Shown: piece by piece, positions 1 to 64,000 of the stretch
How positions within the stretch are numbered: position 1 is the first letter of the stretch
Layout: each line of letters starts with the position of its first letter
IMG/VR virus record: IMGVR_UViG_3300033074_000206
Span: 47,436 to 111,435 of that record
Origin: a virus
Lineage: Duplodnaviria > Caudoviricetes
Length of the DNA: 64,000 bases
Reading direction: 5' to 3' (one strand)
Made by a program: the position numbers and the translations under genes
The notes under the pieces: model-generated
The model's input: only the letters and a program-made list of their open reading frames with translations
Database searches by the model: none
What the model was told of the DNA's origin: nothing

Positions 1-102
1 CTCTGTACTCGCGGTATTCGTCGTAACAACAGATGTCCCATCAGAGAAATTTATGGACAGAGTATCTATATCTTTAGAACATTCTATAATTAATTTAAAC
101 AT
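1..102 (-). CDS. Hypothetical protein, runs off window edge
   Basis: ATG at 102 abutting the previous stop; MFKLIIECSKDIDTLSINFSDGT... Confidence 0.5.
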   Translation of the reverse strand, partial: MFKLIIECSKDIDTLSINFSDGTSVVTTNTASTE

Positions 103-354
103 CTAGAATGTTTCCTCGACCATCGAAGAATCTATCTTAGGTTTTCTCTTAGTTATATCTATTTCAGGGATAGATACATTATTTACCGAAGCATCGTTGT
201 TCGTATGTTGTATCGGGGTTTGATGTACAATAGTATGGGTTTTAGAAGTAATAGAACTCGTTTCTGATATTCCGCCACAATCGTCGAATTCGATTTTAAA
301 ATCGATGCTCTTTATCTTTTGACCTTGCGGAATATTCGTTATTTGTATATTCAT
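103..354 (-). CDS. Hypothetical protein
   Basis: ORF with AGGAGG RBS. Confidence 0.6.
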   Translation of the reverse strand: MNIQITNIPQGQKIKSIDFKIEFDDCGGISETSSITSKTHTIVHQTPIQHTNNDASVNNVSIPEIDITKRKPKIDSSMVEETF

Positions 355-413
355 AAATAGTCTCCCTCCTTTAATTTATTTTTATAGATAATTATATTAT
401 AAAAGATATTAAT

Positions 414-1619
414 TTAATCCGTTTTTATATATTTTACATTTTTCTTTCTACTTTTAAACACTGATTCCGACCCATTTTTGCATATTAGAAATATCACAGT
501 CTTTCTAGTATTCTCGAATTCGCGAACATCCAAATCGCTCAAATAACCGTCGGTACTAACAATTATAGTATCATATTTTATATTGCATTCAGCAGCCTTT
601 TCTAAACCTCTATATAATAATGTTCCTCCATTTCTTTTCCTCTCGATTAATGTTGTTCTTTTAGTTAATATTTCTGGTTCTGATGCCTCGTAATCAACTT
701 GTATTGAAATGACCTCAATATTATATTCTGAACACAACGATATAATTTCGGAATTAAGTTTCTTAAATTCTGAATTCTTAACAGAACCACTCGAGTCTAT
801 GATATATAATATTTTTGAAGTTTTTCCTCTGACTTTACCCTTTAAATCCATTCTTTCGGGGTATCTCCTATTCGGTTTAAATATAGATCTCCTAAATAGA
901 TTGTTTTTTACAAAAGATTTTAGATATTTTTTCCAATTTACTTTGGCTTGGGTTTTATGTATTAGTAACCATTTGGAGTACATCGCAGGAATATCTCCTG
1001 TTACTCTTAGAGTTGTTTCTTTAGCTTCTTCCAACATGCTTGATGTTACTATTTTTTGAGTATCAGATTCATCTTCAGTATATATCCAAGTTTCGTGAGC
1101 GTCTATATTATCAGTATTATCCGAATCGTCCGTCTCAGAAATATTGGAGTTGTCGTTTATAATTTGTTTGGAATTCAATAAATTATAATAATATTCTGCT
1201 GGTTCTAATCTCTTGATTTTAGATTTTAATTTAGTTTCTAAGTATTCTGGTGTTATACAATTTTTAGGTAAATGGTTCTGGTCTATTAATTGATTTATAG
1301 CGCAATCGGTAGCAATGTTGAAATTTTCGTGTTCTCTATCTTCCTTTCTGTAAGATAGATGTCCGTTGATGATGTGAAGCATCTCGTGTTTTAGTATGGC
1401 TAGTCTTTCCTCTAAAGAGTAAACGCAGAACTTGTCGGGGTTTATATATAATTTATACGAAAGACTGTTATAGGATACCCCTGCTGGAGCACTCATCGTA
1501 GTATCAAATATTACAGTACATTGACTAACTAAACAAGCATAGAAAAGATAATCGTTCTCGTATTTAGAATTACTGAACATATTTTGAATAGTTGAGTTAA
1601 ACGTTTCTTGTGCGTTCAT
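414..1619 (-). CDS. Putative metallopeptidase / VWA-like domain protein (DUF2201-like)
   Basis: HEMLH (HExxH), NIATDCAIN, C-terminal IDSSGS MIDAS, GGT and TDG motifs. Confidence 0.8.
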   Translation of the reverse strand: MNAQETFNSTIQNMFSNSKYENDYLFYACLVSQCTVIFDTTMSAPAGVSYNSLSYKLYINPDKFCVYSLEERLAILKHEMLHIINGHLSYRKEDREHENFNIATDCAINQLIDQNHLPKNCITPEYLETKLKSKIKRLEPAEYYYNLLNSKQIINDNSNISETDDSDNTDNIDAHETWIYTEDESDTQKIVTSSMLEEAKETTLRVTGDIPAMYSKWLLIHKTQAKVNWKKYLKSFVKNNLFRRSIFKPNRRYPERMDLKGKVRGKTSKILYIIDSSGSVKNSEFKKLNSEIISLCSEYNIEVISIQVDYEASEPEILTKRTTLIERKRNGGTLLYRGLEKAAECNIKYDTIIVSTDGYLSDLDVREFENTRKTVIFLICKNGSESVFKSRKKNVKYIKTD

Positions 1620-1660
1620 AGGCGAATCCTTGTATATAAATAATTAAAAAAGGCAAAAAT

Positions 1661-1966
1661 ATGAAAAAGATAAAATTATGTTTTAAAACGTCAGATTATG
1701 AATCACAAAACATAAAAGACACAATATTTATTATTCTTGATAGCAGTAGAGGGTATTACGGCATCAAGTTCTGTATAGATGACAAGTCGACTAAATATGG
1801 TAAAGTAACTTGCTTTAATTCTGGGATTGATTATGATTCAAATTATTTCGAAAGAACATTTTATAATCTATGTTTTTATCACAGACACCCTAGTTGGAAA
1901 AAGGAATATAAATCTAGAATATTTCATTTTCATAAATATTCAGTAAAGTGTCCTATAGATGTATAA
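1661..1966 (+). CDS. Hypothetical protein
   Basis: ORF, first gene of a + strand cluster. Confidence 0.5.
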   Translation: MKKIKLCFKTSDYESQNIKDTIFIILDSSRGYYGIKFCIDDKSTKYGKVTCFNSGIDYDSNYFERTFYNLCFYHRHPSWKKEYKSRIFHFHKYSVKCPIDV

Positions 1967-2183
1967 GAAATCTAAAAATATTAAACTCCAGTTAAGACAC
2001 CTAAACGAAGTATACCCCGTTTTCGAGCATTACTCAAAATCGCAAAATGTGTCTGAAGAAAATAAATTAGATTTTATAAATCTAATGCTTAAGAACTATA
2101 TATTGTCAGATAGAATCATAACAGATGAACAGATAAGAGAAATAAAGGAAAAGAATGGCAAAATATACAACAGAAACTTATAA
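1959..2183 (+). CDS. Hypothetical protein
   Basis: ORF overlapping both neighbours. Confidence 0.45.
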   Translation: MYKKSKNIKLQLRHLNEVYPVFEHYSKSQNVSEENKLDFINLMLKNYILSDRIITDEQIREIKEKNGKIYNRNL

Positions 2184-3336
2184 AGAGCGAGTAATAAATA
2201 AATTTGGTAATAGATTTGATTTATCTCAACTAATATACATAAATTCTTATCATAAAGTATCAATAATATGTAAAGAGCATAATGAAAAATTCGGCGTAGA
2301 TCCAATTACATTTATAAGATCAAATTCTACAGGTAATTATTGTCCTAAATGTAAAGGTAGTAATTCAAAATTAACACATGAAATGTTTATGTCTAAAATA
2401 AAAAAATATGAAAATATATATGATTTATCTAAAGTTATTTTTTCCACTACAAGAAATTCTATTGAACTTAGATGTTTAAAACATGATGTATCATTTAATA
2501 TTGCTGCTAGATTTTTAAGTTGTAATGGAATAGAAACTCATTGTCCTATGTGTAAAATTGAAAATAATAATGGATTAAGTACTTATGGTAATATTAAGGA
2601 TTCCGAAGATGCTATTTTTTATAAAATATTAATGACGCATAAAGAATCGGGAATGAAATTTATAAAAATTGGAATTACAGCAAAATCAACCAAACATAGA
2701 TACAAATCATATTTAAAAAATTTTGATATAGAAGTATTGGAAGAAATAGTTGATGATGGAACAACAATTATGAAAATTGAATCTGACTATAAGAAAAATA
2801 ATAAGCATAAAAGATTTTATTTACCAGAAACTATTGAATTTAATGGTAAAACAGAATGCTTTTTATTAGATGATGAATATCAAATGAAAGCAAAAGAAGT
2901 AAAATTTATTAGAGATAATTTATTAGAACATCAAAATGGTATATGTCCATTATGTAATAATGAAGTAAATATGCCAACATTAGACCACGCCCATTCAAAA
3001 TATCATAACGGTGATGGATATATTAGAGGTGTTTTATGCAATACATGTAATAGATTTATTGGATTAATAGAAAATCACGCAATAAGAAATAATATATCAT
3101 TTTCTGAATTACCAACCGTATTAAGAGAAATCGCTAAATATACAACAAAAATAAATGTTGGATTAATCCATCCAAATGAAAAACAACAGGAGTCTTTGGT
3201 TTCTAAGAAGAACTACAATAAACTTAAGAAACTTTATACTGGTAAAGCTAAATTTCCGGAATATCCGAGTTCGAAGAAATTAACAAAACCTCTTGAGAAG
3301 TTATTTAAGGAATACGAGATAGAACCGTTTAATTAG
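2155..3336 (+). CDS. Recombination endonuclease VII-like domain fused to homing-endonuclease-like N-terminus
   Basis: C-terminal CPLC...LDHAH...IRGVLCNTCN (EndoVII); N-terminal C..H...CP.C repeats and KIGIT...R (GIY-YIG/T5orf172-like). Confidence 0.75.
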   Translation: MAKYTTETYKERVINKFGNRFDLSQLIYINSYHKVSIICKEHNEKFGVDPITFIRSNSTGNYCPKCKGSNSKLTHEMFMSKIKKYENIYDLSKVIFSTTRNSIELRCLKHDVSFNIAARFLSCNGIETHCPMCKIENNNGLSTYGNIKDSEDAIFYKILMTHKESGMKFIKIGITAKSTKHRYKSYLKNFDIEVLEEIVDDGTTIMKIESDYKKNNKHKRFYLPETIEFNGKTECFLLDDEYQMKAKEVKFIRDNLLEHQNGICPLCNNEVNMPTLDHAHSKYHNGDGYIRGVLCNTCNRFIGLIENHAIRNNISFSELPTVLREIAKYTTKINVGLIHPNEKQQESLVSKKNYNKLKKLYTGKAKFPEYPSSKKLTKPLEKLFKEYEIEPFN

Positions 3337-3347
3337 TTCTATCTTCT

Positions 3348-3686
3348 TTAAATAAGTTTATTTTCTTTCCAATATTCTAGCATTGATTCATAAACAGAAT
3401 GATCTCCAATTGATTTTAAGTGAATAACTTTTAATGTATCATCTACATAATATATTACTCTATCTCGATTAGAATTTAAACCAGTACTTATAGACCAATA
3501 TCCTTTCATATTACCTTTTAGTGGATGAGCACTTAATGGCGCATAGTTTCTTGGCGAATTCTTCAGTGCAGATATTACTTCTTTCTTTAATTCTTTAAAG
3601 TTTTTCAAATGCTTGTATTTATCATTATATTTCTTCATTTGTGTTAAAAATCCAGGAAATGATTTATATACTAATTTATAACTCAT
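3348..3686 (-). CDS. RelE/YoeB/YafQ-family mRNA interferase toxin
   Basis: HPLKGNMKGYWSI...DRVIY...SIGDH.VY, basic, 112 aa. Confidence 0.8.
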   Translation of the reverse strand: MSYKLVYKSFPGFLTQMKKYNDKYKHLKNFKELKKEVISALKNSPRNYAPLSAHPLKGNMKGYWSISTGLNSNRDRVIYYVDDTLKVIHLKSIGDHSVYESMLEYWKENKLI

Positions 3687-3889
3687 AAATCTAAATCTCT
3701 TTTCATATTTTTTTCACAGTATTCTGCCATTTTTAAAAAATATTCTTTATTATTATGAGTGAAAGATATAAAATCTTCAATATATTCAAAATCATCTCCA
3801 GTTATTAAATCTAATTCTTCATCAGATAATTTAGATTCATTTATCCTATTTGATTTAATTAATTCTAATAGTTCTTCTCTTGTTTTCAT
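3683..3889 (-). CDS. Putative antitoxin
   Basis: Small acidic ORF overlapping the toxin start by 4 nt (ATGA coupling). Confidence 0.55.
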   Translation of the reverse strand: MKTREELLELIKSNRINESKLSDEELDLITGDDFEYIEDFISFTHNNKEYFLKMAEYCEKNMKRDLDL

Positions 3890-3953
3890 TTTTATTTCCT
3901 TTATTTATTTTTATATGTAATTATATAATAAAGAACCTTAAAATATATTTAAA

Positions 3954-4493
3954 TTACAATAACTCTAAAATAATACCTTTATGATAAAGATTTAATTTCT
4001 CTTTTATTTGTTTTTCAAGCAATAGTAAATCCCGAGATTCTAACTCTGCGTCAGTTTCAATAGTTATAATTTGAAATGTATTATCAAAATCTTTAAATTC
4101 AGAAGATTTAATACTAATTATATCTATTTGATTTTTAAATAATTCTTTTGTGATTTCATGTATCGTTAATTCCTTTAAATCCTCAGGAAAATATCTTCTC
4201 AGATATCTATAACTCATTTCTCTCGTTTCTCTATACGCTAGAATCTTTTTATAACCTAACAAAAAAGTGCATAAAAATCTAGGTGTGCCGCATTTATTAT
4301 CGAAGTAATCTCTGGTAATAAATCGTTGATATATTTTATTATTCATAGAATCTTTATAAAATATAAGTACTTGATTATAATAAATCTTATATTTTATTAA
4401 TTTAAAAATTTTTGCATTTAAGATAATATGAGTTTTAATAGATTTAACGACAAACTGTTTACTATCCATCTTTATAATTTCAGAATAAATCAC
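3954..4493 (-). CDS. Hypothetical protein
   Basis: ORF in tightly packed cluster. Confidence 0.5.
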   Translation of the reverse strand: MIYSEIIKMDSKQFVVKSIKTHIILNAKIFKLIKYKIYYNQVLIFYKDSMNNKIYQRFITRDYFDNKCGTPRFLCTFLLGYKKILAYRETREMSYRYLRRYFPEDLKELTIHEITKELFKNQIDIISIKSSEFKDFDNTFQIITIETDAELESRDLLLLEKQIKEKLNLYHKGIILELL

Positions 4494-4498
4494 AATTA

Positions 4499-4741
4499 CT
4501 ATCCTACTCTGTAGAAAATACGATAAAAATAATACATTCTGTGCGATTCAGTCCATACGGAGTTGTTTGATTCTAATATTCTTCCTTTACCTAAATAAAT
4601 TGAATTTCTTGGAAGAAATCTAGGTTGACTCGCAGAACACATATTAAATTCGTAACATTCGTTGTTTATTTTGCATAATCTAGTGTTCGGTTTCATCTTC
4701 GTTCCATCCCAAAAGGTAACGATTTCATATACGGTTCGCAT
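4499..4741 (-). CDS. Hypothetical protein
   Basis: ORF. Confidence 0.4.
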   Translation of the reverse strand: MRTVYEIVTFWDGTKMKPNTRLCKINNECYEFNMCSASQPRFLPRNSIYLGKGRILESNNSVWTESHRMYYFYRIFYRVG

Positions 4742-4968
4742 AAATCGTAATATTCTAACGTATACGATAAATTTCCGTATCTCCCGATATGTGGACTAAT
4801 ATCCAATTCAATATCGCCGACATTAGCGAACCAACACCATTCTCCGTCTTTGGGCATCCATTTTTCCCAGATATTAGAATCAAGAGTATTTGTATCTGCA
4901 TTATTTTTTACAATATTACCTGAAATTTTGTTTCTTAAGAAAGAACCTTTTACGTATTTGTATGTCAT
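4693..4968 (-). CDS. Hypothetical protein
   Basis: ORF with W.PKDGEWCWF motif. Confidence 0.55.
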   Translation of the reverse strand: MTYKYVKGSFLRNKISGNIVKNNADTNTLDSNIWEKWMPKDGEWCWFANVGDIELDISPHIGRYGNLSYTLEYYDLCEPYMKSLPFGMERR

Positions 4969-5339
4969 TCGATATTCTCCACGATTAATTTATATTCTTG
5001 AACGATTTTATCTAGATCGTTGAATGCTTCTCGTACAGCATCATTACAACGTTGTAAATCTTTACCAAGTTCAGATATATCGTCAAAGAAGTCATCTCTT
5101 GGTTTAACTTCTTGAACCGATTTTAACATACCAACCCATTCCGATAAACTACACAAACAATCGCAAATCTCTGTTTGTAATTTATCTGATGAATCATCAG
5201 AATGATTTAATCTAAATAATCTGTCGAGTTTCCTATATATTATAAATTTCATAAAATTAATTTCCATACAAGTTTTAAGAAAAATTAACGTATTGGTATT
5301 GTTTGTGCTTCGTCTAATTTCATCCTCTAAATAGCTCAT
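4965..5339 (-). CDS. Hypothetical protein
   Basis: ORF, translationally coupled. Confidence 0.55.
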   Translation of the reverse strand: MSYLEDEIRRSTNNTNTLIFLKTCMEINFMKFIIYRKLDRLFRLNHSDDSSDKLQTEICDCLCSLSEWVGMLKSVQEVKPRDDFFDDISELGKDLQRCNDAVREAFNDLDKIVQEYKLIVENIE

Positions 5340-5342
5340 CTT

Positions 5343-5651
5343 TTATTCCTTTTGCTCTGAATTAGGTACAATTTGTAAAAGTTTTTCAATACTATAAATA
5401 TGAACTCTAGGATCTTCTATCCCTTGAATTGCAGATATTTTATGGATTCCGGCACTCGGTGACGCGTTAATCCACATACCATTCTTGATATTTTCTTCTG
5501 GAGTTCTTTTATGATGTTCGCTTGGAACAAAATAAGGTTGCTTTTTCCAAGCAGTCGCAGTAACATCAAACGTTAAATATTCATAACCTTGTTTCAGTAA
5601 TCTTTTTAATTCTCTTCGGTTGAATAATATATCTTGATTTGATTTAGTCAT
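5343..5651 (-). CDS. Hypothetical protein
   Basis: ORF with GGA RBS. Confidence 0.55.
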   Translation of the reverse strand: MTKSNQDILFNRRELKRLLKQGYEYLTFDVTATAWKKQPYFVPSEHHKRTPEENIKNGMWINASPSAGIHKISAIQGIEDPRVHIYSIEKLLQIVPNSEQKE

Positions 5652-5795
5652 ATTATTTCCATTTCATCAAGATCGTAATAGAAGAATTCAACATCATTTA
5701 TTAATTTATAACAGTATTTTAATTCTAATGCCATATTATTCCTTTTTATTTCATAAGTTTATTATAATATGAAGAACCTTAATTTTTAATTAAAT

Positions 5796-6020
5796 TTAAA
5801 CAAAATCTGATTTTAAATTTAAGAAATTAAAAATTGCGGGCAATAAATGGTAACCGAACTCATCGAAAGAACATCCTAACGGCTCATCATTTTCATCATA
5901 GCCAAAGAAAATGTAAACATCATCATTATCTATTTGAATTTCAAATTCATCCAGCAACTTATCGCTATCTTTCAGATCAATTAAATATTTCAATTTATCT
6001 TGGTCGTTTAATTTATTCAA
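5796..6020 (-). CDS. Hypothetical acidic protein
   Basis: ORF. Confidence 0.5.
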   Translation of the reverse strand: MNKLNDQDKLKYLIDLKDSDKLLDEFEIQIDNDDVYIFFGYDENDEPLGCSFDEFGYHLLPAIFNFLNLKSDFV

Positions 6021-6064
6021 TTGTTTTTACGTATTCAGCGTGATCGGCGTACTTATAGTATTTA

Positions 6065-6367
6065 TTACCAATCATCGTTTACTCTTTTTGTAGAACTGTA
6101 ATTATGTATCTCTAAATCCTTCTCGATTATACCTTTGAAATATTCGTCTGTACTAATTGCATCGCCGATTAATTCGATATCCATCGAATTTCTCATACTA
6201 TATTCTAAAATCAAATCCATGATACTAGTTTCCCTATCTTTTTCTTTTTTATCTATTATGTATTTAAGTAAAGAATTTACTAAAATTGGGTATTCTATAG
6301 ATTCTTGTTCTGCTTTTCTCTCTATGATGGATTGTAATTCATCATATTCTTCTTGATCTATAATCAA
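6065..6367 (-). CDS. gp33: Late transcription co-activator, gp33-like
   Basis: Acidic 100 aa, SIMDLILEY...DIE...I pattern, adjacent to gp55. Confidence 0.5.
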   Translation of the reverse strand: MIIDQEEYDELQSIIERKAEQESIEYPILVNSLLKYIIDKKEKDRETSIMDLILEYSMRNSMDIELIGDAISTDEYFKGIIEKDLEIHNYSSTKRVNDDW

Positions 6368-6368
6368 G

Positions 6369-7457
6369 TTATCTCCTTTGTATTTGAATGTTTATATTTA
6401 GAATCGAATTTAATTCTTTTAATTTTTCATACTCTTCTAGCGAAATTTTATATTCAGCGGGATATATAAATTTTATACTAGAATAACTTTCTAATCTATC
6501 GATATCGTCAGCAACTAGCAGTATATCATCGTAGAGAGTTTTTTGAATTTTATCGACTGTTATAGTTTTTGAGATGTCTTCTTTATATAAGGACGATTCA
6601 TTTGTTAATGTTTTCACAGCATCGTTATACCCGTTAAAGTAATTTTGCATCAGCTGTGTTTCTGCACTTTGCGTATTAATTATATGTATTATACTATTAT
6701 GAACATATTGACTAATATAACTAAATGCATTTGCTTCTTGTCCTGATCTAGACGATATCATCTTATGATTAAAATTTCTCAAATATCTAAAAATTTTATT
6801 AGTGCTATCTGAATAGAATTCGTCTCTATAAGAATAACCACTGAATTTAGGTTTTTTTAATATATTTTTTATAATAAGTAGAACCATCTCTCCGAATCTC
6901 TCGTAAGAAGCTCTATCTATAATTGTTCTATATGAGATTTTCATTATTTTTTCTCTTAGAATTCTCTTGTATTTTTGAGGATTAACATTAGATCCGATGA
7001 TATGTTTTTTCATATATTTGTCTAATCTAGAGTAATCGGACTTTCTACTATTTATCCCGCGAGCCCTATCCACCATCTCTACTGTTACTGAGTGCATTTT
7101 TTCCAACAATACGTTGAATTTATCCAAGTTGTATCCGCAATCGTGAATCAACGACACTAAATTTTTCATATCTTCGTCTGGTAATAACAATAATTGCGAA
7201 GACTTGCATGTTAATAGATCCAAGTATATTTTCTTTATTTTACCAACTAACGCGGGTATTAACCTATTTGATTTTTCGTATTCTATCGATTTGTATTTTA
7301 GTATATATTTGTCTAATCTTTTAAATTTATTAGACATTGTTTCTACGAATAATCTATTATTTATTCTTAAAATTAATGATCTCAATTCGGTTTCGTTGAT
7401 GTATTGTGTTTTTGACTCTGCTTTTGATTTAGCCGAGCGTTTTTCTTTTTCTATCAA
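6369..7457 (-). CDS. gp55: Late sigma factor, T4 gp55-like (enlarged)
   Basis: YINETEL; GEM..LI...I..KPKFSGYSYRDEF.SD...Y..NF...NAFSY..Q...N motifs. Confidence 0.85.
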   Translation of the reverse strand: MIEKEKRSAKSKAESKTQYINETELRSLILRINNRLFVETMSNKFKRLDKYILKYKSIEYEKSNRLIPALVGKIKKIYLDLLTCKSSQLLLLPDEDMKNLVSLIHDCGYNLDKFNVLLEKMHSVTVEMVDRARGINSRKSDYSRLDKYMKKHIIGSNVNPQKYKRILREKIMKISYRTIIDRASYERFGEMVLLIIKNILKKPKFSGYSYRDEFYSDSTNKIFRYLRNFNHKMISSRSGQEANAFSYISQYVHNSIIHIINTQSAETQLMQNYFNGYNDAVKTLTNESSLYKEDISKTITVDKIQKTLYDDILLVADDIDRLESYSSIKFIYPAEYKISLEEYEKLKELNSILNINIQIQRR

Positions 7458-7589
7458 AAAATCTCCTTATTATTTAATATAAGATAATTATAATATAATG
7501 GATATTAATTAAAACAACGATATCAACACTAATGAGATGGAACGTTCGACGTTTATCGTAATATATAAATAAATTAAAAAGGAAGAACA

Positions 7590-8066
7590 TTGAATTATAA
7601 TAATTTAGCTCAAAAAACAAATTGGACTGCAGGGTCTGATAAATTTCCACTATTACAATTTTATTTAACAAACATTAGTATACCTGGATTGAATTTCAAT
7701 TATCCTGAAACTGGCGGGCGATTCGGTGCAAGAATAAATCTACCAGCCGATACGGTTTCGTATAATTCTTTAAATTTTGATTTTTTAATAGATGAGGATT
7801 TTGAGATCTATAAAACCTTTTATAAATATTTCATTGAGAGCGTGAGTGCCAAAAAAGGGACGTTCGCCGATATTATATTCAATCTTTGGGTTGAATTGAA
7901 TAATTCTAAAAGTAATAAAATATTAAAATTTGAATTTTATAATTGTAGAATAGAGACTATCGGCGATATCGAATTAGACACAACTTCAGATGAAACCGAA
8001 TCTGTTATGAATTTGAGTATTAAATTCGATTACTTTGAGTTAATCGAGGATAAGTTTCCGGGCTAG
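7590..8066 (+). CDS. gp3: Tail tube terminator / tail completion protein, gp3-like
   Basis: N.A..TN, F.L..ISIPG, FLIDEDF..Y, FDYF motifs; late promoter upstream. Confidence 0.75.
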   Translation: MNYNNLAQKTNWTAGSDKFPLLQFYLTNISIPGLNFNYPETGGRFGARINLPADTVSYNSLNFDFLIDEDFEIYKTFYKYFIESVSAKKGTFADIIFNLWVELNNSKSNKILKFEFYNCRIETIGDIELDTTSDETESVMNLSIKFDYFELIEDKFPG

Positions 8067-8081
8067 ATGCCCGGAAACTTA
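8051..8081. terminator. Hairpin between convergent genes
   Basis: TAAGTTTCCGGGC-TAGAT-GCCCGGAAACTTA perfect 13-bp stem. Confidence 0.7.
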
Positions 8082-8270
8082 TGATCTGTATGTGTTATCG
8101 CCAAAAGTCTGATGTCCGTTTGGCGTGTAGTTTCTTGAAGTTTTCTCTCCGCAATTATCGCAAATCGGTAATTTATCTTCAGAGTATTCTGAAATTGGAA
8201 TTCTCGTTTCTTTCTTGATATCTTTTTCTTTACACTCTATATTTGTGCATTTATATTCATATGTTGCCAT
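8079..8270 (-). CDS. FmdB-like zinc-ribbon protein
   Basis: MATYEYKC...C...P.CDNCG; start at MATYEY follows AAGGA RBS. Confidence 0.7.
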   Translation of the reverse strand: MATYEYKCTNIECKEKDIKKETRIPISEYSEDKLPICDNCGEKTSRNYTPNGHQTFGDNTYRS

Positions 8271-8341
8271 TATTTTCCTTTTAATTAAATTGTTTTCTAT
8301 TCGCATATATTGTCGCGACAAATAGTTTTGGTGTATTTGTA

Positions 8342-8869
8342 TTAATAAATAACTAAATATTTTTTATCATTTATCTTGTATGAGTATTTTATAACGTTTT
8401 CAGGTTGTAATTCTGAGAATTCTTGAGCATCACAAACATATATTAAATTATCAATATTGTTTGGCTGTTTAATTTTATCTATAAATTCTTGTTTATAAAC
8501 AATAAATTTCTTTCCTGCTATTGTTTCTATCTTTTCTGCAATAGTATCTAGGATTTCGCTATCTTTCATCGAGTATTCTGATTTGAAATAAGTTAACGGT
8601 ATTTTATTTTCGAGAGATGTTATTCTCTGGTCGAACATAGTATTTCGGATTTTTCTTGTTATCGTTAAGTCTGTTTTCGATAGTATCGGGCACCTTCCAA
8701 CTTTTATGATATTTTCTGATTTTAAATTACTGATATTTGCGATATGTATATTCAGAAGTTCGCAAATTTCGTTTCCTAGAACATGTTCTTTACCAAGATA
8801 TAGTCTGTGTACTGTATCTTGTTCTTTCATATTATATTTTATTTTTGACTCATTATTTTTTACTTGCAA
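8342..8869 (-). CDS. Hypothetical protein
   Basis: ORF with AAGGA RBS. Confidence 0.55.
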   Translation of the reverse strand: MQVKNNESKIKYNMKEQDTVHRLYLGKEHVLGNEICELLNIHIANISNLKSENIIKVGRCPILSKTDLTITRKIRNTMFDQRITSLENKIPLTYFKSEYSMKDSEILDTIAEKIETIAGKKFIVYKQEFIDKIKQPNNIDNLIYVCDAQEFSELQPENVIKYSYKINDKKYLVIY

Positions 8870-9060
8870 TATATTCCTTTGTATTTTAGATTTGTATAGA
8901 TTAACAGTAGTAAGATAATTTGATTTTTTGTTTTTGAAGGAGCTCCAGAAATTCTGGAGCCAGAATCGAGTTACGATGTAATTTTTGTATTTAGAATTAT
9001 ATAATGTTTTATATTAAATTTACCTTAAATTTAGAAGTTAATTCTAATGCGTCTGAAGCC

Positions 9061-9271
9061 TTAAAGATGCCTTAAAGTTAAAATAAAAATTTATTTTTAA
9101 TAACAGAGCTTTTAATCTATAAACGAAGTTTAACATATTAAAGATGCCTTAAAGTTAAAATAAAAATTTATTTTTAAATAACAGAGCTTTTAATCTATAA
9201 ACGAAGTTTAAAATATTAAAGATACCTTAAAGTTAAAATAAAAATTTATTTTTAAATAACAGAGCTTTTAA
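9061..9271. repeat. Three tandem ~78-bp repeats containing the genome-wide CCTTAAA(G/C)TTAAAATAAAAATTTATTTTTA motif
   Basis: Core motif begins at about 9070, 9147 and 9225. Confidence 0.85.
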
Positions 9272-9284
9272 ATATTCGATTATT

Positions 9285-9890
9285 TTAAAAGACATTAAAA
9301 CATAAAAGAGGCGCTGTTAAAAATAGGAAATGTATAAATCCATAAATTAATTCTTGGTTTTCCCACCCTCTTGAAAGATTTAAATATCTAGAATGATATT
9401 CGAAATCCAATCTTTTACCAAGTTCTGCGGCAATAGGAAATCCAATAGATAACCCCATAAGAGTCACTGGTACGAACCAGAGAGGTATCAATTGTATCGA
9501 ATACAAGAAAGTTACTGGTAGAACCCACCAAAATAATCCTCTTATTGCTAGAGCGAGTCTGCAATAATTTTTATAATCATCTCGTTGTTCAATAAAAGTT
9601 TCTGCAATATAATGCACCCACGGAAAACTCTTTCCATCTGGATTATCGTAATCTTCAGGAGAGTCAGAATATGTTAAATATCCAACCCATTTACCCCAAC
9701 AAAAAGATTCACCTAATATATATAATCCAGCGAATAACAATCCGATTAGAATAGAAATATACGAATTATAATATAAAAAACTTAAAGAAAATATTAAAAT
9801 ACACCAGTAAATGGCGTAAATTATATTACCAGAGATTTTCCAGAATATTTTTCCTGTTCCTCTCCATCTATTTAGTATTGGTTCTAACAT
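9285..9890 (-). CDS. Membrane protein
   Basis: Several hydrophobic segments. Confidence 0.6.
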   Translation of the reverse strand: MLEPILNRWRGTGKIFWKISGNIIYAIYWCILIFSLSFLYYNSYISILIGLLFAGLYILGESFCWGKWVGYLTYSDSPEDYDNPDGKSFPWVHYIAETFIEQRDDYKNYCRLALAIRGLFWWVLPVTFLYSIQLIPLWFVPVTLMGLSIGFPIAAELGKRLDFEYHSRYLNLSRGWENQELIYGFIHFLFLTAPLLCFNVF

Positions 9891-9912
9891 ACTTATTTCC
9901 TTTTTATTTTAT

Positions 9913-10878
9913 TTATAGTTCTGCTGAAGCTGTTACAATGTAATTTAGTCCATTTAACAAATTAGTACTTGTTATTTGAGGAGTCAAAGAGTATTGAGTA
10001 GCAATATTAACAATCAAACTATTGCAATTAGAGTATGATATACTACTAAAATTAATAGTTGGTACTACTCTCTTTTGTGTAGACCACTGTATTGGGTTTA
10101 ATGCTTGTACACCGACGTAATAACCCCCATTCTGATTCACATACTGAACCTCATAATATCTTTGACACAGACTTAACTCTAATCCAATAGGTCTATTCTC
10201 AAATGGCGTTGCTACCGAACCTTCTTCTAGTTGAACTTTACTTAATTCGTAGTAATTTCCTGCAGCAATATCCTGATTAAATAATAAGTGAAAATACCCA
10301 TTACCACTAGATGTACTTGTTGTAAAACTAGAGTATCTCCAAGTTTCATCAGCTATCAACCCAGATGATTCACCTATAGCAGTTCCTATATCTTCTGAGA
10401 GTACTGTAGTAAAATCTGAGTTCAATGTTTGCCGATCTGTTCTTTGCTGCAGACGGCATGAAATATTACCTTTTGCTCTGTACCAAAAAGATACGGTCAT
10501 TTTTTTACCACGTAAAGATTTACTAAAATCATTTTCAAGTATTTGAACAATTTTATTATTACACGCGGTAACTTGAGATGTTCTCAGAGCTACATCATTC
10601 GCACCATTAACAGTTGCATAAACTTTTTGAACACTTTGTGTTCCTCCAAATCCGAATTGAGTACTACACCACCTATCTAAATGATAAACCCCGGCAGCAA
10701 TGTTTACAAGTGTATATGTGTCACCTCTTTGCGTTATATCAAAATTACCATTTATAATATAGTTCTTAAATCCGCTATACGGTGTTAATTGTTTATCTTG
10801 ACATTCGACTTGACTTGCGTTTTGTATAGGAGTGTTTGATAAGTCAATACCAGTTTCTCCACTAATGATTATTCCCAT
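9913..10878 (-). CDS. Tail fibre / receptor-binding protein paralog C
   Basis: GFKNYIINGNFD..QRG, QLEEGSVATPFE.RP.GLELSLCQRYYE and C-terminal TASAEL boxes. Confidence 0.7.
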   Translation of the reverse strand: MGIIISGETGIDLSNTPIQNASQVECQDKQLTPYSGFKNYIINGNFDITQRGDTYTLVNIAAGVYHLDRWCSTQFGFGGTQSVQKVYATVNGANDVALRTSQVTACNNKIVQILENDFSKSLRGKKMTVSFWYRAKGNISCRLQQRTDRQTLNSDFTTVLSEDIGTAIGESSGLIADETWRYSSFTTSTSSGNGYFHLLFNQDIAAGNYYELSKVQLEEGSVATPFENRPIGLELSLCQRYYEVQYVNQNGGYYVGVQALNPIQWSTQKRVVPTINFSSISYSNCNSLIVNIATQYSLTPQITSTNLLNGLNYIVTASAEL

Positions 10879-10889
10879 ATTTTTTTCTC

Positions 10890-11147
10890 CTATTCTCCTA
10901 AACTCACAGAGCAGTGATTACTCTCGAGTTTCTTTAAGAAGCAACACAACTTTCTATCAAACCACGTTGCTTCGCCATTTTTAATCTTTCTTCCTATATG
11001 GCTTGAAACAGTTTCATCTTGCGAGCCATTCCAAAACACTACATTCATCATCTGATCAAGAACAAGTAGAAATCTCATTGCTCTGGATCGTTTTTGTACA
11101 TCGTTCTCAAACTTGCGCACAAGCACTTCATATTCTTGAGGAGTCAT
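10890..11147 (-). CDS. Conserved phage hypothetical protein
   Basis: LDQ..N...G..DETVSS..G...HC motif, within fibre cluster. Confidence 0.55.
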   Translation of the reverse strand: MTPQEYEVLVRKFENDVQKRSRAMRFLLVLDQMMNVVFWNGSQDETVSSHIGRKIKNGEATWFDRKLCCFLKKLESNHCSVSLGE

Positions 11148-11584
11148 TATAACTCCTCGATGCTTTCAACCATTACAATTCTTCCCACTTCCTGAATCGC
11201 AAGAGCCAGAGCTTCCTTTAAATCTGCAACTGAAACTGTTGCCACTGAATTATCTGCTAGTTTCCAAGCATTCTCAGTGATATCTAGTAACTCAGAAGCT
11301 TGAATAGCACTAATCATATTCAATCTTGCAGTTTCATTACCATCAAATGATTTACCATCTACTTCAACAACTATTTTAGTTAGAGCATCAGTCTTAGCTC
11401 TTTTTAATTCTGCTAATCTTTGAGACTCTAGCTCTTCTTCCGTAAACTCTGCTTCTGGTTCGTTACCTTCTGCTAACCATTGTTTGATTGCTTCGTACTC
11501 TTTATTACCATCTGCTGCTGGCACCGACATTGTTCCGTTTAGCAAGTATCCTTGCCCTTGTATTTTTACTGTTAAAATTTCCAT
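11147..11584 (-). CDS. Tail fibre assembly-associated protein (DUF4376-like)
   Basis: GN.EY..I..WL.EGN.PE; V.VDG..FDG.E.AR; WKLADN. Confidence 0.65.
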   Translation of the reverse strand: MEILTVKIQGQGYLLNGTMSVPAADGNKEYEAIKQWLAEGNEPEAEFTEEELESQRLAELKRAKTDALTKIVVEVDGKSFDGNETARLNMISAIQASELLDITENAWKLADNSVATVSVADLKEALALAIQEVGRIVMVESIEEL

Positions 11585-11605
11585 GTTATTTCCTTTTTAT
11601 TTTAT

Positions 11606-12646
11606 TTATAATTCTGCTGAAGCAGTATAGTGAAATGAAGCTCCAAATCTACCTGCTGTATTAGTCCACTGAATCCTAAATCCAGTATTACCAATACCGT
11701 TTATTGAAACTGAAATAGGTGCTCCGTTGTCTTGACTTACTGTTCCTGCCACCATAGTGGTGTCATTCATTACTACAAGAGTAGGAGTGCTTCTTTTTTC
11801 TACCATAAATCTTACAGAACCATATTGTGTACTACCAGTTATTACATTCCTAAATTCTTCTATTCTTGCATTTCCACTTGTCTCATAATATCTTTGACAT
11901 AAACTTAACTCTAAACCATAAGGTCTATTTTCAAACGGTGTTGCAATTGAACCTTCTTCTAATTGTATTTTACCAATATCAAAATTATATACCCCATTTG
12001 GAATTCTAATAACTACTACAAGTTGTGAAGCATCTGTTATTTGTTTCCCACTTACAGAAGGTAATGCAAATGTTGTCGAGTATCTTAAAGATTTAGATAA
12101 ACCATCATTTCCAACAACTGATATAGTTTTCACTTCACTATTAACCTGTGGACTTCCTCCTGTACCAAAATATTGATGGATAAAAACAGTTATATCTTTT
12201 TGAGAACCGTTATAGATAGCTGCGTTGAAGGATAGTGTAACATTTTTTCCTGAGGGGTTTCTAACATTTTCTATTGGTTGACTAATTTCTATTTCCCCAT
12301 TATTATTAGAAGCTACCGTCATATAGGTAGTTGTTCCTAAAGATTCTGTATAAACTGAGTGACCTGCGGTTGGATTTTTTTGTACAGCACAACTACCTGT
12401 TGTAGTTTTTATTCTAAACCTATCTGGCATATATGAAAATGTTGTATTAGCTGTAAAGGAAGATCCTCTCTGCCATATATCAAATCCCCCATTTATTATA
12501 TAATTTTTAAATCCTTTAACATTATCTATTAAAGCTACAGTACCATCTTTAGCTTGTAATGTAGCTGTTGTGTTCGTTGCTGTAGTTGGAACAGTTAATG
12601 CAACTGTCCCTCCTCCATCTGAACCTATTTTATGTATTCCATTCAT
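11606..12646 (-). CDS. Tail fibre / receptor-binding protein paralog B
   Basis: Same conserved boxes as 9913..10878. Confidence 0.7.
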   Translation of the reverse strand: MNGIHKIGSDGGGTVALTVPTTATNTTATLQAKDGTVALIDNVKGFKNYIINGGFDIWQRGSSFTANTTFSYMPDRFRIKTTTGSCAVQKNPTAGHSVYTESLGTTTYMTVASNNNGEIEISQPIENVRNPSGKNVTLSFNAAIYNGSQKDITVFIHQYFGTGGSPQVNSEVKTISVVGNDGLSKSLRYSTTFALPSVSGKQITDASQLVVVIRIPNGVYNFDIGKIQLEEGSIATPFENRPYGLELSLCQRYYETSGNARIEEFRNVITGSTQYGSVRFMVEKRSTPTLVVMNDTTMVAGTVSQDNGAPISVSINGIGNTGFRIQWTNTAGRFGASFHYTASAEL

Positions 12647-12658
12647 TTATTTTCTCCT

Positions 12659-13840
12659 TTATAATTCTGCTGATGCGGTATATTCTAGATTGGATACACA
12701 GCAAGCATCAGTTAATCCATGAGCCACTTTTGTACCTATTAGAAAAAATGAGTCCTGAGATGATTCTGCACCAAAAGTAAACCCTGATTGTATCGCAGAA
12801 TTAACAGTAGCAATTACAGCATTACTTACATTGACTGTAGGCACAACTCTTTTACTAGTCTTAAAAGTAAACAATCCAAAATTCATACTATTAGCGGTAT
12901 AGTTGCACATTCTTACTGCTGGAATCCCTTTATGACTCTCATAATATCTCTGACACAAACTTAACTCTAATCCATAAGGTCTACTCTCAAAAGTAGTAGC
13001 AACACTCCCTTCTTCTAGTTGTACTTGCGCAATCCAATTCAGACTAGCAGGAATATTAGGGCGGATTACTAAATTTAACCCTTTACGACAATCAATGCTA
13101 GTTAAATCAAAGGTAAGACTGAAACGTTGAGTTGTTGCAGTTATATTCACTATTTTAGAATCAATATCAGTATTTGCGATAAAATTATCAATAGCAGTTG
13201 GAGTGGCTAATTCTACTGACCAATTCTGAACTGATGAACTTTTTGCTAAAAATGAAATAGTTACCTTTTTACCAGACAATTTATATGCATTTATAGACTC
13301 TATTCTATGTTCAATTGGGGCTTGTGCAGAGGCAGGGTCTCCATACCATTTTAACCCCCATCCAACAAACTTGCTGTAAGAATCGAAGTCAGCACTTGAC
13401 GCTCTAGTCCAGTTGGTATTAGCTCCACTAGCCCACACTTTCCACATATCTGCTGTATAAGAAGAATCAGTTGACACGCCATTCACAGCTCTTTGCCATA
13501 CGTCAAAGTTACCATTGATAATATAATTCTTAAATCCAGTAAACGGACTAACATTTTGCCCTTGTGTTTTTAGTACGTCAAAACTACCATTAGCACTATT
13601 AATATTAGTACTACTGTACGTACTCCCACTCGGAATAAATACTTCACCATTTACTGTCATTGTTCCATCAACCTGTACATTTGGTAGAACTGCAACTCTA
13701 CCAGCTGGTACTGTAACAGTTTCACCACTTGCAATTACTTTTGGAACTGTTATGATTCCAGATGAACTATCTGGATCGTTTATAAATTTTTTAATTCTCT
13801 TTGCTTGTTTAGCACTATGGCTATAACTTACTGCATCCAT
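12659..13840 (-). CDS. Tail fibre / receptor-binding protein paralog A
   Basis: Same conserved boxes, different N-terminus. Confidence 0.7.
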   Translation of the reverse strand: MDAVSYSHSAKQAKRIKKFINDPDSSSGIITVPKVIASGETVTVPAGRVAVLPNVQVDGTMTVNGEVFIPSGSTYSSTNINSANGSFDVLKTQGQNVSPFTGFKNYIINGNFDVWQRAVNGVSTDSSYTADMWKVWASGANTNWTRASSADFDSYSKFVGWGLKWYGDPASAQAPIEHRIESINAYKLSGKKVTISFLAKSSSVQNWSVELATPTAIDNFIANTDIDSKIVNITATTQRFSLTFDLTSIDCRKGLNLVIRPNIPASLNWIAQVQLEEGSVATTFESRPYGLELSLCQRYYESHKGIPAVRMCNYTANSMNFGLFTFKTSKRVVPTVNVSNAVIATVNSAIQSGFTFGAESSQDSFFLIGTKVAHGLTDACCVSNLEYTASAEL

Positions 13841-13849
13841 TTTATCTCC

Positions 13850-14221
13850 TTAAACTGCTGTAAAAGTTTCAGATATTAAATCGCCATCAGAATCGTACGT
13901 CAATACAGTTGCACCCTTTAGCGTTGAGGTTACGTAGTGTTGAATAGACGTTAAGTTTCCAGCAGTATAAGCTAAAACTTCGTAATTTATATCTGAATTT
14001 GTCGAGTATCTTATTTTTATAAGATTACCATCCGTGTCGTAAATCATATTAGCGATGTTTAATGTAGATAAATATTTATCTGCTCTCGTTAAACTCGAAT
14101 TAATGATATCTATCTCTTGCTTCAATTGATCTGGCGCCTTGTTAATATTCGTAGCATTACCAAGCATTCCATTTTTAACGAGGTAATTATTTACGAAATC
14201 AAGGTATGTTGTTATTGCCAT
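13850..14221 (-). CDS. Putative virion structural protein
   Basis: YD.DG.L repeats; AGGAG RBS. Confidence 0.55.
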   Translation of the reverse strand: MAITTYLDFVNNYLVKNGMLGNATNINKAPDQLKQEIDIINSSLTRADKYLSTLNIANMIYDTDGNLIKIRYSTNSDINYEVLAYTAGNLTSIQHYVTSTLKGATVLTYDSDGDLISETFTAV

Positions 14222-14243
14222 AATTTCTCCTTTTTTATTATAT

Positions 14244-14429
14244 TTATATTAGATTAAATATTTTATCAGGGGGTGAATTAGATTTCTCGGTGATTTTATA
14301 GAATATATTGGATATTATACTTATAAAGAATACTATTTTATTTTCGAAAGGGGCATATATAGATTTCGAGAACATATTTATAATAACATTTCTAGAACCG
14401 ATTACAAGATTACGTTCGCCGATTACCAT
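14244..14429 (-). CDS. Small hypothetical protein
   Basis: AGGAGG RBS and TATAAATA upstream. Confidence 0.4.
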   Translation of the reverse strand: MVIGERNLVIGSRNVIINMFSKSIYAPFENKIVFFISIISNIFYKITEKSNSPPDKIFNLI

Positions 14430-14489
14430 CTCACCCTCCTTTTTATTTTATTTATATAAAATAAAGTTAAAAAATATATAATAAAATAA

Positions 14490-14711
14490 AAAGGGGAACA
14501 AACAATACAAGGTACTGTTGTAGGAGTAGGTAAAGATAGATTCTGGTTTGCAGATATAAAAGATGCACTTATGCAAGATAGGGCGCATCCATCATCAATT
14601 TTACAAATGAGAATGAGTGAAAAAGTTGGTAAAGTTTTAGATGTACTATTGAATAGTAAAAACAAGCCAAGTGAGTTAAATAGTGCTACATATTTTAATA
14701 ATGCAGACTAG
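14490..14711 (+). pseudogene. Start-less 73-codon gene fragment, possibly an SGNH-hydrolase C-terminus
   Basis: Open frame KGEQTIQG...FADIKDALMQDRAHPSS.. directly preceded by in-frame TAA; D..HP motif. Confidence 0.35.
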
Positions 14712-14887
14712 AAGAAATAAAAGATATACTCTCGATATTTTGTATTAAACTAAGAAAGACTCGCGTAAACACTAAAGATAAGTACTAGACTTCATTCTAA
14801 TACATTCAAAGTGTAATTAAAATGCTTAAAAATAAATTTTTATTTTAACTTTAAGGTTTCTTTAAGGTTTGAATTCTAGACAATAAA

Positions 14888-14916
14888 AAAGCTCAAGAGA
14901 AATTTCTCTTGAGCTT
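14888..14916. terminator. Intrinsic terminator ending the baseplate operon
   Basis: AAAGCTCAAGAG..CTCTTGAGCTTT inverted repeat with A/T tails. Confidence 0.75.
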
Positions 14917-14938
14917 TAAAAACTTACGCATATACGTT

Positions 14939-15502
14939 CTAAAACAGTATCTTCCAGATAATTCTAAGACTAACTGTATTATCTTTTATCTTAGCCGGAA
15001 AACATTTCATACTGAAAATATTACTACCAGCATATAATGCTGCTTCTGTGAATATAGCAACTCCGGTATTATTTGCTGCAATTTCTGGAATTTGTATAGT
15101 ATACTCTACATTATTTCCAACATAAGACATGTTTATGGTTGTTCCTGAATTTGGTTCAGAAACAATAGTACAAGATCCACTAGTCGTCCCTGGATTTGTG
15201 AAAACGACTGGATAGGTATATTCTGACAACTCTTCTGAAAATAATTGAGTTCTTGAACTAATAAACCCTTCTACACTAGTCTTTGGCGTTAAGTAATCAG
15301 TATTAACGTGACCTTTTGTTCCAAGAACAAACTTATTGATTGGAGCTTTTGTACTAGTATAACAAGCTAATGCAGACATAGCTGTTCTAGCCTTATCCAT
15401 AATAAGATTGTGTTCTTCATACCTATCTATAATAGATTGATTCGCGTCAAGACATTCTACAATAATATGCCCTCGAATTAGCGTCTCATAAAAATCATTC
15501 AT
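14939..15502 (-). CDS. Baseplate / fibre-attachment structural protein
   Basis: E.HNLIM...FTEAALY...F..K.K....L.I.WKI.F pattern in baseplate cluster. Confidence 0.55.
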   Translation of the reverse strand: MNDFYETLIRGHIIVECLDANQSIIDRYEEHNLIMDKARTAMSALACYTSTKAPINKFVLGTKGHVNTDYLTPKTSVEGFISSRTQLFSEELSEYTYPVVFTNPGTTSGSCTIVSEPNSGTTINMSYVGNNVEYTIQIPEIAANNTGVAIFTEAALYAGSNIFSMKCFPAKIKDNTVSLRIIWKILF

Positions 15503-15524
15503 TTTTCATTCCTTTTTATTTTAT

Positions 15525-16730
15525 TTATAATAACTCTATAGTAAATTCTTCTTGAATATTTACAACTTCATATTGTTCTGAATCATTCGTCAATACATCT
15601 GATAATACGATAGACTCGTCATTTATAAGCATACCATTCTTAAAAGTTTTTTCCTCTATGAAATCAGTTTGTTCGCTTACTAAATCACTTCTATACGTAT
15701 CACTTGCATTAGATGAATCTCTAAATGTCAATTCTTCGGATAATTTACTCGTATATATTTTCTCGTAATCGACATATATCGAACAATGATTTGAGTCCGG
15801 ATAAATTTTTAACAAATTGCTATTAGAATCGAAATATTTAACAACATCATTTTCTTGTAAGAGGTAGTTACCTGTTATGAACGTTATTTTTAAAATCCCA
15901 GATCCTTCCAATATATCTACCACCTCATCTGAATACACCTCGACATTACCAGATAAACATCTTACTTCTAGAGTATTTATTTTGTACGTCTCTGTTAAAG
16001 AATAATTATCAACAAAAGATGTTTCATTTATATACGTATATTCACATATAAACCCTAGAGGGTGACTTAAATATGCAACAGATTCGCGATAAACATCTTT
16101 ATCCAGAGATCCACTAATATTTAATTCAAAAGGATTTCCAGTTTCAGATATAGTTATATCTAATCGTTCGCTAGAATCTACTAGATATTCATTTAAAATA
16201 TCGTATATAAATTTAATACCCTTTTTCAATCCTTTAGATTCTTTAAATATCCTATTTACTCTATAATTTTCGGCTTTATTCTGTAATAAATTGCCTTCTA
16301 ATAATGACAATTTATCAGCAAATGCAGAAGCATTAAAATCTTCAACATCTTCAGAAGTATCCGACAAAACCCCTCCAGGTTCACCTATCGTGAAGTAATT
16401 TATATAGAGTGAATTACCTATATACGGCATCCCTGTTGGATATAAACTCGGATTTAGTAAAGAATTCCATACTTTGAATTTATTTACTATATTCTTGTCG
16501 GTTTTAAGATTCGCGATAAGTGAGTAATAGTCCCATAAATATATCTGTGGCAATTCTTCTGATATACTATCTGTTGTGTTTTCGGACAGACAGACTTTTA
16601 TATCGGAACTTATTGGCGACAACTCATTTAATAATTCTATGAATATCTGCGAACTATCCTCGATTATAGGTAAATTTTTTATATTATCCGGAGTAATAGC
16701 ATTAAATATTGATGAAAGATTATTCTGCAC
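15525..16730 (-). CDS. Putative baseplate wedge protein
   Basis: Follows gp6; SKG...I...L and HPLGF motifs typical of gp7/tail-P2-I-like proteins. Confidence 0.5.
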   Translation of the reverse strand: MQNNLSSIFNAITPDNIKNLPIIEDSSQIFIELLNELSPISSDIKVCLSENTTDSISEELPQIYLWDYYSLIANLKTDKNIVNKFKVWNSLLNPSLYPTGMPYIGNSLYINYFTIGEPGGVLSDTSEDVEDFNASAFADKLSLLEGNLLQNKAENYRVNRIFKESKGLKKGIKFIYDILNEYLVDSSERLDITISETGNPFELNISGSLDKDVYRESVAYLSHPLGFICEYTYINETSFVDNYSLTETYKINTLEVRCLSGNVEVYSDEVVDILEGSGILKITFITGNYLLQENDVVKYFDSNSNLLKIYPDSNHCSIYVDYEKIYTSKLSEELTFRDSSNASDTYRSDLVSEQTDFIEEKTFKNGMLINDESIVLSDVLTNDSEQYEVVNIQEEFTIELL

Positions 16731-16762
16731 ACTATCTCCTTTTTATTTTATTTATATAAATG

Positions 16763-18631
16763 TTAAATGAAATTAACTCGTTTTAATCTAGGTATAGTAT
16801 TTTTTGTTATCTGAATATTATCCGTTTTATATTTAACATTTAAAGTTTTTTGATCTATATTAGATTCAGTTATTGTTGTTCCGTCAATATTCAACTCAAC
16901 TAAAATATGTTTAGAGTTAAAAATTCTATATTTACCAACCACGGTAGAATTCAATTTAATATTCAGCTCTACTAAATCAGAATTCTTTTCTAATCCTGTT
17001 AGTGTACTCCAATCAACCGTTAGATTTTTTGTACCTATGAAAAGAGGAGTATCTATACTTGGCATATTCGCAGGAACCAAATTCCCTAGAGTGTCGTAAT
17101 AATCTTCGTACGGTAAACCCAATGGTAAAATATATTTATAATTTCCAACAGATTCCTTTATTATATTTTTATTATATAGAGTAATCGTATTTTTTAATGT
17201 TAAATTCAATCCAGTTATATCTGTTATCTGTGTATCAATTTGTTTTATTAAATTACTCTTAAAGAATTCTGTCTCAAAATCCTCGATATGTTTAGCTTCA
17301 TTTAAAAAGAAATAATTATTAATTATATCGAATATCGATTTGTTCTGCGCGCTCTCTGTACTCGTTATATCGTATTTTAAAATTTCTATATCGAATTCGA
17401 AATCTAATATCACAGGGTGTCGATGTATTAAAGCTAGAGTCGGTATTTTATATACTTCTAAATAATCAAATATTTCTGTTATTTCTGAATCTTCTAAGAA
17501 CCAATTAGACTCTGTTCCTAATAAATCTAATTGAAACGCTGTTTTAAATGCATCTGTTAAATATTTTCTTGTATATGTTCCTGGTAAAAAAGAGAACCAT
17601 ATTTTACCCGGAATCTTTGGATATTCTGCATTCCCATCCCATATATGAGATTTTGCAATCAAAGTCAATCGCTCACATATACTCTTATAGTCGTTTTTAG
17701 TAACGGCTCTATTAGCAGAATTCCAAAATAGAGGAGCATTCTGTTTTATACTCGTATCAGTTTCTTCTGATGTTCCTGCTATTTTTAGAGTTATTCCTGT
17801 AACGGTACAACCTAATTCGGTAGTAAATGTGTCGCCAGCAACTCCATCGGCACCAGAACTTTGTAGAACATTCATCTCGATTTTAGTTCCTAATCTTAAA
17901 TCATTACCAGTATTCGGCAATTTAAAATATATTCTAGGTGTTCCTGAATCTATATTATTTAATCTATAGAATTGTTTATTTAGAATAGTATCAGAGTCTA
18001 CGGTAAATGTTTCTATTTCCGTCCATACTTCTTTACTGGATAAGTTACCTTCATCATCATAATAAGTTAAAAAAGATTCAATACCAGAATCTTCTACATT
18101 AGTATATGGTATATCAACATAATATTGGTTTTTTGTAATACCATTCTCCACAAATGTTCCAATTGTAACAGATAATGCGTTATCCGTAGAGGATTTTATA
18201 AGTGTCCCTTCTTTCACAAGAATATTTAATTTTCGACCAGCAGTTGCACCAATAATCGTTATGATATCACCAAAATAATAATACGTATTCGAACCAGATT
18301 TAAATTCAGAATATTTTGGTAATATGAAGTCTCCTGATGGTAAAGTTAATTCCAATTGATATTGATAAGATATTTTATTTCCAGGTTCATAACCAAGTAA
18401 TCTGGCATCTTGTAATATATTTTTTCTTTTTCTCGCTAGAGTTAATAGATTTTCGTTTATATTTACAGCAGTATTCGTATTAAGCATACTTATTAGATAC
18501 GACATAGCACCAACAAGTTGCATAGTATTACTCCCTTCTTGAGTATCGTATCCAGCGGCTGCAAATTTAGCTTGTACTTTAGCGTATAAATCGTCGTAAT
18601 TAAACGGGATAGTCTCTTTTATTGTAGCCAT
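16763..18631 (-). CDS. gp6: Baseplate wedge subunit gp6
   Basis: EGSN...L; E..L..A..R..I...AR.LGY.P; IK.NAP....S.NRAVT..DY. Confidence 0.9.
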   Translation of the reverse strand: MATIKETIPFNYDDLYAKVQAKFAAAGYDTQEGSNTMQLVGAMSYLISMLNTNTAVNINENLLTLARKRKNILQDARLLGYEPGNKISYQYQLELTLPSGDFILPKYSEFKSGSNTYYYFGDIITIIGATAGRKLNILVKEGTLIKSSTDNALSVTIGTFVENGITKNQYYVDIPYTNVEDSGIESFLTYYDDEGNLSSKEVWTEIETFTVDSDTILNKQFYRLNNIDSGTPRIYFKLPNTGNDLRLGTKIEMNVLQSSGADGVAGDTFTTELGCTVTGITLKIAGTSEETDTSIKQNAPLFWNSANRAVTKNDYKSICERLTLIAKSHIWDGNAEYPKIPGKIWFSFLPGTYTRKYLTDAFKTAFQLDLLGTESNWFLEDSEITEIFDYLEVYKIPTLALIHRHPVILDFEFDIEILKYDITSTESAQNKSIFDIINNYFFLNEAKHIEDFETEFFKSNLIKQIDTQITDITGLNLTLKNTITLYNKNIIKESVGNYKYILPLGLPYEDYYDTLGNLVPANMPSIDTPLFIGTKNLTVDWSTLTGLEKNSDLVELNIKLNSTVVGKYRIFNSKHILVELNIDGTTITESNIDQKTLNVKYKTDNIQITKNTIPRLKRVNFI

Positions 18632-18660
18632 ATTTGTTCCTTTTTTTAATTATTTATATA

Positions 18661-19011
18661 TTAATTAACGATTGAAATGTTGGCACTTGCTTCTGTACTT
18701 TGCCCAAAATCATCTCGGAATTTATAGTTTATAGTAATTACTAATTTATTATATTCTTCTACTGATTTCAAGTCTATAGACGATATCGTGATTCTATCTT
18801 CGAATTCAGAAATAGCTGAAAAAATCATACTCTTAGCAACACTTTCGGTGAGCGAATCTAATTGACTAAAAATAAGAGTGTGTAAATTTGAACCAAATAG
18901 TGGATTACCAGGAACACTACCTTTACGCGTTAGTAAAATATTTCTCAGACTATTATTTATTGCTTTTATATCAGTATTATATTGTTCTATGCTACTATAA
19001 TCTTTATACAT
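18661..19011 (-). CDS. gp25: Baseplate wedge subunit gp25
   Basis: AI.NSLRNILLTRKG..P..P.FGS.L...F...I..FE.RI. Confidence 0.9.
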   Translation of the reverse strand: MYKDYSSIEQYNTDIKAINNSLRNILLTRKGSVPGNPLFGSNLHTLIFSQLDSLTESVAKSMIFSAISEFEDRITISSIDLKSVEEYNKLVITINYKFRDDFGQSTEASANISIVN

Positions 19012-19065
19012 TTTTACCTTCTTTTTATATTTATTTATATAATGTATCTTATATCGATTTATAAA

Positions 19066-19238
19066 AGAATCTAAAAGTAAATTTTTATTTTAAGTTTAAA
19101 CATATTTTAAGGTAACTAATTATTCTAATATCTATCGTATAAAGTTAAAAATAAATTTTTATTTTAAGTTTAAACATAGTTTAAGGTATATCGATTTATA
19201 AAAGAATCTAAAAATAAATTTTTATTTTAAGTTTAAGG
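19066..19238. repeat. Three copies of AAATAAATTTTTATTTTAAGTTTAA motif
   Basis: Copies near 19075, 19148 and 19211 in an intergenic gap. Confidence 0.75.
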
Positions 19239-19250
19239 CGTATTTAATAA

Positions 19251-19559
19251 TTAATTACAAAAAACGTTACCGCTACCAGACAAGATTACCCCAGCGTCGC
19301 AAGAATCACCTATTCTAGATACGCCTTTACCACCAACGAATACCGTGGCGCTGCAACTTTTTACTTTTTCGGTGTGAGGAACACAAGAATTACCAATTTT
19401 AATATTATGGACAACAGTATTATCGCCTAAACAAGACACTGGTAACCCCCCAATATAAACTTTAGCAGATAATCCGGTATTTGCACCAGACAATGTAGTA
19501 ACAGTATCACAAGCATGCCCTGTACTAACTGAATCGCTTTCTCTTGAAATTGCCGGCAT
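19251..19559 (-). CDS. gp5.4: PAAR-like spike tip protein (gp5.4)
   Basis: MPAISR..D...GH; S.TVFVGGK.V.RIGD..D.G...GS.NVF. Confidence 0.85.
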   Translation of the reverse strand: MPAISRESDSVSTGHACDTVTTLSGANTGLSAKVYIGGLPVSCLGDNTVVHNIKIGNSCVPHTEKVKSCSATVFVGGKGVSRIGDSCDAGVILSGSGNVFCN

Positions 19560-19569
19560 ATTTTCTCCT

Positions 19570-20079
19570 TTAGTATCTATTTTGGAAATAATTTTTAGTC
19601 CAATTACCTATATAAGATAAATTGTTAAGTACCTCGAGAGTGTACTCTATAATAATTTGAGATGTTTCGACAATATCTTCTTCTGGTGTTAATCCAATTG
19701 TTCTTTTTTCTACGGTTAAATTAATCGTTATCGGAATATATATAGATACCCGTGTATCCTGTTGAATCTTATACAATTCTTTGTGATCTGGCATAGAGTC
19801 TATGCCGCAAACTACCGGAGTTTGAGTTTTATCAGATTCACCCTTATCAACATAAGTTAGTTGATACTGATTAAAAACAGAAAGAGGTACATTACCAGTC
19901 AGTGTTACAGATGAACCGTTAAAGTTGTGATTTATATAATCGTCATATATATTATAGAGAACAACACAATTTAAAATTGTTTCAGTTACTGAACCACTTT
20001 CTAGAGTAAAACTACTAACGAAAGAAAAATTTGTATTAACTGGTGTGGTTCCTAATTTACCAATTGGAGTGTAAGTCAT
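19570..20079 (-). CDS. Baseplate-associated hypothetical protein (gp5.1 position)
   Basis: Located between gp5 and the PAAR gene. Confidence 0.5.
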   Translation of the reverse strand: MTYTPIGKLGTTPVNTNFSFVSSFTLESGSVTETILNCVVLYNIYDDYINHNFNGSSVTLTGNVPLSVFNQYQLTYVDKGESDKTQTPVVCGIDSMPDHKELYKIQQDTRVSIYIPITINLTVEKRTIGLTPEEDIVETSQIIIEYTLEVLNNLSYIGNWTKNYFQNRY

Positions 20080-20099
20080 AATTATTCCTTTTTAAAAAT

Positions 20100-20630
20100 T
20101 TAATTAAGATCTATTCTAGCAGCTTCGACTTTAAAATTACCATCAGCTTTTATATTATAATTCCCGGTAACATTATGTGTCATATTGGCAACAGATTCAA
20201 TTAATATACTACCATCAGGTTGGAATGTTATTTTAGAACCACTCGAGTGTTTTATCTCTATTTTTTCAGAACCACCAGCATCGCCTAATTCTATTATGTG
20301 CCCGCTAGCAGTTTTAATTGTTTGCGTATTAGAGTAAGAACCCTTTGCTTCCGAACTAATATCCGAAGCTCCTTTAACGACAGCAAAAACAACAGGAAAA
20401 TTATAATCGTCGTTATTAAAGAATACCCAAACAACTGTACCTATTCTTAGAACAGATGTTACACCCACACCATTAGATAAACCGAAATCTGTTCCCCCTG
20501 ATACTTCAGCCCATGGTAGAGCACTGGCACTCACAGCAGAACCATCGTCATGAATGCCAAAAACTCGTACTTGAACTCTACCGTATTTTTCAGGATCTAT
20601 ATTATTTTCAACAACAGCTCTATAAAACAT
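20100..20630 (-). CDS. gp5: Baseplate central spike gp5 (OB-fold plus beta-helix, no lysozyme domain)
   Basis: VVE...DP...GRVQVRVFGIH; LPWA; T.SGH.IE..D..G.E.I...H.SGS; A.RIDLN. Confidence 0.88.
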   Translation of the reverse strand: MFYRAVVENNIDPEKYGRVQVRVFGIHDDGSAVSASALPWAEVSGGTDFGLSNGVGVTSVLRIGTVVWVFFNNDDYNFPVVFAVVKGASDISSEAKGSYSNTQTIKTASGHIIELGDAGGSEKIEIKHSSGSKITFQPDGSILIESVANMTHNVTGNYNIKADGNFKVEAARIDLN

Positions 20631-20648
20631 ATATTCTCCTTGAATTTC

Positions 20649-21797
20649 TTATTTTCCGGTATCACTTCTACCAACTTCAATCATCTGAAGCATTTTATCT
20701 CCAATAACTTTATCTATTACCGATAGAGTTACGTATTTTCCGCTAGAAACGACGTTACCTTCTGTTTGCGCAGCAGCATATCCTTTATTTCCAAGCAACT
20801 CCATCTCTATTATTTTATTAATATCATTATTCACATACCCATTAACGACAATTTTACTTGTTGATGCTCGTAAATATCTCTCTCGGATATCATTCTTTTG
20901 TTGAGAACTATCTGTTCTATTTTGAAATTTAGCCTTAAAACCAACAGTTTCTTGCATATCTGCTGAATTTTTATTCATAGTTAAATCGGATTGCAGCGAA
21001 TCGATATTATCGGTGATCGGAACCATCTTTTTAGTTTTAATATCGTAATAGTACGATTTCTGTTTTGGAGTTTTATCCAATTCTTCTTTTTGTGCTGGCG
21101 CTGTACTGAATTCGTATATTTTATTCTTATATAGTTGATTTGTTGCTATTTGAGAAAAAACGCCGTCTATATTTGGTAAAGAATTAGGTAAAAGATTATC
21201 TTTATTCTTTATATATAAACCTCGTTTATTTTGAAAAAAAGAATATCCTATTCTATTAAATTCTTTTTCAAAGAAATCTAAAACGCTTAAATTTTTATTT
21301 ATAACTAAATTACCCATTATACCATCATCTTCTGTTTCCAATACTAATTTTGTTTTTGATAACAAATCGCTTAAAGAATATTCTGATATAATTTGCGACA
21401 TTGCAGCGCTTCTACTTGAAGTAAATGATTTAGAAATATATAGATTATCTAGAAAATACGAAATTTCATCTCTTAACTTGAAATTATAACATTTCATATT
21501 TCTATTATTATAACTTTCTGATATATTTATTATTTTAAATGTTCTCCAGATATATTCGTCGAAAACGTCTACGATATAAACTTCTGCAACGCATGTTTTT
21601 AAATCAATTATATTAGAAAGGTCTCCTTTATCAACAACAACTAATTCCCCGTAAATACTCGGTTCATGTCGTTTATAACAACTCTCAAAAGCCATCATTT
21701 CTTCGTTGGATAACTTATATGTTTTCGAGTTTTTGTCCTTAAGAGTTATTTCTATATATTTAAGTATAGATGATACTTCTGGGGTTTTTCTCATCAT
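20649..21797 (-). CDS. Baseplate hub protein, gp27-like
   Basis: Size, position next to gp5, C-terminal SGKY......D motif. Confidence 0.55.
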   Translation of the reverse strand: MMRKTPEVSSILKYIEITLKDKNSKTYKLSNEEMMAFESCYKRHEPSIYGELVVVDKGDLSNIIDLKTCVAEVYIVDVFDEYIWRTFKIINISESYNNRNMKCYNFKLRDEISYFLDNLYISKSFTSSRSAAMSQIISEYSLSDLLSKTKLVLETEDDGIMGNLVINKNLSVLDFFEKEFNRIGYSFFQNKRGLYIKNKDNLLPNSLPNIDGVFSQIATNQLYKNKIYEFSTAPAQKEELDKTPKQKSYYYDIKTKKMVPITDNIDSLQSDLTMNKNSADMQETVGFKAKFQNRTDSSQQKNDIRERYLRASTSKIVVNGYVNNDINKIIEMELLGNKGYAAAQTEGNVVSSGKYVTLSVIDKVIGDKMLQMIEVGRSDTGK

Positions 21798-22276
21798 AAA
21801 TAATTCCTTTCTCTTAAAATTTTTAAGAATTCTTGTAATTTAGTCGGTTTTATTATATAGATATATCGATATATTTCATTCTGTTCTTTCATCTTTTCTA
21901 TTTCATCATCTATTAGATTCTGTAAAACAGTGCTATTTAATGGAGCTTGAAAATACACTTGTTCAGAATAATTTGCCCAGAATTCATCAGAGCTATCTAT
22001 CAGAGTATCTAGACTATACGGCATTTCAAATAGAGGTATCCTGTCGTTCAATTGGAGTAGAATATCCCAATAAGCTGTTGTTCCATAAATGTCGTAAGAG
22101 ATTCTTTCTAATTTATCGTCGTCTGATATTCTATAAATTTGCATATAATCTGCAAGTGTACCCATATCAGAAAATTCTTGTAAAATATTATATAAATCTA
22201 CATCTTTACTAAAATAATCTGATACGATGAACTCGTCTAACTCTTCGGTATCATAAGTTAATATTGAATTAGTCAT
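21794..22276 (-). CDS. gp53: Baseplate wedge protein gp53
   Basis: Y.I...DKLE.ISY.IYG...YWDILL.LN; N..R.I..IKP. Confidence 0.8.
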   Translation of the reverse strand: MTNSILTYDTEELDEFIVSDYFSKDVDLYNILQEFSDMGTLADYMQIYRISDDDKLERISYDIYGTTAYWDILLQLNDRIPLFEMPYSLDTLIDSSDEFWANYSEQVYFQAPLNSTVLQNLIDDEIEKMKEQNEIYRYIYIIKPTKLQEFLKILRERNYL

Positions 22277-22286
22277 CTTTCGCTCC

Positions 22287-23120
22287 TTATTCTATAGAAT
22301 CGTAGAATTCTGCAGTTACAACAGATCTTTCTGAGAACCCCATATTCAATTGAATAAATTTAGGCATACCGTTTGAAAAGAATTGCATATTCCCGTCTGC
22401 TCCGTAATTTACACCGATTTCAGTCATCACAACATCATTCATATTAATCAATTTTCTCATTTTTTCGTTTCCAATTTCTATTTCGAATAAAAATGGCGCA
22501 AGTAAAGAAACACCAGAAATAACGCTACGAGGCAATGAGAACTTTTTCAAATTTAATATAATATTCATTATAGATTCTGCTTCTGTAGCATTATTTGGTA
22601 TCAAATCAAAACTAAATGAGAACCCCCTTGGCGAACTTCCGTTATAATTTTGAAACATTCCTGGATCAACCATAGGTTTTCTAAATCCAAGAGAACTAGA
22701 AGCTTCAGCAAGCAATTTGTTGACCCCCACTCCCTTAATAGCTACTTTATCTAGAGCTCCTCCAGCAAGCTGTCCAAAAATTCCAGCTTCCATCTGCCAG
22801 TTATGTGATTGCGAATCCATTAATTCGTTTGGTAAAGGTAAACAAACTGCGTATATCGGAGTTGCCATTGTTAATCTTTTTGTGTTTTTATCAACATCTG
22901 TCGTATTAATATCTGAAACTTTTTTACCGCTTTGCCAAACATTAGCTGAATTTTTAATTATTTCAGTTACTTCATTTACCTTTGTTTCTAATTCTTTTTT
23001 AAATTTTTCTGTGTTACCGTCAAAAGACACATTTTCCTTAACAATAATCCGCATACTTCTCATTTTATGAATTGGATCTCTGATATAATCAGGATACCAG
23101 TGCATTGGCAATTCTTCCAT
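22287..23120 (-). CDS. gp48: Baseplate tail-tube cap gp48-like
   Basis: LPLP..L.D...H.W; P.....Y.G..PR.FSFSF.L.P.N..EA; MP..I.L...FSE. Confidence 0.8.
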   Translation of the reverse strand: MEELPMHWYPDYIRDPIHKMRSMRIIVKENVSFDGNTEKFKKELETKVNEVTEIIKNSANVWQSGKKVSDINTTDVDKNTKRLTMATPIYAVCLPLPNELMDSQSHNWQMEAGIFGQLAGGALDKVAIKGVGVNKLLAEASSSLGFRKPMVDPGMFQNYNGSSPRGFSFSFDLIPNNATEAESIMNIILNLKKFSLPRSVISGVSLLAPFLFEIEIGNEKMRKLINMNDVVMTEIGVNYGADGNMQFFSNGMPKFIQLNMGFSERSVVTAEFYDSIE

Positions 23121-23134
23121 TTTTATCTCCTATT

Positions 23135-25507
23135 TTAATCGTATACTCCGAATAAATCTGATAATGCTATCGGATCACCTGCTTTAGCTGTTGTATTCTG
23201 CGAATTTACGATAGTAGTATTCGATGAAGGTGTAACATTTCTAACTGTATTAGATAGATTTCTACTAGTTTCTTCTACCTTTTGAACTTGTTCAGTTTTC
23301 TGTTCTATAGCATTATCTCTATTTAATTTATTTATATCATTAGCAGCATTAGCAGTATTCGTAGAAGTTGTTGGTTGCGTAACGTTTGTACTTGCTAATT
23401 TAACGTCGTCTCCAGAACCAGCTTGTTCGAATATCTTTGCGTTAACAAGCGCTCTTCCCTTTACTTGAGTGGCATATTGAGATTTTAAAATATCATTCTT
23501 AACTCCAATATAATCTTTAGCTACTAATTTTTTAACAGTTTCGGGCCATCCTTTATACCAAGCAGGCCCCATATTGAATGTCATATCAAGTAATGCATCC
23601 TGAACCTTTCCAGGGGCATCGCTAAACCCTGGAATCTTCGAAGCTGCGTTTTTATGAAATTCAAAATCCTTAGCAAATAAAGCGTCAGCTTGTTCTTGAG
23701 TTATACCAGAACGTAAGTGATCTTCTCCTGGTTTTATTTTGTGCCCGTAACCGATTGTATCGTATCCTTCTGAATCCTTATACGGTTGTAGTCTTAACCC
23801 CTCGTTTTTCTTAATTCTATCAACTATTTCACCGGTAGGTAACGCGATATTTTTATACTGTTCGCCAAGAGCGCCGAGAACATCTTGCCGAGCTGATCCC
23901 CTAGTTGTACTCGCGATATAATCTGGCATATTCATACCAGAAGATTTGTATTTACTAACTTCTTCAGAAGTTAGTAATTCGCCTTCAATTTCTTGGACAT
24001 CTTGCATGTTCCTTAATTGCGAATCTCTAGCATCTTTGTATTTTTTATAATCTCTATCGTATTGTTCTTTTAATTCTATATATTGTTGGTTTAATGCTTC
24101 GTCTCGGAATTTTATCTGTTTTACGCGTTCGCCGTTTATTTCAGTTTCTGTCGTCTCCGAATTTTCTTCAGTGAATGGATTATTTATCAAGAACTCTTGT
24201 AATTTATTATCAGATTCTAATAATTTATCAGCAAGTATTTCTCTATCGTTAAAAATAATTTTAACACCATCGTTAAAAGATTCTGGAGCTTCTGGTACTT
24301 TTATTTTTTCCAGTTCTTTTTTATATAAAATAGATTGAACTTTTTGTCGATCTGATTCGTTTAAATCGTCATATTCTGCGAGAGCCTTTAGTTCTTCTGC
24401 GGGTAGTTTTCTTACTTCATCCCATTTTTCAACGGTTGTGTCTCCAATCCAAGATTTATCAATAATTCCGGAATCATCTAATTTTGTTATCACAGCATCA
24501 TTCATTCTGTCTATGTCTCTAGCAAGAAGCGCAGCATCTACGCCAAAACTTGCTGCAGTCCCCACAACCGGAACAATACTCAATAATCCTGATGCGATTT
24601 CTCCACCAGCGCCAACGTAGTCTCCTTCAGATATTCTATCCGCAGCAAATGCTCCAGCGACTCCTAATCCAAGAAAAGGAATCTTTTTCATTAAACTCTT
24701 CCCGCCAGCTTTTTCAGAAACTTTAGCTATTTCTTCAGCTGCGGCTTTTTCTGTACTCTTTGCTAATTTTCCAGCATCTACTTCGGGTATTCCAGATTTT
24801 GGTTTAGTCTTTGATTTTGGATCGACGTCTGTCGACGGTTGCTTAGCAGTTTTATATTTATCTAATAGACCGTCCATTCCAGGTAATTTAGCTAACCTCT
24901 CTAGAATAAATTCCAATATTTCTTGAAGCGGTTTAACAACAGCATCAGCTATTCCCTTAGCAACATCAATTACTTTATCTTTTAACCATGTCCAACCCAT
25001 TTCCATCATACTTATTGCAAATTTTACAGGACCAAGATTTTTAAAACCTTTTAAGAACGCTAACATTCCAACACCAAGTAAAGATCCAAGAAGCATATCA
25101 AACCAACTCAATCCCTTTTCTTCTGTTTTAGATTCTTCTCTTATAATTTGTAGAGCTGGTTGCGTCTCAGTCTTTCCAGATATGGGCTTTAAAGAAGTAT
25201 TTTGCTCATCTATCATATTCTTTTCTATCTTGTCTAATCTTTCTAGAATTCCCTTATTTGTGCTAGATATTTTGATTAATTCTTTTTGTTTTATTTTTTC
25301 GTTAGACTGATAAGATTTGTCTCGCGATTCAGAGTATTTGGTGCTAGCATTATCGACTATTCTCTTTTCGAGGAAATTTGCAGCACTTCTTTCTCCAATA
25401 TTATAAAGAAAATCAGTGATACTGTGATTCGCTCCAATCTCTTTAGTTTGATTTATAGTATCCGAGTTCGGTATTTTTATTTTTTCTTTATAATATGTTC
25501 TCTTCAT
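23135..25507 (-). CDS. Tape-measure / hub (gp29-like) protein with GH24 lysozyme domain
   Basis: KKIPFLG, IVPVVGT hydrophobic segments; IKKNEGLRLQPYKDSEGYDTIGYGH...DM.FNMG lysozyme motif. Confidence 0.75.
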   Translation of the reverse strand: MKRTYYKEKIKIPNSDTINQTKEIGANHSITDFLYNIGERSAANFLEKRIVDNASTKYSESRDKSYQSNEKIKQKELIKISSTNKGILERLDKIEKNMIDEQNTSLKPISGKTETQPALQIIREESKTEEKGLSWFDMLLGSLLGVGMLAFLKGFKNLGPVKFAISMMEMGWTWLKDKVIDVAKGIADAVVKPLQEILEFILERLAKLPGMDGLLDKYKTAKQPSTDVDPKSKTKPKSGIPEVDAGKLAKSTEKAAAEEIAKVSEKAGGKSLMKKIPFLGLGVAGAFAADRISEGDYVGAGGEIASGLLSIVPVVGTAASFGVDAALLARDIDRMNDAVITKLDDSGIIDKSWIGDTTVEKWDEVRKLPAEELKALAEYDDLNESDRQKVQSILYKKELEKIKVPEAPESFNDGVKIIFNDREILADKLLESDNKLQEFLINNPFTEENSETTETEINGERVKQIKFRDEALNQQYIELKEQYDRDYKKYKDARDSQLRNMQDVQEIEGELLTSEEVSKYKSSGMNMPDYIASTTRGSARQDVLGALGEQYKNIALPTGEIVDRIKKNEGLRLQPYKDSEGYDTIGYGHKIKPGEDHLRSGITQEQADALFAKDFEFHKNAASKIPGFSDAPGKVQDALLDMTFNMGPAWYKGWPETVKKLVAKDYIGVKNDILKSQYATQVKGRALVNAKIFEQAGSGDDVKLASTNVTQPTTSTNTANAANDINKLNRDNAIEQKTEQVQKVEETSRNLSNTVRNVTPSSNTTIVNSQNTTAKAGDPIALSDLFGVYD

Positions 25508-25508
25508 T

Positions 25509-26201
25509 TTATTTGACTTCCTCTCTTGTTTTATTTATCAACCCAATTAATATTGTTCTCTCGAACGGATATAATGAATCTACGTCTTGTTTTGTATAAT
25601 GCCCGAACATTATCATATCATTGTATGTTCTATATATACTCATTAATGTATCTTCGCTTAAACTTTCTAATATGTATTTAATATCTCCTATGTAGAATAG
25701 ATTCTCTGATCTACATTTCAAACAAGAACATCTCTTTGTAAAATTATAATTAACTTGATTATTTTTAACTCTATTTATTAACGATTCATATTCATCCAAA
25801 TCTAAATTATCCAATTCCTCTGGACTTAGTTCTACAAATTTATATAAATTGTCATCGGTCACTTCTTCGTCTAATATACGTATATCAGCGTCTCTATCAG
25901 CATTTGATATTAAATCAGTACAACTTATCGCAGATTCATTGGTCGCTTTACAATTAGAACATTTGAATTTTATATTTATTTCGTCTCCAACAGATATTTC
26001 TCTAAATTTGTATAATAATACTTTCTTTTCGTTTTCAGTAAATGTTTTTATAATTTCGTCGTCTACTCCGAGAACCCTTAGAATTTCATCAATATCGTAT
26101 ATGCCGAACGAACTCATTATCAACAAATCCTTTTCTCTTTCAGTATTATACGGGTTTATTGATAATTTTTTTGAATTTATCTCGACGGGATACTTATACA
26201 T
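25509..26201 (-). CDS. Baseplate hub assembly protein (gp26/gp51-like)
   Basis: PY....EKDLL; R.ISVGD...CxxC; C-terminal L.PFER....LI. Confidence 0.65.
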   Translation of the reverse strand: MYKYPVEINSKKLSINPYNTEREKDLLIMSSFGIYDIDEILRVLGVDDEIIKTFTENEKKVLLYKFREISVGDEINIKFKCSNCKATNESAISCTDLISNADRDADIRILDEEVTDDNLYKFVELSPEELDNLDLDEYESLINRVKNNQVNYNFTKRCSCLKCRSENLFYIGDIKYILESLSEDTLMSIYRTYNDMIMFGHYTKQDVDSLYPFERTILIGLINKTREEVK

Positions 26202-26849
26202 TTATTTAAACCATGAAGGAGGGAAAAACCCAGGAATCTCGTCGAAACTATATTTAACTGAATCTGAACATTTTTTGCAAACGATTTCTACCGTATCATC
26301 GACTTTAAATCTTATTCTTTCCCACTCCTCGAAAATTTTATCGTATTCATCAATATCCATTTCATCAAATAGATCTATAATCTCTTCTAGCGTCAACGAA
26401 TCATCTGAATTGATACTTTCTATTCGTAAATAAAAGTCGTATTCACGACTCTCTAGTGGATTCTCTCGAATAATTTCTTTATAATATTCGATGTTTCTAA
26501 TATTTCCTATTTTAATTTTGTAATTTTTAGTTTTAATTGCATTTTCGCCAGAGTACACTGGTTTCACTATTTCTGATAATTTAACGGTATCTAGGAATTT
26601 AGATTTACAATTATCACAGTAGAATTCTAGTTCGATTTCATCTCCTAAACTGCGACTTCGTATAGAGCTCATAGCATATTTAAATTCATCTGGATTAAAA
26701 ATAACTTTCTCTTCCAAACAATTATAAACTAACACGTCTTGTAGACCATCCATATTATCTGATGTTCTAACTATATTCAAAAATTCTTTTTTCTCTTTTG
26801 CTTTCCATTTTCTTGCTGTAACTTCTTGATTACCTATTTTTAATTTCAT
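26202..26849 (-). CDS. gp26: Baseplate hub subunit gp26-like
   Basis: IRSRSLGD......CDNC; CKKC; FF near C-terminus. Confidence 0.65.
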   Translation of the reverse strand: MKLKIGNQEVTARKWKAKEKKEFLNIVRTSDNMDGLQDVLVYNCLEEKVIFNPDEFKYAMSSIRSRSLGDEIELEFYCDNCKSKFLDTVKLSEIVKPVYSGENAIKTKNYKIKIGNIRNIEYYKEIIRENPLESREYDFYLRIESINSDDSLTLEEIIDLFDEMDIDEYDKIFEEWERIRFKVDDTVEIVCKKCSDSVKYSFDEIPGFFPPSWFK

Positions 26850-26860
26850 CTATTTCCTTT

Positions 26861-27379
26861 CTAATTGATATTCGGACTTACACATTTAAATCCAACAGTG
26901 AACTCTGCTATTTGATTTTGAGTATCGTTGCTAAATTGTAATTGACTTAAACTTTCAACGATTGTACCATTCAAAACCATGAACTTTTTATCTTTCTCGC
27001 CGTAATAATCTGCATCTTTATAAATTGTTACAGAAAAACAACAATTGTCGAAATATTGCTCTTTTGTTTCCTTGTATAAATTAAAGAATGATTTGTATAA
27101 TCTCATCTGATCTTTGTCTCTAAACGTTATACTGAATTTATATAATTCGTCTCTTCCGTTTTGAATCCTCCATTTATTTCCTATAAACGTTTCTATTGGA
27201 TTATTCTGAAAACTCGGAGTGTCTACACTAACGATGTGTAAATTTATAGAATCGTCGAATTTAGTTTTCAATAAATTCTTCATATTTAGATTTTTACCAA
27301 ATTGAAATTCGACAGTGAACGTATTTATCATACTCCAATGAGTTTCGTAAGCCTTTGTTATACCGTCTTTTAATTTCAT
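26861..27379 (-). CDS. Tube-fold baseplate protein (gp54/gp19-like)
   Basis: N.F.V.F; V..P; I.F.D...L...F; EFTV.F. Confidence 0.55.
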   Translation of the reverse strand: MKLKDGITKAYETHWSMINTFTVEFQFGKNLNMKNLLKTKFDDSINLHIVSVDTPSFQNNPIETFIGNKWRIQNGRDELYKFSITFRDKDQMRLYKSFFNLYKETKEQYFDNCCFSVTIYKDADYYGEKDKKFMVLNGTIVESLSQLQFSNDTQNQIAEFTVGFKCVSPNIN

Positions 27380-27389
27380 TTATTCTCCT

Positions 27390-27704
27390 TTATTGTTTCC
27401 TCATAGTCCAAGCTTGAGTACCCATATACGCTGCCAGAATTCCAGCAAGAGATATATAATACATTCCTACGAATTCGCCTATTGCTGCGACTCTATCTAT
27501 GCTCACAAAAGGCATAAACAATAATCCTGTGAATGCTAATATTCCGGTTAACGATACCCAAGCCATCTTTTCTTGCGCTTCGCTTTTTCTTATCTTTTCT
27601 TCCAATTCTTGAATCTTTTCAGCGCTCGAAATTTCTTCGTCAGTTAATATTCCGTTCTTATCTGAATCAGTCTTTTCTAGCATTTTTAATATATCCTTTC
27701 CCAT
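27390..27704 (-). CDS. Two-TM membrane protein with EF-hand-like N-terminus (holin candidate)
   Basis: DSDKNGILTDEE motif followed by two hydrophobic helices. Confidence 0.5.
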   Translation of the reverse strand: MGKDILKMLEKTDSDKNGILTDEEISSAEKIQELEEKIRKSEAQEKMAWVSLTGILAFTGLLFMPFVSIDRVAAIGEFVGMYYISLAGILAAYMGTQAWTMRKQ

Positions 27705-27907
27705 TGCTGTTCTCCATAATGGCTAATTTTATATTATTTATATTTTTATTTTAAAATAAATTTTTATTTTAACTTTAAGGAATCTTTAATAATCGATGTG
27801 TTTAAAGTGCTTTAAACACTTTTAAGTTTTTTAAACTATGTTTTATTGTTTTAAAAAGAATTAGTTTAAAAATCATAGAATCTTAAAATATCTAAATTTC
27901 AGACATA

Positions 27908-27944
27908 AAAAAAGCTAGGTAGAAATTAATCTACCTAGCTTTTT
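27908..27944 (-). terminator. Intrinsic terminator
   Basis: AAAAAGCTAGGTAGA...TCTACCTAGCTTTTT. Confidence 0.7.
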
Positions 27945-28858
27945 ATTAATTCGAATGTCTTGACACCGGAGTTTGGAATAGCAAGAACTAATCCTTCTCT
28001 CATCTTTTCCATAATAATTTTGTGTCTAGCTGGTTCTCTGTGTTTTACTTCCCCGGTTTCTAGCCAGAGATTCATAAAACCTCCTCGAGAATAGTTAACA
28101 AATTTAAATCCAAGTTGTTCCATACTCGCTCCAATATTATGATCGTAATCACTATAAAATTTTAACTTCTTAACTGGAACATCTTTTTGTCCAATCTTTA
28201 TTGTCTCGTAATTATCTAAAAAATGATTTAATAATTTTGAAGCTCCGCCAGTTACTGAACAGAATTTCATAGTACCAACTCTAAGAACTTCGATGCTTTC
28301 ATCTTTTCCAAAAAAATTCATACCAAATGTATATAACATTATTAGAGTTCCTGAGGGAACTCCGTATTTTTCTCGCTTTGTATATAACCCAAGATTCAGG
28401 GAAGCACCTCTTTTCCCATAAAAACAATGCTCTGATTCAAATTGTCTAGCTTCTTTTGATGCCACCTCTCTTACTTCACAGTCCCTAGCGTAAAATTTAT
28501 TCTTAACCTTTCCAGCAGCATATAACCAATACGATTTAAGAACTTCTCTCTTTCTCTTATCTTCCCATTCATAATCTTTTACCCAGCATATAAATGAATT
28601 ATCTTCATGTTCTGCTTTATAAGATTTTTTGTAAAAATAATCCTGTTTAACACCTTCTATATTATATTGATTATATTCTATTGGATAACATTCTGATGAA
28701 ACATAACATATTTCATAACTTCTTTTTTCATATGGATTTCCAAAGTTTAAACAAAAATTTTCATATTCAGTACTATATTCGATACCATTCTCTACTAAGA
28801 ATTCGTGTATTTCTGTTAAAATTCTCATATCCTTTTCATTATAATTGCAATAATGCAT
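27935..28858 (-). CDS. Hef-like homing endonuclease family protein
   Basis: YARDCEVREV...F...H..G...LGLY...V.GGASKLL.HF...DSG-like C-terminus. Confidence 0.7.
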   Translation of the reverse strand: MHYCNYNEKDMRILTEIHEFLVENGIEYSTEYENFCLNFGNPYEKRSYEICYVSSECYPIEYNQYNIEGVKQDYFYKKSYKAEHEDNSFICWVKDYEWEDKRKREVLKSYWLYAAGKVKNKFYARDCEVREVASKEARQFESEHCFYGKRGASLNLGLYTKREKYGVPSGTLIMLYTFGMNFFGKDESIEVLRVGTMKFCSVTGGASKLLNHFLDNYETIKIGQKDVPVKKLKFYSDYDHNIGASMEQLGFKFVNYSRGGFMNLWLETGEVKHREPARHKIIMEKMREGLVLAIPNSGVKTFELIKS

Positions 28859-28908
28859 TGTTGTTTCCTTTTTATTTTATTATATTATATTATAAAATCT
28901 ATTAAAAG

Positions 28909-30786
28909 TTAATAAATCTTTATAAATTTTGTTTGTCCACAATCAAATATTATTCTTTCTGAGTCTATTAATTTATAATTCGTATAATCACAATGATGTA
29001 AAATATTTTCATTAACTTTGAATTTAAAACATCTAGGTGGAATATGTTCCATAAATTCGAATCCAACATTTACAAATTTTGCTTGATCTTCGTATCTTCT
29101 GTTGCAATAATATATTATAGAATCTGGTAAATATTTATCTTCAAAATATCGTAATAATCTTGATTCCAACTCTTCGCATAGATTAGAACACCATCTAGTA
29201 ATTTCGTAATTATTATGCGATATTATTTTAAATTCCATTACCGATATCAACTCATCTTTAGAATATAAACCTATAGATATATCTGATTCTAAAGATGAAC
29301 CTTCTAAATGATTATTATTTAAAAATTTATCAGATATTTCTTTTTCCACTTCTTTTATAATATAAGAACTAAAATCTTTCTTTATTCCTAATTTATATTC
29401 TATTAACGATCTCCATATATTATTTTTTATTGGATTAGTCCATTCATTCTCGAATATATGAAATAATTGAAATCCTTTTGCTTCACACTCTTCAGTTTTT
29501 CTTAAATGATAATTCGCATCGACTACCGGTTTATGAAATAATGGATACTTAGAAATCCCGTAAGAATGATATAGTAATCCATCGTATTCAACGGCTAATC
29601 TATGGTCGATACATAAAATATCTATTTCTTTTTTATCTTTGAGAAAACTCTTGTCGTTCATTTTACATTCGGTTATACTTTGTATAAAATCGAATATATC
29701 AGCTTGTGTTTTTCCTTTCTTATAAGGATTACATTTTATACAAACGATTCTGCCGATATTAGTGGATTTAGTCATTTCCCATTTAAATCCACAAGTATTA
29801 CATCTCACAGGTAGATATTTATTGGAATAGTAGAAATCTTTATCAAATAGAAATGTTAGATGGCTAAACTGTTGAGCTCTATTATCGAATGAGTTATATA
29901 CTAACTCGATATTTGAGTACTTCTCTTTTCTTTCTTCCACAGATAAATTTGAGTTTAATATTGTAATAGAGTTTTTAATCTTAATATGTCTATCTTTTAC
30001 TTCGTCTTCGTCGGCATTCTTGTACCAATTACTTACTCCTTGAGATAGATTTCTCAGATATGTTTTGTCTGTCGTTTTATGATTATTTGCACAAGGCACT
30101 GAACAAAATGTATTATTGTTTAATACTCTATTTCCGCAATGCGGGCAAATTCTCGGTTCTTTTTCAAATTTCAATATTCTATGTCTATCGCTCGAGTTGA
30201 AATCTAATTGATATTCTCTCTCAAATTCTGGTATCAAGAACGATAAATCGTTTCTTATTATATTAAAGATTCTTTGTTTAGAGTATTTTAATAAGCATTT
30301 AGTTACGAGATCCAAATTTCGGTATTCGAACCAAATATAATTTGCAAGTAATCTACCGCGCATCCCTTGGTTGTACGGTCGGTTGTTCTTTAATTTATAA
30401 TCGTAGCACGCTAAAGGATATTTTAATAATTTGAGACTAACGCATCGTTTATCTTGCGAGTTTTGTTTTTTACTAGCTATACGAATGGGAGCAGTACTCT
30501 TGTTCGCACAACTTCTCGAACAATAATCCGATGTGTCGGAGATTTTATTTCGGAATGCAACTTGAGATCCGCATATTGGACATATTTTAAATTCAGTTAT
30601 ATTATCTCTAATTAATAGAATTCTTTGGTTATACGATAATTCCGGATTCAATTTATCAACCCATGAAGTTTCAGATAGGATTTGTTGAGCCAGTTCGCTT
30701 TCTTTGAACCATTGTTTATTTGTGATAGAATAGTTTGGATTTTGTTTTACGTCTAAGATTGACGATATGTCGATAGTATATTTCAT
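28909..30786 (-). CDS. Hef-like homing endonuclease with PD-(D/E)xK domain and zinc repeats
   Basis: CP.CG...CS..CAN repeats; EIDI......A.EYDGL.YHS; YHL.KT..C...G.QL.HIFE.EW. Confidence 0.78.
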   Translation of the reverse strand: MKYTIDISSILDVKQNPNYSITNKQWFKESELAQQILSETSWVDKLNPELSYNQRILLIRDNITEFKICPICGSQVAFRNKISDTSDYCSRSCANKSTAPIRIASKKQNSQDKRCVSLKLLKYPLACYDYKLKNNRPYNQGMRGRLLANYIWFEYRNLDLVTKCLLKYSKQRIFNIIRNDLSFLIPEFEREYQLDFNSSDRHRILKFEKEPRICPHCGNRVLNNNTFCSVPCANNHKTTDKTYLRNLSQGVSNWYKNADEDEVKDRHIKIKNSITILNSNLSVEERKEKYSNIELVYNSFDNRAQQFSHLTFLFDKDFYYSNKYLPVRCNTCGFKWEMTKSTNIGRIVCIKCNPYKKGKTQADIFDFIQSITECKMNDKSFLKDKKEIDILCIDHRLAVEYDGLLYHSYGISKYPLFHKPVVDANYHLRKTEECEAKGFQLFHIFENEWTNPIKNNIWRSLIEYKLGIKKDFSSYIIKEVEKEISDKFLNNNHLEGSSLESDISIGLYSKDELISVMEFKIISHNNYEITRWCSNLCEELESRLLRYFEDKYLPDSIIYYCNRRYEDQAKFVNVGFEFMEHIPPRCFKFKVNENILHHCDYTNYKLIDSERIIFDCGQTKFIKIY

Positions 30787-30790
30787 TCGG

Positions 30791-30889
30791 TTCCTTGTTA
30801 TTGATTAACAAGAGTAGTTTTGCGGACTTTATTTAAAATACCTACTAGAGTCCGCAAAGAGCTAATAGATATTTTAAATACCTCTTGTA
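30791..30889 (-). ncRNA. Candidate cis-regulatory pseudoknot leader (copy 1)
   Basis: ACAAGAG/CTCTTGT stem, 19-bp stem with two G.U pairs, 10-bp loop pseudoknot TTTGCGGACT/AGTCCGCAAA, then RBS. Confidence 0.55.
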
Positions 30890-30925
30890 TTTAATTTATT
30901 ATATAATGATAAATATTAATTAAAA

Positions 30926-30953
30926 AATAATCTAGGTTAATACCTAGATTATT
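30926..30953 (-). terminator. Terminator after major capsid gene
   Basis: AATAATCTAGGT..ACCTAGATTATT followed by a T-run on the minus strand. Confidence 0.65.
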
Positions 30954-30959
30954 GAATAA

Positions 30960-32279
30960 TCAAACTCCTAAAATCGTATGAGCGAAGTTTACACCGAATG
31001 ATCTAGAATATGTTTTTGCTCTATCGTTAGAAATAGCTGATTCAACCCCTGGGATTGTTTCTAAAGCATATCTAGTTTTCGCGATAACCGCGGGTTGACC
31101 TGAGTCAGTATTTGTTACTTTAGTAAATGATAAAGGAACGTAGGGTGCAAAGAATCCCATAGCATCTCTTCTATCAGCACCTTTATATAATACAGTACAG
31201 TAATCAGAAGTAGCATATTGGTCTACAATAACTTTAAATCTACCGTCGAAGATTCCAGCAACACCACCAGATACAGGAGCAACAACACCAGAAGCTTGTT
31301 CAGCAACTTTGAATTTACCAACTTGTTCTAACATAGTAGCAACTTTTGGAGATACTAATAATGTATTACCTTGACCTCTTTTAGTGTCTAAACCGATTTG
31401 AGCAGCTTCTTTAGAAATTCTAATAACTTCTCTTCTGTATTTTTCAATTTCCCATCTACCAGTTCCATCTGTTGAATCTGCAGTAAACACAGTATCAGCT
31501 AAAATTGTACTATTAGCATTTACAAAATCAACAACATCTCTATCAATCTCAGCTTGAATTTCATATGACATTAAAGACATAATTTCTTCATCAGCTAATA
31601 AACCGTGTTGTGCTTTTAAATCTTGATACATCTCAACAGTATATTTACCTTTTAATGCTCTTGTTTTAGCTTCAACTGATTTTTTCGCAATTGAGAAACC
31701 AATTTCTTTCATATTAGTACCAAGAGCTTCGCCAGCCGCAGTTGTATAAGTTCCAGTATAATTTTTAAAGATTCTTTTGAAAGATGCTTCGTTTGTAAAG
31801 ATTCCAGTAACAGTAATACCAGCCTCAAAAGTACTTCCAACAGTAATGTTAGTTCCGCCAGCGATTAATACTTTTTTACCTTCAACATATAATACTTTAC
31901 CGTTTGTATAAACAGTATCACCTTCAACTTTTGTAGGAGTTCCAGATAATTCTACAACAACCGCATTAGCATTTGGATTAGCACCATTAACGCCTGTTCC
32001 AACATATTGATTAGTTAATGCATAGATAAATCCAGTAGGCATTGTCATTGGTTGAATTCCTAATAATTCATTAGCAATTAAAGTAGGGTAAACTCTTCTT
32101 ACCATTGGCATTAAAATCGGAGTAAATTGAGCAACATCTCCTGCTAATGTACCTTCGTTAATTAATTGATCTAAATCTCTTTGAGCATTCTCTAATAGTA
32201 ACCCCATAGCATTTTTGTCTGAACCATTTAACGGCGCATACTTTGTGCTTTCTAATAATTCTTTGAATTTTTCATTCAT
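30960..32279 (-). CDS. gp23: Major capsid protein gp23
   Basis: P.L..MVRR.YP.LIA....GIQPM..PTG.I.A; EAKTRALK..YT.E..QDLKA.HG; G.FFAPYVPL; SGQP....KTRY. Confidence 0.96.
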   Translation of the reverse strand: MNEKFKELLESTKYAPLNGSDKNAMGLLLENAQRDLDQLINEGTLAGDVAQFTPILMPMVRRVYPTLIANELLGIQPMTMPTGFIYALTNQYVGTGVNGANPNANAVVVELSGTPTKVEGDTVYTNGKVLYVEGKKVLIAGGTNITVGSTFEAGITVTGIFTNEASFKRIFKNYTGTYTTAAGEALGTNMKEIGFSIAKKSVEAKTRALKGKYTVEMYQDLKAQHGLLADEEIMSLMSYEIQAEIDRDVVDFVNANSTILADTVFTADSTDGTGRWEIEKYRREVIRISKEAAQIGLDTKRGQGNTLLVSPKVATMLEQVGKFKVAEQASGVVAPVSGGVAGIFDGRFKVIVDQYATSDYCTVLYKGADRRDAMGFFAPYVPLSFTKVTNTDSGQPAVIAKTRYALETIPGVESAISNDRAKTYSRSFGVNFAHTILGV

Positions 32280-32339
32280 TTTGTTAATCTCCTTGTTTTA
32301 ATTTATTTTATTTATATATTTTATTATTCTCTATTTAGA

Positions 32340-33140
32340 TTAAACTAGATGAGAATAATCAACACTTGATTCAGCTGGTTTTTTTACCACAGATTCAACA
32401 ATAGTTGCCGGAGTAGATTCAACTGTTCCTTTAACTTGCTCTTTGATAATTTCTAATTCTTGTGCATATTTTTCGTCTTTAGAAAAAGGAATCATATTTG
32501 CAAGAGTTTCGAATTTTTTAGATTCTACTAACGATAATCCTTGTTTAATTTCAGAAATAATTCCAGTTTTTAACAATTCAGAATTTTCTTTCTTTAAAGA
32601 TAAGAATTCGTTCATTAAAGAATCGTATTTTTCAACAGATTCAGATAATTTAGAATCAGCATAAGATAAATCTTTTGCTTCTGCAATTTTCATAACATCA
32701 ATTGAACCAGCTGTAATCATAGCTTCAAATGCGTCTAATATCATATCAGCTTTTTCTGATTTTAACGATTCGTCTAATCTTGATTTAGATTCAGAAATAA
32801 ATTCCGCAACAACATCATCCATATATAAATCTAATCTCTCGTTAATTTCTGCAAGTTTAGATTCTACAAATACTGTAGCTTTTTCTTCTAATTCAACTGT
32901 TTTTTCTTCTAACACTTCAGCAATATAAGATGCAGCTTTTTCTTCTAATGCTTCTTGTAAATCAACATCATACTCTTCTTTCGCGTGAGCTAACGCTTTT
33001 TCTACAGCCTCTGATAATTCAGCTTCTGCGATTTCTTTAGCTTTTGTTTGAACAGATTCATTGAATTGAGCCATAACAGACTCAATCATTTCAGCTGAGA
33101 AAACATTTTTGTCTAAAGATTCTAAAAGTTCTTCTAACAT
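32340..33140 (-). CDS. gp22: Prohead core scaffold protein gp22
   Basis: Acidic coiled coil between gp21 and gp23; LD.Y...VV.E; GL......KF..L. Confidence 0.85.
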   Translation of the reverse strand: MLEELLESLDKNVFSAEMIESVMAQFNESVQTKAKEIAEAELSEAVEKALAHAKEEYDVDLQEALEEKAASYIAEVLEEKTVELEEKATVFVESKLAEINERLDLYMDDVVAEFISESKSRLDESLKSEKADMILDAFEAMITAGSIDVMKIAEAKDLSYADSKLSESVEKYDSLMNEFLSLKKENSELLKTGIISEIKQGLSLVESKKFETLANMIPFSKDEKYAQELEIIKEQVKGTVESTPATIVESVVKKPAESSVDYSHLV

Positions 33141-33252
33141 TTTTTCTCCTTTTATAATAGATTTCTTTCAAACTGTTTCATTAAAGGATAATCAATCCCT
33201 TTATATGAAATCTATTAATTTAATTTATATTATTTATATTTTATGGTGTTCC

Positions 33253-33747
33253 TTAAATTTCAATACTTATCAAAAGTACATTTTCAATTACACTGTCGGA
33301 AATTTTATATTTTAATTTACCTAAATATTTTAGTTCATCTGATTTTATTCCAAGTCTAAATGCATCATTTATGAATATTACAACTCTATCATCTAAATAT
33401 TTTACTTCTCTTATTTGTTTTTTTAGAGATGATATAAAATTTTCAATATCTTTATTTTTTGTAACCATTAATTCAGCAATTTCTTTATATTTAGACAATA
33501 AAAATTTAATATACTCACTCACATCTTCCTCTGCTATATCTAGCATTTCAGCAATTTCATCTATATCAAAATTTTTATCAGTTTCTTTAGTCCATAAATA
33601 AATTGCTTTTGGTAGCTCTTTATTGAAAGAGTCCCATTCTACATCAAGATCTTTTAAATTCTGAGCAACATCTTTTATGTTAATTTTACCCTCATTAATC
33701 TCTTCCTTTACTTTAGCTTCTGATAAATACTCTCTAAATGTTTTCAT
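33253..33747 (-). CDS. Putative internal head protein with capsid-targeting-like leader
   Basis: Starts MKTFREYLSE. Confidence 0.65.
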   Translation of the reverse strand: MKTFREYLSEAKVKEEINEGKINIKDVAQNLKDLDVEWDSFNKELPKAIYLWTKETDKNFDIDEIAEMLDIAEEDVSEYIKFLLSKYKEIAELMVTKNKDIENFISSLKKQIREVKYLDDRVVIFINDAFRLGIKSDELKYLGKLKYKISDSVIENVLLISIEI

Positions 33748-33852
33748 TCGTTTCTCCTTTTTTAAATAGATTTAATGTATTACGCCCTATAAAAATCTAT
33801 TATTTATTTTAATTTATATTATTTATATATTTTTATTTATAAAGAAATAGAT

Positions 33853-34671
33853 TTATTTTAATTCAATCTTATATTCTTTAGCTAAATAATCTATAGCGCT
33901 TTGAAGTAACCCTTTTGCTTTTTCATCAGTTATTTTACTTGAAGCCATTTGGATAACTTGAATACATGCAATTGGCGAATTAACTTTAATAGCTTCGTTT
34001 ATGTTTGATTTACATAGAATTTCTGAGAATTTTTTCATAAACTTTTCAGCAGCAATTTTCTTTTCCGATTCAGTTAATTCTGGTTTAGATTCAACTATCG
34101 GTTCTTGTTTAATTTCAAGAACTTCTTTGATCTCTCCAGATTCTGTAATTAAGAAATTTTTGTCTTGCAAAACACCTTCAACGATTCCATACATCTCCGA
34201 TTCATAGTTAGACTGTCCTAAATTAGGAATAATATCAAATGTTATTAAATTATAATTTTCTACAACATTACCCTTAACCGAACCGACGCCTCTACTAGAA
34301 ACAGACATTTTAATTCCATTATCTATCAGAGTTTTTAATTGATTTGCTTTAGGATTATCAAGTAAAACTGCTTCCCCCATAACATATCCGTTCTCAAAAT
34401 AAAGTTTTTCCATTTTAGCAACTGCTTCCATCATATCTACGTTACTGCGCGGCGGATGGTCCAGTTCCATTAAGCAGTTGGGATGACCAGTTTTTAAAAT
34501 ATCTTGATATTTTTCAACTTCTCTTTCCCACACAGATTTAGGATAAATTCTACCATTTTTATTCTGTTTTTCTGGAGTACTGAAAATTCCCTTTATTCTA
34601 TATTTCTTTTCAACGCCTTCTGATAATTCTTGTTCAAAACTAACATCAGTATTATCGTACATTAATTTCAT
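33853..34671 (-). CDS. gp21: Prohead protease gp21
   Basis: I.GIF......NKNGRIYP; ELDHP; VSSRGVGS; start at MKLMYD after AGGAG. Confidence 0.93.
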   Translation of the reverse strand: MKLMYDNTDVSFEQELSEGVEKKYRIKGIFSTPEKQNKNGRIYPKSVWEREVEKYQDILKTGHPNCLMELDHPPRSNVDMMEAVAKMEKLYFENGYVMGEAVLLDNPKANQLKTLIDNGIKMSVSSRGVGSVKGNVVENYNLITFDIIPNLGQSNYESEMYGIVEGVLQDKNFLITESGEIKEVLEIKQEPIVESKPELTESEKKIAAEKFMKKFSEILCKSNINEAIKVNSPIACIQVIQMASSKITDEKAKGLLQSAIDYLAKEYKIELK

Positions 34672-35641
34672 AATCTTTTCTCCTATATGATTGAATTTTC
34701 CATCCAATAGTATTTAATCTTTTATATTTATATTCTTCGTCGTTAAAAAATTTTGTATCGTGTTTACCTGGATATAAGACTTCGCATTTATTAATATTAT
34801 TAAATAATGCTCTAAAAACTAAGTTATTGTTCTCACAAAAATCTTTCAATCCTTGGTCTAAATAAACTTCATATACGTCGCCTTGAGGAGATTCTAAAAT
34901 AAATATTTTCGCTCTACCATTATCTAAACCTTTTCTAATTTTCTTTTCATTTATTTCTTGCAATTCCTCTTGAGATTTATATTCCCAATATCTTAATGCT
35001 TCTAATGATTTTTGTAAATTAGGATTATCTCTATCTAACCAAATATTTTTACTCGATTCGCAGCGTTTTATAAGCATTTCCGCCAACTCTTCTTCCGAAA
35101 GTTTAGATATATTATCTAATCTAGCTTTTGTCGCGTTAAATGCTCTTAGCGACAACTCTTCTTTACTTTTATTGGAAGAATGCCAAGCATTGTCGGGTCC
35201 AATCATTTTTCGATTATTATCTTTCATTTTTTGAATACTTTCCGGTTTATGTTTTTTACCATACATTCCGTTTTCTTCACCGAATAACCGAACTCCATCT
35301 CCTCCAGGAGTCATATTATACCCAAATTCCGGATCTTGAGATTTGAATTTATCAATATAAAGTACTTCTCCGAATTTCAAAAGCTCTTCATCTTCAATAT
35401 CTTTTACTAAAATCATAATTTTAAAATCTTTAAAATCGTATTTCTTGCATGCGTCGTAAAATTTGGTCTTTTTACGAGAAGGTTGTTTATGTCCATTTCG
35501 ATGATCGTTATATCTTTTATAAAAATTCTTAGTCATTCCAATATAAGACTTACCGCTCGGAGAAATAAACCGATAAACGCAATTTTTAATAGATTTAAAA
35601 TCTTTATAGTTGTTGTGATCCAACTCTAACGAATAATCCAA
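34652..35641 (-). CDS. Free-standing GIY-YIG homing endonuclease (Seg-like) with NUMOD3
   Basis: CVYRFISPSGKSYIG...R; GYNMTPGGDG; GEENGMYGKKH. Confidence 0.85.
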   Translation of the reverse strand: MDYSLELDHNNYKDFKSIKNCVYRFISPSGKSYIGMTKNFYKRYNDHRNGHKQPSRKKTKFYDACKKYDFKDFKIMILVKDIEDEELLKFGEVLYIDKFKSQDPEFGYNMTPGGDGVRLFGEENGMYGKKHKPESIQKMKDNNRKMIGPDNAWHSSNKSKEELSLRAFNATKARLDNISKLSEEELAEMLIKRCESSKNIWLDRDNPNLQKSLEALRYWEYKSQEELQEINEKKIRKGLDNGRAKIFILESPQGDVYEVYLDQGLKDFCENNNLVFRALFNNINKCEVLYPGKHDTKFFNDEEYKYKRLNTIGWKIQSYRRKDYEINVR

Positions 35642-35643
35642 TT

Positions 35644-35832
35644 TTATTCTCCTACTTTATTTATTTTTGCAAATAAAGACTTCATATGCTGGATTTTATC
35701 AAATTCAGAGGTATAATTCGATATAGTTTCTGAGTTGGATAATTTATCCTTCATAGCATTCTTTACTGCTGTTGAAAACTCGGTATATTTACTATCTGCA
35801 ACACATTGCATAATATTTGTATCGTTTTCCAT
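35644..35832 (-). CDS. Small prohead core protein (gp67/68-like position)
   Basis: Late promoter upstream; upstream of gp21. Confidence 0.45.
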   Translation of the reverse strand: MENDTNIMQCVADSKYTEFSTAVKNAMKDKLSNSETISNYTSEFDKIQHMKSLFAKINKVGE

Positions 35833-35894
35833 ATTTTTCCTTTCAAGTAATATATTAAAGAAAACTTAATTTCTTATAATATTATTTATATTTT

Positions 35895-35997
35895 TTATTC
35901 TCGTCTTTTTCTCGTTTGTCTATATTTTTTATTACCTTGAATAGCTCTTTTATACAATTCTTCCGCTGATACTCTTCCATTTGTGAATGTTTCTGAT
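35895..35997 (-). pseudogene. Orphan 3' fragment of a former gp2 allele
   Basis: Reads SETFTNGRVSAEELYKRAIQGNKKYRQTRKRRE*, homologous to the C-terminus of 35998..36549. Confidence 0.8.
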
Positions 35998-36549
35998 TTA
36001 TTGATATTTAGTACCAACTCTTCTTCTACCACTTCTATATGCTTTATTTCCTTGAATTGCCATCTTATATAATTGCTCAGCTTTCATACCATTAGTAAAT
36101 ACTGCAGTATTTAATCTTGCTGCTTGCATTAAATTTTCTGGTTTTATGAGTACAACACTTGAACTCATTCTTTTCTTTATATATAATCTTATAATTGGCG
36201 CAAACCCTATTTTTTTCATAAATGGCTTTAATTCTTTATATGAAAATTCTAATGGCTTATTATTTTTTATATTTCTAGCATTAACTTGTAAAATTTTCTT
36301 GATGAGAATTATTCTTAATGGTAATGGAGCCCAAGAAAATGCAATACCTAACATATGAGATTTATTTTGTTTCAATAACATAATAAATGGTCTTTTGTTA
36401 TAAACTTCTTCTTTATTTTTTGCATCATATACTCCAAAAAATAAATCGCCAACTTCTAACTTATCTTTTGATTTTTTCGATGTTTTATCCTTTAGCATCT
36501 CTTTAACCATATTTATACTTTGTGATGTTGTGAATTCTTTAGTTTTCAT
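35998..36549 (-). CDS. gp2: DNA end protector protein gp2
   Basis: G..F...YDAK.K...Y...P.I......LG......P...R; ..Y. Confidence 0.8.
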   Translation of the reverse strand: MKTKEFTTSQSINMVKEMLKDKTSKKSKDKLEVGDLFFGVYDAKNKEEVYNKRPFIMLLKQNKSHMLGIAFSWAPLPLRIILIKKILQVNARNIKNNKPLEFSYKELKPFMKKIGFAPIIRLYIKKRMSSSVVLIKPENLMQAARLNTAVFTNGMKAEQLYKMAIQGNKAYRSGRRRVGTKYQ

Positions 36550-37405
36550 CTTTCCACCAATCCTTTATAGTCTTTAAGTACCATCCGTGCTTAGATTTAT
36601 ATCTAATAGGTGAATTGCCAGTATAATTATATACGCCATCCATATATCTAAACGAACAAGGACATTCATTCTGTTTTATCATATCACATATGTCCGCTCC
36701 ATAGCAAGTATCAATTAAAAAATTATTAGAATCGTATAATTCGTATTTGAATGATTTTCTATTATCTTTTCCATGTCGTCCAAACATTGGGTTATTTTCA
36801 CCAGATTTTCTTTCCGAAACACCTTTCGCATATTCTATGTTTTTATTTCTTATAACTTTATCCGGATGATGTGCGCAATTATCATTATGCCATTGTTCTA
36901 TTAAATGATATTGTCCTTCTTTTCCACAATGTTCGCATTTACCTCTCATCGATTTAAATGATGCGCTTAAGAAATTCTTTACTTCTTCTGTATGTTGTTT
37001 ACCGTAAAAATGATTCAATTCGCCTAACGCGCTGAGTCTGATCTGCTCTCTTCTTTCGTCGGAATATTTTACGCCAGTAGTATCAAATCCAGTACTAGTT
37101 TGTTTTACTCTATTATAAAAATTTTGGTTTTTCCCTACGTCATATATATTATGTATATAAATTTCATTTATTATTGCTTTTTTTCTAGTATCATAAATAT
37201 TTAAAATTTGGTATATGAAATTCTCTGGCAATTGTTTTTGCTCAGTCATAAAATCTTCATCAGCCGATGAACTTCTGTACTTTTTGCCAATAACATCGTA
37301 TGGGTCCATATTGCACGAATGTATACCAATATAATGTCTATTTTTATATTTATGAGTTATCCTATATACTACGTGATATTTATATTCTTTTTTTAATTGT
37401 TTCAT
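36539..37405 (-). CDS. Free-standing GIY-YIG (Seg-like) homing endonuclease with NUMOD3
   Basis: YHVVYRITH....YIGIHS; Y.SSS; FYN; GELNHFYGKQHTEE; start at MKQLKK after AAGGAA. Confidence 0.82.
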   Translation of the reverse strand: MKQLKKEYKYHVVYRITHKYKNRHYIGIHSCNMDPYDVIGKKYRSSSADEDFMTEQKQLPENFIYQILNIYDTRKKAIINEIYIHNIYDVGKNQNFYNRVKQTSTGFDTTGVKYSDERREQIRLSALGELNHFYGKQHTEEVKNFLSASFKSMRGKCEHCGKEGQYHLIEQWHNDNCAHHPDKVIRNKNIEYAKGVSERKSGENNPMFGRHGKDNRKSFKYELYDSNNFLIDTCYGADICDMIKQNECPCSFRYMDGVYNYTGNSPIRYKSKHGWYLKTIKDWWKDEN

Positions 37406-37410
37406 TCTGT

Positions 37411-37509
37411 TTCCTTGTAATTTAATTTTACAAGAGTGAATTGTTGGATTCAATATAATTAAGAACTGGAATCCAACATAGAGCAGTTCTTAATTATATT
37501 CTCTTGTAT
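37411..37509 (-). ncRNA. Candidate cis-regulatory pseudoknot leader (copy 2)
   Basis: TACAAGAG/CTCTTGTA stem, 17-bp stem, 10-bp pseudoknot TGTTGGATTC/GAATCCAACA, then RBS. Confidence 0.55.
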
Positions 37510-37515
37510 ATATAT

Positions 37516-37695
37516 TTATTTATATATTTTATAAAATCTAATTAGACTGCAGTACATCAGAAGACTTCCCGGTTCAAAATCTTTTAATGTCAGTTTTTTA
37601 GATTTAGTTTTAAGCATATCTTTAACAAACTTTATACTTTCAGCAGCAGATAATCCCTTTGCTTCTTCTCTAGACATTAAAATCTTTTTAGCCAT
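37516..37695 (-). pseudogene. Orphan 5' fragment of a former gp2 allele
   Basis: MAKKILMSREEAKGLSAAESIKFVKDMLKTKSKKLTLKDFEPGSLLMY aligns with the N-terminus of 35998..36549 (SQSINMVKEMLKDK...LEVGDLFF); AAGGA RBS. Confidence 0.7.
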
Positions 37696-37715
37696 TTATG
37701 AATCCTTTATATCGA

Positions 37716-38291
37716 TTAAGCTATAACATTACCAGTAGCTTTATTTCCTGAAGATACTTCTGATGTTTCTCCCGATCCAAGTACCCAATCACTGAAACTG
37801 AATGTACAATCAAAAGTTCCCGCCTCATCCACCGTATCATCTGCTAGAGTTACTTCAGCAACTTCTTGTACAAATACATTATGGAATGTATACTTAGCAG
37901 TTGCATTACCAGCAGAATCTAATTGTTCAACAGAAAGTTCGCCAAGAACGTCGTTTGGACTACCTGTATGAGTATTCTTTTGAAAATTATCCGCAGACAC
38001 CATCCAAGAAATTAAATCTTTTCTTAGCGCATGATCTTCTGTATTATAAAATGTAAGAGACCATGTATTTGCATAAGATGTATCTCCAGGCATAACAAAT
38101 TTTCTTCCTTGTATCCAAACTTCAATTTGCCCTATCGTCATACTAGGGAAACTTGCTGACTTACAAAGAATATCAGCTTTACTTAAATCTGATTTTGTAG
38201 GTACAGCAGAAGGTATAGAAAAATTTATTCTATATTTATTTGATCTAGCAGCCGCTCCGATCGCATTTTTTAATTCTGATATTTTTGACAT
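37716..38291 (-). CDS. gp19: Tail tube protein gp19
   Basis: AR.N.Y.I; LCKSAS.P...IG.I.V...GR....PGD.SY...W.LTFYN.ED...R.....W. Confidence 0.9.
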   Translation of the reverse strand: MSKISELKNAIGAAARSNKYRINFSIPSAVPTKSDLSKADILCKSASFPSMTIGQIEVWIQGRKFVMPGDTSYANTWSLTFYNTEDHALRKDLISWMVSADNFQKNTHTGSPNDVLGELSVEQLDSAGNATAKYTFHNVFVQEVAEVTLADDTVDEAGTFDCTFSFSDWVLGSGETSEVSSGNKATGNVIA

Positions 38292-38323
38292 ATTTGTCTC
38301 CTATTTTTATTATTATTTATATT

Positions 38324-38701
38324 TTATAAATCTTTAATATTAGCGTTGATATCAAAAATGAATTTCTTAAATTCAGATAAATCCGATTCGAATAATACCT
38401 TTCCTTTAAAAGTTACGTTAACGATATCATCCATATCAAATACTTCAATCTTAAAATCCTTAGATATATTTTTATCTATGAAGATTGAGCTTTCTCTATC
38501 ACCCTCAGAAACTTCTAATTTTTCATTAACTTCTTTTTCGCCAGTCCATTCTTTTTTAATTTCTGTGAAGAATTTTTTCTTATCTTCTTCTGATAATTCA
38601 GAAGGACTTTTAACACCGTATTTTTCACACTTTTTAGTGAAAAATTCCTTATAAGATTCCTCGCCTTCTGATTCTCTTAACCATTCTCTAAATGTTTTCA
38701 T
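38324..38701 (-). CDS. Putative internal head protein with capsid-targeting-like leader
   Basis: MKTFREWLRE leader; Y.EFF......YGVKSP.EL....KKKFF..I...W motif. Confidence 0.7.
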   Translation of the reverse strand: MKTFREWLRESEGEESYKEFFTKKCEKYGVKSPSELSEEDKKKFFTEIKKEWTGEKEVNEKLEVSEGDRESSIFIDKNISKDFKIEVFDMDDIVNVTFKGKVLFESDLSEFKKFIFDINANIKDL

Positions 38702-38983
38702 TCTTTTTCTCCTTTTTATAGTTATTTATATAAAGAATATATAAATTTTTAATCAAATAGTGCTTCAACATCAGTTAACTCATGTTTTTAGTAATTCTTG
38801 TAAGCTTTTTATCGCCACCAAATTCATGTTGTCAATTTCTGTTATATCTAGCAAATTTTTCCTTTTTAAATTTATCTATTTTAAAACTATATAAACATAT
38901 AAAATCATACTTTGGCAACCCATTACTTACTCTTTAAAGGAAACCCCTCTTTAGGAGTAAGTCTAATATTTCATCGTTAGTGT

Positions 38984-40777
38984 TCATCTTAACTCTTGTA
39001 TAATTCCATAATACTGCGTCCCCATTTGATTGTGTCCATCATTATTTACATGAATAACATCGCCTTTTAAATAGTTATTTCCAGCTATGCCCGTATAATC
39101 TGCAAAAGGTATCTGATATGTTCTATTAAATGCATATTCTCTGTCAGTTGTTGAGTGATAATCTAGTAAATAAATTAACTCGGATTCTCGATTTCCAAAA
39201 TTAGAAATTAAACCTTGAGCCAACTTTCTATAATAATACTTTCTAGTTTCAGTTAATACTGTACCGAACAAGCCTTGCCTTGCTGAGCTAACTGGCAATG
39301 CTACAATTATTTTACAAGTTGGTAAATCTGCTCTTATAGAAGTAATCATTTGATTATATTTATCAATATATCCATTAAAAATATATTCAAAGGAATCGTA
39401 ATCACTTGAAAAATCATTCGTTCCTAACAATATATGCACTATATTTAATGCTGAAATATTCCAAGCTTGTCTATATTTTGCAAAATTAAATGCAAATCCA
39501 CCAAATGTTGCACTAGAAATAGATACCCATGATGTACCATTCCATTGTACATAAGCAGCATTTCCAGAATCCATAATATCCCCAATGTTAGGAGATATTT
39601 TATAACCTGTAGTTGGATTAAACAATAGTTTCTTTTCGTCATAATTTTCAAATCCAAATGCAGGAGATACTTTGTTTGCTTCAATCCAAAAGCTAGTTTT
39701 TCCAAAGTATAAACCACTATTTACGGGTTGCATAAATGGGCTTATCGTTCCTGCATAATCAACTGTAAAGAAGTGTACCATTGACCACCCACTTCGCCCC
39801 TCGTTCTTAGCTTTTGTTACATCTGCATCATCGTATCTTAAACCATTAAAAGTTACATTTGATGAGCTAGAAATTAATTTCCTTGTAAACCCAGAAATAT
39901 CTGTGTAGCTGTCACCGATATTTAAAATATTAACAGCAGTTAATTTTGTTATATCTGTTACTTTAGCTTGTATTGTTTGTGTGTTTTTTACTTTAAAATC
40001 TTGTCTCGCTGTTATAATATCTACATTATAGCTTCCAATTGTTCCAGATGTCAATTTGCAAGAAACACTATTGTCAATACCTATTGAAGAAGTTACACCA
40101 CTTCTTCCTTTCATTAAAAAAGAGTCGTTATATAAGTTTTCATGGTATATATCTAGGGTTGCATTTTTAGGAACATATACTTTTGGTGCAATTACTGGAC
40201 TTTGAATTTTTGTATTTTTAAGTAAATCAAATGTTGTTGATTTATTTAATTCTTCTTTGTAATCTTCGTAGGATGTGCTTGTAGTTCCATATTCTAATTG
40301 CTGACCAACAGACCTAACTAATGTACAAGATATTCTAATATACTTAATTACATCATTGTCTGGAATAGTAATCTGTGTTATTGTTGCAGTATACCCGCTT
40401 ATAAATACTTTATTTGAGTTATAATAACATACTGAATAAAGTGGATATTTTGGTTTTATTAATTCATTTTTATTAACTGAAATATAGTCGCTATATCCAA
40501 AAACTGAATTTTCAGTAATTACTCCAGTAGTGGGATGTACAAAATAACCTTTTGTAAATGTTGTTATATTAAAAAGATTCTTGCCAAGTGAAAGCTGTAA
40601 CCCATTATCAACTAATTCATCAATCTCACTAGCACTACTATTAATTTCTCACATCTTCACTACTGCATCTCTTACTTGAACAGCGCTCATTCCTGTTTCG
40701 CCTATTAAACTGATTGCATCTAAATCAGATTCTACATCTTGCACCTTTAAAAATGAATCTCTACTCGTTTTTACCAT
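38984..40777 (-). CDS. SGNH/GDSL hydrolase-domain protein (probable virion esterase) with in-frame TGA at codon 43
   Basis: IGDSYT, GRSGW, LGTND, D.IH motifs; frame open from ATG 40777 (AGGAG RBS, late promoter) except TGA at 40649-40651. Confidence 0.75.
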
Positions 40778-40803
40778 CTTTTCTCCTTTTTATATTATTT
40801 ATA

Positions 40804-41556
40804 TTAATCGAATAGAGCTTCTACTCCATTCAAAATTCCTGTTGCGGTATCTCCGAGAACAGCACTTGTAAGAGCTTCTTTTGTTGTTTGAAGAGGTAAA
40901 AATTCACTAAATGCAAAAACAACAGAAAACTCCGAAAGAGTATTTTCGTCAGAATCATCTAGAGTTACGATACCAACAGATTTAGGAAAAGCATTTTGTA
41001 ATTTGTAACCATACACATTTTCGCCATTATTCCCGAGTTGCCATATATTTACATCTACTTGGTATGTCGGGGTAGATGTTGCTGAATTAGTTCCTGCTAT
41101 ACTACCAATAACCCAATCAAGCGCAATAGTTGGGTTTTTTATAATATTTTTTATTTGGTTTGCGGTTTTAACGAAACTTGATACTTCGCTCAGAAATCCA
41201 GGCATAACCTTTTCAAAACTTGCTCCGACAATCCCTTCGTTTGCAGGCTTAGTATTATCTATTTGAGTCATCCACGTATCAAACATTTTTCTAATTCTCA
41301 TGTCAGAATCATCAACAATAGATATTTCGTACTCACCGATATAGTCGGTTTCTCCTCTCACATTATATTGTCGACCTTTATGCCAAATTGTTGTTTGGTT
41401 GATGTTTCTTTCAGGCAATCCTGCGGATCTACAAAGTATATTTATGGTTTGTCCTTCTACTGTCGGTATTGGTATTTCTATCATAAATTTGTTGCGGCGA
41501 AGTCCGAGACCAGGACCCATGGCTTTTTTTAGGTCTCTTATACTAAATGTCGGCAT
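40804..41556 (-). CDS. Tail tube-like protein (gp19 paralog)
   Basis: R.N.F.I; LCRSA.LP; KGR....RGE..Y; Y.L.NAFP..V....LD; EF.V.F.F. Confidence 0.78.
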   Translation of the reverse strand: MPTFSIRDLKKAMGPGLGLRRNKFMIEIPIPTVEGQTINILCRSAGLPERNINQTTIWHKGRQYNVRGETDYIGEYEISIVDDSDMRIRKMFDTWMTQIDNTKPANEGIVGASFEKVMPGFLSEVSSFVKTANQIKNIIKNPTIALDWVIGSIAGTNSATSTPTYQVDVNIWQLGNNGENVYGYKLQNAFPKSVGIVTLDDSDENTLSEFSVVFAFSEFLPLQTTKEALTSAVLGDTATGILNGVEALFD

Positions 41557-41568
41557 CTTTATTCACCT

Positions 41569-42603
41569 TTATTTAGTATATAATATGACGATTCTACCAT
41601 TGAAAGAACTCTTATCGTCTGTAGTATTTATACTTATTTTATTATTCGATTTATTTAAAAAACAAGACACTGTATTACCAACAATATCAGAAAAATTCAA
41701 TGGATACGAGCCAGTATTGTTTGCGAAATATGAATTTTGTGAATCTATCCAATACGTAAACGAAGAATTGAATGCGAAAGACACTAGCTTTTCAGCGTTA
41801 TTGGGTAGAGCTCCTATATCAACTTCAATACCGTATACGGTTTTATTTCCTCTTGTCGCGTTTGTCACGAATTCTGATGTGGATATATTCATTTTTGAGT
41901 GGTTTTCATCTGTATTGCTAGCTCTCACAAATAATGTACCTGAACTGTGTGCTTTAATAACTTGAGCAATAGGCATTTTTAGTTCGTAATCCGCTGGTTG
42001 TACTTTTGTAAGAATTCCGGCAGTATTTGGTTTTACGTATAGCATATCGCCATCTACCCAACTTTCGCCTTGTTCTGAACCTGTAGTGTTTATATTTCTA
42101 ACTTTTCCGTACACCGTACAAAAACCATCAGAGTTATTTGTTATATCTTGTGTTACAACTCCTAAAATATATCTAGTGTTGGTTTTATTCATGTTCGCCT
42201 TTGCAACAGTAACCTTTCCACTATTACCTAATGAACCAGTAATCATAACAGCACACCCATCTTGAATAGTGATTCCGCTATTATTTCTAACTGGAACGAG
42301 TATTTCTTGTCCCAATTGTAATGTCGCGTTATTTAATCCTAGATCTATTGTACCATCGTCGATATTCCAAGCAAATTGTCCAACCCCAGGAACAACCGTA
42401 TTCGTTGTATTAAATCCTATTTTTGGGAGAGATGTTTGAGTTTCAGCCTTACTATATGCATCGATAACTCCCCCTATATTTGTTGTTAAGTCCGTTATAG
42501 ATATTCTTTTACTAATCCCCAAAACATCCGTAACAAATACCTGTTCTGTCCCGGTTACTTCTTCAGGGGTTAATACCGTTAAATCTGATATTCTTTTATA
42601 CAT
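41569..42603 (-). CDS. Virion structural / fibre-like protein
   Basis: RISDL N-terminus; G...WN..DGT..LGL; G.V..I.T; W..GD.LY motifs. Confidence 0.55.
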   Translation of the reverse strand: MYKRISDLTVLTPEEVTGTEQVFVTDVLGISKRISITDLTTNIGGVIDAYSKAETQTSLPKIGFNTTNTVVPGVGQFAWNIDDGTIDLGLNNATLQLGQEILVPVRNNSGITIQDGCAVMITGSLGNSGKVTVAKANMNKTNTRYILGVVTQDITNNSDGFCTVYGKVRNINTTGSEQGESWVDGDMLYVKPNTAGILTKVQPADYELKMPIAQVIKAHSSGTLFVRASNTDENHSKMNISTSEFVTNATRGNKTVYGIEVDIGALPNNAEKLVSFAFNSSFTYWIDSQNSYFANNTGSYPLNFSDIVGNTVSCFLNKSNNKISINTTDDKSSFNGRIVILYTK

Positions 42604-42616
42604 TTTTACTCCTTTA

Positions 42617-44224
42617 TTATTCTAGAGTTAAAATTGAACTAAATTCGTTTGTTCCTGAATTAATCATATTCAATTTAACTGTTTCTACACGATTATTAAA
42701 TTTAATAATCACATTTATTATTATTTCCTTTAAATTATCGCTTTTCGTAACATTTACTCTAGCTCCTGTTATACCACCACTCGCGAGAATATCGTCTAGA
42801 ATAACTTTCATTTCTCTAGCAATAGCACCCCTTTTTTGTAGAGTATTTTCTTCGAAAACCATTTTTCTATTTAGTTTTTCTGTTGCTCTTTCGATATAAT
42901 TTAAAGTATTTCTCAAATACAGATTATCTGCTAAAGATTCATAATCAACAAACATTTTATCAGATAATAGATAATTTTTTCGTAAACTATTTACGCCTTT
43001 TTTATAATAATAGTCGATATCATTCTTATTATGAAAATATCTTATATCTATATAATTTGATTTTATATTATATTTATATCCAGCACAAGTACCCCAAGGG
43101 TTCGTGATTGAATTCATAGCTTTTATTCCGGCGATATCTCCTGAAACGCTTACTAATATGTTTTTATCAGTAAACCCATCTTTTATATATTTTAACCCTA
43201 GTACAAATAAGCAGAATTCAGATTTAGGTAACGAATCCACATAAGAGTCAATTAAATTTCTTGATTTATTATCTAATTTAAATAATTTTTTTATATCTAT
43301 AAGAATATTTTCAGAATAAACTGTATTAGATTCTTCAGATATCTTTATTACTATTGGCGTAGTCGATTCTTCGCTCAAATACCCTGAATCTGATGTTTCG
43401 ACAATTTGTACGGTGTGTAAGCTATCGTCGTATTCTTCTGTTGATAATATCCCATTCGAACTATCGTCGTTATTCGATTTTATCTGAAGAAAATAAAAAA
43501 ATTCAGGAGGTATACTAACGAAAGCAATACAGTCTCTCCTATATTCAGCTAGTTGAATAGCAAGTTCATTATATCTAGAATTTCCTATTATTATGTCTAT
43601 TTCAAAATTTTCTTTTGTGAATATTGAATAAGCTTCTTCAACATCATCGTAAGAAGCTGGTTTTGTATATCCGCCTTGTAATTGGTACGTTCCATTTTCA
43701 AGTATCACAGATTCGATATAATTCGACTCGAAATTTTCCAGATCGTCGTCGATATTAAATTGTAGATGTTCTACTAATATATCTTTTCTATATATTAGTA
43801 CTTGATATTCTTTTTCTATAATCGATAAATCCAATCCTGTTGTATCGTTTTGGATTTTAACAGTCAATAAATCGCCCCATCCACCGACAGTATTCGCTCT
43901 TATTCCGTTATTGTTAGATTTTGTTGAATTCGCCCCAGTAACGCGGTATACTATTAATGGTTTAGAGTACTGAAGATAATTATAGCATTGATACCAATCA
44001 TCGATGAACGGAGCAATTGCTCTACCGAATGTCGTTTTAAACTCTAATGCTGATGATACGACTATTGGTTCATTTACAGGTCCTCTTTCGAATTCGCCTA
44101 CGAATAATGCTATATTTTTAGACGGATCTATAAGAGTGCTACGACTTTCTGATTCTGATGTGATGACATTAGGAGCTATTGTTTGGATTAATCTCGTCTT
44201 TACATTTTCTGTTGACATCGGCAC
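42617..44224 (-). CDS. gp18: Second, divergent, intron-free tail sheath-like protein
   Basis: APNV...E; FVGEFERGPVNEP; DWYQCYNYLQYS; GDIAGI; NPW...AG; LY.R..L.YIE. Confidence 0.85.
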   Translation of the reverse strand: MPMSTENVKTRLIQTIAPNVITSESESRSTLIDPSKNIALFVGEFERGPVNEPIVVSSALEFKTTFGRAIAPFIDDWYQCYNYLQYSKPLIVYRVTGANSTKSNNNGIRANTVGGWGDLLTVKIQNDTTGLDLSIIEKEYQVLIYRKDILVEHLQFNIDDDLENFESNYIESVILENGTYQLQGGYTKPASYDDVEEAYSIFTKENFEIDIIIGNSRYNELAIQLAEYRRDCIAFVSIPPEFFYFLQIKSNNDDSSNGILSTEEYDDSLHTVQIVETSDSGYLSEESTTPIVIKISEESNTVYSENILIDIKKLFKLDNKSRNLIDSYVDSLPKSEFCLFVLGLKYIKDGFTDKNILVSVSGDIAGIKAMNSITNPWGTCAGYKYNIKSNYIDIRYFHNKNDIDYYYKKGVNSLRKNYLLSDKMFVDYESLADNLYLRNTLNYIERATEKLNRKMVFEENTLQKRGAIAREMKVILDDILASGGITGARVNVTKSDNLKEIIINVIIKFNNRVETVKLNMINSGTNEFSSILTLE

Positions 44225-44245
44225 CTCTTTTTAATATATTTATAT

Positions 44246-44612
44246 AAAGAATCTAAAAATAAATTTTTATTTTAAGTTTAAGGTACATTTAATATTCGTA
44301 TTATAGAATATATAAAGAAATCTAAAAATAAATTTTTATTTTAAGTTTAAGGTACATTTAATATTCGTATTATAGAATAAAGAAATCTAAAAATAAATTT
44401 TTATTTTAAGTTTAAGGTACATTTAATCTTCGTATTATAGAATAAAGAAATCTAAAAATAAATTTTTATTTTAAGTTTAAGGTAACTATAATCTTCGTAT
44501 TATAGAATAAAGAAATCTAAAAATAAATTTTTATTTTAAGTTTAAGGCACATTTAATATTCGTATTATAGAATAAAGAAATCTAAAAATAAATTTTTATT
44601 TTAAGTTTAAGG
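44246..44612. repeat. Six tandem ~65-bp direct repeats
   Basis: TCTAAAAATAAATTTTTATTTTAAGTTTAAGG starts at 44252, 44321, 44386, 44451, 44516 and 44581. Confidence 0.93.
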
Positions 44613-44679
44613 AATATTTAATAAAATTAATAAAGTTAATAAAATTAATCAAATATAAATATATTAAAAAGAGGTTAAA

Positions 44680-45468
44680 ATGGCAAACGTTATTCAAACT
44701 ATGATAAATTCAGCGTTAGGTGATGGAGCGAGAAGCACTAAATTCGACTGCATTATTGGGTTAGACACTTTTTCAGCTGGCTCTAAGACAATAAGTGCTC
44801 TTGTAAAAACAGCGTCTTTTCCCGGAAAGTCTCACGAAGTAATAGATTTAAAATTTAAGGGCAGAAATATTCCTGTAAGAGGACAAACGAAATACGAAAA
44901 TACCTGGTCTTGCACATTTTATCTAGACGAGCAACACTCTTTAAAAAAGGCATTCGAGGACGAAATAGAATCTCTGGATTATCATGCGTACGCAGATACA
45001 AATAGTGTTATCGCTAAAGCAAAAAGTCGAAATAAAAAGAAGTATGCTAGAACATTGACTATTGTTCAGTTAGATTTCGACGGTTCGCAACAAACCGCAG
45101 TTTATAACCTATATAATGTTTTTCCAAAGTCTGTATCGCAAGTTGACGTCGACTACTCTGAAGTTGGTAAAGTACAAGAATTTACTGTTGAATTTTCGTA
45201 TAGTCATTTTGAATCGTTGAATATGAAAAGTTCTAATGGAGGGTTTATTGATAGTATGAAAGAAAGATTTTTAAATGCTGTTGATGGATTAATTCAACAA
45301 GGAGTTGAGTTAGCAACAGATGCATTGGCAGATGTTGTTAGTGGTGCAAGAGATTTATTGTCTAGCTCTGGAGTTTCTGGTGTTTTCTCTAGCATAGGTA
45401 ATTCTATTTCTAGCGGAATATCCTCTCTAGAACAGATGGATTTTAATCCAAGTAATATGATTGAATAG
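44680..45468 (+). CDS. Tail tube-like protein (gp19 paralog)
   Basis: GAR..KF; VKTASFPG; FKGR.IP.RG...Y..TW..TFY; Y.L.NVFP..VS; EFTVEFSY. Confidence 0.8.
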   Translation: MANVIQTMINSALGDGARSTKFDCIIGLDTFSAGSKTISALVKTASFPGKSHEVIDLKFKGRNIPVRGQTKYENTWSCTFYLDEQHSLKKAFEDEIESLDYHAYADTNSVIAKAKSRNKKKYARTLTIVQLDFDGSQQTAVYNLYNVFPKSVSQVDVDYSEVGKVQEFTVEFSYSHFESLNMKSSNGGFIDSMKERFLNAVDGLIQQGVELATDALADVVSGARDLLSSSGVSGVFSSIGNSISSGISSLEQMDFNPSNMIE

Positions 45469-45503
45469 TCGACGATTATTAAAATTGGAAACGACGTATA
45501 AAA

Positions 45504-45737
45504 TCATTTCCAATTTTTAACAGAACTAGACGGTTCGAATTTTTTCATATTCGGATCGTCTAGCATCAATACAAAATAACCAGCCCCTATCGCGGGATGG
45601 AATACTCTGGGGTGTTCTAGAGTATATTTAATACCATAATAATTTCCCCATGTGAAGGCTAATACTACTGTTATCAACCACATCCAAAAGAAAAATCCTA
45701 TAATCTTACTAAAAATACTCTTTATATCTTCGTACAT
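45504..45737 (-). CDS. Small membrane protein
   Basis: N-terminal TM segment; host-type promoter upstream. Confidence 0.55.
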   Translation of the reverse strand: MYEDIKSIFSKIIGFFFWMWLITVVLAFTWGNYYGIKYTLEHPRVFHPAIGAGYFVLMLDDPNMKKFEPSSSVKNWK

Positions 45738-46102
45738 TGTTATCCTTTTTTATTATATTATATAATATATAACCTTAAAAACAAATAAAATATAATACGA
45801 AAAAATTAAACTATCGTTCCCAAGCAGTAAGAGATAGCTCATAAGTATCAAGCCCAAACTTCATTCTATGCTTCTCTATTATCCTTACTACTTCATCTAT
45901 ATTCTTAGTAGCAGGAAATGGTACAAGTACCATTTCCTTTACCATACTTCACACCCTTACATATCTGAAGATTGTATGTATGTACTTGTCGATGTACACA
46001 CTCCATCTTTGTCAACAAACGATTCAGCTAAATACAAATTTCCATTCTCATCTAAGTACAGTCATTCACCTGTCTTAGTCATTTCTACCTTATCTGCCAT
46101 AG

Positions 46103-49100
46103 TTAACTCCATGCTTTTATTGATACATACCCAGCAACAACAGTAGCACCTGCAGTAGATACTCTAGCTCTTGCAAACGTAGCAGATAGTCCATTCACAG
46201 TTAACTGCACTGTACTTGACGCCACAGCAGTTAGTGGTGTTCCGAGTGCATACCAGTTAGTTCCATCCTCTGATCCTTCTAACTGCAATACTGGAGCAGT
46301 AGTAGCTGTACCAATATTTACTACCAATTGTATATTGTTTGCTGCACCTGAAAACAATGTTGGAGTAGTACTATTTAAAGTAGTCAATACGATACTTCTA
46401 TCCATTAATCTTTTTTGCGGTTCTGCTGGAATAGATGGAAGTATATTTCTAATTACTGCATTAGTAAATGATGGACTAGTTCCAGTAATAGTTCTTACAT
46501 ACCTTATGTGTCTACCACTTGCTCTAAGAATTGGAGTATTATACGAACCCATCGCAGTAATTCTTTGCATCTCATACAATGTTACCCAGTTTGTTGCACC
46601 ATCAAACGATTCTTCTATTCTAACATCCATTGTCGGAGTAGTCCCAGATACAGCTGTAACAGCAATATTTACTTGGAATCCGTTACCTAGATTATTTGCA
46701 ATCGCAGCACTTGTAGAAGTACTAGTTAACGCAGCACTTGCTACATCTAAAATCCCTGTAACCGCTGGGTGTGTATACCATCCACCTAAACCAGTAGTTG
46801 CTGATATTGTTGCAGGACTACCTTGGTAAACACCTGATGAACCACCAACTACGTACATAGGAATAGCCTTAGTTACATCCGCAGTACCTTGCCCATCAAT
46901 TTGTACCATACTTTGTTTATATGTATACCCAATAATATCGTGACTTCTTAATGTAGTTCTCAGAATCACAGTTCCACCACAAGCTGTTGTAGTAATAACA
47001 TTCGTACTATTTGGAGCTAGATACGTCCCAGTATAATCTTGTACAGGCTTAGCTAACATTGTAGTACCTGATAAGTTCATAATCTCATAAACACCATCTA
47101 AACCTAAGTCAGTACCAGTATTTGAAATCAACCCATGAATATTTACATATTCACCAACAGCAGCAGGTGCACCCCATGTACCATTTCCTACAAACGTATA
47201 GATACCATCTGCATTTCTTGCAACTGATTGAACAACCTGTGATACAACCCCTTGTTGATCCACACCACCACAGTTAGTTAATACTACAGTACCTCCATAA
47301 CTAGTAGCTGTTGCTGCAGAACCATGTACAATCGTAAACCGTGTATCATTTACTACAGTCACAGCAGTTGGAGTTGTAATTCCAGCAAAGTTAGTTTGAT
47401 CTAACACACCTTTAATCGTCACAAATTGACCAGTAGCTAATCCATGAGGAGCAATTGTATTAACAGTAGTTGTAGTTGTACCAGCTTTACTAATACTTGC
47501 AATTCTTGCAATTGGTCTACTCATTGACTTTGGAGATACAACTCTAAACCTAACACCGTATGTCTCACTAAAGTCAGGTTTAACACCAGATCTATATGTT
47601 CTTGCACTTGCAACAGTCGATGCATCTACAGATAAATCGTAGAACAGAATACTTTGAGGCTCACTTTTTACCCAGAACTTCGTAGAAGCTTTTACATCAT
47701 AATGACCATTAGATTGATACGCAAACACTGGAGCAGTAGATAAGCATGCTGACATATGTGAAGTATTTAACACACCAGACACTTGCGCCTCATATCCACC
47801 AAACTTACTGATATATGCACATGCTCCAGCTGATGTACTTGAGAATCTCATACCATATCCAGCTGTAGCAGCACCTAATTGAGGTCTATACGTTACAGTT
47901 CCTTGTGAGAACGGTCCAACAGATATTGATGGAATAGCAAGATCATCAGCATATGTACATATAATAGTTTTTCCATCTGCACTTATTGTATTAATACACA
48001 GATTCGAATAGTTCAATCTATTATCACTAGTCACACCACTAACATCGATCCAGTCACCAATATTTAAGCCAACTCCACCAGCTCCACCAATATTAACTGC
48101 AGTAGCAAACGTAATCGTTAGCGTTGTAGTAACTTGTTGAATTGTTGCAATCGGATAACTAGCAACAGTTGGAGCTACACCTAGTGAATCACTATTAACA
48201 ACATCCATTACTGCGAATTGTCCTCTTACCCTTTGAGACATTGATGCCTCTAATCCTAATACATGTGGTATACCTAATGCCTTTGGAAGATTCTGTAAGT
48301 AGATACTAGATTCATGATTATCAACAAGTGGATTCATCGATAACGCAGTTACTAATTGCCCATTAGATGTAGGCTTAACTATCAATGCATCCCCACCATT
48401 TAAGTTAACATTGTAGTACGTTGCAAGCGTAGCAGGTGTTATATCTGGGATAACCTGAATCATATCTCCAAACTGCCCTACCTGAACTGGATTTGCTCTC
48501 AACTGATTATCTGTTAACCCACCAGTAACAACTACAGGAGTAGCTCTTAATTGCGCATCAGTCAATCCTCCTGTTGTTACAGAACCAGTTACTGTTAATG
48601 GGTTACCTGAATCGTTTTTAACTTCAATCTCATTTGAAACTGAAACAGTTCCAGATATAGGTATAGGATTTCCTGAATCATTCGCAATCTCGATTGAACC
48701 GTTCGTTACGGTAACGTTAACCGCACTAGCTCTTAATTGTGTGTCCGTTAACCCAGTTCCTGCTCCAGCTAATGTCAAATTTGATGAACTTGGCGTTCCA
48801 CTTAAATCTACTCCAGTACTTTGATTTCTCCAAATAGCTGTAATAGTTGTCGGCGTATTTGTTACATCTATAACTTGCGTACAAGTTATAGTATCGCCAA
48901 CACTTGCTCCCATGAAAGCAGTTTTACAAGTGTACGTAGTAACAACAAGTTCTCTATCAGCTGTTGCTCCTCCTGAACCTCCCGAACCAACTGCTGGAAT
49001 ACCAGATGTTACGGCTAATTCTCCATCAGTCACAGAACACTTAAAGTAAACTTTGTTTTCGCCATAAGAACTAATATCAACTTGTTCCCTGTACGATAAA

Positions 49101-49237
49101 ATATGAAATTTATCGCCTGTAGATGGAGCGCTATCGCCTATAAAATACTCGACTGTCGCGTTGGTTCTATTAGTTACTATATCACCGCTAACTAATGTCC
49201 AAATATTTTTTTGTAACGTTTGTATTGTTGTTGTCAT
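46103..49237 (-). CDS. Large T/S/G/V-rich virion protein (fibre or spike-like), 1044 aa
   Basis: Late promoter; beta-rich composition; GLTD.QLRA x3 and EI.NDSGNP x2 repeats; duplicated C-terminal EES.DG.NW / EGSEDG.NW domains. Confidence 0.65.
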   Translation of the reverse strand: MTTTIQTLQKNIWTLVSGDIVTNRTNATVEYFIGDSAPSTGDKFHILSYREQVDISSYGENKVYFKCSVTDGELAVTSGIPAVGSGGSGGATADRELVVTTYTCKTAFMGASVGDTITCTQVIDVTNTPTTITAIWRNQSTGVDLSGTPSSSNLTLAGAGTGLTDTQLRASAVNVTVTNGSIEIANDSGNPIPISGTVSVSNEIEVKNDSGNPLTVTGSVTTGGLTDAQLRATPVVVTGGLTDNQLRANPVQVGQFGDMIQVIPDITPATLATYYNVNLNGGDALIVKPTSNGQLVTALSMNPLVDNHESSIYLQNLPKALGIPHVLGLEASMSQRVRGQFAVMDVVNSDSLGVAPTVASYPIATIQQVTTTLTITFATAVNIGGAGGVGLNIGDWIDVSGVTSDNRLNYSNLCINTISADGKTIICTYADDLAIPSISVGPFSQGTVTYRPQLGAATAGYGMRFSSTSAGACAYISKFGGYEAQVSGVLNTSHMSACLSTAPVFAYQSNGHYDVKASTKFWVKSEPQSILFYDLSVDASTVASARTYRSGVKPDFSETYGVRFRVVSPKSMSRPIARIASISKAGTTTTTVNTIAPHGLATGQFVTIKGVLDQTNFAGITTPTAVTVVNDTRFTIVHGSAATATSYGGTVVLTNCGGVDQQGVVSQVVQSVARNADGIYTFVGNGTWGAPAAVGEYVNIHGLISNTGTDLGLDGVYEIMNLSGTTMLAKPVQDYTGTYLAPNSTNVITTTACGGTVILRTTLRSHDIIGYTYKQSMVQIDGQGTADVTKAIPMYVVGGSSGVYQGSPATISATTGLGGWYTHPAVTGILDVASAALTSTSTSAAIANNLGNGFQVNIAVTAVSGTTPTMDVRIEESFDGATNWVTLYEMQRITAMGSYNTPILRASGRHIRYVRTITGTSPSFTNAVIRNILPSIPAEPQKRLMDRSIVLTTLNSTTPTLFSGAANNIQLVVNIGTATTAPVLQLEGSEDGTNWYALGTPLTAVASSTVQLTVNGLSATFARARVSTAGATVVAGYVSIKAWS

Positions 49238-49392
49238 TTATTTACCTCTTTTTTATATTATTTATATAAAGAGGATATTGAAAAAATTATTTAAATGTTT
49301 TCAGTTATTATGTTTATTAAATTTATAAATCTATAATTTTATTACTCGACAAATTATAGATTTATAAACTTTTCTTTATTATTTTTAAAAAT

Positions 49393-49416
49393 AAAAGAGG
49401 AAATGAATCCTCTTTT
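49393..49416 (-). terminator. Intrinsic terminator after sheath gene
   Basis: AAAAGAGG...CCTCTTTT inverted repeat just after the TAA. Confidence 0.6.
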
Positions 49417-49421
49417 AAATT

Positions 49422-52400
49422 TTATGCTCCGCCGATTACTTCGGAAAATGCCCGAGTTCCTGCATTTGTGAATTTCAAATGAATGAATTCCATTTATATT
49501 CATATAGATTCGTTAATTCTATACCGAGCTTTGAGCTCTGCTCCGAATTTCTCCAGAGATTGGACTATATCTTCATCTTTAGATTTCTCTACTAAGATGT
49601 CTACCATTTTGAGACGACTACGTCTCTACTCCCCGTTACAGGATAGTCTCTGAACTTTACTCTTGTCGAGTCTTAGCTGCTGATTTTCTTGCTTTTAATT
49701 TCTTAAAAGTTTAGATTTTCCAGACAATTAGATAGATTATAATTATATATTTCTATATAATGCGCCAAATTAATAATTATTAATATCGTATAGCAACGTA
49801 GGTCGGACGGATGAACACCATTTATATTCATATAGATTCGTTAATTCTATACCGAGCTTCGAACTCTGCTCTGAATTTCTCCAGAGATTAGACTATATCT
49901 TCATCTTATTGATTTAAGATGCAAACCATTTCCTTTTGACTTCAAAAGTACTCCTCTATGAGGATAGTCGTTGAACATTTTTCTCTTTAGAGAAACTTTG
50001 ATGCTGATTATCATTTTAGATTGAATCTAAATTAGACTTTCCAGACAATTAGATTTGTTTAATGTGAACTTTGTTAAATCCACTACTAGTTGATTCCTGC
50101 TTATCACGTCAGGGGTGTTATTAGATTCATCACAGCATTTATATTCATATAGATTCGTTAATTCTATACCGAGCTTTTAACTCTGCTCATAATTTCTTAT
50201 GAGATTGGACTATATCTTTATCCGCTTTGGATAGTTCCTATTTCCATCTACATAGATGTACTCCTCCACGAGGATAGTCTCTGAACTTTGTATTCTATGA
50301 ATACCTTAGCTGCTGATTGTCATTTTAGATTGAAATCTAAATTAGACGTTCCAGACAATTAAAGAACTTTAAATATCGATGTTACCACCGATAGGTGACT
50401 AGCAATTAATCACCATGAAGTCTTGTATACCTCTTCCTGCCTGTACAGACGAAAGGAATGGCTTAACCATACTGATAATTCTATTCATTTATATTCATAT
50501 AGATTCGTTACTTCTATATCGGGCGCTACACCCAGCTCATAATTTCTTACGAGATCAGACTATATCTTATTCTTATACTCTTGTGTATAAGAATCTCTCC
50601 ATTTCGAATCACTTGATTCTACGTACAATGTACTAGTCGTTGAACTTTGTATTCTGACGAATACCTTAGCTGCTGATTGATATATTCTACAATTAGAACT
50701 TAATTATTCCAGACAATTAGAAGAGTTTTCTGTTTATATTGATATAAACAGGCGCAAAATTTTACGCGTAAAATTATCATTAAACTCCATCACTTGATAC
50801 TTCATTTATATTCATTTAAGTTCGTTATTCTTAAATCGAGATTTAACTCTGCTTTATATTTCTATAAAGATTAGACCATATCTTCATCTTAAAAATTTTG
50901 GTTCCATTAAGATGCTCTCTATTTCGAGTTCACTTGAACTCTACGAACTTTCGTTCTGGTCGTTGAATCTTTTTCGCAATGCGAAACTTGACTGCTGATT
51001 ATCATTTTAGATTAGATCTAAATTAGACGTTCCAGACAATTAAAAGAGTTTTTGATGACCAATATTTCAGCCATCTTAGCTAATGCTCTTTCTAGGGTAT
51101 TGCTTACTATATTTAATTAAATTCGTTACATTTAATTGGAGAATATCTCCCTCTGAATTTCTCCAGAGATTGGACTATATCTTAATTATTTCTATAAGAA
51201 ATAATCTGCACCGCTTCGGAAATACTTATTTCCTACTCTACTAGTAATATACGTTCGATAGTCTCTGAACTTTGTTCTTTTATAGAACCTTAGCTGCTTA
51301 TTGATATATCTTAAATTCGATTTAAGACTTAATTATTCAAGACAATTCAATGCATTTTATGGTCTTTCCAATTTTAACCAAAAAGACCTCTAACATTTCA
51401 TATGCATTCGTTCTAATTCGTTAGATTAGAACCGAGCTTTTAACTCTGCTTAATGTTTTCATTAAGATTAGACTATATCTTATTCTTATTCTTATATAAG
51501 AACCAAACCATTTCCACTCACTTGAGTGTACTCACATTACGTGATAGTCGTTGAACTTTTCTATTTCTAGACTTAGCTGCTGATTATCATTTTAGAATCT
51601 TGATCTAAATTAGACGTTCCAGACAATTAGATTTGTTTATCCAGAGCCAATGTTTTAATAAACTCTGTCAACATATTTTATTTAGTATAATCCGCTATTT
51701 TATACCTGGAATTTACCACTCATAATTTCTTATGAGATTAGACTATATCATACATTTTTAACAAGTTGTAAAAAGTTGTAAAAATGTTGCACCGTTTCGA
51801 GATAGCTTTATCTCTACTCCCTCTCGGGATAGTCGTTGAATCTTTTTCTCTATGAGAAACTTGACTGCTGATTGTCGTTTTAGATTGAAATCTAAATTAG
51901 ACGTTCCAGACAATTAGATGCATTTATAGTTCGCGTGACGAATGTTCACGAACTCGCTTTATCTAACAATGTTTTTTGCCCCCAAAGAACTGTCGATTAT
52001 ATTCATTCTAATTCGTTAGATTAGAATCGAGCTTTTAACTCTGCTCTTTATTTCTAAAGAGTCTAGACTATATCTTCATCTTATCAATTTAAGATGCAAA
52101 CCATTTCGATATTACTCAATATCTACGTGCAGAGCACTAGTCGTTGAACTTTTCTATTTCTAGACTTAGCTGCTGATTATCATTTTAGAATCTTGATCTA
52201 AATTAGACGTTCCAGACAATTAGATTTGTTTATTCAGAGCTACATTTAACCCTGACCTGGGAAACTTCATTTATATTCATATAGATTCGTTAATTCTATA
52301 CCGAGCTCGGAGCTCTGCTTTATATTTCTATAAAGATTAGACCATATCTTTATCCTCTAAGGATAGTTCCTATTTCGATATTACTCAATATCTACGTGCA

Positions 52401-55400
52401 GAGCACTGGTCGTTGAATCTTTTTCTCTTAGAGAAACTTGACTGCTTATTGGCGTATTATAGCTCTGCTATAATTTAGCTATCCAAGACAATTAAAGAAC
52501 TTTTTCATTTTATATCTCTATAAAAGGTTGCAATTTTATTTCACAACTGGGTTAATCCCGTTTTTGTATAAGAAATCTCTCCATTATATTCATTCTAATT
52601 CGTTAGATTAGAATCGAGCTTGGAGCTCCGCTCATAATTTCTTATGAGATTGGACTATATCTTCATCTTTAGATTTCTCTATTAAGATGTCTACCATTTC
52701 CACTCACTCGAGTGTACTCCTCCACGAGGATAGTCTCTGAACTTTGTATTCTATGAATACCTTAGCTGCTGATTGATATATTCTTATCATTAAGAACTTA
52801 ATTATTCCAGACAATTAGATAGATACATAATTTATATTTCTATAAACTTCAACTTAAGATTTTTAAATTGACTGTGTCGGATTAAACGCAAGTTTAATAC
52901 AATTTTTGATTTGTCCTCTTTCAAGCATTTTATTCATATAGACTCGTTAATTCTATACCGATCTTATTCTGCTTTATATTTCTATAAAGATTAGACTATC
53001 TCTTATTCCTATATCGACATATAAGAACCTCTCCATTTCGATATCACTCGATATCTACGTGCTACGCACTAGTCGTTGAATCTTTTTCTCGTAATGAGAA
53101 ACTTGACTGCTGATTTGCATATTATATCATCGTTTTATCTAATATAATTTAGCTGTTCCAGACAATTAAAAGAGTTTATAGCAAGCCATAGATTTAACCT
53201 GCTGAGGCCCACCATGATGCTCTATCAGACGACGTTTGAGATCTCAGCCCCGCACAATCCCCTGCAAGATTCACCCAACGGTTTTTATCGTTGTATCTCG
53301 TTTTATTCAGTATAAATCGCAACATTATACCCAAAATTTTAGTTGATAACTCTAAAATTGCTATATATTTCTATATAGACTAGACTATATCTTTACCCTT
53401 CTTATTTTTGCCTTTAGTTAGGGTAGTCACCATTTCGAGTATCATTAGCTTATACTCTACTCCCTCTCAGGATAGTCGTTGAACCTTGTTTTATAAATTA
53501 GTTTAGACTCATCTCGGAGTATATTATTTATTAAGCTATTTTTGCATACCAACCAATCAAATGTAGAAATCCGTATTTATTAGCCATTATTTTACCATTA
53601 ATAGTCTGATATAACTTTGTATTATTTTCGAAAGACCTTCTTAATGCCGTATTAGGTAAATTATATTTGTTGCAAAAATCTATAAAGGAACCTTCGCATA
53701 TATAACTCAATTCATCTTTATAATTATATATTAATATAGTTTTTGTACTGTAATGATTTTTACCATTATTTTTCAATTTATACTCTTCTGTAGCCTTTGT
53801 TATTTTTTGTTTTTTAGCTCCATTTAATAGTGGTTCTTTATGTTTCAATTTATACTCTTCTGTACTTATAGTAATTAGTCTTTTTGTAGTTGCTTCTATT
53901 CTACTGATTTTGTTTTTTAATATTGATTTTTCTGAATATCTCGATTCTTTCCAGTTTTTAATAGCTTCTAATGTTTGCATACCTTTATTACCGTCCTTTC
54001 CATTCTCGGCAATTAAATTAGCCCAATCAGTAGATTCGACTATATTGTTTTCTTCAGAAAATTTCAAAGCAATTGGTTCTACGTAATCTTCATCAGAAAC
54101 ATTTAACGAAAATATACCATATATCTCCATGGTAACTTCATCGCCATGTTTTTGTAAATGTTTCTTCCAATAAACTCCACTTCCATGATAATACTTTTGT
54201 AAATCTTCTACTGTAAAATGTTTAGAAGTTTTACCAAAATATTTCTTTCCTGTTATATTATGTGTAGCAATATATAATGTAACCTTATCTTTCATTCTCG
54301 CTCCTCCGTATAAAAGAACGAAAGGCAAATAACGTTCTTTTATTATATTTATAAAACCTTGGCTGCTGATTGTCCAATCTCAATCTTATTTATCATTTCT
54401 TTTTAAGAAACTATAATTGAGCTCTAAGGATATTCCAGCAATTAAATGACTGTTCGAAAGAAATTTCTTTCTTAAGCGACTTTTCTAAAATCGTATTGAT
54501 ATTTGTAGTTTCCAATCGCACAACAGAACATACTATTAAAATTTAAAGAACCAGTAGTTCTCCAAGTAATAAGAGATTGAACAGCGTCGCTTGATTTTTT
54601 ACCAACCGTGTCAGAGTACTTCGCTCCAATAAAAGCGATCACGTCTTCCCTTGAATCTGCAAGTTCCTTTGCACTTGCACCAGAATCTAATTCGTTACCG
54701 ATTACGGTGTCAATCATTTATATTCATTTTAATTCGTTAGATTAAAATCGAGCTTCGAACTCTGCTTAATGTTTCCATTAAGATTAGACTATATCTTCAT
54801 CTTAAATTAATAAGATGCTCTCCATTTCGATATGACTTCATATCTACGTGCTGCGCACTAGTCGTTGAACTTTGTTCTGTTATAGAACCTTAGCTGCTTA
54901 TTAGCATATTATAGTAGAGCTATAATTTAGCTATCCAAGACAATTAAAAGAGTTTTCATTTTAGAATTACTTCTAAAAGCGACAAATTCCATCGATTTCT
55001 TCTTTATTCATAAATACGTCATAAGCATTTAGTAAATCATCTGCTTGAATATCAGAATCTCTTCCAATAACAAGTTTAATTGTACCAGCATTCGAGAAGA
55101 TATAAGATTTTATAGCTTCAGTAATATCCGTATTGTCTTTAATAAAGATATAAGAACTCCCGTTATTAATAACTGTTTCGATATAAGTACTTTTATTGTT
55201 AATATCTTTAGCCGTAGCATTAAAATCAACAGTAAAAACTTCTTTTATTTCGTCTTCGTATTTAATGATGATACCAACTTGAGTTCCTGTAGGTTTATAT
55301 TCAAATAAATCATCTAAAGAAACACCGTCAAACGCTTTTTTAGAGTTACCGAAATCTCCCGGAACAGCTATTGCTATTTCAAGTTTTTCGGACCATCTAC

Positions 55401-58152
55401 CCGGATTCTTAGCAATTATCTTAATTTTAGAATCAGCATGAGAGAAAGCAATTGAAGTTTCTTTTGTTTCGTAATCATCTGCATTTTCTACAACTAAATA
55501 ATTACCGTAGTACTTATCTGCTGAGATAGAAGCAACTGAACTAGATTTAAGAGCTTCAAAAGTTCCATTTATGTGAGCTTTATAAGAGTTTACTGCTGTT
55601 CCTGTCGTAAAGGCTGTTTCGATATTTCTATCAAGAACAAGTGTAGTATTTGTAGTTGTTGTAACCGTCTTTACGTAATAAAAATTAAGCGTGTCTGTTC
55701 CAAAACTAATTAAATCGCCAACTGCAATTTTTGTAGTGTTAGACACAACTGCAGTAGCAGTACTATTTGCAGTAATTGCTGTTGTTACAGTAACACCTGG
55801 GATAGCTGTGTGTGTTCCACCAGTATTCGCTGCTCTTGAAATAAGTAATTTATTTGAATAACTTAAATAGTTATACGTTTGGTCGATTATATTCATTCTA
55901 ATTCGTTAGATTAGAATCGAGCTTTTAACTCTGCTCTTTATTTCTAAAGAGTCTAGACTATATCTTCATCTTTAGATTGCTCTATTAAGATGTCTACCAT
56001 TTCCACTTACTTAAGTGTACTCCTCTATGAGGATAGTCGTTGAAGTTTAATAATTAAAATAAAGTCGGTATAATTCTTCTACATCTAAAGAATTATTTCT
56101 CCCTTTCTTAGCGTTTTCTTCCCAAGGAATCAATGCTAAATTGTGTTTGCTTGATATCATTTGATACGGTATATTTTGTTTAAATCCATTAAAAATAGAA
56201 AATTTGTGATCTAATTCGTATGAGTCTGGATGAATACGGCTTTTTCTAAGTCCAAAATCTATATTCATTTTTCTATATTCCTTTTCAGTTTCCCTACAAA
56301 CTAAAAATTTATATAATTCGTAATCATTCTTAGATGATAATGGCATCCATATATTCGCAGCTTCTTTAGATAATCTAATCTGATTTTGAAATTCAGCACT
56401 CTTAAAGATACAATCGACACCATACTTCGAAAGATTAGTTTGTTTAGATTTATTTATTATCTCTGGAACTTGAAATGTATACGCAACACCATATTTTTCA
56501 ATCATACTAGGAATATATACAGTATTCATGAAATCGCTAGATTTCATATGATGGTCAACGCCAAAATTGACTATACGAGTTTCCTTTATTTTGTTCTTAA
56601 ACTCGTTATATTGAAATGGGTTAGAAACATTATATCTTTCAAGACAAGTTGATTCTCTTTTTTGCGCAAAAATCTCAGTTCTTTGAAAAATATCGCCATA
56701 TTTTTCAATACAAGTTGATTGTATTTTATCATTTATATTAGAATAATCCGTATTAAGAACTTTCTTAGTTTTTATTTCATCATTTTTCATCGGATGATCA
56801 ACACCGTATTTGATTATATTTGTGACTTTAGATTTCTCTCTAGCTTTTATACCGCCTTGATGTTGTCGACATTTTTTACAATGAGTATTATATCCTTTAT
56901 TAAACGATATATAATTAGTTTCTGATAGACAATATTCGCACAATTTACAACCGTAAAATATATCGTATATCTCTTTAGAAGAAAAAGATATATTATTTAA
57001 ATAATTAGTATCAATACTACCGCTATCCAATAAAATATACTTTTTATATTTCAATAAATCTTCTATATTATCTATATTAAACGATTGTTTTATTTTATTC
57101 GAATACCCTCTATTGAATGATAGAAATTTTATATTTTTATAAAATTCTTTATCTATTTCGAAAATATCATCATATAACTCTTGATAACTTTCGTAGTTTA
57201 ATTTCTTTTTTATAGATTGTTTATTTATTCCGTTATAATATAATTCTTTAGCTTTACACATTTTATTTTAATTATCCTTACCTGCTGATTTTCGTATTTT
57301 ATAATCTATTTATAAAACTTAGACGTTCCAGACAATTAGATAGATTTCTAATATATTATTTCTAATATATATTGGCATTTTCACCAATCATTGTAGTTCT
57401 CATTAGATGGTTTTCCGTAATACGTAATTAATTCATCAACTGAAGTGATTATTTGATATTTATTAACAGGTCCTTGGTGGAAATTTCCACTAAATACTGC
57501 AACTGAATTAGATACTGTCGGTACGATTTGACTCGCGTCGCATTTATATTCATATAGATTCGTTACTTCTATACCGATCTTATTCTGCTCTTTATTTCTA
57601 AAGAGATTAGACTATATCTTATTCTTATATTCTTTTATATAAGAATCTCTCCATTTCGAGATAACTTTATCTCTACGAGCATATGCTCTAGTCGTTGAAC
57701 TTTGTATTCTATGAATACCTTAGCTGCTGATTTTCATTTTAGAATCTTGATCTAAATTAGACGTTCCAGACAATTAGAAGAGTTTTACTTTTTATATCAC
57801 TATAAAAGGAGACCTACTGATCTCTGTAATGAAACTTTTTGTTCATTCTAATTCGTTAGACTAGAACCGATCTTATTCTGCTCCAGATTTCTCTAGAGAA
57901 CGGACTATATCTTAATCTCCTCGGAGATTTGAACCATTTCGAGATAACTTTATCTCTACTCCCAAAGGGATAGTCTCTGAACTTTACTCTATTTTAGAGT
58001 CTTAGCTGCTGATTGATATATTAAAATATATATTCTTTATAATAAGAAATATATTAAACTTAATTATTCCAGACAATTAGATTCATTTATTACTCCGATA
58101 TCGCTAAAGGAGAGTGCAATCATTCCACACCTGGACTTAACATTTCTGCCAT
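49422..58152 (-). CDS. gp18: Tail sheath protein (T4 gp18-like), 637 aa after splicing, split into 18 exons by 17 group I introns. Exons 5'->3': 58152-58127, 57834-57820, 57540-57383, 55883-54991, 54714-54490, 53298-53197, 52925-52867, 52581-52543, 52267-52249, 51993-51948, 51671-51662, 51398-51381, 51102-51069, 50802-50764, 50485-50409, 50135-50078, 49818-49792, 49490-49422
   Basis: Joined exons total 1914 nt in one open frame: MAEMLSPGVFITEIDASQIVPTVSNSVAVFSGNFHQGPVNKYQIITSVDELITYYGKPSNENYNDWYQTYNYLSYSNKLLISRA...KEEIDIDTVIGNE...GNYKYQYDRYNDKNRWVNLAGDCAGLRSQTSSDRASWWASAGLERGQIKNCIKLAFNPTQSMRDFLYKNGINPVVSFPGQGTVLWGQKTLLDKASSFDRVNVRGLFNTLERALAKMAKYQVMEFNDNFTRNRIISMVKPFLSSVQAGRGIQDFMVICDESNNTPDVISRNQLVVDVFIRPTYVAEFIHLKFTNAGTRAFSEVIGGA*. 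Motifs match T4 gp18 (LSPGV, YKYQYD.YND..RWV, FDR.NVR.LF, CD..NNTP.VI.RN). AAGGA RBS precedes the ATG. Track ORFs 54973..55896 and 54472..54717 are exons 4 and 5. Confidence 0.96.
49491..49791 (-). mobile_element. Group I intron 17 (301 nt)
   Basis: P1 TGCT/GGCG with a longer AT-rich loop; conserved core; junction TYVA|EFIH. Confidence 0.9.
49819..50077 (-). mobile_element. Group I intron 16 (259 nt)
   Basis: P1 GTGGAT/GTTCAC; junction LVVD|VFIRP. Confidence 0.92.
50136..50408 (-). mobile_element. Group I intron 15 (273 nt)
   Basis: P1 GGTGAT/GTCACC; junction FMVI|CDES. Confidence 0.92.
50486..50763 (-). mobile_element. Group I intron 14 (278 nt)
   Basis: P1 GCGT/GCGC; junction NFTR|NRII. 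Confidence 0.92.
50803..51068 (-). mobile_element. Group I intron 13 (266 nt)
   Basis: P1 GATGGCT/GGTCATC; junction AKMA|KYQV. Confidence 0.92.
51103..51380 (-). mobile_element. Group I intron 12 (278 nt)
   Basis: P1 GGTCTTTT/GAAAGACC; junction RGLF|NTLE. Confidence 0.92.
51399..51661 (-). mobile_element. Group I intron 11 (263 nt)
   Basis: P1 CAGAGT/GCTCTG; P10 AACATT pairs with 3' exon AATGTT; junction FDRV|NVRG. Confidence 0.92.
51672..51947 (-). mobile_element. Group I intron 10 (276 nt)
   Basis: P1 AGTTCGT/GCGAACT; followed by a 10-nt exon. Confidence 0.92.
51994..52248 (-). mobile_element. Group I intron 9 (255 nt)
   Basis: P1 TCAGGGT/GCTCTGA; junction PGQG|TVLWG. Confidence 0.92.
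52268..52542 (-). mobile_element. Group I intron 8 (275 nt)
   Basis: P1 GTTGT/GCAAC; junction INPVV|SFPG. Confidence 0.92.
52582..52866 (-). mobile_element. Group I intron 7 (285 nt)
   Basis: P1 TCAAT/GTTGA; splicing creates AT|G (QSMRD). Confidence 0.92.
52926..53196 (-). mobile_element. Group I intron 6 (271 nt)
   Basis: P1 GCAGGT/GCTTGC; conserved core; junction ASAG|LERG. Confidence 0.92.
53299..54489 (-). mobile_element. Group I intron 5 (1191 nt) with GIY-YIG ORF; the most divergent intron of the set
   Basis: P1 CGAT/GTCG; P element AATTGCTGGAA rather than AATTGTCTGGAA; ORF between Q and R; junction YQYD|RYND. Confidence 0.92.
53531..54295 (-). CDS. Intron-encoded GIY-YIG homing endonuclease
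   Basis: LYIATHNITGKKYFGKT...YHGSG...ANL motif; start moved to MKDKV (54295) because GGAGGAG RBS lies just upstream. Confidence 0.8.
   Translation of the reverse strand: MKDKVTLYIATHNITGKKYFGKTSKHFTVEDLQKYYHGSGVYWKKHLQKHGDEVTMEIYGIFSLNVSDEDYVEPIALKFSEENNIVESTDWANLIAENGKDGNKGMQTLEAIKNWKESRYSEKSILKNKISRIEATTKRLITISTEEYKLKHKEPLLNGAKKQKITKATEEYKLKNNGKNHYSTKTILIYNYKDELSYICEGSFIDFCNKYNLPNTALRRSFENNTKLYQTINGKIMANKYGFLHLIGWYAKIA
54715..54990 (-). mobile_element. Group I intron 4 (276 nt)
   Basis: P1 CGAT/GTCG; conserved core; junction KEEID|IDTVIG. Confidence 0.92.
56047..57261 (-). CDS. Intron-encoded putative HNH homing endonuclease (404 aa)
   Basis: CxxC...CxxC zinc motifs, repeated T..EKYGV modules, C-terminal ELDHKFS...NL...EN..K HNH-like motif. 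Confidence 0.75.
   Translation of the reverse strand: MCKAKELYYNGINKQSIKKKLNYESYQELYDDIFEIDKEFYKNIKFLSFNRGYSNKIKQSFNIDNIEDLLKYKKYILLDSGSIDTNYLNNISFSSKEIYDIFYGCKLCEYCLSETNYISFNKGYNTHCKKCRQHQGGIKAREKSKVTNIIKYGVDHPMKNDEIKTKKVLNTDYSNINDKIQSTCIEKYGDIFQRTEIFAQKRESTCLERYNVSNPFQYNEFKNKIKETRIVNFGVDHHMKSSDFMNTVYIPSMIEKYGVAYTFQVPEIINKSKQTNLSKYGVDCIFKSAEFQNQIRLSKEAANIWMPLSSKNDYELYKFLVCRETEKEYRKMNIDFGLRKSRIHPDSYELDHKFSIFNGFKQNIPYQMISSKHNLALIPWEENAKKGRNNSLDVEELYRLYFNY
57307..57314 (-). promoter_or_regulatory. Late promoter TATAAATA inside intron 3, upstream of the HNH ORF
   Basis: Exact octamer about 45 nt before the ATG at 57261, with AAGGA RBS between. Confidence 0.55.
57541..57819 (-). mobile_element. 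Group I intron 2 (279 nt)
   Basis: P1 GAGAT/GTCTC; same P/Q/R/S core; ends ...ATATAAATG. Confidence 0.92.
57835..58126 (-). mobile_element. Group I intron 1 of sheath gene (292 nt, no ORF)
   Basis: Exon ends GGTGT and pairs with intron GCAC (P1, U.G). Core P AATTGTCTGGAA, Q AATCAGCAGC, R TTCAGAGACTA, S AAGATATAGTCC. Ends in G. Confidence 0.92.
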
Positions 58153-58434
58153 TTTATATTCCTTTTTATAGCTTACTTTCTGTTTAATAACTTCCACTGA
58201 AAATTATCTCAGAAAAACATTGCAATTTATGATAAAGTTGGAATCTTTATCTAGAATAAGACACGAAGTCTTAAACTCTGCTTTAGTTCTTTTATTTTAA
58301 AAAAGTTTAGCTAAAATTTTTAAGATTAGTTTAGACTCATTTCGGAGTTGATTATCTTAAATTTAAAGAATTAGAATGCGATTTGTATATCCTAATCAAT
58401 TAGTTTATAGACGTTTCGGTCTGAAGATTAAAAT

Positions 58435-58692
58435 TTATTCTTCGGTTCTTTCAAGTCTATCTTTATAACCTTTATCATTGTTTATAAAATTCATAATTAC
58501 ATCAAATTGTTTTTTATCATTAGTCATAATCTTACTATAAAAATGACTTTTATATATTTCTGCATCTTTAATTTTAAGATCTTTTAAAATCCACTCAGCA
58601 GCGTCCATTCCTCTAAGCTGAATATGATACTTGAAACTTTTTACTTCATTTAATTCTTCAGATTCTCTTAACCATTCTCTAAATGTTTTCAT
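58435..58692 (-). CDS. Putative internal head protein
   Basis: MKTFREWLRESEELNE leader. Confidence 0.7.
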   Translation of the reverse strand: MKTFREWLRESEELNEVKSFKYHIQLRGMDAAEWILKDLKIKDAEIYKSHFYSKIMTNDKKQFDVIMNFINNDKGYKDRLERTEE

Positions 58693-58705
58693 TCTTTCTC
58701 CTTTT

Positions 58706-59098
58706 TTAATACTGATTTCTAAAATTTTTAGTAGAACCAGATTTCATAATTTTAAAAATTTTAATAAAGTCAGTAATTGCTTCTTTTGGTGGTCTTAACG
58801 CGCTTGAAAAATATCTATTAAAATCGCCCTCTAAAGTTATTTCATTATATGTTCCAGATGGTTCTGTATTGCCTTTAGATTTTCCAGGATAACCTTCAGT
58901 AAAATATAATTTATCTTGTTCCATATTATATGCTATTCTAACCGTATTCTTCAGTTTTAAATCAACATAATATATTGCCAATATAGCATCTTTGTCGCCA
59001 CCATTATTCTCTGTACCAACAACCCAAAAGTTTTTACCTTTAGCTTCATTTAATTCTCTTGCTTCCTCTTCTCTTAACCATTCTCTGAATGTTTTCAT
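58706..59098 (-). CDS. Putative internal head protein
   Basis: MKTFREWLREEEARELNE leader. Confidence 0.7.
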   Translation of the reverse strand: MKTFREWLREEEARELNEAKGKNFWVVGTENNGGDKDAILAIYYVDLKLKNTVRIAYNMEQDKLYFTEGYPGKSKGNTEPSGTYNEITLEGDFNRYFSSALRPPKEAITDFIKIFKIMKSGSTKNFRNQY

Positions 59099-59116
59099 TC
59101 TTTCTCCTTTTTAATT

Positions 59117-59124
59117 TATTTATA
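59117..59124 (-). promoter_or_regulatory. T4-type late promoter TATAAATA; nearest upstream late promoter seen for the split sheath gene
   Basis: The same octamer precedes many structural genes: minus strand 18651, 32309, 38314, 49259, 61407; plus strand 7564, 44654, 61507. Confidence 0.75.
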
Positions 59125-59661
59125 TTAAAGATTATCTAGAACAAATATCAACGTAGCATCTGCATTTTGATATAATTCTTTATATTGCTTAGACTTTTTA
59201 AATTTTTGAGGTAAATCTTTTTGATTTTTATAAGCTTCTGCTTCCCAAGGCAATTCTTTATACTTCACTAGATCTTTTGTAGTTTTAGATAAATCTTTCA
59301 CACTTATAAAAGGTTCTTTCTTCCAAATAACAAAATTAAGATCCGAAGTATAATCTAATTCTCCTTTTAGATATTGTTTTACGTGAGTAAATTCATGAGC
59401 TATATGACCTAACATTGTTCCGAATTCATATTTTATAACGATATCGTATTTACCAGAAGACATTGCGATTAAATCAATATAACCGAACATTTGTTTAGAA
59501 TCTGGCTTTTTAAGAATTATATTAACTTCTTTTTGAACATCGAAATATTCTTGTAAGAATTTTAGATATCCAGAGATTAAAGAAGATTCGTACGGTTTTA
59601 ATTTACCGATTAACTTTTCATTCAATTCAGATTCTCTCAACCATTCTATAAACTCGTTCAT
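59125..59661 (-). CDS. Putative internal head protein with zincin HExxH domain
   Basis: MNEFIEWLRESELNE leader; IAHEFTHVKQY...PWEAEAY. Confidence 0.72.
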   Translation of the reverse strand: MNEFIEWLRESELNEKLIGKLKPYESSLISGYLKFLQEYFDVQKEVNIILKKPDSKQMFGYIDLIAMSSGKYDIVIKYEFGTMLGHIAHEFTHVKQYLKGELDYTSDLNFVIWKKEPFISVKDLSKTTKDLVKYKELPWEAEAYKNQKDLPQKFKKSKQYKELYQNADATLIFVLDNL

Positions 59662-59679
59662 AATGCTATTCTATTTCAG

Positions 59680-59937
59680 CTATTTTAATTTTTTAAGCAT
59701 ATCTGATAATTCGTCTAATTCATCAACAGACATAGCGAAACAAGATTTAGTACAATTGATTATAAACTTACTATTTCTTTTTTCAATAAATACGTTATTG
59801 CCGTCGGATAATTCCAACTCGCAATACGTTTTGTCTTTTCTAATTATTTCTTCCTTTATCGGTCTTAAAAATTCTCTAAATGCGTTTTCTTTTATCATTT
59901 TTATTCTCCTTTTTATATTATTCTTCTGACGTAGCAT
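59680..59937 (-). CDS. Small protein downstream of portal
   Basis: Likely true start MIKENAFREFL after AGGAG. Confidence 0.5.
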   Translation of the reverse strand: MLRQKNNIKRRIKMIKENAFREFLRPIKEEIIRKDKTYCELELSDGNNVFIEKRNSKFIINCTKSCFAMSVDELDELSDMLKKLK

Positions 59938-61387
59938 AGAAATTAGCGAACAATTCGTCTTTTTTCTCTTCTTCTATTGCTTTAAAATTTTCTTCAATCT
60001 CTTCATCAGACATCCTAAAAATATCTTGTAAAATTTTCTTAATAGGAAATAATTTTCCATTATATTCTTGAAGATTTCCAAAAATCTCAACTCTCTTAAT
60101 GAAATTTTCTAGATTCATTTTTTCTATAAATGAATTATCGTTAGTGAAATATATTTCAACATCATCTTCTATAGATTCCCATTCTTTTTCATCTTTTATA
60201 ACGCCAGAGTAAATACATTCTCTCTTTAAAATCTCGTACATAACTTCTGTATAACATTTTCGAAGACGACTTATAAACATAAAGAATGTTATGTCTTCTT
60301 TTGATGTTTCTGTACTATCGTAATTAAATGAATGATCTGCGTCCGGATCTATTGATACTCTTGAAAGAGGTATCTTCATACTTTTATATAATTTTTTATA
60401 AAAGTAAAGAATATCGTTTAATTCTCCAAGATTTCCAGTTTCATCAATTGTTTCAACAGTTGTACCCTTTCCTCCTGATCTGTTCGCGAACCAATAGTCT
60501 TCAACCATACTAGTGATGTGTTGTTGATTCGTTACTTCTCCAGATTCGGTATTATAAAATTTCTTATACTTGAATTTATTCTGCATTTCTGCCATAACTT
60601 CAAGACCTCTTTTATTCGGAAGGTCGCCTATATCGACATTAAATACCCTTCTAGAAATACTTCTAGAGAATCTCATGGGAATCAGAAGATCCTCAAGAGT
60701 TTTTAATTGATTGGCTGGTTTAATACAGTATTCAAGATAGGATTGAATTATCCCGTTATCATATAAACCGAAATCTGCATGCACAATTTCTTCCAAATCG
60801 TATTCGTATTCGTTTTGATTATTATAAAGAGCTGATCTATCTACTATATATTTGTACTTTTTTGTTTCCGGATTATAAGAAAACATACATGGATCTATAA
60901 TCTGAATAGATCCTATTGTTTTATTTTTCTCGTCATAACCTAGATGCAATTTTAGTTGCCCATCTATATAAGATCTTTTTACGATATTAAAAAGGTTTTT
61001 ATTCAGATTCATCTTTTTCTTTATAGATTTGAATTTATCTTCGATTGCTTCTTTTAATTTTTCATTATCTTGGTTGATGTTAATTTTAATTGGGTCTTCT
61101 TTACCGAGAGAAAAAACTATTTCGTTTGTAATTTCATCAATACCATCGTTAACATCTGGTATCGTAGATACTTGTCTGTACTTCATAATTTTATCTTTTT
61201 GTCTGAACACAAGATCTACTTGCTCCGATTTACCGAGATAACTCGATGAACTATCGAAGAAACTCCCGGTAGTGTGAAAATAATCTGAATTAAGATCGTT
61301 AATAACATTTTGAGGTTGTACTTGACTCGATAATTCTTTTGGTTTTTCTCCAGTCAAAAAACTCTTAATTGTTTCCGTTAATGTCAT
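59918..61387 (-). CDS. gp20: Portal protein gp20
   Basis: YIDG; SYL...IKPANQLK.LED....R.SR...RRVF.VD.G.LP; M.EDYW...R.GGKGT.V.T. Confidence 0.96.
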   Translation of the reverse strand: MTLTETIKSFLTGEKPKELSSQVQPQNVINDLNSDYFHTTGSFFDSSSSYLGKSEQVDLVFRQKDKIMKYRQVSTIPDVNDGIDEITNEIVFSLGKEDPIKININQDNEKLKEAIEDKFKSIKKKMNLNKNLFNIVKRSYIDGQLKLHLGYDEKNKTIGSIQIIDPCMFSYNPETKKYKYIVDRSALYNNQNEYEYDLEEIVHADFGLYDNGIIQSYLEYCIKPANQLKTLEDLLIPMRFSRSISRRVFNVDIGDLPNKRGLEVMAEMQNKFKYKKFYNTESGEVTNQQHITSMVEDYWFANRSGGKGTTVETIDETGNLGELNDILYFYKKLYKSMKIPLSRVSIDPDADHSFNYDSTETSKEDITFFMFISRLRKCYTEVMYEILKRECIYSGVIKDEKEWESIEDDVEIYFTNDNSFIEKMNLENFIKRVEIFGNLQEYNGKLFPIKKILQDIFRMSDEEIEENFKAIEEEKKDELFANFYATSEE

Positions 61388-61532
61388 TTTGTTTCCTTTT
61401 TATTATTATTTATATAATCAAATTTATGCTTTAAAACTATAAACTGAGTTTAATCTCTTTGAACATTAAAGTTTCCTTAAATTTAAAATAAAAATTTATT
61501 TTAAATTATAAATAAAATAAAAAGGATGTTTA

Positions 61533-62024
61533 ATGGGATATAAGGGAGCAAAGCAAGGTTGGTATAGGGTTTTAAATCCTGACAAATTTATTAATCAAGT
61601 ACAAGAGAGTAAAAGTGTTATGAAGAGTACAAGAATTGTAGAGGGATTTTTGGAAATCGAGTATAAATCTGGTCTCGAGAGAACAGCATTCCGTTATTGT
61701 GATATGAATAAGTATGTTAAGAAATTTTCAATCGAACCGTTCGCAATAAAATATTTAAGCCCGAAAGATGGAAAAATACACAGATATTTTGTAGATTTGT
61801 TTATAGAGTTTGATAATTCTCAAAAGTTCTTAGTAGAAATCAAACCTTTTTCTGAAACAATTGAACCTAAAATTCCAAAAAAGAAGACTGAAAAATCTCT
61901 TTTAAATTATCAAAAGGCTCTCCAGACTTTTGATGTGAATACTGCTAAATGGAAAGCAGCAGAAGCATTTGTTAAAGAAAAAGGGTTGAAGTTTATTATA
62001 CTTACCGAGAACGAGTTAAAGTGA
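61533..62024 (+). CDS. gp4: Head completion nuclease gp4
   Basis: NP.K; Y.S..E......CD; I.Y.SP.DGKIHRYF.D; LVEIKP; N.AKW.AA; F.ILTE.EL. Confidence 0.9.
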   Translation: MGYKGAKQGWYRVLNPDKFINQVQESKSVMKSTRIVEGFLEIEYKSGLERTAFRYCDMNKYVKKFSIEPFAIKYLSPKDGKIHRYFVDLFIEFDNSQKFLVEIKPFSETIEPKIPKKKTEKSLLNYQKALQTFDVNTAKWKAAEAFVKEKGLKFIILTENELK

Positions 62025-62089
62025 GATTTTAGTCAATAAAAAAGCTCAGAAGAAATTAATCCTCTGAACTTAGTAATCTTTAGATTTAA

Positions 62090-62494
62090 TTATTTCAAAG
62101 ATGTTCTGATAAAAGACATCTTTTGAGGTTTCGTTTCAAATTCCAAATCTTCATTATCTGCTTCATAATCCTTTAAGAACCAAACAAGACCTTTATTTGG
62201 ATTAATTTTAACCAACGGAGCTTGTCCATGACCAACTGCAGAAGTTAATGTTATAAATCTAACTAGATATTCGCCAGATTTCACATCTAAATGTTTAAAT
62301 GCTCCTTTTGAAATCTCTTCTTGCGGAAGATAAATATATCTTTCCTTATTATCTTTGAATCCAAAAACACCAACTTCTTTACCAAAAGCTTTTCCTAACT
62401 TTCTAATAGAATTATCTGCTTCTGCCCAATCGAAATCTCTAAGACTGGTATATATTGTTTGACCTTCTCTTAGCCATTCTCTGAATGTTTTCAT
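62090..62494 (-). CDS. Putative internal head protein
   Basis: MKTFREWLRE leader. Confidence 0.7.
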   Translation of the reverse strand: MKTFREWLREGQTIYTSLRDFDWAEADNSIRKLGKAFGKEVGVFGFKDNKERYIYLPQEEISKGAFKHLDVKSGEYLVRFITLTSAVGHGQAPLVKINPNKGLVWFLKDYEADNEDLEFETKPQKMSFIRTSLK

Positions 62495-62515
62495 TCTTTC
62501 TCCTTTTTAATTTAT

Positions 62516-63106
62516 TTATATTTTAGTTAATTTAATATCTGTATTTATAATAGCATACCAAATATTATTTGTACTTTTATCTTGTATTTGAAATGTACCA
62601 TCTAATTTGATGTATTTATTCCAAGCTTTAACAAAGTTCTCCGTACCAAACTTTTCAGCTAATTCTATTTGGAACCATCTAATTTGGGTGCTTTTCATTT
62701 TATCATATAATTTTTCTAAATGATAATCTTGTACATCTTCAGGTTCATATACTGCAAAATTATAGTCAGTTAATAAATACCAAAGAGGTTCATTATCCAT
62801 TTTGTGTAGCTCTTGTAAAAGTTTTACTGTTGAAGCTTTATTTAATTTAGATACATTTGCTCTAGAATCAATAAATTTCTTATGATTTATTTCTGTTTTA
62901 ACAATATCTTTACCATAAGCTTGCGCAGTTTCTAATAATGTTCCAAAATATATCCCAACCCCTTCCTGATTGTTACTATCGGCATGCAACATCCATTTTG
63001 GTTCAATTTTAGTAGTGCCGAAATTATCGCCATGGTATACTGTTATTAATGTATTTGCTTCTCTCAACCATTCTCTAAATTCAGCTTTTATTTTTTCTCT
63101 ATCCAT
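62516..63106 (-). CDS. Putative internal head protein with ADP-ribosyltransferase-like domain
   Basis: ...EFREWLRE leader; VYHG...G.GIYF......A..YG motif. Confidence 0.6.
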   Translation of the reverse strand: MDREKIKAEFREWLREANTLITVYHGDNFGTTKIEPKWMLHADSNNQEGVGIYFGTLLETAQAYGKDIVKTEINHKKFIDSRANVSKLNKASTVKLLQELHKMDNEPLWYLLTDYNFAVYEPEDVQDYHLEKLYDKMKSTQIRWFQIELAEKFGTENFVKAWNKYIKLDGTFQIQDKSTNNIWYAIINTDIKLTKI

Positions 63107-63157
63107 TTTATTTCCTTTTTGATTTAGTTTATTTATATAATAAAAGAATTTAATTTT

Positions 63158-63862
63158 CTAATTAAATTCGCCAAAAATTGAATCTTCAACTCCGGATACT
63201 CTTGGTTTCTTTTGAACTGTATCTATTTCTATCCCAGTTTCTTTCTTGATAACATCTACTGCAGGATTAATTTCCATTTCAGCATCTTGTGCGACTTTTC
63301 TATCTAATAGTTCATTAAAATAATTATCTAGCGTACTATAATCTTCAGTATCATCTACAGATATATCAGTAGCGTTTATCTCGTCCGTCATTTTAACAGA
63401 GTAAGGTTTTAATGTTAATTTATAAACAGATTTAGCGTTTTTAAACGTAAATAAATTATTAACGCCAGGAACTTCAAATTGAACATCAGTTACTTCCATA
63501 ATTTTATTATTCGGCATAACTACAAGACAGCCGTATATATCTTTGAATTCTATATCTATTATTGTTTCAACTGAATTCTTTGATACGAAAACTGAAGTAC
63601 TATCATTATTTAATAAGCTAAATTCTGAAAAATTATATCCGCTTGAATCCCAAGAATCTGAATTTTCGGGAAGCATATATACATCAAATATTTTTGTACC
63701 ATCTGTTTTTATACTCGAATAATCGCCAAAAATTGTGTCATCAGAATTTAATTTTACTGTAACTAAAAATTTAGTAGGTACACCGTAAAGATTTATACAT
63801 TCGTCTATTAATTCTGTATTCAGATCATATTCTGGATTTTCGTTTATATTAAAATTGTACAT
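63158..63862 (-). CDS. gp14: Neck protein gp14
   Basis: L...LI.E.I.LYG; D.IFG; F..F; L...P...I.E...V; Y.L. Confidence 0.78.
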   Translation of the reverse strand: MYNFNINENPEYDLNTELIDECINLYGVPTKFLVTVKLNSDDTIFGDYSSIKTDGTKIFDVYMLPENSDSWDSSGYNFSEFSLLNNDSTSVFVSKNSVETIIDIEFKDIYGCLVVMPNNKIMEVTDVQFEVPGVNNLFTFKNAKSVYKLTLKPYSVKMTDEINATDISVDDTEDYSTLDNYFNELLDRKVAQDAEMEINPAVDVIKKETGIEIDTVQKKPRVSGVEDSIFGEFN

Positions 63863-64000
63863 ATTTATTCCTTTTTTAATTTATTTATATTGATTGAATT
63901 TTTAAAAATAAATTTTTATTTTAAGTTTAAGGAATCTTTAATAAACTAATATATTGCAGTATTTTTTAATGTTTTAAACGCGTTTATATATTTAAAGAGA

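Follow-up and report, generated by a model that had tools for sequence, protein, structure and literature searches.

A tail sheath gene of an environmental T4-like phage split by 17 putatively self-splicing group I introns with mosaic cores

How can a bacteriophage make a high-copy virion protein from a gene that is for the most part intron, and how would so many introns have come together in a single gene? Both questions are raised by a locus in the window analysed here, which forms the final 64 kb of a linear virus record (111,435 bases) with about 30% G+C. The original prediction placed there a gp18-type tail sheath gene (49422–58152, minus strand) divided by 17 group I introns. The reading that we favour, with a probability of about 80%, is a working sheath gene whose 17 introns would excise themselves and were gathered by homing, loss of intron ORFs and exchange of ribozyme cores.

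The split sheath gene and its product

When the locus is aligned, with splicing allowed, to a profile built from 36 intronless sheaths, precisely the predicted structure comes out, that is, 17 introns (6817 nt) and 18 exons (1914 nt), which join into a frame with a single, terminal stop and a product of 637 amino acids. The intron share of the gene is 6817 of 8731 nt, or 78%. An alignment run without any rule on U and G reaches an equal score and gives the same 17 intron lengths; since the U/G rule costs no score, it does not conflict with the protein evidence at any of the 17 junctions, and the predicted U before each intron and G at its end (omega-G) hold in all 17 cases. The frame is kept throughout, as was claimed, but nine junctions split codons instead of ten: a tenth is obtained only by shifting intron 16 by one base, a shift disfavoured by P1 and by the homologs.

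All exons and introns lie on the minus strand. The gene begins with exon 1, which has the start codon (58127–58152, 26 nt), followed by exon 2 (57820–57834, 15 nt), exon 3 (57383–57540, 158 nt), and exon 4 (54991–55883, 893 nt), which covers the variable, intron-free middle of the protein. The gene continues with exon 5 (54490–54714, 225 nt), exon 6 (53197–53298, 102 nt), exon 7 (52867–52925, 59 nt), exon 8 (52543–52581, 39 nt), exon 9 (52249–52267, 19 nt), exon 10 (51948–51993, 46 nt), exon 11, the smallest (51662–51671, 10 nt), exon 12 (51381–51398, 18 nt), exon 13 (51069–51102, 34 nt), exon 14 (50764–50802, 39 nt), exon 15 (50409–50485, 77 nt), exon 16 (50078–50135, 58 nt), exon 17 (49792–49818, 27 nt), and exon 18, which has the stop codon (49422–49490, 69 nt). 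The median exon length is 42 nt, and 8 of the 18 lengths are divisible by three.

The introns are named here with their sites in the coding sequence. Intron 1 (57835–58126, 292 nt) occupies site 26, which is also occupied in 11 other loci, and intron 2 (57541–57819, 279 nt) occupies site 41. Two introns are long and carry ORFs, namely intron 3 (55884–57382, 1499 nt, site 199) and intron 5 (53299–54489, 1191 nt, site 1317), and between them lies intron 4 (54715–54990, 276 nt, site 1092). The array continues with intron 6 (52926–53196, 271 nt, site 1419), intron 7 (52582–52866, 285 nt, site 1478), intron 8 (52268–52542, 275 nt, site 1517), intron 9 (51994–52248, 255 nt, site 1536), intron 10 (51672–51947, 276 nt, site 1582), intron 11 (51399–51661, 263 nt, site 1592), intron 12 (51103–51380, 278 nt, site 1610), intron 13 (50803–51068, 266 nt, site 1644), intron 14 (50486–50763, 278 nt, site 1683), intron 15 (50136–50408, 273 nt, site 1760), intron 16 (49819–50077, 259 nt, site 1818), and intron 17 (49491–49791, 301 nt, site 1845). 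Thus, 15 of the 17 are short, with lengths of 255–301 nt.

The gp18-type identity of the product, also part of the original prediction, is borne out by the profile alignment and by homology to sheath proteins over the full length: the identity of the joined protein amounts to 80.6% with the intronless homolog P0001 (638 columns, one gap) and to 67% with the sheath annotated in Vibrio phage TDDLMA. Family searches were made with P0001 (an 80% relative) and with single exons in place of the joined protein; the domains PF04984 and PF17482 are present in homologs of the split sheath, and exon 4 alone matches sheath proteins of 630–650 amino acids at up to 73% identity. The gene is surrounded by a T4-like morphogenesis module, with the portal gene (PHROG 213) upstream and gp19-like tube genes downstream. 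Both junction peptides that had been proposed for mass spectrometry occur in the joined protein, and gene callers indeed miss the gene, since only a 307-aa ORF in exon 4 and an 81-aa piece are called. In practice, gene callers overlook an essential marker gene in a whole clade of environmental T4-like phages.

Ribozyme anatomy and the RNA and DNA contigs

The assignment of the introns to group I agrees with a search by the Rfam model RF00028, in which the 15 short introns exceed the gathering score (62–91 bits, all on the minus strand, between 49541 and 58136), and introns 3 and 5, interrupted by their ORFs, give partial matches of 36–37 bits, below the cut-off, with all core motifs present. 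Elsewhere in the 111-kb genome, no further group I copy was detected by Rfam or by a model derived from the introns of the array. The core motifs named in the original prediction are there, but four introns have a variant Q motif, and the P motif matches the quoted form exactly in 13 of the 17. A P1 helix with a U.G pair at the 5′ splice site can be formed in each of the 17 introns, with 4–8 contiguous pairs to the exon; in introns 4, 5, 14, and 17, only four pairs are contiguous, and a full P1 requires bulges. Summed over the array, the guides form 96 pairs with their own exons as against 56.5 with permuted exons, and none of 100,000 permutations reaches 96. In the P3 pseudoknot, which occurs in several sequence versions with covariation, none of the 102 positions is left unpaired (permuted mean of paired positions, 65.5), and P7 of introns 8 and 13 has undergone a compensatory two-sided change, R and S being conserved. 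By a simple count without a control, P10 could form with 3–7 pairs in 15 introns and with 1–2 pairs in introns 2 and 3. The alignment and the module table place P7.1 and P7.2 between P7 and P3 and have no P5abc, and by this helix layout, as distinct from subgroup models, the introns appear to be IA2-like, near the subgroup of the phage td and Twort introns.

Retention of any one of the 17 introns brings an in-frame stop within 48 nt, so that the full protein needs 17 excisions. If splicing were 99, 95, or 90% efficient at each intron, the computed yield of complete message would be 84, 42, or 17%; for a virion protein needed in many copies, such a loss is a real cost, and neutrality of the array is therefore not assured. 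In the micro-exon region, the comparison with the relative L203 gives 61 synonymous versus nine non-synonymous codon differences, which indicates that the sheath exons are under purifying selection. Together, the synonymous bias and the stop in each retained intron suggest that the gene is selected to be made and the introns are selected to splice. From the intact anatomy we infer self-splicing of all 17 introns, and the best explanation of the split gene is that it serves as the main working tail-sheath gene of this phage, with splicing predicted from the same anatomy.

Contigs from four runs were compared with the locus, and it should be kept in mind that contigs cannot separate DNA, pre-mRNA, and mRNA. 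No spliced junction assignable to this strain is present in the contigs of the RNA runs, and in wastewater RNA runs, contigs nearly identical to the locus cross several exon–intron borders unspliced. A contig of RNA run X9 has joints that match the predicted exon lengths: 58127 is followed by 57539 with 16 letters between them, and 57388 by 55851 with 37 letters. These joints (exons 1-2-3 and 3-4) were considered as evidence of splicing and rejected; the contig is about 90% identical to the locus and hence comes from a different strain, which may simply lack those introns. The X9 joints thus confirm the exon boundaries, not splicing. The corresponding joint of run X2 carries a variant in common with X9.

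Misassembly had been named in the original prediction as a source of doubt, and it is conceivable that the assembler strung together or shuffled repeats belonging to several strains: exact tracts of up to 96 nt are common to introns, the whole array is spanned by no single contig, and run X1, whose contigs cover the region, is a possible source sample. Such an error is nevertheless extremely improbable. Exon order and frame are perfect; the X1 contigs tile the region with zero differences, their 3166-, 1628-, and 720-nt pieces crossing several junctions; and the wastewater contigs, which come from a different study, match at 99–100% over whole introns and junctions (52842–53390, 50971–51275, and 51963–52225). 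One of these independent contigs covers intron 9 entirely and without differences, so its mosaic structure, described below, is not a product of assembly. Moreover, the independently assembled relatives L203, L204, and L266 have dense arrays of their own, and the fact that other phages have introns of this family at the very same nucleotide for 15 of the 17 sites likewise argues against misassembly. It is also very improbable that the split gene has decayed, or is decaying, and that sheath is made from the intact sheath-like gene at 42617–44224. That uninterrupted ORF does match PHROG 23 (E = 5e-36) and gives a full-length profile match, but its identity with the split gene is only about 28%, and it constitutes a family of its own, which accompanies intronless main sheaths in relatives (L045 and L168); so distant a paralog is an unlikely replacement. 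The split gene, for its part, has neither frameshift nor stop, it shows the strong synonymous bias, and 17 of 17 ribozymes retain P1, P3, and P7.

Intron sites, endonuclease ORFs and apparent module exchange

The sheath genes of relatives were compared in roughly 150 loci, duplicates included; about 35 of these carry the same intron family, and most are intronless. The dense array is not unique to this genome. L203 has 11 introns in the C-terminal half of the gene alone, all 11 over the Rfam threshold, with U|G junctions and the frame kept; L266 has about ten, L009/L038 has five, and L204 has five in a 2.8-kb fragment. For 15 of the 17 sites in the window, other phages have an intron at exactly the same nucleotide, and for ten of these sites such phages are found beyond the closest lineage; no intron was seen at site 41 or 1536 in the other loci compared, and about a dozen further sites occur in relatives only. 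The sites fall in the conserved termini of the protein and none lies in residues 100–350; conservation around them is 0.905 versus a gene mean of 0.765, a value reached by none of 20,000 random draws. A DNA pattern scan with the intron 3′ ends gave matches that are mostly due to chance. The nearest cultured sheath relatives are the Vibrio phages Va1, TDDLMA, and pv27 (about 195 kb, 67% identity), all intronless, followed by Campylobacter phages with 40–50% identity in the sheath. A 60% relative is located on a 5-kb contig in a GTDB bin labelled Bacteroidetes. Neither Vibrio, from the cultured relatives, nor Bacteroidetes, from this bin, counts as evidence on the host of this phage.

An endonuclease ORF in a peripheral loop, a feature of homing introns, is found in introns 3 and 5 only, and the other 15 introns are without one. 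The ORF of intron 3 (56047–57261, minus strand, 404 aa) sits in the P6 loop and is homing-endonuclease-like, with a match to PHROG 3339 and DUF7487 repeats; an HNH-like motif at its C-terminus was noted by eye. The ORF of intron 5, also in the P6 loop (53531–54295, minus strand, with an ATG at 54295 and the frame open from 54328), is GIY-YIG/SegE-like; a PDB sequence search with it gave no meaningful match. The T4-type late promoter consensus TATAAATA occurs in these two introns only, just upstream of the ORF in both (57307–57314 in intron 3 and 54346–54353 in intron 5, minus strand). The td, nrdB, and nrdD genes of T4, which serve nucleotide metabolism, each have one group IA2 intron with an endonuclease of the I-TevI type, and the td-type introns share with those described here the P7.1/P7.2 elements, an ORF in a peripheral loop (L6 in td), and a late promoter ahead of the ORF. 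At seven or more sites, among them 26, 199, 1092, 1582, 1610, 1644, and 1760, relatives have introns of 1–1.8 kb with long ORFs, and several long ORFs in relatives' introns match GIY-YIG, NUMOD3, or DUF7487. The shared sites, together with the ORFs in relatives, are best read as a pattern of homing, ORF loss, and accumulation. Accumulation of many group I introns in one conserved gene is familiar from fungal cox1.

The similarity among the 17 introns is uneven (51–80% pairwise identity), and identical helices recur in differing combinations. Across phages, the identity of P1/P2 is 0.79 for introns of the same site and 0.50 otherwise, in contrast to P5, P6, P7.1/P7.2, P8, P9, and the 3′ end, which scarcely track the site (for P6, 0.68 versus 0.66); the similarities of different modules show correlations near zero. 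Exact tracts of 96 nt are common to introns 9 and 11, of 89 nt to introns 3 and 9, and of 63 nt to introns 7 and 15, and the same P9 is found in six of the ten L203 introns. Identity runs at p ≤ 0.0005 were detected in 26 of 136 intron pairs, a p value that is optimistic because the test assumes independent columns and paired stems violate this assumption. The incompatibility of alignment sites rises with distance, from 0.63 to 0.79. In a tree of the cores, whose bootstrap had not converged, 16 introns of the window form one clade with those of L203 and L204 (100/99), whatever their site; intron 5 lies outside this clade, among introns of distant phages, and the introns of intron-poor distant phages group partly by site.

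We read the mosaic cores as the outcome of gene conversion between tandem introns, for which the conserved core motifs would provide the homology; the core tree could also reflect local copying to new sites. From this follows a tentative proposal, to which we would give nearly an even chance, that the introns are a recombining population within one gene: the P1/P2 guide would be fixed to its exon, the cores would be exchanged, so that the ribozymes undergo concerted evolution, and new introns and their endonuclease cargo would be assembled at the DNA level from a new guide and an existing core. If this were true, introns would have a route of retargeting without reverse transcription, and the array would be a natural library of 17 or more interchangeable, very efficient minimal ribozymes working around 10–40-nt exons in a ribosome-coupled mRNA. 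In the literature, for which coverage of subscription papers is incomplete, exchange among group I introns of different sites in one gene was not found, the only related case being that of the yeast mitochondrial omega introns, which are mosaics formed by gene conversion between alleles of the same site (PMC4059233). Those introns are organellar and same-site, whereas here the modules are common to different-site introns of one phage gene. Such exchange would bear on how group I introns reach new sites, offering a DNA-level route.

Competing origins and known systems

An unlikely alternative, but one with some weight, is that a single founder ribozyme was copied to new sites within the gene and its guide was re-tuned each time; the copies would have come about by ectopic recombination, or else by reverse splicing into sheath mRNA, which is abundant, and later capture. 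It would account for the clustering of 16 of the 17 cores by phage lineage rather than by site, for the absence of the intron family elsewhere in the 111-kb genome, and for the two sites (41 and 1536) unseen in other phages, and intron 9 at site 1536 has the longest exact tracts with its neighbours. Copying of this kind may explain the birth of a few sites. As a general account, it is opposed by the nucleotide-exact recurrence of 15 of the 17 sites elsewhere, ten of them beyond the closest lineage, by the P2 and P1-loop sequences that same-site introns have in common although the exon does not dictate them, and by a similarity that is mosaic rather than whole-intron; besides, the reverse-splicing route is without direct evidence according to PMC3984707. 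It is quite unlikely, too, that the array is kept for a benefit, be it immunity to the endonucleases of co-infecting relatives, disruption of conserved CRISPR targets, or tuning of sheath output by delayed splicing or exon skipping. At many of these sites, relatives do carry ORFs of endonuclease type, a role of intron endonucleases in phage competition has been published (PMC11620839), and exon skipping is known in Twort orf142 and SIOphi polA (PMC11878797), with eight of the 18 exons here being multiples of three. On the other hand, most relatives, including the cultured Va1, TDDLMA, and pv27, do without introns, occupancy is patchy, as homing cycles predict, and neither a conserved intron set nor a regulatory element was found; skipping in a polymerising domain would probably result in a dead protein.

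According to the reading preferred here, homing followed by ORF loss and core exchange, the sheath gene would be transcribed late in infection, each of the 17 IA2-like ribozymes would fold with its own guide paired to the last 4–8 nt of the preceding exon, and each intron would then excise itself by the standard two-step guanosine-initiated reaction to leave one message of 637 codons. The most conserved stretches of the gene family would offer about 30 intron sites in all, and the intron of each site presumably spread by homing while it had an endonuclease. This lineage may have gathered its 17 introns through repeated co-infection, 15 of them losing their ORFs, and precise intron loss would be rare or reversed by re-homing. 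With related introns side by side, recombination or gene conversion between the conserved core motifs would exchange P5, P6, P7.1/P7.2, P8, and P9, and the P1/P2 end would stay with its exon. The array would then be a tolerated, probably near-neutral selfish load and not a control device.

For a phage gene the number of introns is extreme, as had been claimed: the per-gene highs that we found published are three introns or five fragments, and 17 is the most that we could find reported for any bacteriophage gene. Thus, the range of group I introns per phage gene would extend from the known three or four to 17. The original prediction went too far in calling such an array in a high-copy structural gene undescribed, because the capsid genes of Faustovirus have 13–18 introns at 25 sites, attributed to homing endonucleases (PMC7290515); in strain E12, five of 12 introns are recognised by Rfam as group I (PMC6247863). 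The two systems have in common the many introns in a major virion gene, nearly confined to that gene, a minority of introns with endonucleases (GIY-YIG in Faustovirus) and, presumably here too, birth and death by homing (PMC7290515; PMC6247863). They differ in that Faustovirus is a giant virus of eukaryotes, with introns of 0.3–4.6 kb in a 17-kb gene, and that its splicing has been seen by RNA-seq; the sheath gene belongs to a bacteriophage with coupled translation and has 15 minimal ribozymes of 255–301 nt, complete anatomy in 17 of 17, exons down to 10 nt, and core modules apparently exchanged between introns of different sites. Many introns in one major virion gene is therefore an arrangement with a eukaryotic-virus precedent and, among the relatives here, a clade-wide trend, and the sheath gene may be regarded as a bacterial-virus counterpart of the Faustovirus capsid gene.

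Among phages, the closest in kind is the Twort tail tube gene orf142, which three group I introns interrupt (Landthaler and Shub 1999, cited in PMC11878797): it is also a late structural tail gene with several group I introns and short exons, though it has three introns as compared with 17, encodes tube instead of sheath, and has proven splicing and exon skipping. In Bastillevirinae, polA and terL have up to three group I introns per gene (PMC11878797). The crAss-like Zeta phages have up to 14 group I introns per genome, with a capsid gene in five fragments (PMC7886860), and the Jug phages have a mean of 18.5 introns per genome with metatranscriptome-supported splicing (PMC12880540). Like the phage studied here, both groups have many introns, capsid genes included, but theirs are spread over many genes, which in the examples are broken into two to five fragments each, unlike the sheath locus, where a single gene holds every intron detected in the 111-kb record. 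One small construct would suffice to test how exon skipping at 10-nt exons is avoided by tandem ribozymes and what splicing cost an essential high-copy gene can bear under coupled translation, and the 17 introns would make a ready panel of natural, modular ribozymes.

Intron-rich sheath genes in relatives

Among the relatives compared, the partial sheath gene of locus L203 (L203:1-5090; JACCED012106166.1) carries 11 group I introns, all located from codon 364 onward. Four of their sites (1343, 1530, 1658, and 1864 in the spliced coding sequence) are unoccupied in the window's sheath gene, six of the L203 introns have an identical P9, and the intron at site 1530 contains an opposite-strand ORF of 319 aa. 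Intron-borne ORFs oriented opposite to the sheath gene occur in several relatives (L231:3205-3837, L188:2469-3656, and L233:2107-2949). The distant sheath gene of L266 (L266:3500-17000; IMGVR_UViG_3300026484_000248) spans about 13 kb and has about ten group I introns, many of which bear long inserts. A distantly related (24%) sheath-like gene in L027 has an intron of the same family as the window's sheath introns beside its start (L027:2354-2583).

Intron-free sheath-like and tube genes of the window

A second sheath-like gene in the window (42617-44224, minus strand) is intron-free; its 535-aa product shares about 28% identity with the main sheath and belongs to a separate family occurring alongside the main sheath in relatives. 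Introns are also absent from all three gp19-like tail-tube paralogs of the window (37716-38291 and 40804-41556, minus strand; 44680-45468, plus strand).

Flanks of the main sheath gene

Late-promoter consensus was not found immediately upstream of the main sheath gene (58153-59124). Because the nearest one lies at position 59124, the gene probably shares one transcript with two small upstream ORFs. The non-coding 280-nt leader contains an 18/19-nt hairpin motif (58330-58348) in common with the 3′ part of intron 5, where it lies 3′ of the endonuclease stop codon (53502-53520). No further copies were found in the genome with up to 3 mismatches allowed, and the motif may be what is left of a related endonuclease cassette. 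Directly after the sheath gene comes a low-complexity, beta-rich-looking ORF of 1044 aa (46103-49237, minus strand), for which no family match was found and which is possibly a fibre or adhesin; the L203 sheath gene is likewise followed by a related ORF.

Small ORFs with a common leader

Six small, otherwise unrelated ORFs of the window, all on the minus strand (38324-38701, 58435-58692, 58706-59098, 59125-59661, 62090-62494, and 62516-63106), have in common an MKTFREWLRE-like N-terminal leader, which resembles the sequence that targets T4 internal proteins to the capsid. Beyond the window, the genome sequence carries three tRNA genes (Ser, Thr, and Arg; G000:C1:17592-17848).

Follow-up and report, generated by a model that had tools for sequence, protein, structure and literature searches.

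The locus is a gp18-type tail sheath gene on the minus strand of a metagenome-derived contig of 111 kb (about 58% complete) from an uncultured T4-like phage; the stretch of 64,000 nucleotides analysed here is called the window. In our splice model the gene consists of 18 exons separated by 17 group I introns, which lie between positions 58126 and 49491 (Table 1), and the joined exons form a 637-aa frame of 1914 nt with no stop or frameshift. The spliced frame aligns colinearly with the sheath of Vibrio phage Va1, which has no interruption, and with metagenomic homologues lacking introns; exon 4 was matched by tblastn to annotated tail sheath genes. U is the last base of each of the 17 5′ exons, and G that of each intron. 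The 3′ splice site of I12 was set by colinearity with Va1, and the 5′ splice site of I17 by colinearity with Va1 and the related contig L003. Alternative junctions for I11 and I12, differing by one codon, were ruled out by colinearity with Va1 and L016, which leaves exon 11 with 10 nt and places the 3′ site of I12 after a G four bases beyond the alternative. Within the window this was the one full gp18-type sheath gene seen, and all introns of this kind in the 111-kb contig are at sites of the sheath gene. A search for near-identical DNA in the phage collection gave no useful match, only a single one of 35 nt, and the index of the scan contained no look-alike DNA from another genome.

Table 1. 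Coordinates of the sheath gene, its exons and introns, and the intron ORFs, with the P1 pairing of each intron
Feature	Coordinates	Strand	Length	P1 (exon/guide)	Guide position	Remark
Tail sheath gene, gp18-type	49422-58152	minus				18 exons and 17 introns
Exon 1	58152-58127	minus				
I1	57835-58126	minus	292 nt	GGUGU/GCACU	58117-58113	
Exon 2	57834-57820	minus				
I2	57541-57819	minus	279 nt	GAGAU/GUCUC	57813-57809	
Exon 3	57540-57383	minus				
I3	55884-57382	minus	1499 nt	AUUGGU/GCCAAU	57376-57371	
I3 ORF	56047-57261					inside I3; matches DUF7487 and PHROG homing endonuclease families
Exon 4	55883-54991	minus				
I4	54715-54990	minus	276 nt	CGAU/GUCG	54983-54980	
Exon 5	54714-54490	minus				
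I5	53299-54489	minus	1191 nt	CGAU/GUCG	54480-54477	
I5 ORF	53531-54328		265 aa			inside I5
Exon 6	53298-53197	minus				
I6	52926-53196	minus	271 nt	AGCAGGU/GCUUGCU	53186-53180	
Exon 7	52925-52867	minus				
I7	52582-52866	minus	285 nt	UCAAU/GUUGA	52853-52849	
Exon 8	52581-52543	minus				
I8	52268-52542	minus	275 nt	GUUGU/GCAAC	52531-52527	
Exon 9	52267-52249	minus				
I9	51994-52248	minus	255 nt	UCAGGGU/GCUCUGA	52240-52234	
Exon 10	51993-51948	minus				
I10	51672-51947	minus	276 nt	AGUUCGU/GCGAACU	51934-51928	
Exon 11	51671-51662	minus	10 nt			
I11	51399-51661	minus	263 nt	CAGAGU/GCUCUG	51647-51642	preceded by the 10-nt exon
Exon 12	51398-51381	minus				
I12	51103-51380	minus	278 nt	GGUCUUUU/GAAAGACC	51368-51361	P10 of 4 bp
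Exon 13	51102-51069	minus				
I13	50803-51068	minus	266 nt	GAUGGCU/GGUCAUC	51060-51054	
Exon 14	50802-50764	minus				
I14	50486-50763	minus	278 nt	GCGU/GCGC	50755-50752	
Exon 15	50485-50409	minus				
I15	50136-50408	minus	273 nt	GGUGAU/GUCACC	50399-50394	
Exon 16	50135-50078	minus				
I16	49819-50077	minus	259 nt	GUGGAU/GUUCAC	50069-50064	
Exon 17	49818-49792	minus				
I17	49491-49791	minus	301 nt	UGCU/GGCG	49766-49763	weak P1; P10 of 5 bp
Exon 18	49490-49422	minus				

Comparison with Rfam model RF00028 gave scores of 61.7-91.2 bits for 15 of the 17 introns (gathering score 50); I3 (36.8 bits) and I5 (36.6 bits) fell below the gathering score because they are split by ORFs, the only two introns of the window that carry one. 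The I5 ORF had no Pfam or PHROG match, and only in our own reading is its N-terminus GIY-YIG-like. Model alignments revealed a 32-nt insertion, made up of two co-varying hairpins, between the 5′ strand of P7 and the 3′ strand of P3; by inspection, rather than by a subgroup-specific model, the introns belong to subgroup IA (T4-like, IA2, with P7.1/P7.2). The original prediction described the cores as near-identical, but their pairwise identity is actually 53-82%, with a mean of 67%, and no more than 64 of 255 columns are invariant. The differences are mostly compensatory and located in helices: 50 of the 62 core pairs predicted by RNAalifold show changes on both sides, and P3 retains 6/6 pairs in all 17 introns across seven sequence types. 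Exact tracts of 96, 89 and 63 nt were also found to be common to otherwise different introns.

Each intron has its own guide matched to its insertion site, as the original prediction had stated. The exon-final U pairs with the initial G of the guide in 17 of 17 cases, the guide being 4-8 nt long and located 7-26 nt into the intron. Contiguous P1 pairing including this U.G pair extends over 4-8 bp (mean 5.65) in cognate combinations, against a mean of 2.97 bp in 272 swapped pairs (permutation p<1e-5), so that the comparison with shuffled pairs, proposed with the prediction, came out in favour of the cognate ones; duplex energies averaged -5.94 and -2.12 kcal/mol, respectively (p<5e-6), and 10 of the 17 guides ranked their own exon first. 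The five exon/guide pairs quoted in advance are all present (in I12, I10, I13, I15 and I9). Four introns, I4, I5, I14 and I17, have weak guides with a P1 of 4 bp. P10 is a different matter: mean pairing to the 3′ exon was 2.0 versus 1.43 bp (p ~0.04), with A/U-rich loops, and it is outstanding only in I12, I17 and, with an offset, I7 (4 bp). Among the introns for which P10 had been proposed, I12 bears the proposal out whereas I1, I10 and I11 have 1-2 bp, and since the pairing is marginal we rejected P10 as a general feature of the set.

Related sheath genes (in L003, L015-L019 and others, all metagenomic contigs) were searched for introns with an nhmmer profile of alignment A1. Their intron numbers were 0, 1-2, 5, at least 9 and at least 11; L015 and L016 are one intron apart, at s2, where L015 has none. 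The family as a whole holds at least 28 sites in sheath genes, 17 of them in the window gene, and thus retargeting has happened. Twelve of the 17 window sites carry an intron in some relatives but none in others, and since relatives share them these sites are older than the window genome. The I1 site is occupied in L017, L018, L019, L022, L028, L029 and L051, the I13 site is also occupied in L003, the I7 site is occupied in none of the relatives compared, and the I9 site was found in the window only. Site and guide are both identical for I8 in L016 and for I15 in L003. The guides of I2 and I10 also recur at the same sites in L016, in introns that there bear ORFs, that at the I10 site in the P1 loop; L051 has an ORF-bearing intron at the I10 site, whose guide was not located. 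Conversely, the L016 intron at the I5 site has no ORF and has the guide GUUGUAC. Altogether, ORFs are carried by relatives' introns at s1, s2, s3, s10 and several new sites, with endonuclease genes among them.

Comparison of the same site between phages revealed that guides change in step with synonymous exon changes. At s1, exon GGU, GGC or GGA before GU goes with guide GCA, GCG or GCU, so that the guide tracks the exon in relatives (GGCGU paired with GCGCU). At s4 a C-G pair is replaced by G-C, both sides having changed in L018 (GGAU/GUCC). At s16 an exon G to A change is accompanied by C to U in the guide, L003 having exon GUAGAU and the compensatory guide GUCUAC; and at the I6 site L003 has GCAGGU/GCCUGU. 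Thus the guides of related sheath genes, whose comparison was suggested at the outset, co-vary with their exons. The original claim that the introns are under selection to splice is supported by a spliced frame that stays intact, by compensatory substitution in core helices and by the co-variation of guide and exon in other phages.

Intron phylogeny and intron position were found to agree for one part of the molecule and not for the other. For the head, defined as the first 45 nt of the intron with P1 loop, guide and P2, the top-ranked match was the intron at the corresponding site in another phage for five of the 12 shared sites, the only ones with clear head orthology; for example, the I11 head aligned to the same-site intron of L016 with a score of 39 (maximum 45), the top score among the introns compared. 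The 5′ half of the core ranked the same-site intron first at none of the shared sites, and its best partner was usually an intron of the same genome. Heads therefore follow the site, whereas cores are mosaic and cluster by genome; intron trees, built on 87 and 161 columns, contained many unsupported forks. It follows that core similarity would owe as much to recombination among copies as to retargeting in the recent past. The prediction that one ribozyme was repeatedly retargeted accordingly stands as regards a single family at many sites, but not as regards core similarity as a clock of recent events. Colonisation probably took place more than once at some sites, because the relatives' cores at s5 and s6 are of another type. 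Independent hits on the same favoured sites by each phage's introns could also give orthologous heads with paralogous cores; this is disfavoured by the similarity of heads at s2, s8 and s11.

Ordinary homing had been judged insufficient to explain the set. With 12 of 17 sites shared, and several of them endonuclease-bearing in relatives, homing and recombination can explain the arrival of most introns, and the judgement holds for the origin of each site, the one step that needs retargeting. We therefore favour, with a probability of about 0.72, a reading in which the gene carries 17 group I introns of one family with site-bound heads and exchanging cores, mostly acquired by homing and recombination, and in which new sites are rare. 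All 17 introns would be removed from one pre-mRNA to yield the tail sheath protein. The 5′ site would be chosen through P1, by 4-8 exon bases ending in U and a guide opening with G, and the 3′ site would be set mainly by the terminal G with a small contribution of P10. The head would be anchored to its site, inherited or homed together with it, and selection would keep its guide complementary to the exon. The modules of the catalytic body (P3, P5, P6, P7.1, P7.2, P8 and P9) would be recombined or gene-converted within a genome, producing mosaics that are alike within one phage. Most introns would be drawn from a population-wide pool of site-specific introns via homing and recombination. Rarely, a copy would land at a new site, after a U whose preceding bases fit the incoming guide, and refinement of the guide would follow. 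The clearest young case is I9: at a site found in the window only, it has the guide and 5′ body of I11, the two sharing a 96-nt exact tract that starts at the guide, and the I11 head is also present in L016. This guide fits only three positions in the 1914-nt mRNA, two of which are occupied by I9 and I11, and the two targets differ only by a change tolerated as a G.U pair. Most targets have a G-purine-U core: among 26 sites, G is found at -3 in 18 and a purine at -2 in 23, and 3-mers are shared among the targets more than expected (p ~3e-4). This bias may reflect a functional need of the ribozyme rather than inheritance.

The origin of new sites at the DNA level is a serious candidate, though we put it below an even chance. 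An endonuclease, intron-borne or free-standing, would break the sheath gene, repair would copy an intron from another position into the break via short homologies, and only copies whose guide fits would survive. Homing endonuclease genes are indeed abundant in this genome and its relatives, where introns at many sites contain them. Recombination is frequent in T4-like phages, and the exact shared tracts indicate that the introns exchange DNA. Intron sites also lie in conserved sequence (identity 0.72 versus 0.62, p=0.004), as endonuclease targets do. In L016 the opening 10 nt of the 3′ exon at s447 recur, with 9/10 matches, at the start of the intron, resembling a target duplication, and no other tested pairing of intron start and 3′ exon scored 9; however, such a duplication was seen in this one of 40 introns and was rejected as a general signature. 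The absence of an ORF from 15 of the 17 window introns also counts against this origin, and PMC3984707 calls the mechanism, which for group I introns is hypothetical, inefficient.

A more tentative possibility, which we regard as rather unlikely, is that guide-directed transposition is still active. I9 would then have been seeded by a copy of I11 at one of the three mRNA positions that suit its guide. Likewise, the extended guide of I14 pairs over 7 bp with the I1-site exon of five phages, compared with 4 bp at its own site, and may have been kept from an I1-site intron; the G-purine-U core would allow enough splicing until the guide was refined. If true, the sheath gene would become the first protein-coding case where the retargeting of group I introns to new sites can be followed step by step, and it would be testable in a phage.

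The same observations can be read as a recent burst within the sheath gene by reverse splicing, in which intron RNA would enter the mRNA at guide-paired sites, be copied into DNA and recombined, and the guides would then adapt. We consider this unlikely. The confinement of related introns to many sites of one gene, and the I9/I11 and I14 cases, fit it, as do guides and targets held in common by other introns: I4 and I5 have the same guide and target, I15 and L018 site s369 share GUGAU/GUCAC, and I2 and L003 site sMRD share GAGAU/GUCUC. Guides fitted other intron sites in 10 instances against 4.6 expected; but for guides of at least 5 nt there were 3 fits against 1.4 expected, which was not significant, and neither was the sharing of 4-mers and 5-mers among the 26 targets. 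Moreover, the 12 shared sites predate the window genome, and any insertion route combined with selection for splicing gives the same resemblance among targets. Reverse transcriptase (PF00078) had no match in the contig at its completeness of about 58%, a host enzyme being possible. With this result, and a guide-fit excess only about twice chance, reverse splicing as the route named in the original prediction received no specific support; and direct evidence for the pathway is absent in any system according to PMC3984707.

We also considered it highly improbable that the gene is an assembly artefact, in which a path through a population graph joined introns of different strains so that no real genome has all 17. 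The contig is metagenome-derived and intron content varies among the relatives, one of which was apparently collapsed between two introns (L016, where the absence of 34 codons may be due to assembly collapse between similar introns). However, the exons between neighbouring introns, at 10-46 nt, are below read length, and therefore I1-I2 and the chain from I8 to I14 are linked pairwise on real molecules. The path also yields a perfect 637-aa frame, and at least 11 introns were found independently in one related contig. An artefact cannot produce matching guide/exon pairs, so the finding would stand anyway. A decaying pseudogene overrun by selfish introns, not all of them still splicing, might be suspected from the 4-bp P1 of four introns but is scarcely credible given the uninterrupted 1914-nt reading frame, the U.G pair, terminal G and complete P3 kept in every intron, the compensatory changes throughout the core and the lack of another full gp18-type sheath gene in the window.

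Among the closest known systems is orf142 of Staphylococcus phage Twort, a gene interrupted by group I introns three times (Landthaler and Shub 1999, via PMC10136302). As in the sheath gene, a single phage gene contains several IA2-type introns without ORFs, each with its own splice-site pairing, and two highly similar introns flank a very short exon (23 nt). Exon skipping was shown for Twort. The sheath gene has 17 introns rather than three and micro-exons down to 10 nt, and it adds population data that reveal 28 or more sites, co-variation of guide and exon, and core modules that are exchanged. To our knowledge, and in the literature searched, the 17 group I introns of this phage gene far exceed the three of Twort orf142.

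The td, nrdB and nrdD (sunY) introns of T4 resemble the sheath introns in having a T4-like phage host, an IA core with P7.1/P7.2, ORFs in peripheral loops and homing endonucleases. Bryk and Belfort, in 1990, reportedly documented that the conserved core elements of separate T4 introns recombine with one another. Each interrupted gene of T4 has a single intron, and these genes belong to nucleotide metabolism, whereas here many and mostly ORF-less copies occupy one late structural gene. In intron number the sheath gene is comparable with fungal mitochondrial cox1, a protein gene that can contain as many as about 18 group I introns, likewise clustered in conserved regions; those introns, however, are of several subgroups, mostly with LAGLIDADG ORFs and often maturase-dependent, while the sheath introns form one viral family whose members are small and ORF-less.

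How group I introns arrive at new sites is a long-standing question. A 2014 review (PMC3984707) found direct evidence for any pathway to be absent and considered rDNA the best circumstantial case: group I introns of nuclear rDNA in fungi and lichens are proposed to have spread by reverse splicing (PMC1299323; PMC3984707). As in the sheath gene, related copies are spread over many heterologous positions in one conserved gene, with short guide/target complementarity as the proposed determinant of new sites. The rDNA introns reside in eukaryotic nuclear rRNA, whereas the sheath introns interrupt a gene that codes for protein in a virulent-type phage, so that an insertion failing to splice would be lethal and the reading frame independently checks every junction. 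The sheath family thus provides a dense natural series, in which one essential protein gene hosts introns at 28 sites or more, relatives range from 0 to 17 introns, and guide changes can be seen alongside synonymous exon changes.

The micro-exons of 10-19 nt between similar ribozymes raise the question of how exon skipping and hybrid ribozymes are avoided. Selection of incompatible P3 helices in neighbouring introns, which would act against both, was rejected as an explanation, 1 of 16 neighbouring pairs being fully compatible against about 2.2 expected (p 0.14-0.33, not significant). The family also indicates that the guide-bearing head and the catalytic body are separately evolving units, which matters for intron phylogenies and for the design of retargeted ribozymes. 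Sullenger and Cech are said to have engineered trans-splicing group I ribozymes by swapping the guide in 1994. In such ribozymes, as in the sheath introns, the same catalytic body is re-aimed by a few guide bases after a U; the former are a laboratory design, while the sheath gene would be nature's instance of one ribozyme design aimed at many sites and maintained by selection. Engineering of tandem introns has also been described (PMC10136302).

Rfam analysis found 15 group I introns above the gathering score in the gp18-type tail sheath gene, and two more, split by ORFs, just below it; none was found by Rfam search in the rest of the 111-kb IMG/VR virus contig, which has a G + C content of about 30% and whose right-hand 64 kb form the window. 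A portal gene of T4 type is also present in the window. Junctions were placed by three rules: an exon ends in U, an intron ends in G, and the product aligns colinearly with the Va1 sheath, which is uninterrupted in that Vibrio phage. This divided the gene into 18 exons (10 to 893 nt) and 17 introns (255 to 1499 nt), numbered I1 to I17 in gene order, with introns making up 78% of its length. The spliced frame of 637 aa is free of stops, aligns end to end with Va1, and is 64-69% identical to intronless metagenomic homologues. The interval given in the original prediction was exact to the base at both ends. Downstream of the sheath gene lies a long ORF; in the related locus L003, a second sheath-like gene, 25% identical, directly follows the split sheath gene.

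Coordinates of the sheath gene and associated features in the window and in related sheath loci
Sequence	Feature	Coordinates	Strand
Window	gp18-type tail sheath gene	58152-49422	minus
Window	Last base of I17 to first base of I1	49491-58126	
Window	1044-aa ORF of no clear family	46103-49237	
Window	Extended guide of I14	50752-50758	
Window	Exon end at I1 site	58127-58133	
Window	Hairpin with TAAACTA-like tail, in I5 after the ORF	53498-53520	
Window	Hairpin with TAAACTA-like tail, sheath leader	58326-58348	
L016	Hairpin with TAAACTA-like tail, immediately upstream of the guide of the ORF-bearing I10-site intron	~8425-8450	
L016	Intron at RWV/N site	4697-4946	
L016	Intron with A as last base	6637-6933	
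L016	Intron at the 34-codon gap	9058-9358	
L016	Intron with P1-loop ORF (I10 or I3 site)	7242-8710	
L018	Intron with P1-loop ORF (I10 or I3 site)	347-1706	
L051	Intron with P1-loop ORF (I10 or I3 site)	~7620	
L003	Second sheath-like gene	15924-17378	
L073 (IMGVR_UViG_3300026484_000248)	Distant sheath gene	9231-20364	

A guide matched to its insertion site, pairing with the end of the 5′ exon as P1, is textbook group I biology. Measured as the longest gap-free helix between the exon end, with its last U, and a stretch starting with G within the intron's first 40 nt, P1 was 4-8 bp in cognate pairs (mean 5.65) versus a mean of 2.97 in 272 swapped exon/intron pairs, and no permutation out of 100,000 equalled the observed sum. 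For fixed guide positions, duplex energy was -5.94 kcal/mol for cognate versus -2.12 kcal/mol for swapped pairs, none of 200,000 permutations being as good, and 10 of the 17 guides ranked their own exon first. P1 was only 4 bp in I4, I5, I14 and I17. All five exon/guide pairs quoted in the original prediction were found (in I12, I10, I13, I15 and I9), and its site-matched guides stand, P1 being clearly better than in shuffled pairs; its P10 pairing in several introns was overstated (mean 2.0 versus 1.43 bp, p ~0.04) and stands out in I12, I17 and I7 only.

Guides and exons also change together among phages. The exon at the I1 site reads GG-U/C/A-GU and the guide correspondingly GC-A/G/U-CU; at the I4 site an exon C-to-G change is offset by G-to-C in the guide, and at the I16 site a synonymous exon G-to-A is paired with a guide C-to-U. 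This co-change provides independent evidence of selection on P1. Across eight contigs, P1 was 4-9 bp in 39 of 40 introns with defined ends, the exception being an L016 intron at the site sFPG (3 contiguous bp), the 3′ end of which is uncertain. The guide/exon match is real and far beyond chance. At the phase-0 exon ends (I4, I9, I14 and I17), the third codon position that supplies the U of the U.G pair in the window is frequently C or A in intronless homologues (GAC, GGC, AGA, GCA); these wobble bases are either tied to intron presence or else were co-converted with the intron.

The cores are not near-identical, as had been supposed: pairwise identity was 53-82% (mean 67%, 248 core columns), with 64 of 255 columns invariant. 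The 15 ORF-less introns share a predicted fold of 62 pairs, 50 of which show pair-keeping change on both sides. The long-range helix P3 occurs in seven sequence versions (A B C B D B C E F G F G B B E F C in gene order), with 6/6 pairing inside every one of the 17. I13 and I14 are the sole like-typed neighbours; avoidance of like types between adjacent introns was not significant among the 17. By inspection, the family groups with the T4-like IA introns on account of two additional hairpins, which lie between P7 and the 3′ strand of P3. These patterns are strong comparative evidence that the introns would be functional ribozymes, and the predicted selection for splicing is supported by the intact spliced frame, the pair-keeping core changes and the guide/exon co-change.

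Exon 4 scans of IMG/VR and metagenome contigs yielded about 60 sheath loci, in which introns were counted by nhmmer with a profile of the window's introns. Most loci, including those of Va1 and Campylobacter phages, have no intron of the family, and several carry a single intron, with few exceptions at the I1 site. There are five in L003/L004, at least five on the L018 fragment and at least 11 in L016; L015 and L016 are nearly identical over their common stretch, but L015 lacks the I2-site intron. The distant sheath gene of L073 (28-59% identity by segment) spans more than 11 kb and holds at least nine, some at sites common with the window's clade (after NYNDW and after RWV) and others at new sites. 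Twelve of the window sites (I1-I6, I8, I10, I11, I13, I15 and I16) are filled at the same nucleotide in at least one relative, and I7, I9, I12, I14 and I17 are found in the window alone; relatives contribute at least 11 further sites, bringing the total for the family to at least 28 sheath-gene positions. Capsid-like and other genes in unrelated contigs also contain one or two introns with this core pattern.

In trees of the 5′ and 3′ core halves, introns did not group by site. The one supported same-site pair was I10 in the 3′ half; at I11 the same-site intron was nearest in the 3′ half by identity only. Well-supported groups came from single genomes (I9 + I11, I4 + I6 + I8, I2 + I15, I16 + I17, the I13- and I15-site introns of L003, and the I4-site and s369 introns of L018), and the two trees were mutually discordant. 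Over the first 45 nt, the same-site intron of another phage ranked first at I1, I2, I8, I11 and I15; over the 5′ core half it ranked 4th to 41st of 45 at these sites. Exact tracts of 96 nt (I9/I11), 89 nt (I3/I9) and 63 nt (I7/I15) are common to introns elsewhere 55-80% identical. The simplest reading of these sequences is one of site-bound heads and exchanged bodies: P1 loop, guide and P2 would remain with the insertion site, and recombination at conserved core segments would swap catalytic modules between copies, as Bryk and Belfort reportedly described for T4 introns in 1990. Given such exchange, the likeness of the 17 cores within the gene is no evidence of one ribozyme recently copied 17 times, and would come largely from exchange among copies.

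The proposal that one ribozyme was repeatedly retargeted is supported for the gene family, because its occupation of at least 28 sites makes some retargeting necessary; core likeness as a sign of recent copying does not hold. Most introns probably reached sites that already existed, through homing and recombination. There is evidence that the guide may affect where a copy can settle. Among 26 sites, G was found at -3 in 18 (versus 23% of all pooled positions ending in U) and a purine at -2 in 23; shared 3-mers were enriched (p ~3e-4, likewise with a G+C-matched null), and shared 4-mers and 5-mers were not significant over these sites. The guide and 5′ body of I9, at a site unique to the window's phage, are the same as those of I11, the head of which is also found in L016. 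This guide pairs with just three positions in the 1914-nt mRNA, two of them held by I9 and I11, and the one-base difference between the two targets is absorbed by a G.U pair. Target and guide are likewise common to I4 and I5, to I15 and the L018 s369 intron, and to I2 and the L003 intron at the site sMRD. The extended guide of I14 forms 7 bp with the I1-site exon end in the window and four relatives (chance ~0.05, uncorrected), as against 4 bp at its own site, and may be a donor-site remnant.

Of two candidate sources of new sites, a DNA route is rated somewhat above reverse splicing. Endonuclease ORFs are present in introns at many of the relatives' sites, the sequence at intron sites is unusually conserved (0.72 versus 0.62, p = 0.004), and the L016 intron at the RWV/N site opens with 10 nt that match the first 10 nt of its 3′ exon at nine positions. 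That intron's guide begins at the last bases of the copy, an arrangement resembling a target-site duplication; no similar copy was found at the start of the other 39 introns examined. Reverse splicing, by which new sites would arise through RNA, is weakened by the small excess of guide matches at other intron sites (10 versus 4.6 expected, but a non-significant 3 versus 1.4 for guides of at least 5 nt), by the same pattern being expected from any insertion route with splicing selection in an essential gene, and by the search of the contig, in which no reverse transcriptase was found. The window and its relatives are metagenomic assemblies throughout, and a strain-mixing assembly path behind the 17-intron gene is conceivable, but adjacent introns are linked by exons of less than read length, the spliced frame is perfect, and the guide/exon matches are in any case beyond the power of such an artefact. 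At one L016 intron, the preceding exon ends KYQV and the following one starts ICDES, 34 conserved codons (window exons 14-15) being absent; the gap probably arose either by collapse of the assembly across a pair of similar introns or by deletion through recombination of that pair.

Twort orf142 is another phage gene with several related introns, three in number, two of them similar, and with a 23-nt exon that can be skipped (PMC10136302). In rDNA, too, one gene carries many related introns at various sites, and reverse splicing was proposed for it (PMC1299323), a mode of spread emphasized in review as unproven (PMC3984707). Nothing comparable was reported in a 2025 survey of Bastillevirinae introns (PMC11878797). 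What is new here is the number of introns in a single gene (17), their setting in a late structural gene of a T4-like phage, and the population picture, in which guides appear anchored to sites and bodies recombine.

At the I10 and I3 sites, relatives have introns with an ORF of about 1.1 kb inside the P1 loop, which puts the guide more than 1 kb from its exon partner; these ORFs are preceded by a common purine-rich ribosome-binding motif. In another L016 intron, with an additional A/T hairpin at its 3′ end, colinearity with other sheaths puts the 3′ exon start at CAAGG, making the last intron base A rather than G, and the nearest G would disrupt the frame. A short hairpin with a TAAACTA-like tail was found three times, and may be the 3′ end mark of endonuclease cassettes.

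Follow-up and report, generated by a model that had tools for sequence, protein, structure and literature searches.

In Staphylococcus phage Twort, the tail gene orf142 is interrupted by three group I introns, and its 23-nt exon is either skipped or kept (PMC10136302). The locus described here resembles orf142 in having tandem, mutually similar group I introns without open reading frames (ORFs) in a phage tail structural gene, with a micro-exon between introns, and the similarity of neighboring introns poses the same question of exon skipping. It differs in having 17 introns rather than 3, a smallest exon of 10 nt rather than 23 nt, and two introns that do bear endonuclease-type ORFs; furthermore, splicing was demonstrated for Twort, whereas here it is deduced from the sequence. 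In the literature searched, no phage gene had more than a few group I introns, three being the number in Twort. The mitochondrial cox1 gene of Agaricus bisporus has 19 introns, 18 of which are group I, and exons of 3 to 288 nt, as confirmed with cDNA (PMC2987802). In both cases one conserved gene is a reservoir of group I introns, with tiny exons and a site occupancy that differs between related genomes, but the phage introns are ~270 nt long, mostly ORF-less, and restricted to conserved parts of a gene whose translation is coupled to transcription. The td, nrdB, and nrdD genes of phage T4 are similar in that group I introns interrupt conserved phage coding sequence and have an in-frame stop codon after the 5' splice site; the T4 introns also carry an endonuclease ORF in a peripheral loop and destroy their own homing site (PMC3984707), as introns here may do too. 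T4 has one intron per gene, whereas 15 of the 17 introns described here are ORF-less and all known copies in the genome are within one gene. The Jug phages, which are huge gut phages, have ~18.5 group I introns per 360- to 402-kb genome, with terL in two or three pieces (PMC12880540). In these likewise uncultured phages, essential genes are broken up by numerous small, ORF-less introns of group I, but those introns are scattered over many genes, whereas a similar number is found here within one 1.9-kb coding sequence.

The window, a stretch of 64,000 nt from an uncultured T4-like phage, contains a tail-sheath gene that consists of 18 exons and 17 introns on the minus strand (58152 to 49422; Table 1). 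Exon borders were placed by collinear tblastn alignment to intact sheath genes together with the group I rules that a U precedes the 5' splice site and that the intron ends in G. Both bases were present in 17/17 introns, and removal of the introns restored the reading frame exactly. The joined coding sequence is free of stop codons and comprises 1914 nt (637 amino acids), compared to a primary transcript of 8731 nt with the introns. The introns follow codons 8.7, 13.7, 66.3, 364, 439, 473, 492.7, 505.7, 512, 527.3, 530.7, 536.7, 548, 561, 586.7, 606, and 615. The original prediction was correct to the base for exon sizes (10, 15, 18, 19, 26, 27, 34, and 39 nt, and 893 nt for exon 4) and also held for the distribution of the introns: exon 4 contains none, three fall within the first 67 codons, and 13 were counted in the last 199 (predicted as ~200). 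The spliced product exhibited 67% identity over its full length (637 amino acids) to the intact gp18 tail sheath of Vibrio phage Va1, whose domains are PF04984, PF17482, and PF22671 and whose matches to structures of T4 gp18 had E values of 1e-78 or better. The full-length collinear similarity, which includes the conserved C-terminal domain, indicates that the joined product is a gp18-type contractile sheath protein.

Table 1. Exons and introns of the interrupted tail-sheath gene, in order of transcription (window positions)
Feature	Position	Strand	Description
Exon 1	58127..58152	-	26 nt; start codon, MAEMLSPG + 2 nt
Intron 1	57835..58126	-	292 nt, group I; Rfam 62 bits; P1 GGUGU/GCACU
Exon 2	57820..57834	-	15-nt micro-exon; predicted P10 at nt 3-7, P1 at nt 11-15
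Intron 2	57541..57819	-	279 nt, group I; Rfam 78.7 bits; L006 orthologue has ORF
Exon 3	57383..57540	-	158 nt; tblastn
Intron 3	55884..57382	-	1499 nt, group I; 404-aa DUF7487/homing-endonuclease-type ORF at 56047-57261
Exon 4	54991..55883	-	893 nt; lowest conservation in the gene; aligned to the exposed domains I-II of T4 gp18 (PMC3004832)
Intron 4	54715..54990	-	276 nt, group I; Rfam 91.2 bits
Exon 5	54490..54714	-	225 nt; tblastn
Intron 5	53299..54489	-	1191 nt, group I; 265-aa ORF at 53531-54328, no Pfam or PHROG match
Exon 6	53197..53298	-	102 nt; tblastn
Intron 6	52926..53196	-	271 nt; site also occupied in L003
Exon 7	52867..52925	-	59 nt
Intron 7	52582..52866	-	285 nt
Exon 8	52543..52581	-	39 nt
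Intron 8	52268..52542	-	275 nt; site also occupied in L006
Exon 9	52249..52267	-	19-nt micro-exon; predicted P10 at nt 2-6, P1 at nt 13-19
Intron 9	51994..52248	-	255 nt; guide GCUCUGA, nearly equal to that of intron 11
Exon 10	51948..51993	-	46 nt
Intron 10	51672..51947	-	276 nt; L006 orthologue has 381-aa DUF7487 ORF between 5' splice site and guide sequence
Exon 11	51662..51671	-	10 nt, TTGACAGAGT; predicted intron 10 P10 at nt 2-5, intron 11 P1 at nt 5-10
Intron 11	51399..51661	-	263 nt
Exon 12	51381..51398	-	18-nt micro-exon
Intron 12	51103..51380	-	278 nt; P1 of 8 bp
Exon 13	51069..51102	-	34 nt
Intron 13	50803..51068	-	266 nt; site also occupied in L003
Exon 14	50764..50802	-	39 nt
Intron 14	50486..50763	-	278 nt
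Exon 15	50409..50485	-	77 nt
Intron 15	50136..50408	-	273 nt; site also occupied in L003
Exon 16	50078..50135	-	58 nt
Intron 16	49819..50077	-	259 nt; site also occupied in L003, compensatory P1 change
Exon 17	49792..49818	-	27 nt
Intron 17	49491..49791	-	301 nt
Exon 18	49422..49490	-	69 nt including stop codon; tblastn

Group I identity was examined with the Rfam RF00028 covariance model at its gathering cutoff of 50 bits. Scores of 61.7 to 91.2 bits were obtained for 15/17 introns, and the two with ORFs inserted, introns 3 and 5, fell below the cutoff at 36.8 and 36.6 bits. All matches were on the minus strand, in the interval 49541 to 58136. An HMM of the family, made from the 15 small introns (255 to 301 nt; 52 to 80% alike), gave two matches flanking the ORF of intron 3 (E = 5e-14 and 3e-35) and one to the 3' half of intron 5 (E = 9e-20), and it detected no intron copy outside the sheath gene. 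Near-identical 3' tails were common to the introns. The ORFs of 404 and 265 amino acids were confined to these 2/17 introns, and the longer matched DUF7487 and PHROG homing-endonuclease families. Exact copies of a 15-nt core motif among viral contigs were scattered single matches at about the level of chance and were uninformative about the distribution of the family.

In 17/17 introns, the U preceding the 5' splice site pairs as a U-G wobble with the guide sequence within the intron. Every P1 (4 to 8 bp; only 4 bp in introns 4, 5, 14, and 17) lies wholly within the exon upstream of its own intron, and self-pairing averaged 5.6 bp versus 3.1 bp with the exons of other introns. The predicted P10 pairings were weak, with 3.8 bp for the intron's own exon and 2.7 bp for others, and used bases separate from those of P1 in every micro-exon but exon 11, where the overlap was 1 nt. 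The first in-frame stop codon was no more than 9 nt from the 5' splice site in 11/17 introns versus 7/34 in the other two frames (Fisher's P = 0.004); such a stop is familiar from introns of bacteria and phages (PMC3984707).

Relatives contained 0 to 11 family introns (0, 1, 5, or 11 in the same clade) at overlapping but different sites, and no near-identical phage record was found by megablast. One relative, L006, shares the sites of introns 2, 5, 8, 10, and 11; another, L003, shares those of introns 6, 13, 15, and 16; at least seven further sites are occupied in relatives only, and intact alleles also exist. Such variation between related genomes in whether a given site is occupied is as observed for mobile group I introns. 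The presence of an endonuclease ORF also varied among orthologous introns: introns 2 and 10 are ORF-less here, but their L006 counterparts carry ORFs of 231 and 381 amino acids, the larger being a DUF7487 protein like that of intron 3. P1 was kept in orthologous introns despite base changes, as in intron 16 (GUGGAU/GUUCAC here and GUAGAU/GUCUAC in L003). The L006 sheath gene lacks 35 conserved residues and may be defective or misassembled, and hence L006 is weaker as evidence of function. Two of the shorter or longer sheath homologues, L010 and L012, were examined as candidate intron-split genes, and neither had a group I match.

Insertion sites were mapped onto sheath conservation, as the original prediction had proposed. 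The mean conservation within 5 amino acids on either side of the sites was 0.92, compared to a mean of 0.76 for the gene; 17/17 sites were above the median, and 0/100,000 permutations gave a value as high (P < 1e-5). All 17 introns were thus in conserved segments, with the effect being weaker at the nucleotide level when compared with intron-less alleles. For uniform placement, the probability of finding no intron in exon 4 was 2.3e-5 and that of finding at least 13 in the last 597 nt was 1.6e-4. Of the positions that equal the observed sites in conservation, however, 68% fall in the last 199 codons, and 13/17 introns there is as expected (P = 0.32). A clustering mechanism beyond conservation was rejected (P = 0.32 to 0.97) and is not needed, since conservation alone explains the C-terminal cluster. 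The calculated probability that 13 random points in 597 nt have a smallest gap of at least 10 nt is ~0.05. The proposed link between these sites and homing endonucleases is plausible given the two introns with endonuclease-type ORFs and the ORFs in the L006 orthologues of introns 2 and 10, although the 265-amino-acid ORF has no family match. Targeting of conserved sites, with immunity of the intron-bearing allele to its own endonuclease, is the textbook view (PMC3984707).

The array represents a known type of selfish element accumulated to an extreme degree. We consider it likely that a working gp18-type sheath gene was colonized at 17 sites by one small group I ribozyme family and that the micro-exons serve no purpose in themselves. 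The micro-exons would be the remnants of many independent insertions, with a mean spacing of ~46 nt, in the ~200 most conserved codons. Individual guide sequences would keep the gene usable; as the guide of each intron pairs with the last 4 to 8 nt of its own upstream exon, even a 10-nt exon could hold a complete P1, while the short P10 would need at most one base also used by P1. The need to hold P1 may set an exon-size floor of ~8 to 10 nt. Splicing is presumably cotranscriptional and largely independent for each intron, and ribosomes reaching an unspliced intron would be released at the in-frame stops just past the 5' splice site. The introns may have arrived by endonuclease-driven homing into conserved targets, followed by loss of the endonuclease ORF, and introns 9 and 11 suggest that transposition occurred locally at least once, with the new site offering an identical 6-nt complement to the guide.

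The interrupted sheath gene apparently still works. Of 226 residues with at least 95% conservation in 97 intact homologues, 220 were retained (125/129 in the micro-exon region), and comparison of residues 440 to 637 of the window gene with those of L003 or L006 gave a dS of >1 and a dN of about 0.11 (dN/dS, about 0.04 to 0.1). A pseudogene was rejected on the basis of the open frame, the kept conserved residues, and the low dN/dS. A T4 tail needs 138 sheath copies (PMC3004832), and with 17 sequential splicing events losses are compounded (0.95^17 = 0.42); such a loss is difficult to reconcile with a protein needed in that number unless splicing of each intron is very efficient. An uninterrupted 535-amino-acid sheath-family ORF is present ~5 kb downstream (42617 to 44224, minus strand), and this paralogue could do the work while the interrupted gene decays. 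Such a division of roles is very unlikely, both from the constraint on the interrupted gene and because the paralogue also adjoins the sheath gene of the intron-free relative L010 (29% identity; E = 6e-52) and hence is not a replacement. The L010 copy, considered as a displaced exon, was rather an orthologue of the window's paralogue. The near-identical 3' tails could have produced the array as an assembly artifact of repeated intron sequence, and the 35-residue gap in L006 could be a collapse between two introns. Misassembly would, however, drop or reorder exons, whereas all 18 are present, ordered, and in frame, and the same architecture occurs in independent contigs from other samples, making an artifact extremely improbable. 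A regulatory role had also been suggested, with the 17 guanosine-dependent splicing steps acting as a timer or GTP-sensing checkpoint on tail assembly. Arithmetically, the longer transcript would delay the 3' end by roughly 2.5 min at about 45 nt/s, and yield would drop as the 17th power of the per-intron efficiency. Group I ribozymes bind guanosine at micromolar affinity, and cellular GTP is millimolar. No data supported this claim and no sign of regulation was detected in the sequence; the presence/absence pattern is that expected of selfish elements, and intron numbers from 0 to 11 in the same clade indicate that number is not a conserved trait. We regard the chance of such a checkpoint as very small.

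The original prediction held that neighbors must share or compete for exon bases and that splicing may hence be ordered or skip exons; read this way, micro-exons would force an obligatory splicing order or cooperation between ribozymes, with misordering leading to exon-skipped isoforms. The sharing of bases was overstated, as its sole case is base 5 of exon 11, which is used by both the UGAC/GUCA pairing predicted as P10 of intron 10 and the CAGAGU/GCUCUG pairing of intron 11 P1; the GUCAC-GCGAACU element is retained in the L006 orthologue. P10 is often dispensable, which also argues against a forced order. In exons 2 and 12, just 3 to 5 nt separate P10 from P1, and two folded cores may clash. 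A simple folding model predicted a probability for intron 11 P1 of 0.99 with intron 10 present and of 0.20 once the upstream exons were ligated, but this outcome varied with context length, and competing structures were <1 kcal/mol apart at 60 nt of context. Ordered splicing is possible, but the sequence does not require it. Potential for skipping was present in the almost identical guides of introns 9 and 11, which cross-pair by 6 to 7 bp with each other's exons (7 bp for the intron 11 guide with the end of exon 9). Precedents for the skipping of 23- to 34-nt exons come from Coxiella 23S rRNA and Twort orf142, and experiments have demonstrated that an upstream junction can serve as a distal 5' splice site (PMC10136302). 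Here, skipping would in most cases disrupt the frame. The likeliest skip (exons 10 and 11, 56 nt) and the others predicted from cross-pairing break the frame, and their products would be waste rather than isoforms. Overall, an obligatory order appears unlikely. It is similarly doubtful that the 13 introns of the last 199 codons form a block that acts as one unit at the RNA and DNA levels. If it did, ribozymes 10 to 19 nt apart could not fold simultaneously and sheath production would need a fixed cotranscriptional splicing order, in which the hairpin P1 of each downstream intron would have to form before upstream exon ligation, as in the folding model for intron 11. For the DNA, the exons between introns would be too short to resolve recombination, and the block would be inherited and spread whole in mixed infections, erasing every endonuclease target in the conserved sheath core.

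With 17 introns in a 1.9-kb coding sequence and exons as short as 10 nt, this gene approaches the fungal cox1 record with ribosomes trailing the polymerase. It is a natural test bed for the minimum distance between two group I ribozymes, for the shortest exon able to hold P1 and P10, and for splicing fidelity when neighboring introns have near-identical guides. Gene finders report just fragments of this essential structural gene, and such phages consequently seem to be sheath-less. The range of intron numbers among relatives, at partly different sites, makes the clade suitable for the study of intron gain and loss and of the homing cycle. In L006, an identical 10-nt exon was found between two introns.

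The interrupted gp18-type tail-sheath gene contained 15 matches to RF00028, the Rfam group I intron model, above the gathering score, together with two further matches below this score, each of which adjoined a long ORF. The open pieces between the introns aligned collinearly, from the initiator methionine through to the stop codon, with the intact sheaths of Vibrio phage Va1 and Campylobacter phage NCTC12673, and a T4-type portal gene was located directly upstream. Each boundary was placed where the 5' exon ended in U, the intron ended in G and the frame agreed with that of the homologue. Joining of the 18 exons produced a stop-free coding sequence of 1914 nt encoding 637 aa, with 67% identity to Va1 gp18, and introns accounted for 6817 of the 8731 nt of the gene. 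This mapping agreed with every number in the original prediction, including the length of the 10-nt exon. In the 111-kb IMG/VR source record (completeness estimate, 58%), all of the group I matches were within the sheath gene.

Coordinates and particulars of the interrupted sheath gene, its parts and the compared loci
Feature	Coordinates	Strand	Length	Particulars
Sheath gene	58152-49422	minus	8731 nt	exons 1-18 (nt): 26, 15, 158, 893, 225, 102, 59, 39, 19, 46, 10, 18, 34, 39, 77, 58, 27, 69
RF00028 matches above gathering score	49541-58136	minus		15 matches
Exon 2			15 nt	predicted P10, nt 3-7; P1, nt 11-15
Exon 4	55883-54991	minus	893 nt
Exon 9			19 nt	predicted P10, nt 2-6; P1, nt 13-19
Exon 11	51671-51662	minus	10 nt	TTGACAGAGT; predicted P10, nt 2-5; P1, nt 5-10
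Exon 12			18 nt	predicted P10, nt 2-7; P1, nt 11-18
Intron 9	51994-52248	minus		guide GCUCUGA
Intron 11	51399-51661	minus		guide GCUCUG
Second sheath-family ORF	42617-44224	minus	535 aa	divergent, uninterrupted
Intron 10 region	51672-51947			compared with L006 7242-8710
First 66 codons	57383-58152			compared with L006 877-2050
L006 region of 35-residue gap	9054-9359
L003 (IMG/VR record)			127 kb	79% protein identity; 5 introns; sites in common with the window: introns 6, 13, 15, 16; extra site at window codon 495
L006 (metagenome contig)				76% protein identity; 11 introns; sites in common with the window: introns 2, 5, 8, 10, 11; extra sites at window codons 388, 447.7, 468.3, 510, 517, 551.7

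The nearest phage precedent, Twort orf142, has three introns compared to the 17 of this gene; in scale, the closest case is Agaricus cox1, which has 19 introns and exons as short as 3 nt, as confirmed with cDNA (PMC2987802). The introns of the sheath gene are elements of a known kind with a known mechanism, packed to an extreme degree. Pairwise identities of only 52 to 80% among the 15 small introns argued for a long-established family and against a recent burst. The first in-frame stop was no more than 9 nt from the 5' splice site in 11 of the 17 introns and no more than 48 nt from it in any of them, while a stop within 9 nt was detected in 7 of 34 cases in the other two frames (Fisher p=0.004). 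Early stops of this kind are recognised as an adaptation found in introns of translated genes in bacteria and phages (reviewed in PMC3984707).

The joined product retained 220 of the 226 residues conserved at ≥95% in 97 intact homologues, with six deviating, and 125 of 129 such residues in the micro-exon region. Synonymous sites were saturated (dS>1) relative to the intron-bearing relatives L003 and L006 (protein identity, 76 to 79%), while dN was ∼0.11 over residues 440 to 637 in the same comparisons. The second sheath-family ORF in the window, with 21 to 46% identity to gp18-type sheaths at the N terminus, middle and C terminus, was considered as a replacement for the interrupted gene. This possibility was rejected because its orthologue (29% identity, E=6e-52) adjoins the sheath gene of the intron-free relative L010. 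Retention of the conserved residues, the low dN against saturated dS and the rejection of a replacement led us to read the interrupted gene as functional, in which case all 17 introns must be removed accurately.

For each intron, P1 was defined as the most extended pairing of the upstream exon's terminal bases with intron bases 1 to 45 in which the final exon U was matched to G. The introns' own P1 helices were 4 to 8 bp in length (mean, 5.6 bp) compared to 3.1 bp for control guides paired with the exons of other introns, and pairing was retained through changed bases in orthologous introns of relatives. For intron 16, GUGGAU/GUUCAC in the window and GUAGAU/GUCUAC in L003 constitute a G-C to A-U exchange. 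Every P1 was wholly within its own upstream exon, including those of 10, 15, 18 and 19 nt. Predicted P10 helices, formed with the start of the downstream exon, were short and slightly above the control (3.8 versus 2.7 bp). The proposal that neighbouring ribozymes must share or compete for exon bases was too strong, because the predicted P10 and P1 helices overlapped only in exon 11 and by a single base. A steric clash between neighbouring introns is possible, as two folded cores would sit 0 to 5 nt apart.

The guides of introns 9 and 11 were nearly alike and could each pair over 6 to 7 bp with the exon end of the other, both exon ends reading CAG(A/G)GU. The resemblance fits a derivation of one intron from the other by a move to a look-alike site, and cross-pairing is predicted to be a real fidelity risk for splicing. 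In a simple folding model, in which the energy gap was small and dependent on context length, the P1 hairpin of intron 11 had a probability of 0.99 with the tail of intron 10 still upstream, and this dropped to 0.20 after ligation of exons 9 to 11; given 100 nt of upstream sequence, the fold of lowest energy paired the intron 11 guide with exon 9 sequence instead. An upstream junction has been shown to be usable as a distal 5' splice site in engineered tandem introns, and skipping of exons has been documented in Twort orf142 (23-nt exon) and in Coxiella 23S rRNA (34-nt exon) (PMC10136302). Exon skipping, as originally suggested, gained a candidate route from this cross-pairing, but the predicted skip, joining exon 9 to exon 12, would remove 56 nt and break the frame, so that the outcome would be a wasted transcript and not an alternative isoform.

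Mapping of the 17 insertion sites detected a mean conservation (±5 residues) of 0.92 compared to 0.76 for the whole gene. All 17 sites were above median conservation, and 0 of 100,000 random sets were as high, which upheld the view that the introns occupy conserved sheath sites. Nucleotide identities to intron-less alleles were likewise higher at the sites, with 0.80 versus 0.74 for L013 (p=0.011) and 0.74 versus 0.64 for Va1 (p=0.00015). The least conserved stretch was in exon 4 and aligned with exposed domains I-II of T4 gp18, and the N- and C-terminal parts corresponded to the conserved interior domains III-IV (PMC3004832). The presence of 13 of 17 introns in the last 199 codons is what conservation alone would produce (P=0.32), since 68% of positions that match the insertion sites in conservation are located there. 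Thirteen random points in 597 nt had a smallest gap of ≥10 nt with a probability of only ∼0.05, and this usual occurrence of smaller gaps is a hint of a minimum exon length, imposed by the room that P1 requires. The proposed link of conserved sites to homing endonucleases was supported and is the standard explanation (PMC3984707), and protection from competitor nucleases would follow as a corollary of the homing model.

The suggestion that splicing acts as a timer or GTP-dependent checkpoint obtained no support. Intron number varied freely among close relatives. Guanosine binding is micromolar and cellular GTP millimolar. The costs are an extra 6.8 kb of transcription and a yield set by per-intron efficiency raised to the power of 17 (0.95^17 = 0.42). 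Family introns were absent from 62 of 87 related loci; most of the others had a single one, frequently in the position of intron 1, and the highest count was 11. Intact alleles were found at up to 81% protein identity. In seven loci (L007, L008, L009, L042, L049, L059 and L071), the end of a family intron directly abutted the sheath match, which started at residue 4 in L042 and at residue 10 in the other six. The apparent position of these introns is the intron 1 site (after codon 9), and this site would then be occupied more widely than any other across the clade.

In the L003 record, the sheath gene contained every group I match. The L006 exons included examples of 10, 13, 21, 26 and 31 nt, the 10-nt exon being identical to exon 11 of the window and likewise between two introns. 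The L006 orthologues of the ORF-less introns 2 and 10 carried ORFs, of 231 aa in intron 2 and 381 aa in intron 10, the second being a DUF7487 ORF like that of intron 3 in the window; this difference fits a cycle in which invasion gives way to loss of the endonuclease. The 381-aa ORF separated the 5' splice site from the guide, which has to pair with that splice site from 1.2 kb away. L006 also lacked 35 conserved residues (window residues 553 to 587) exactly between two intron sites, reflecting either true loss of an exon by recombination between similar introns or a collapse in the assembly; the intron at this gap had no convincing P1. In the first 66 codons, dS relative to L006 was 0.37 compared to ∼1.13 for the remaining gene, and this low value, from a small sample, could be due to recent exchange or co-conversion around the common intron 2 site.
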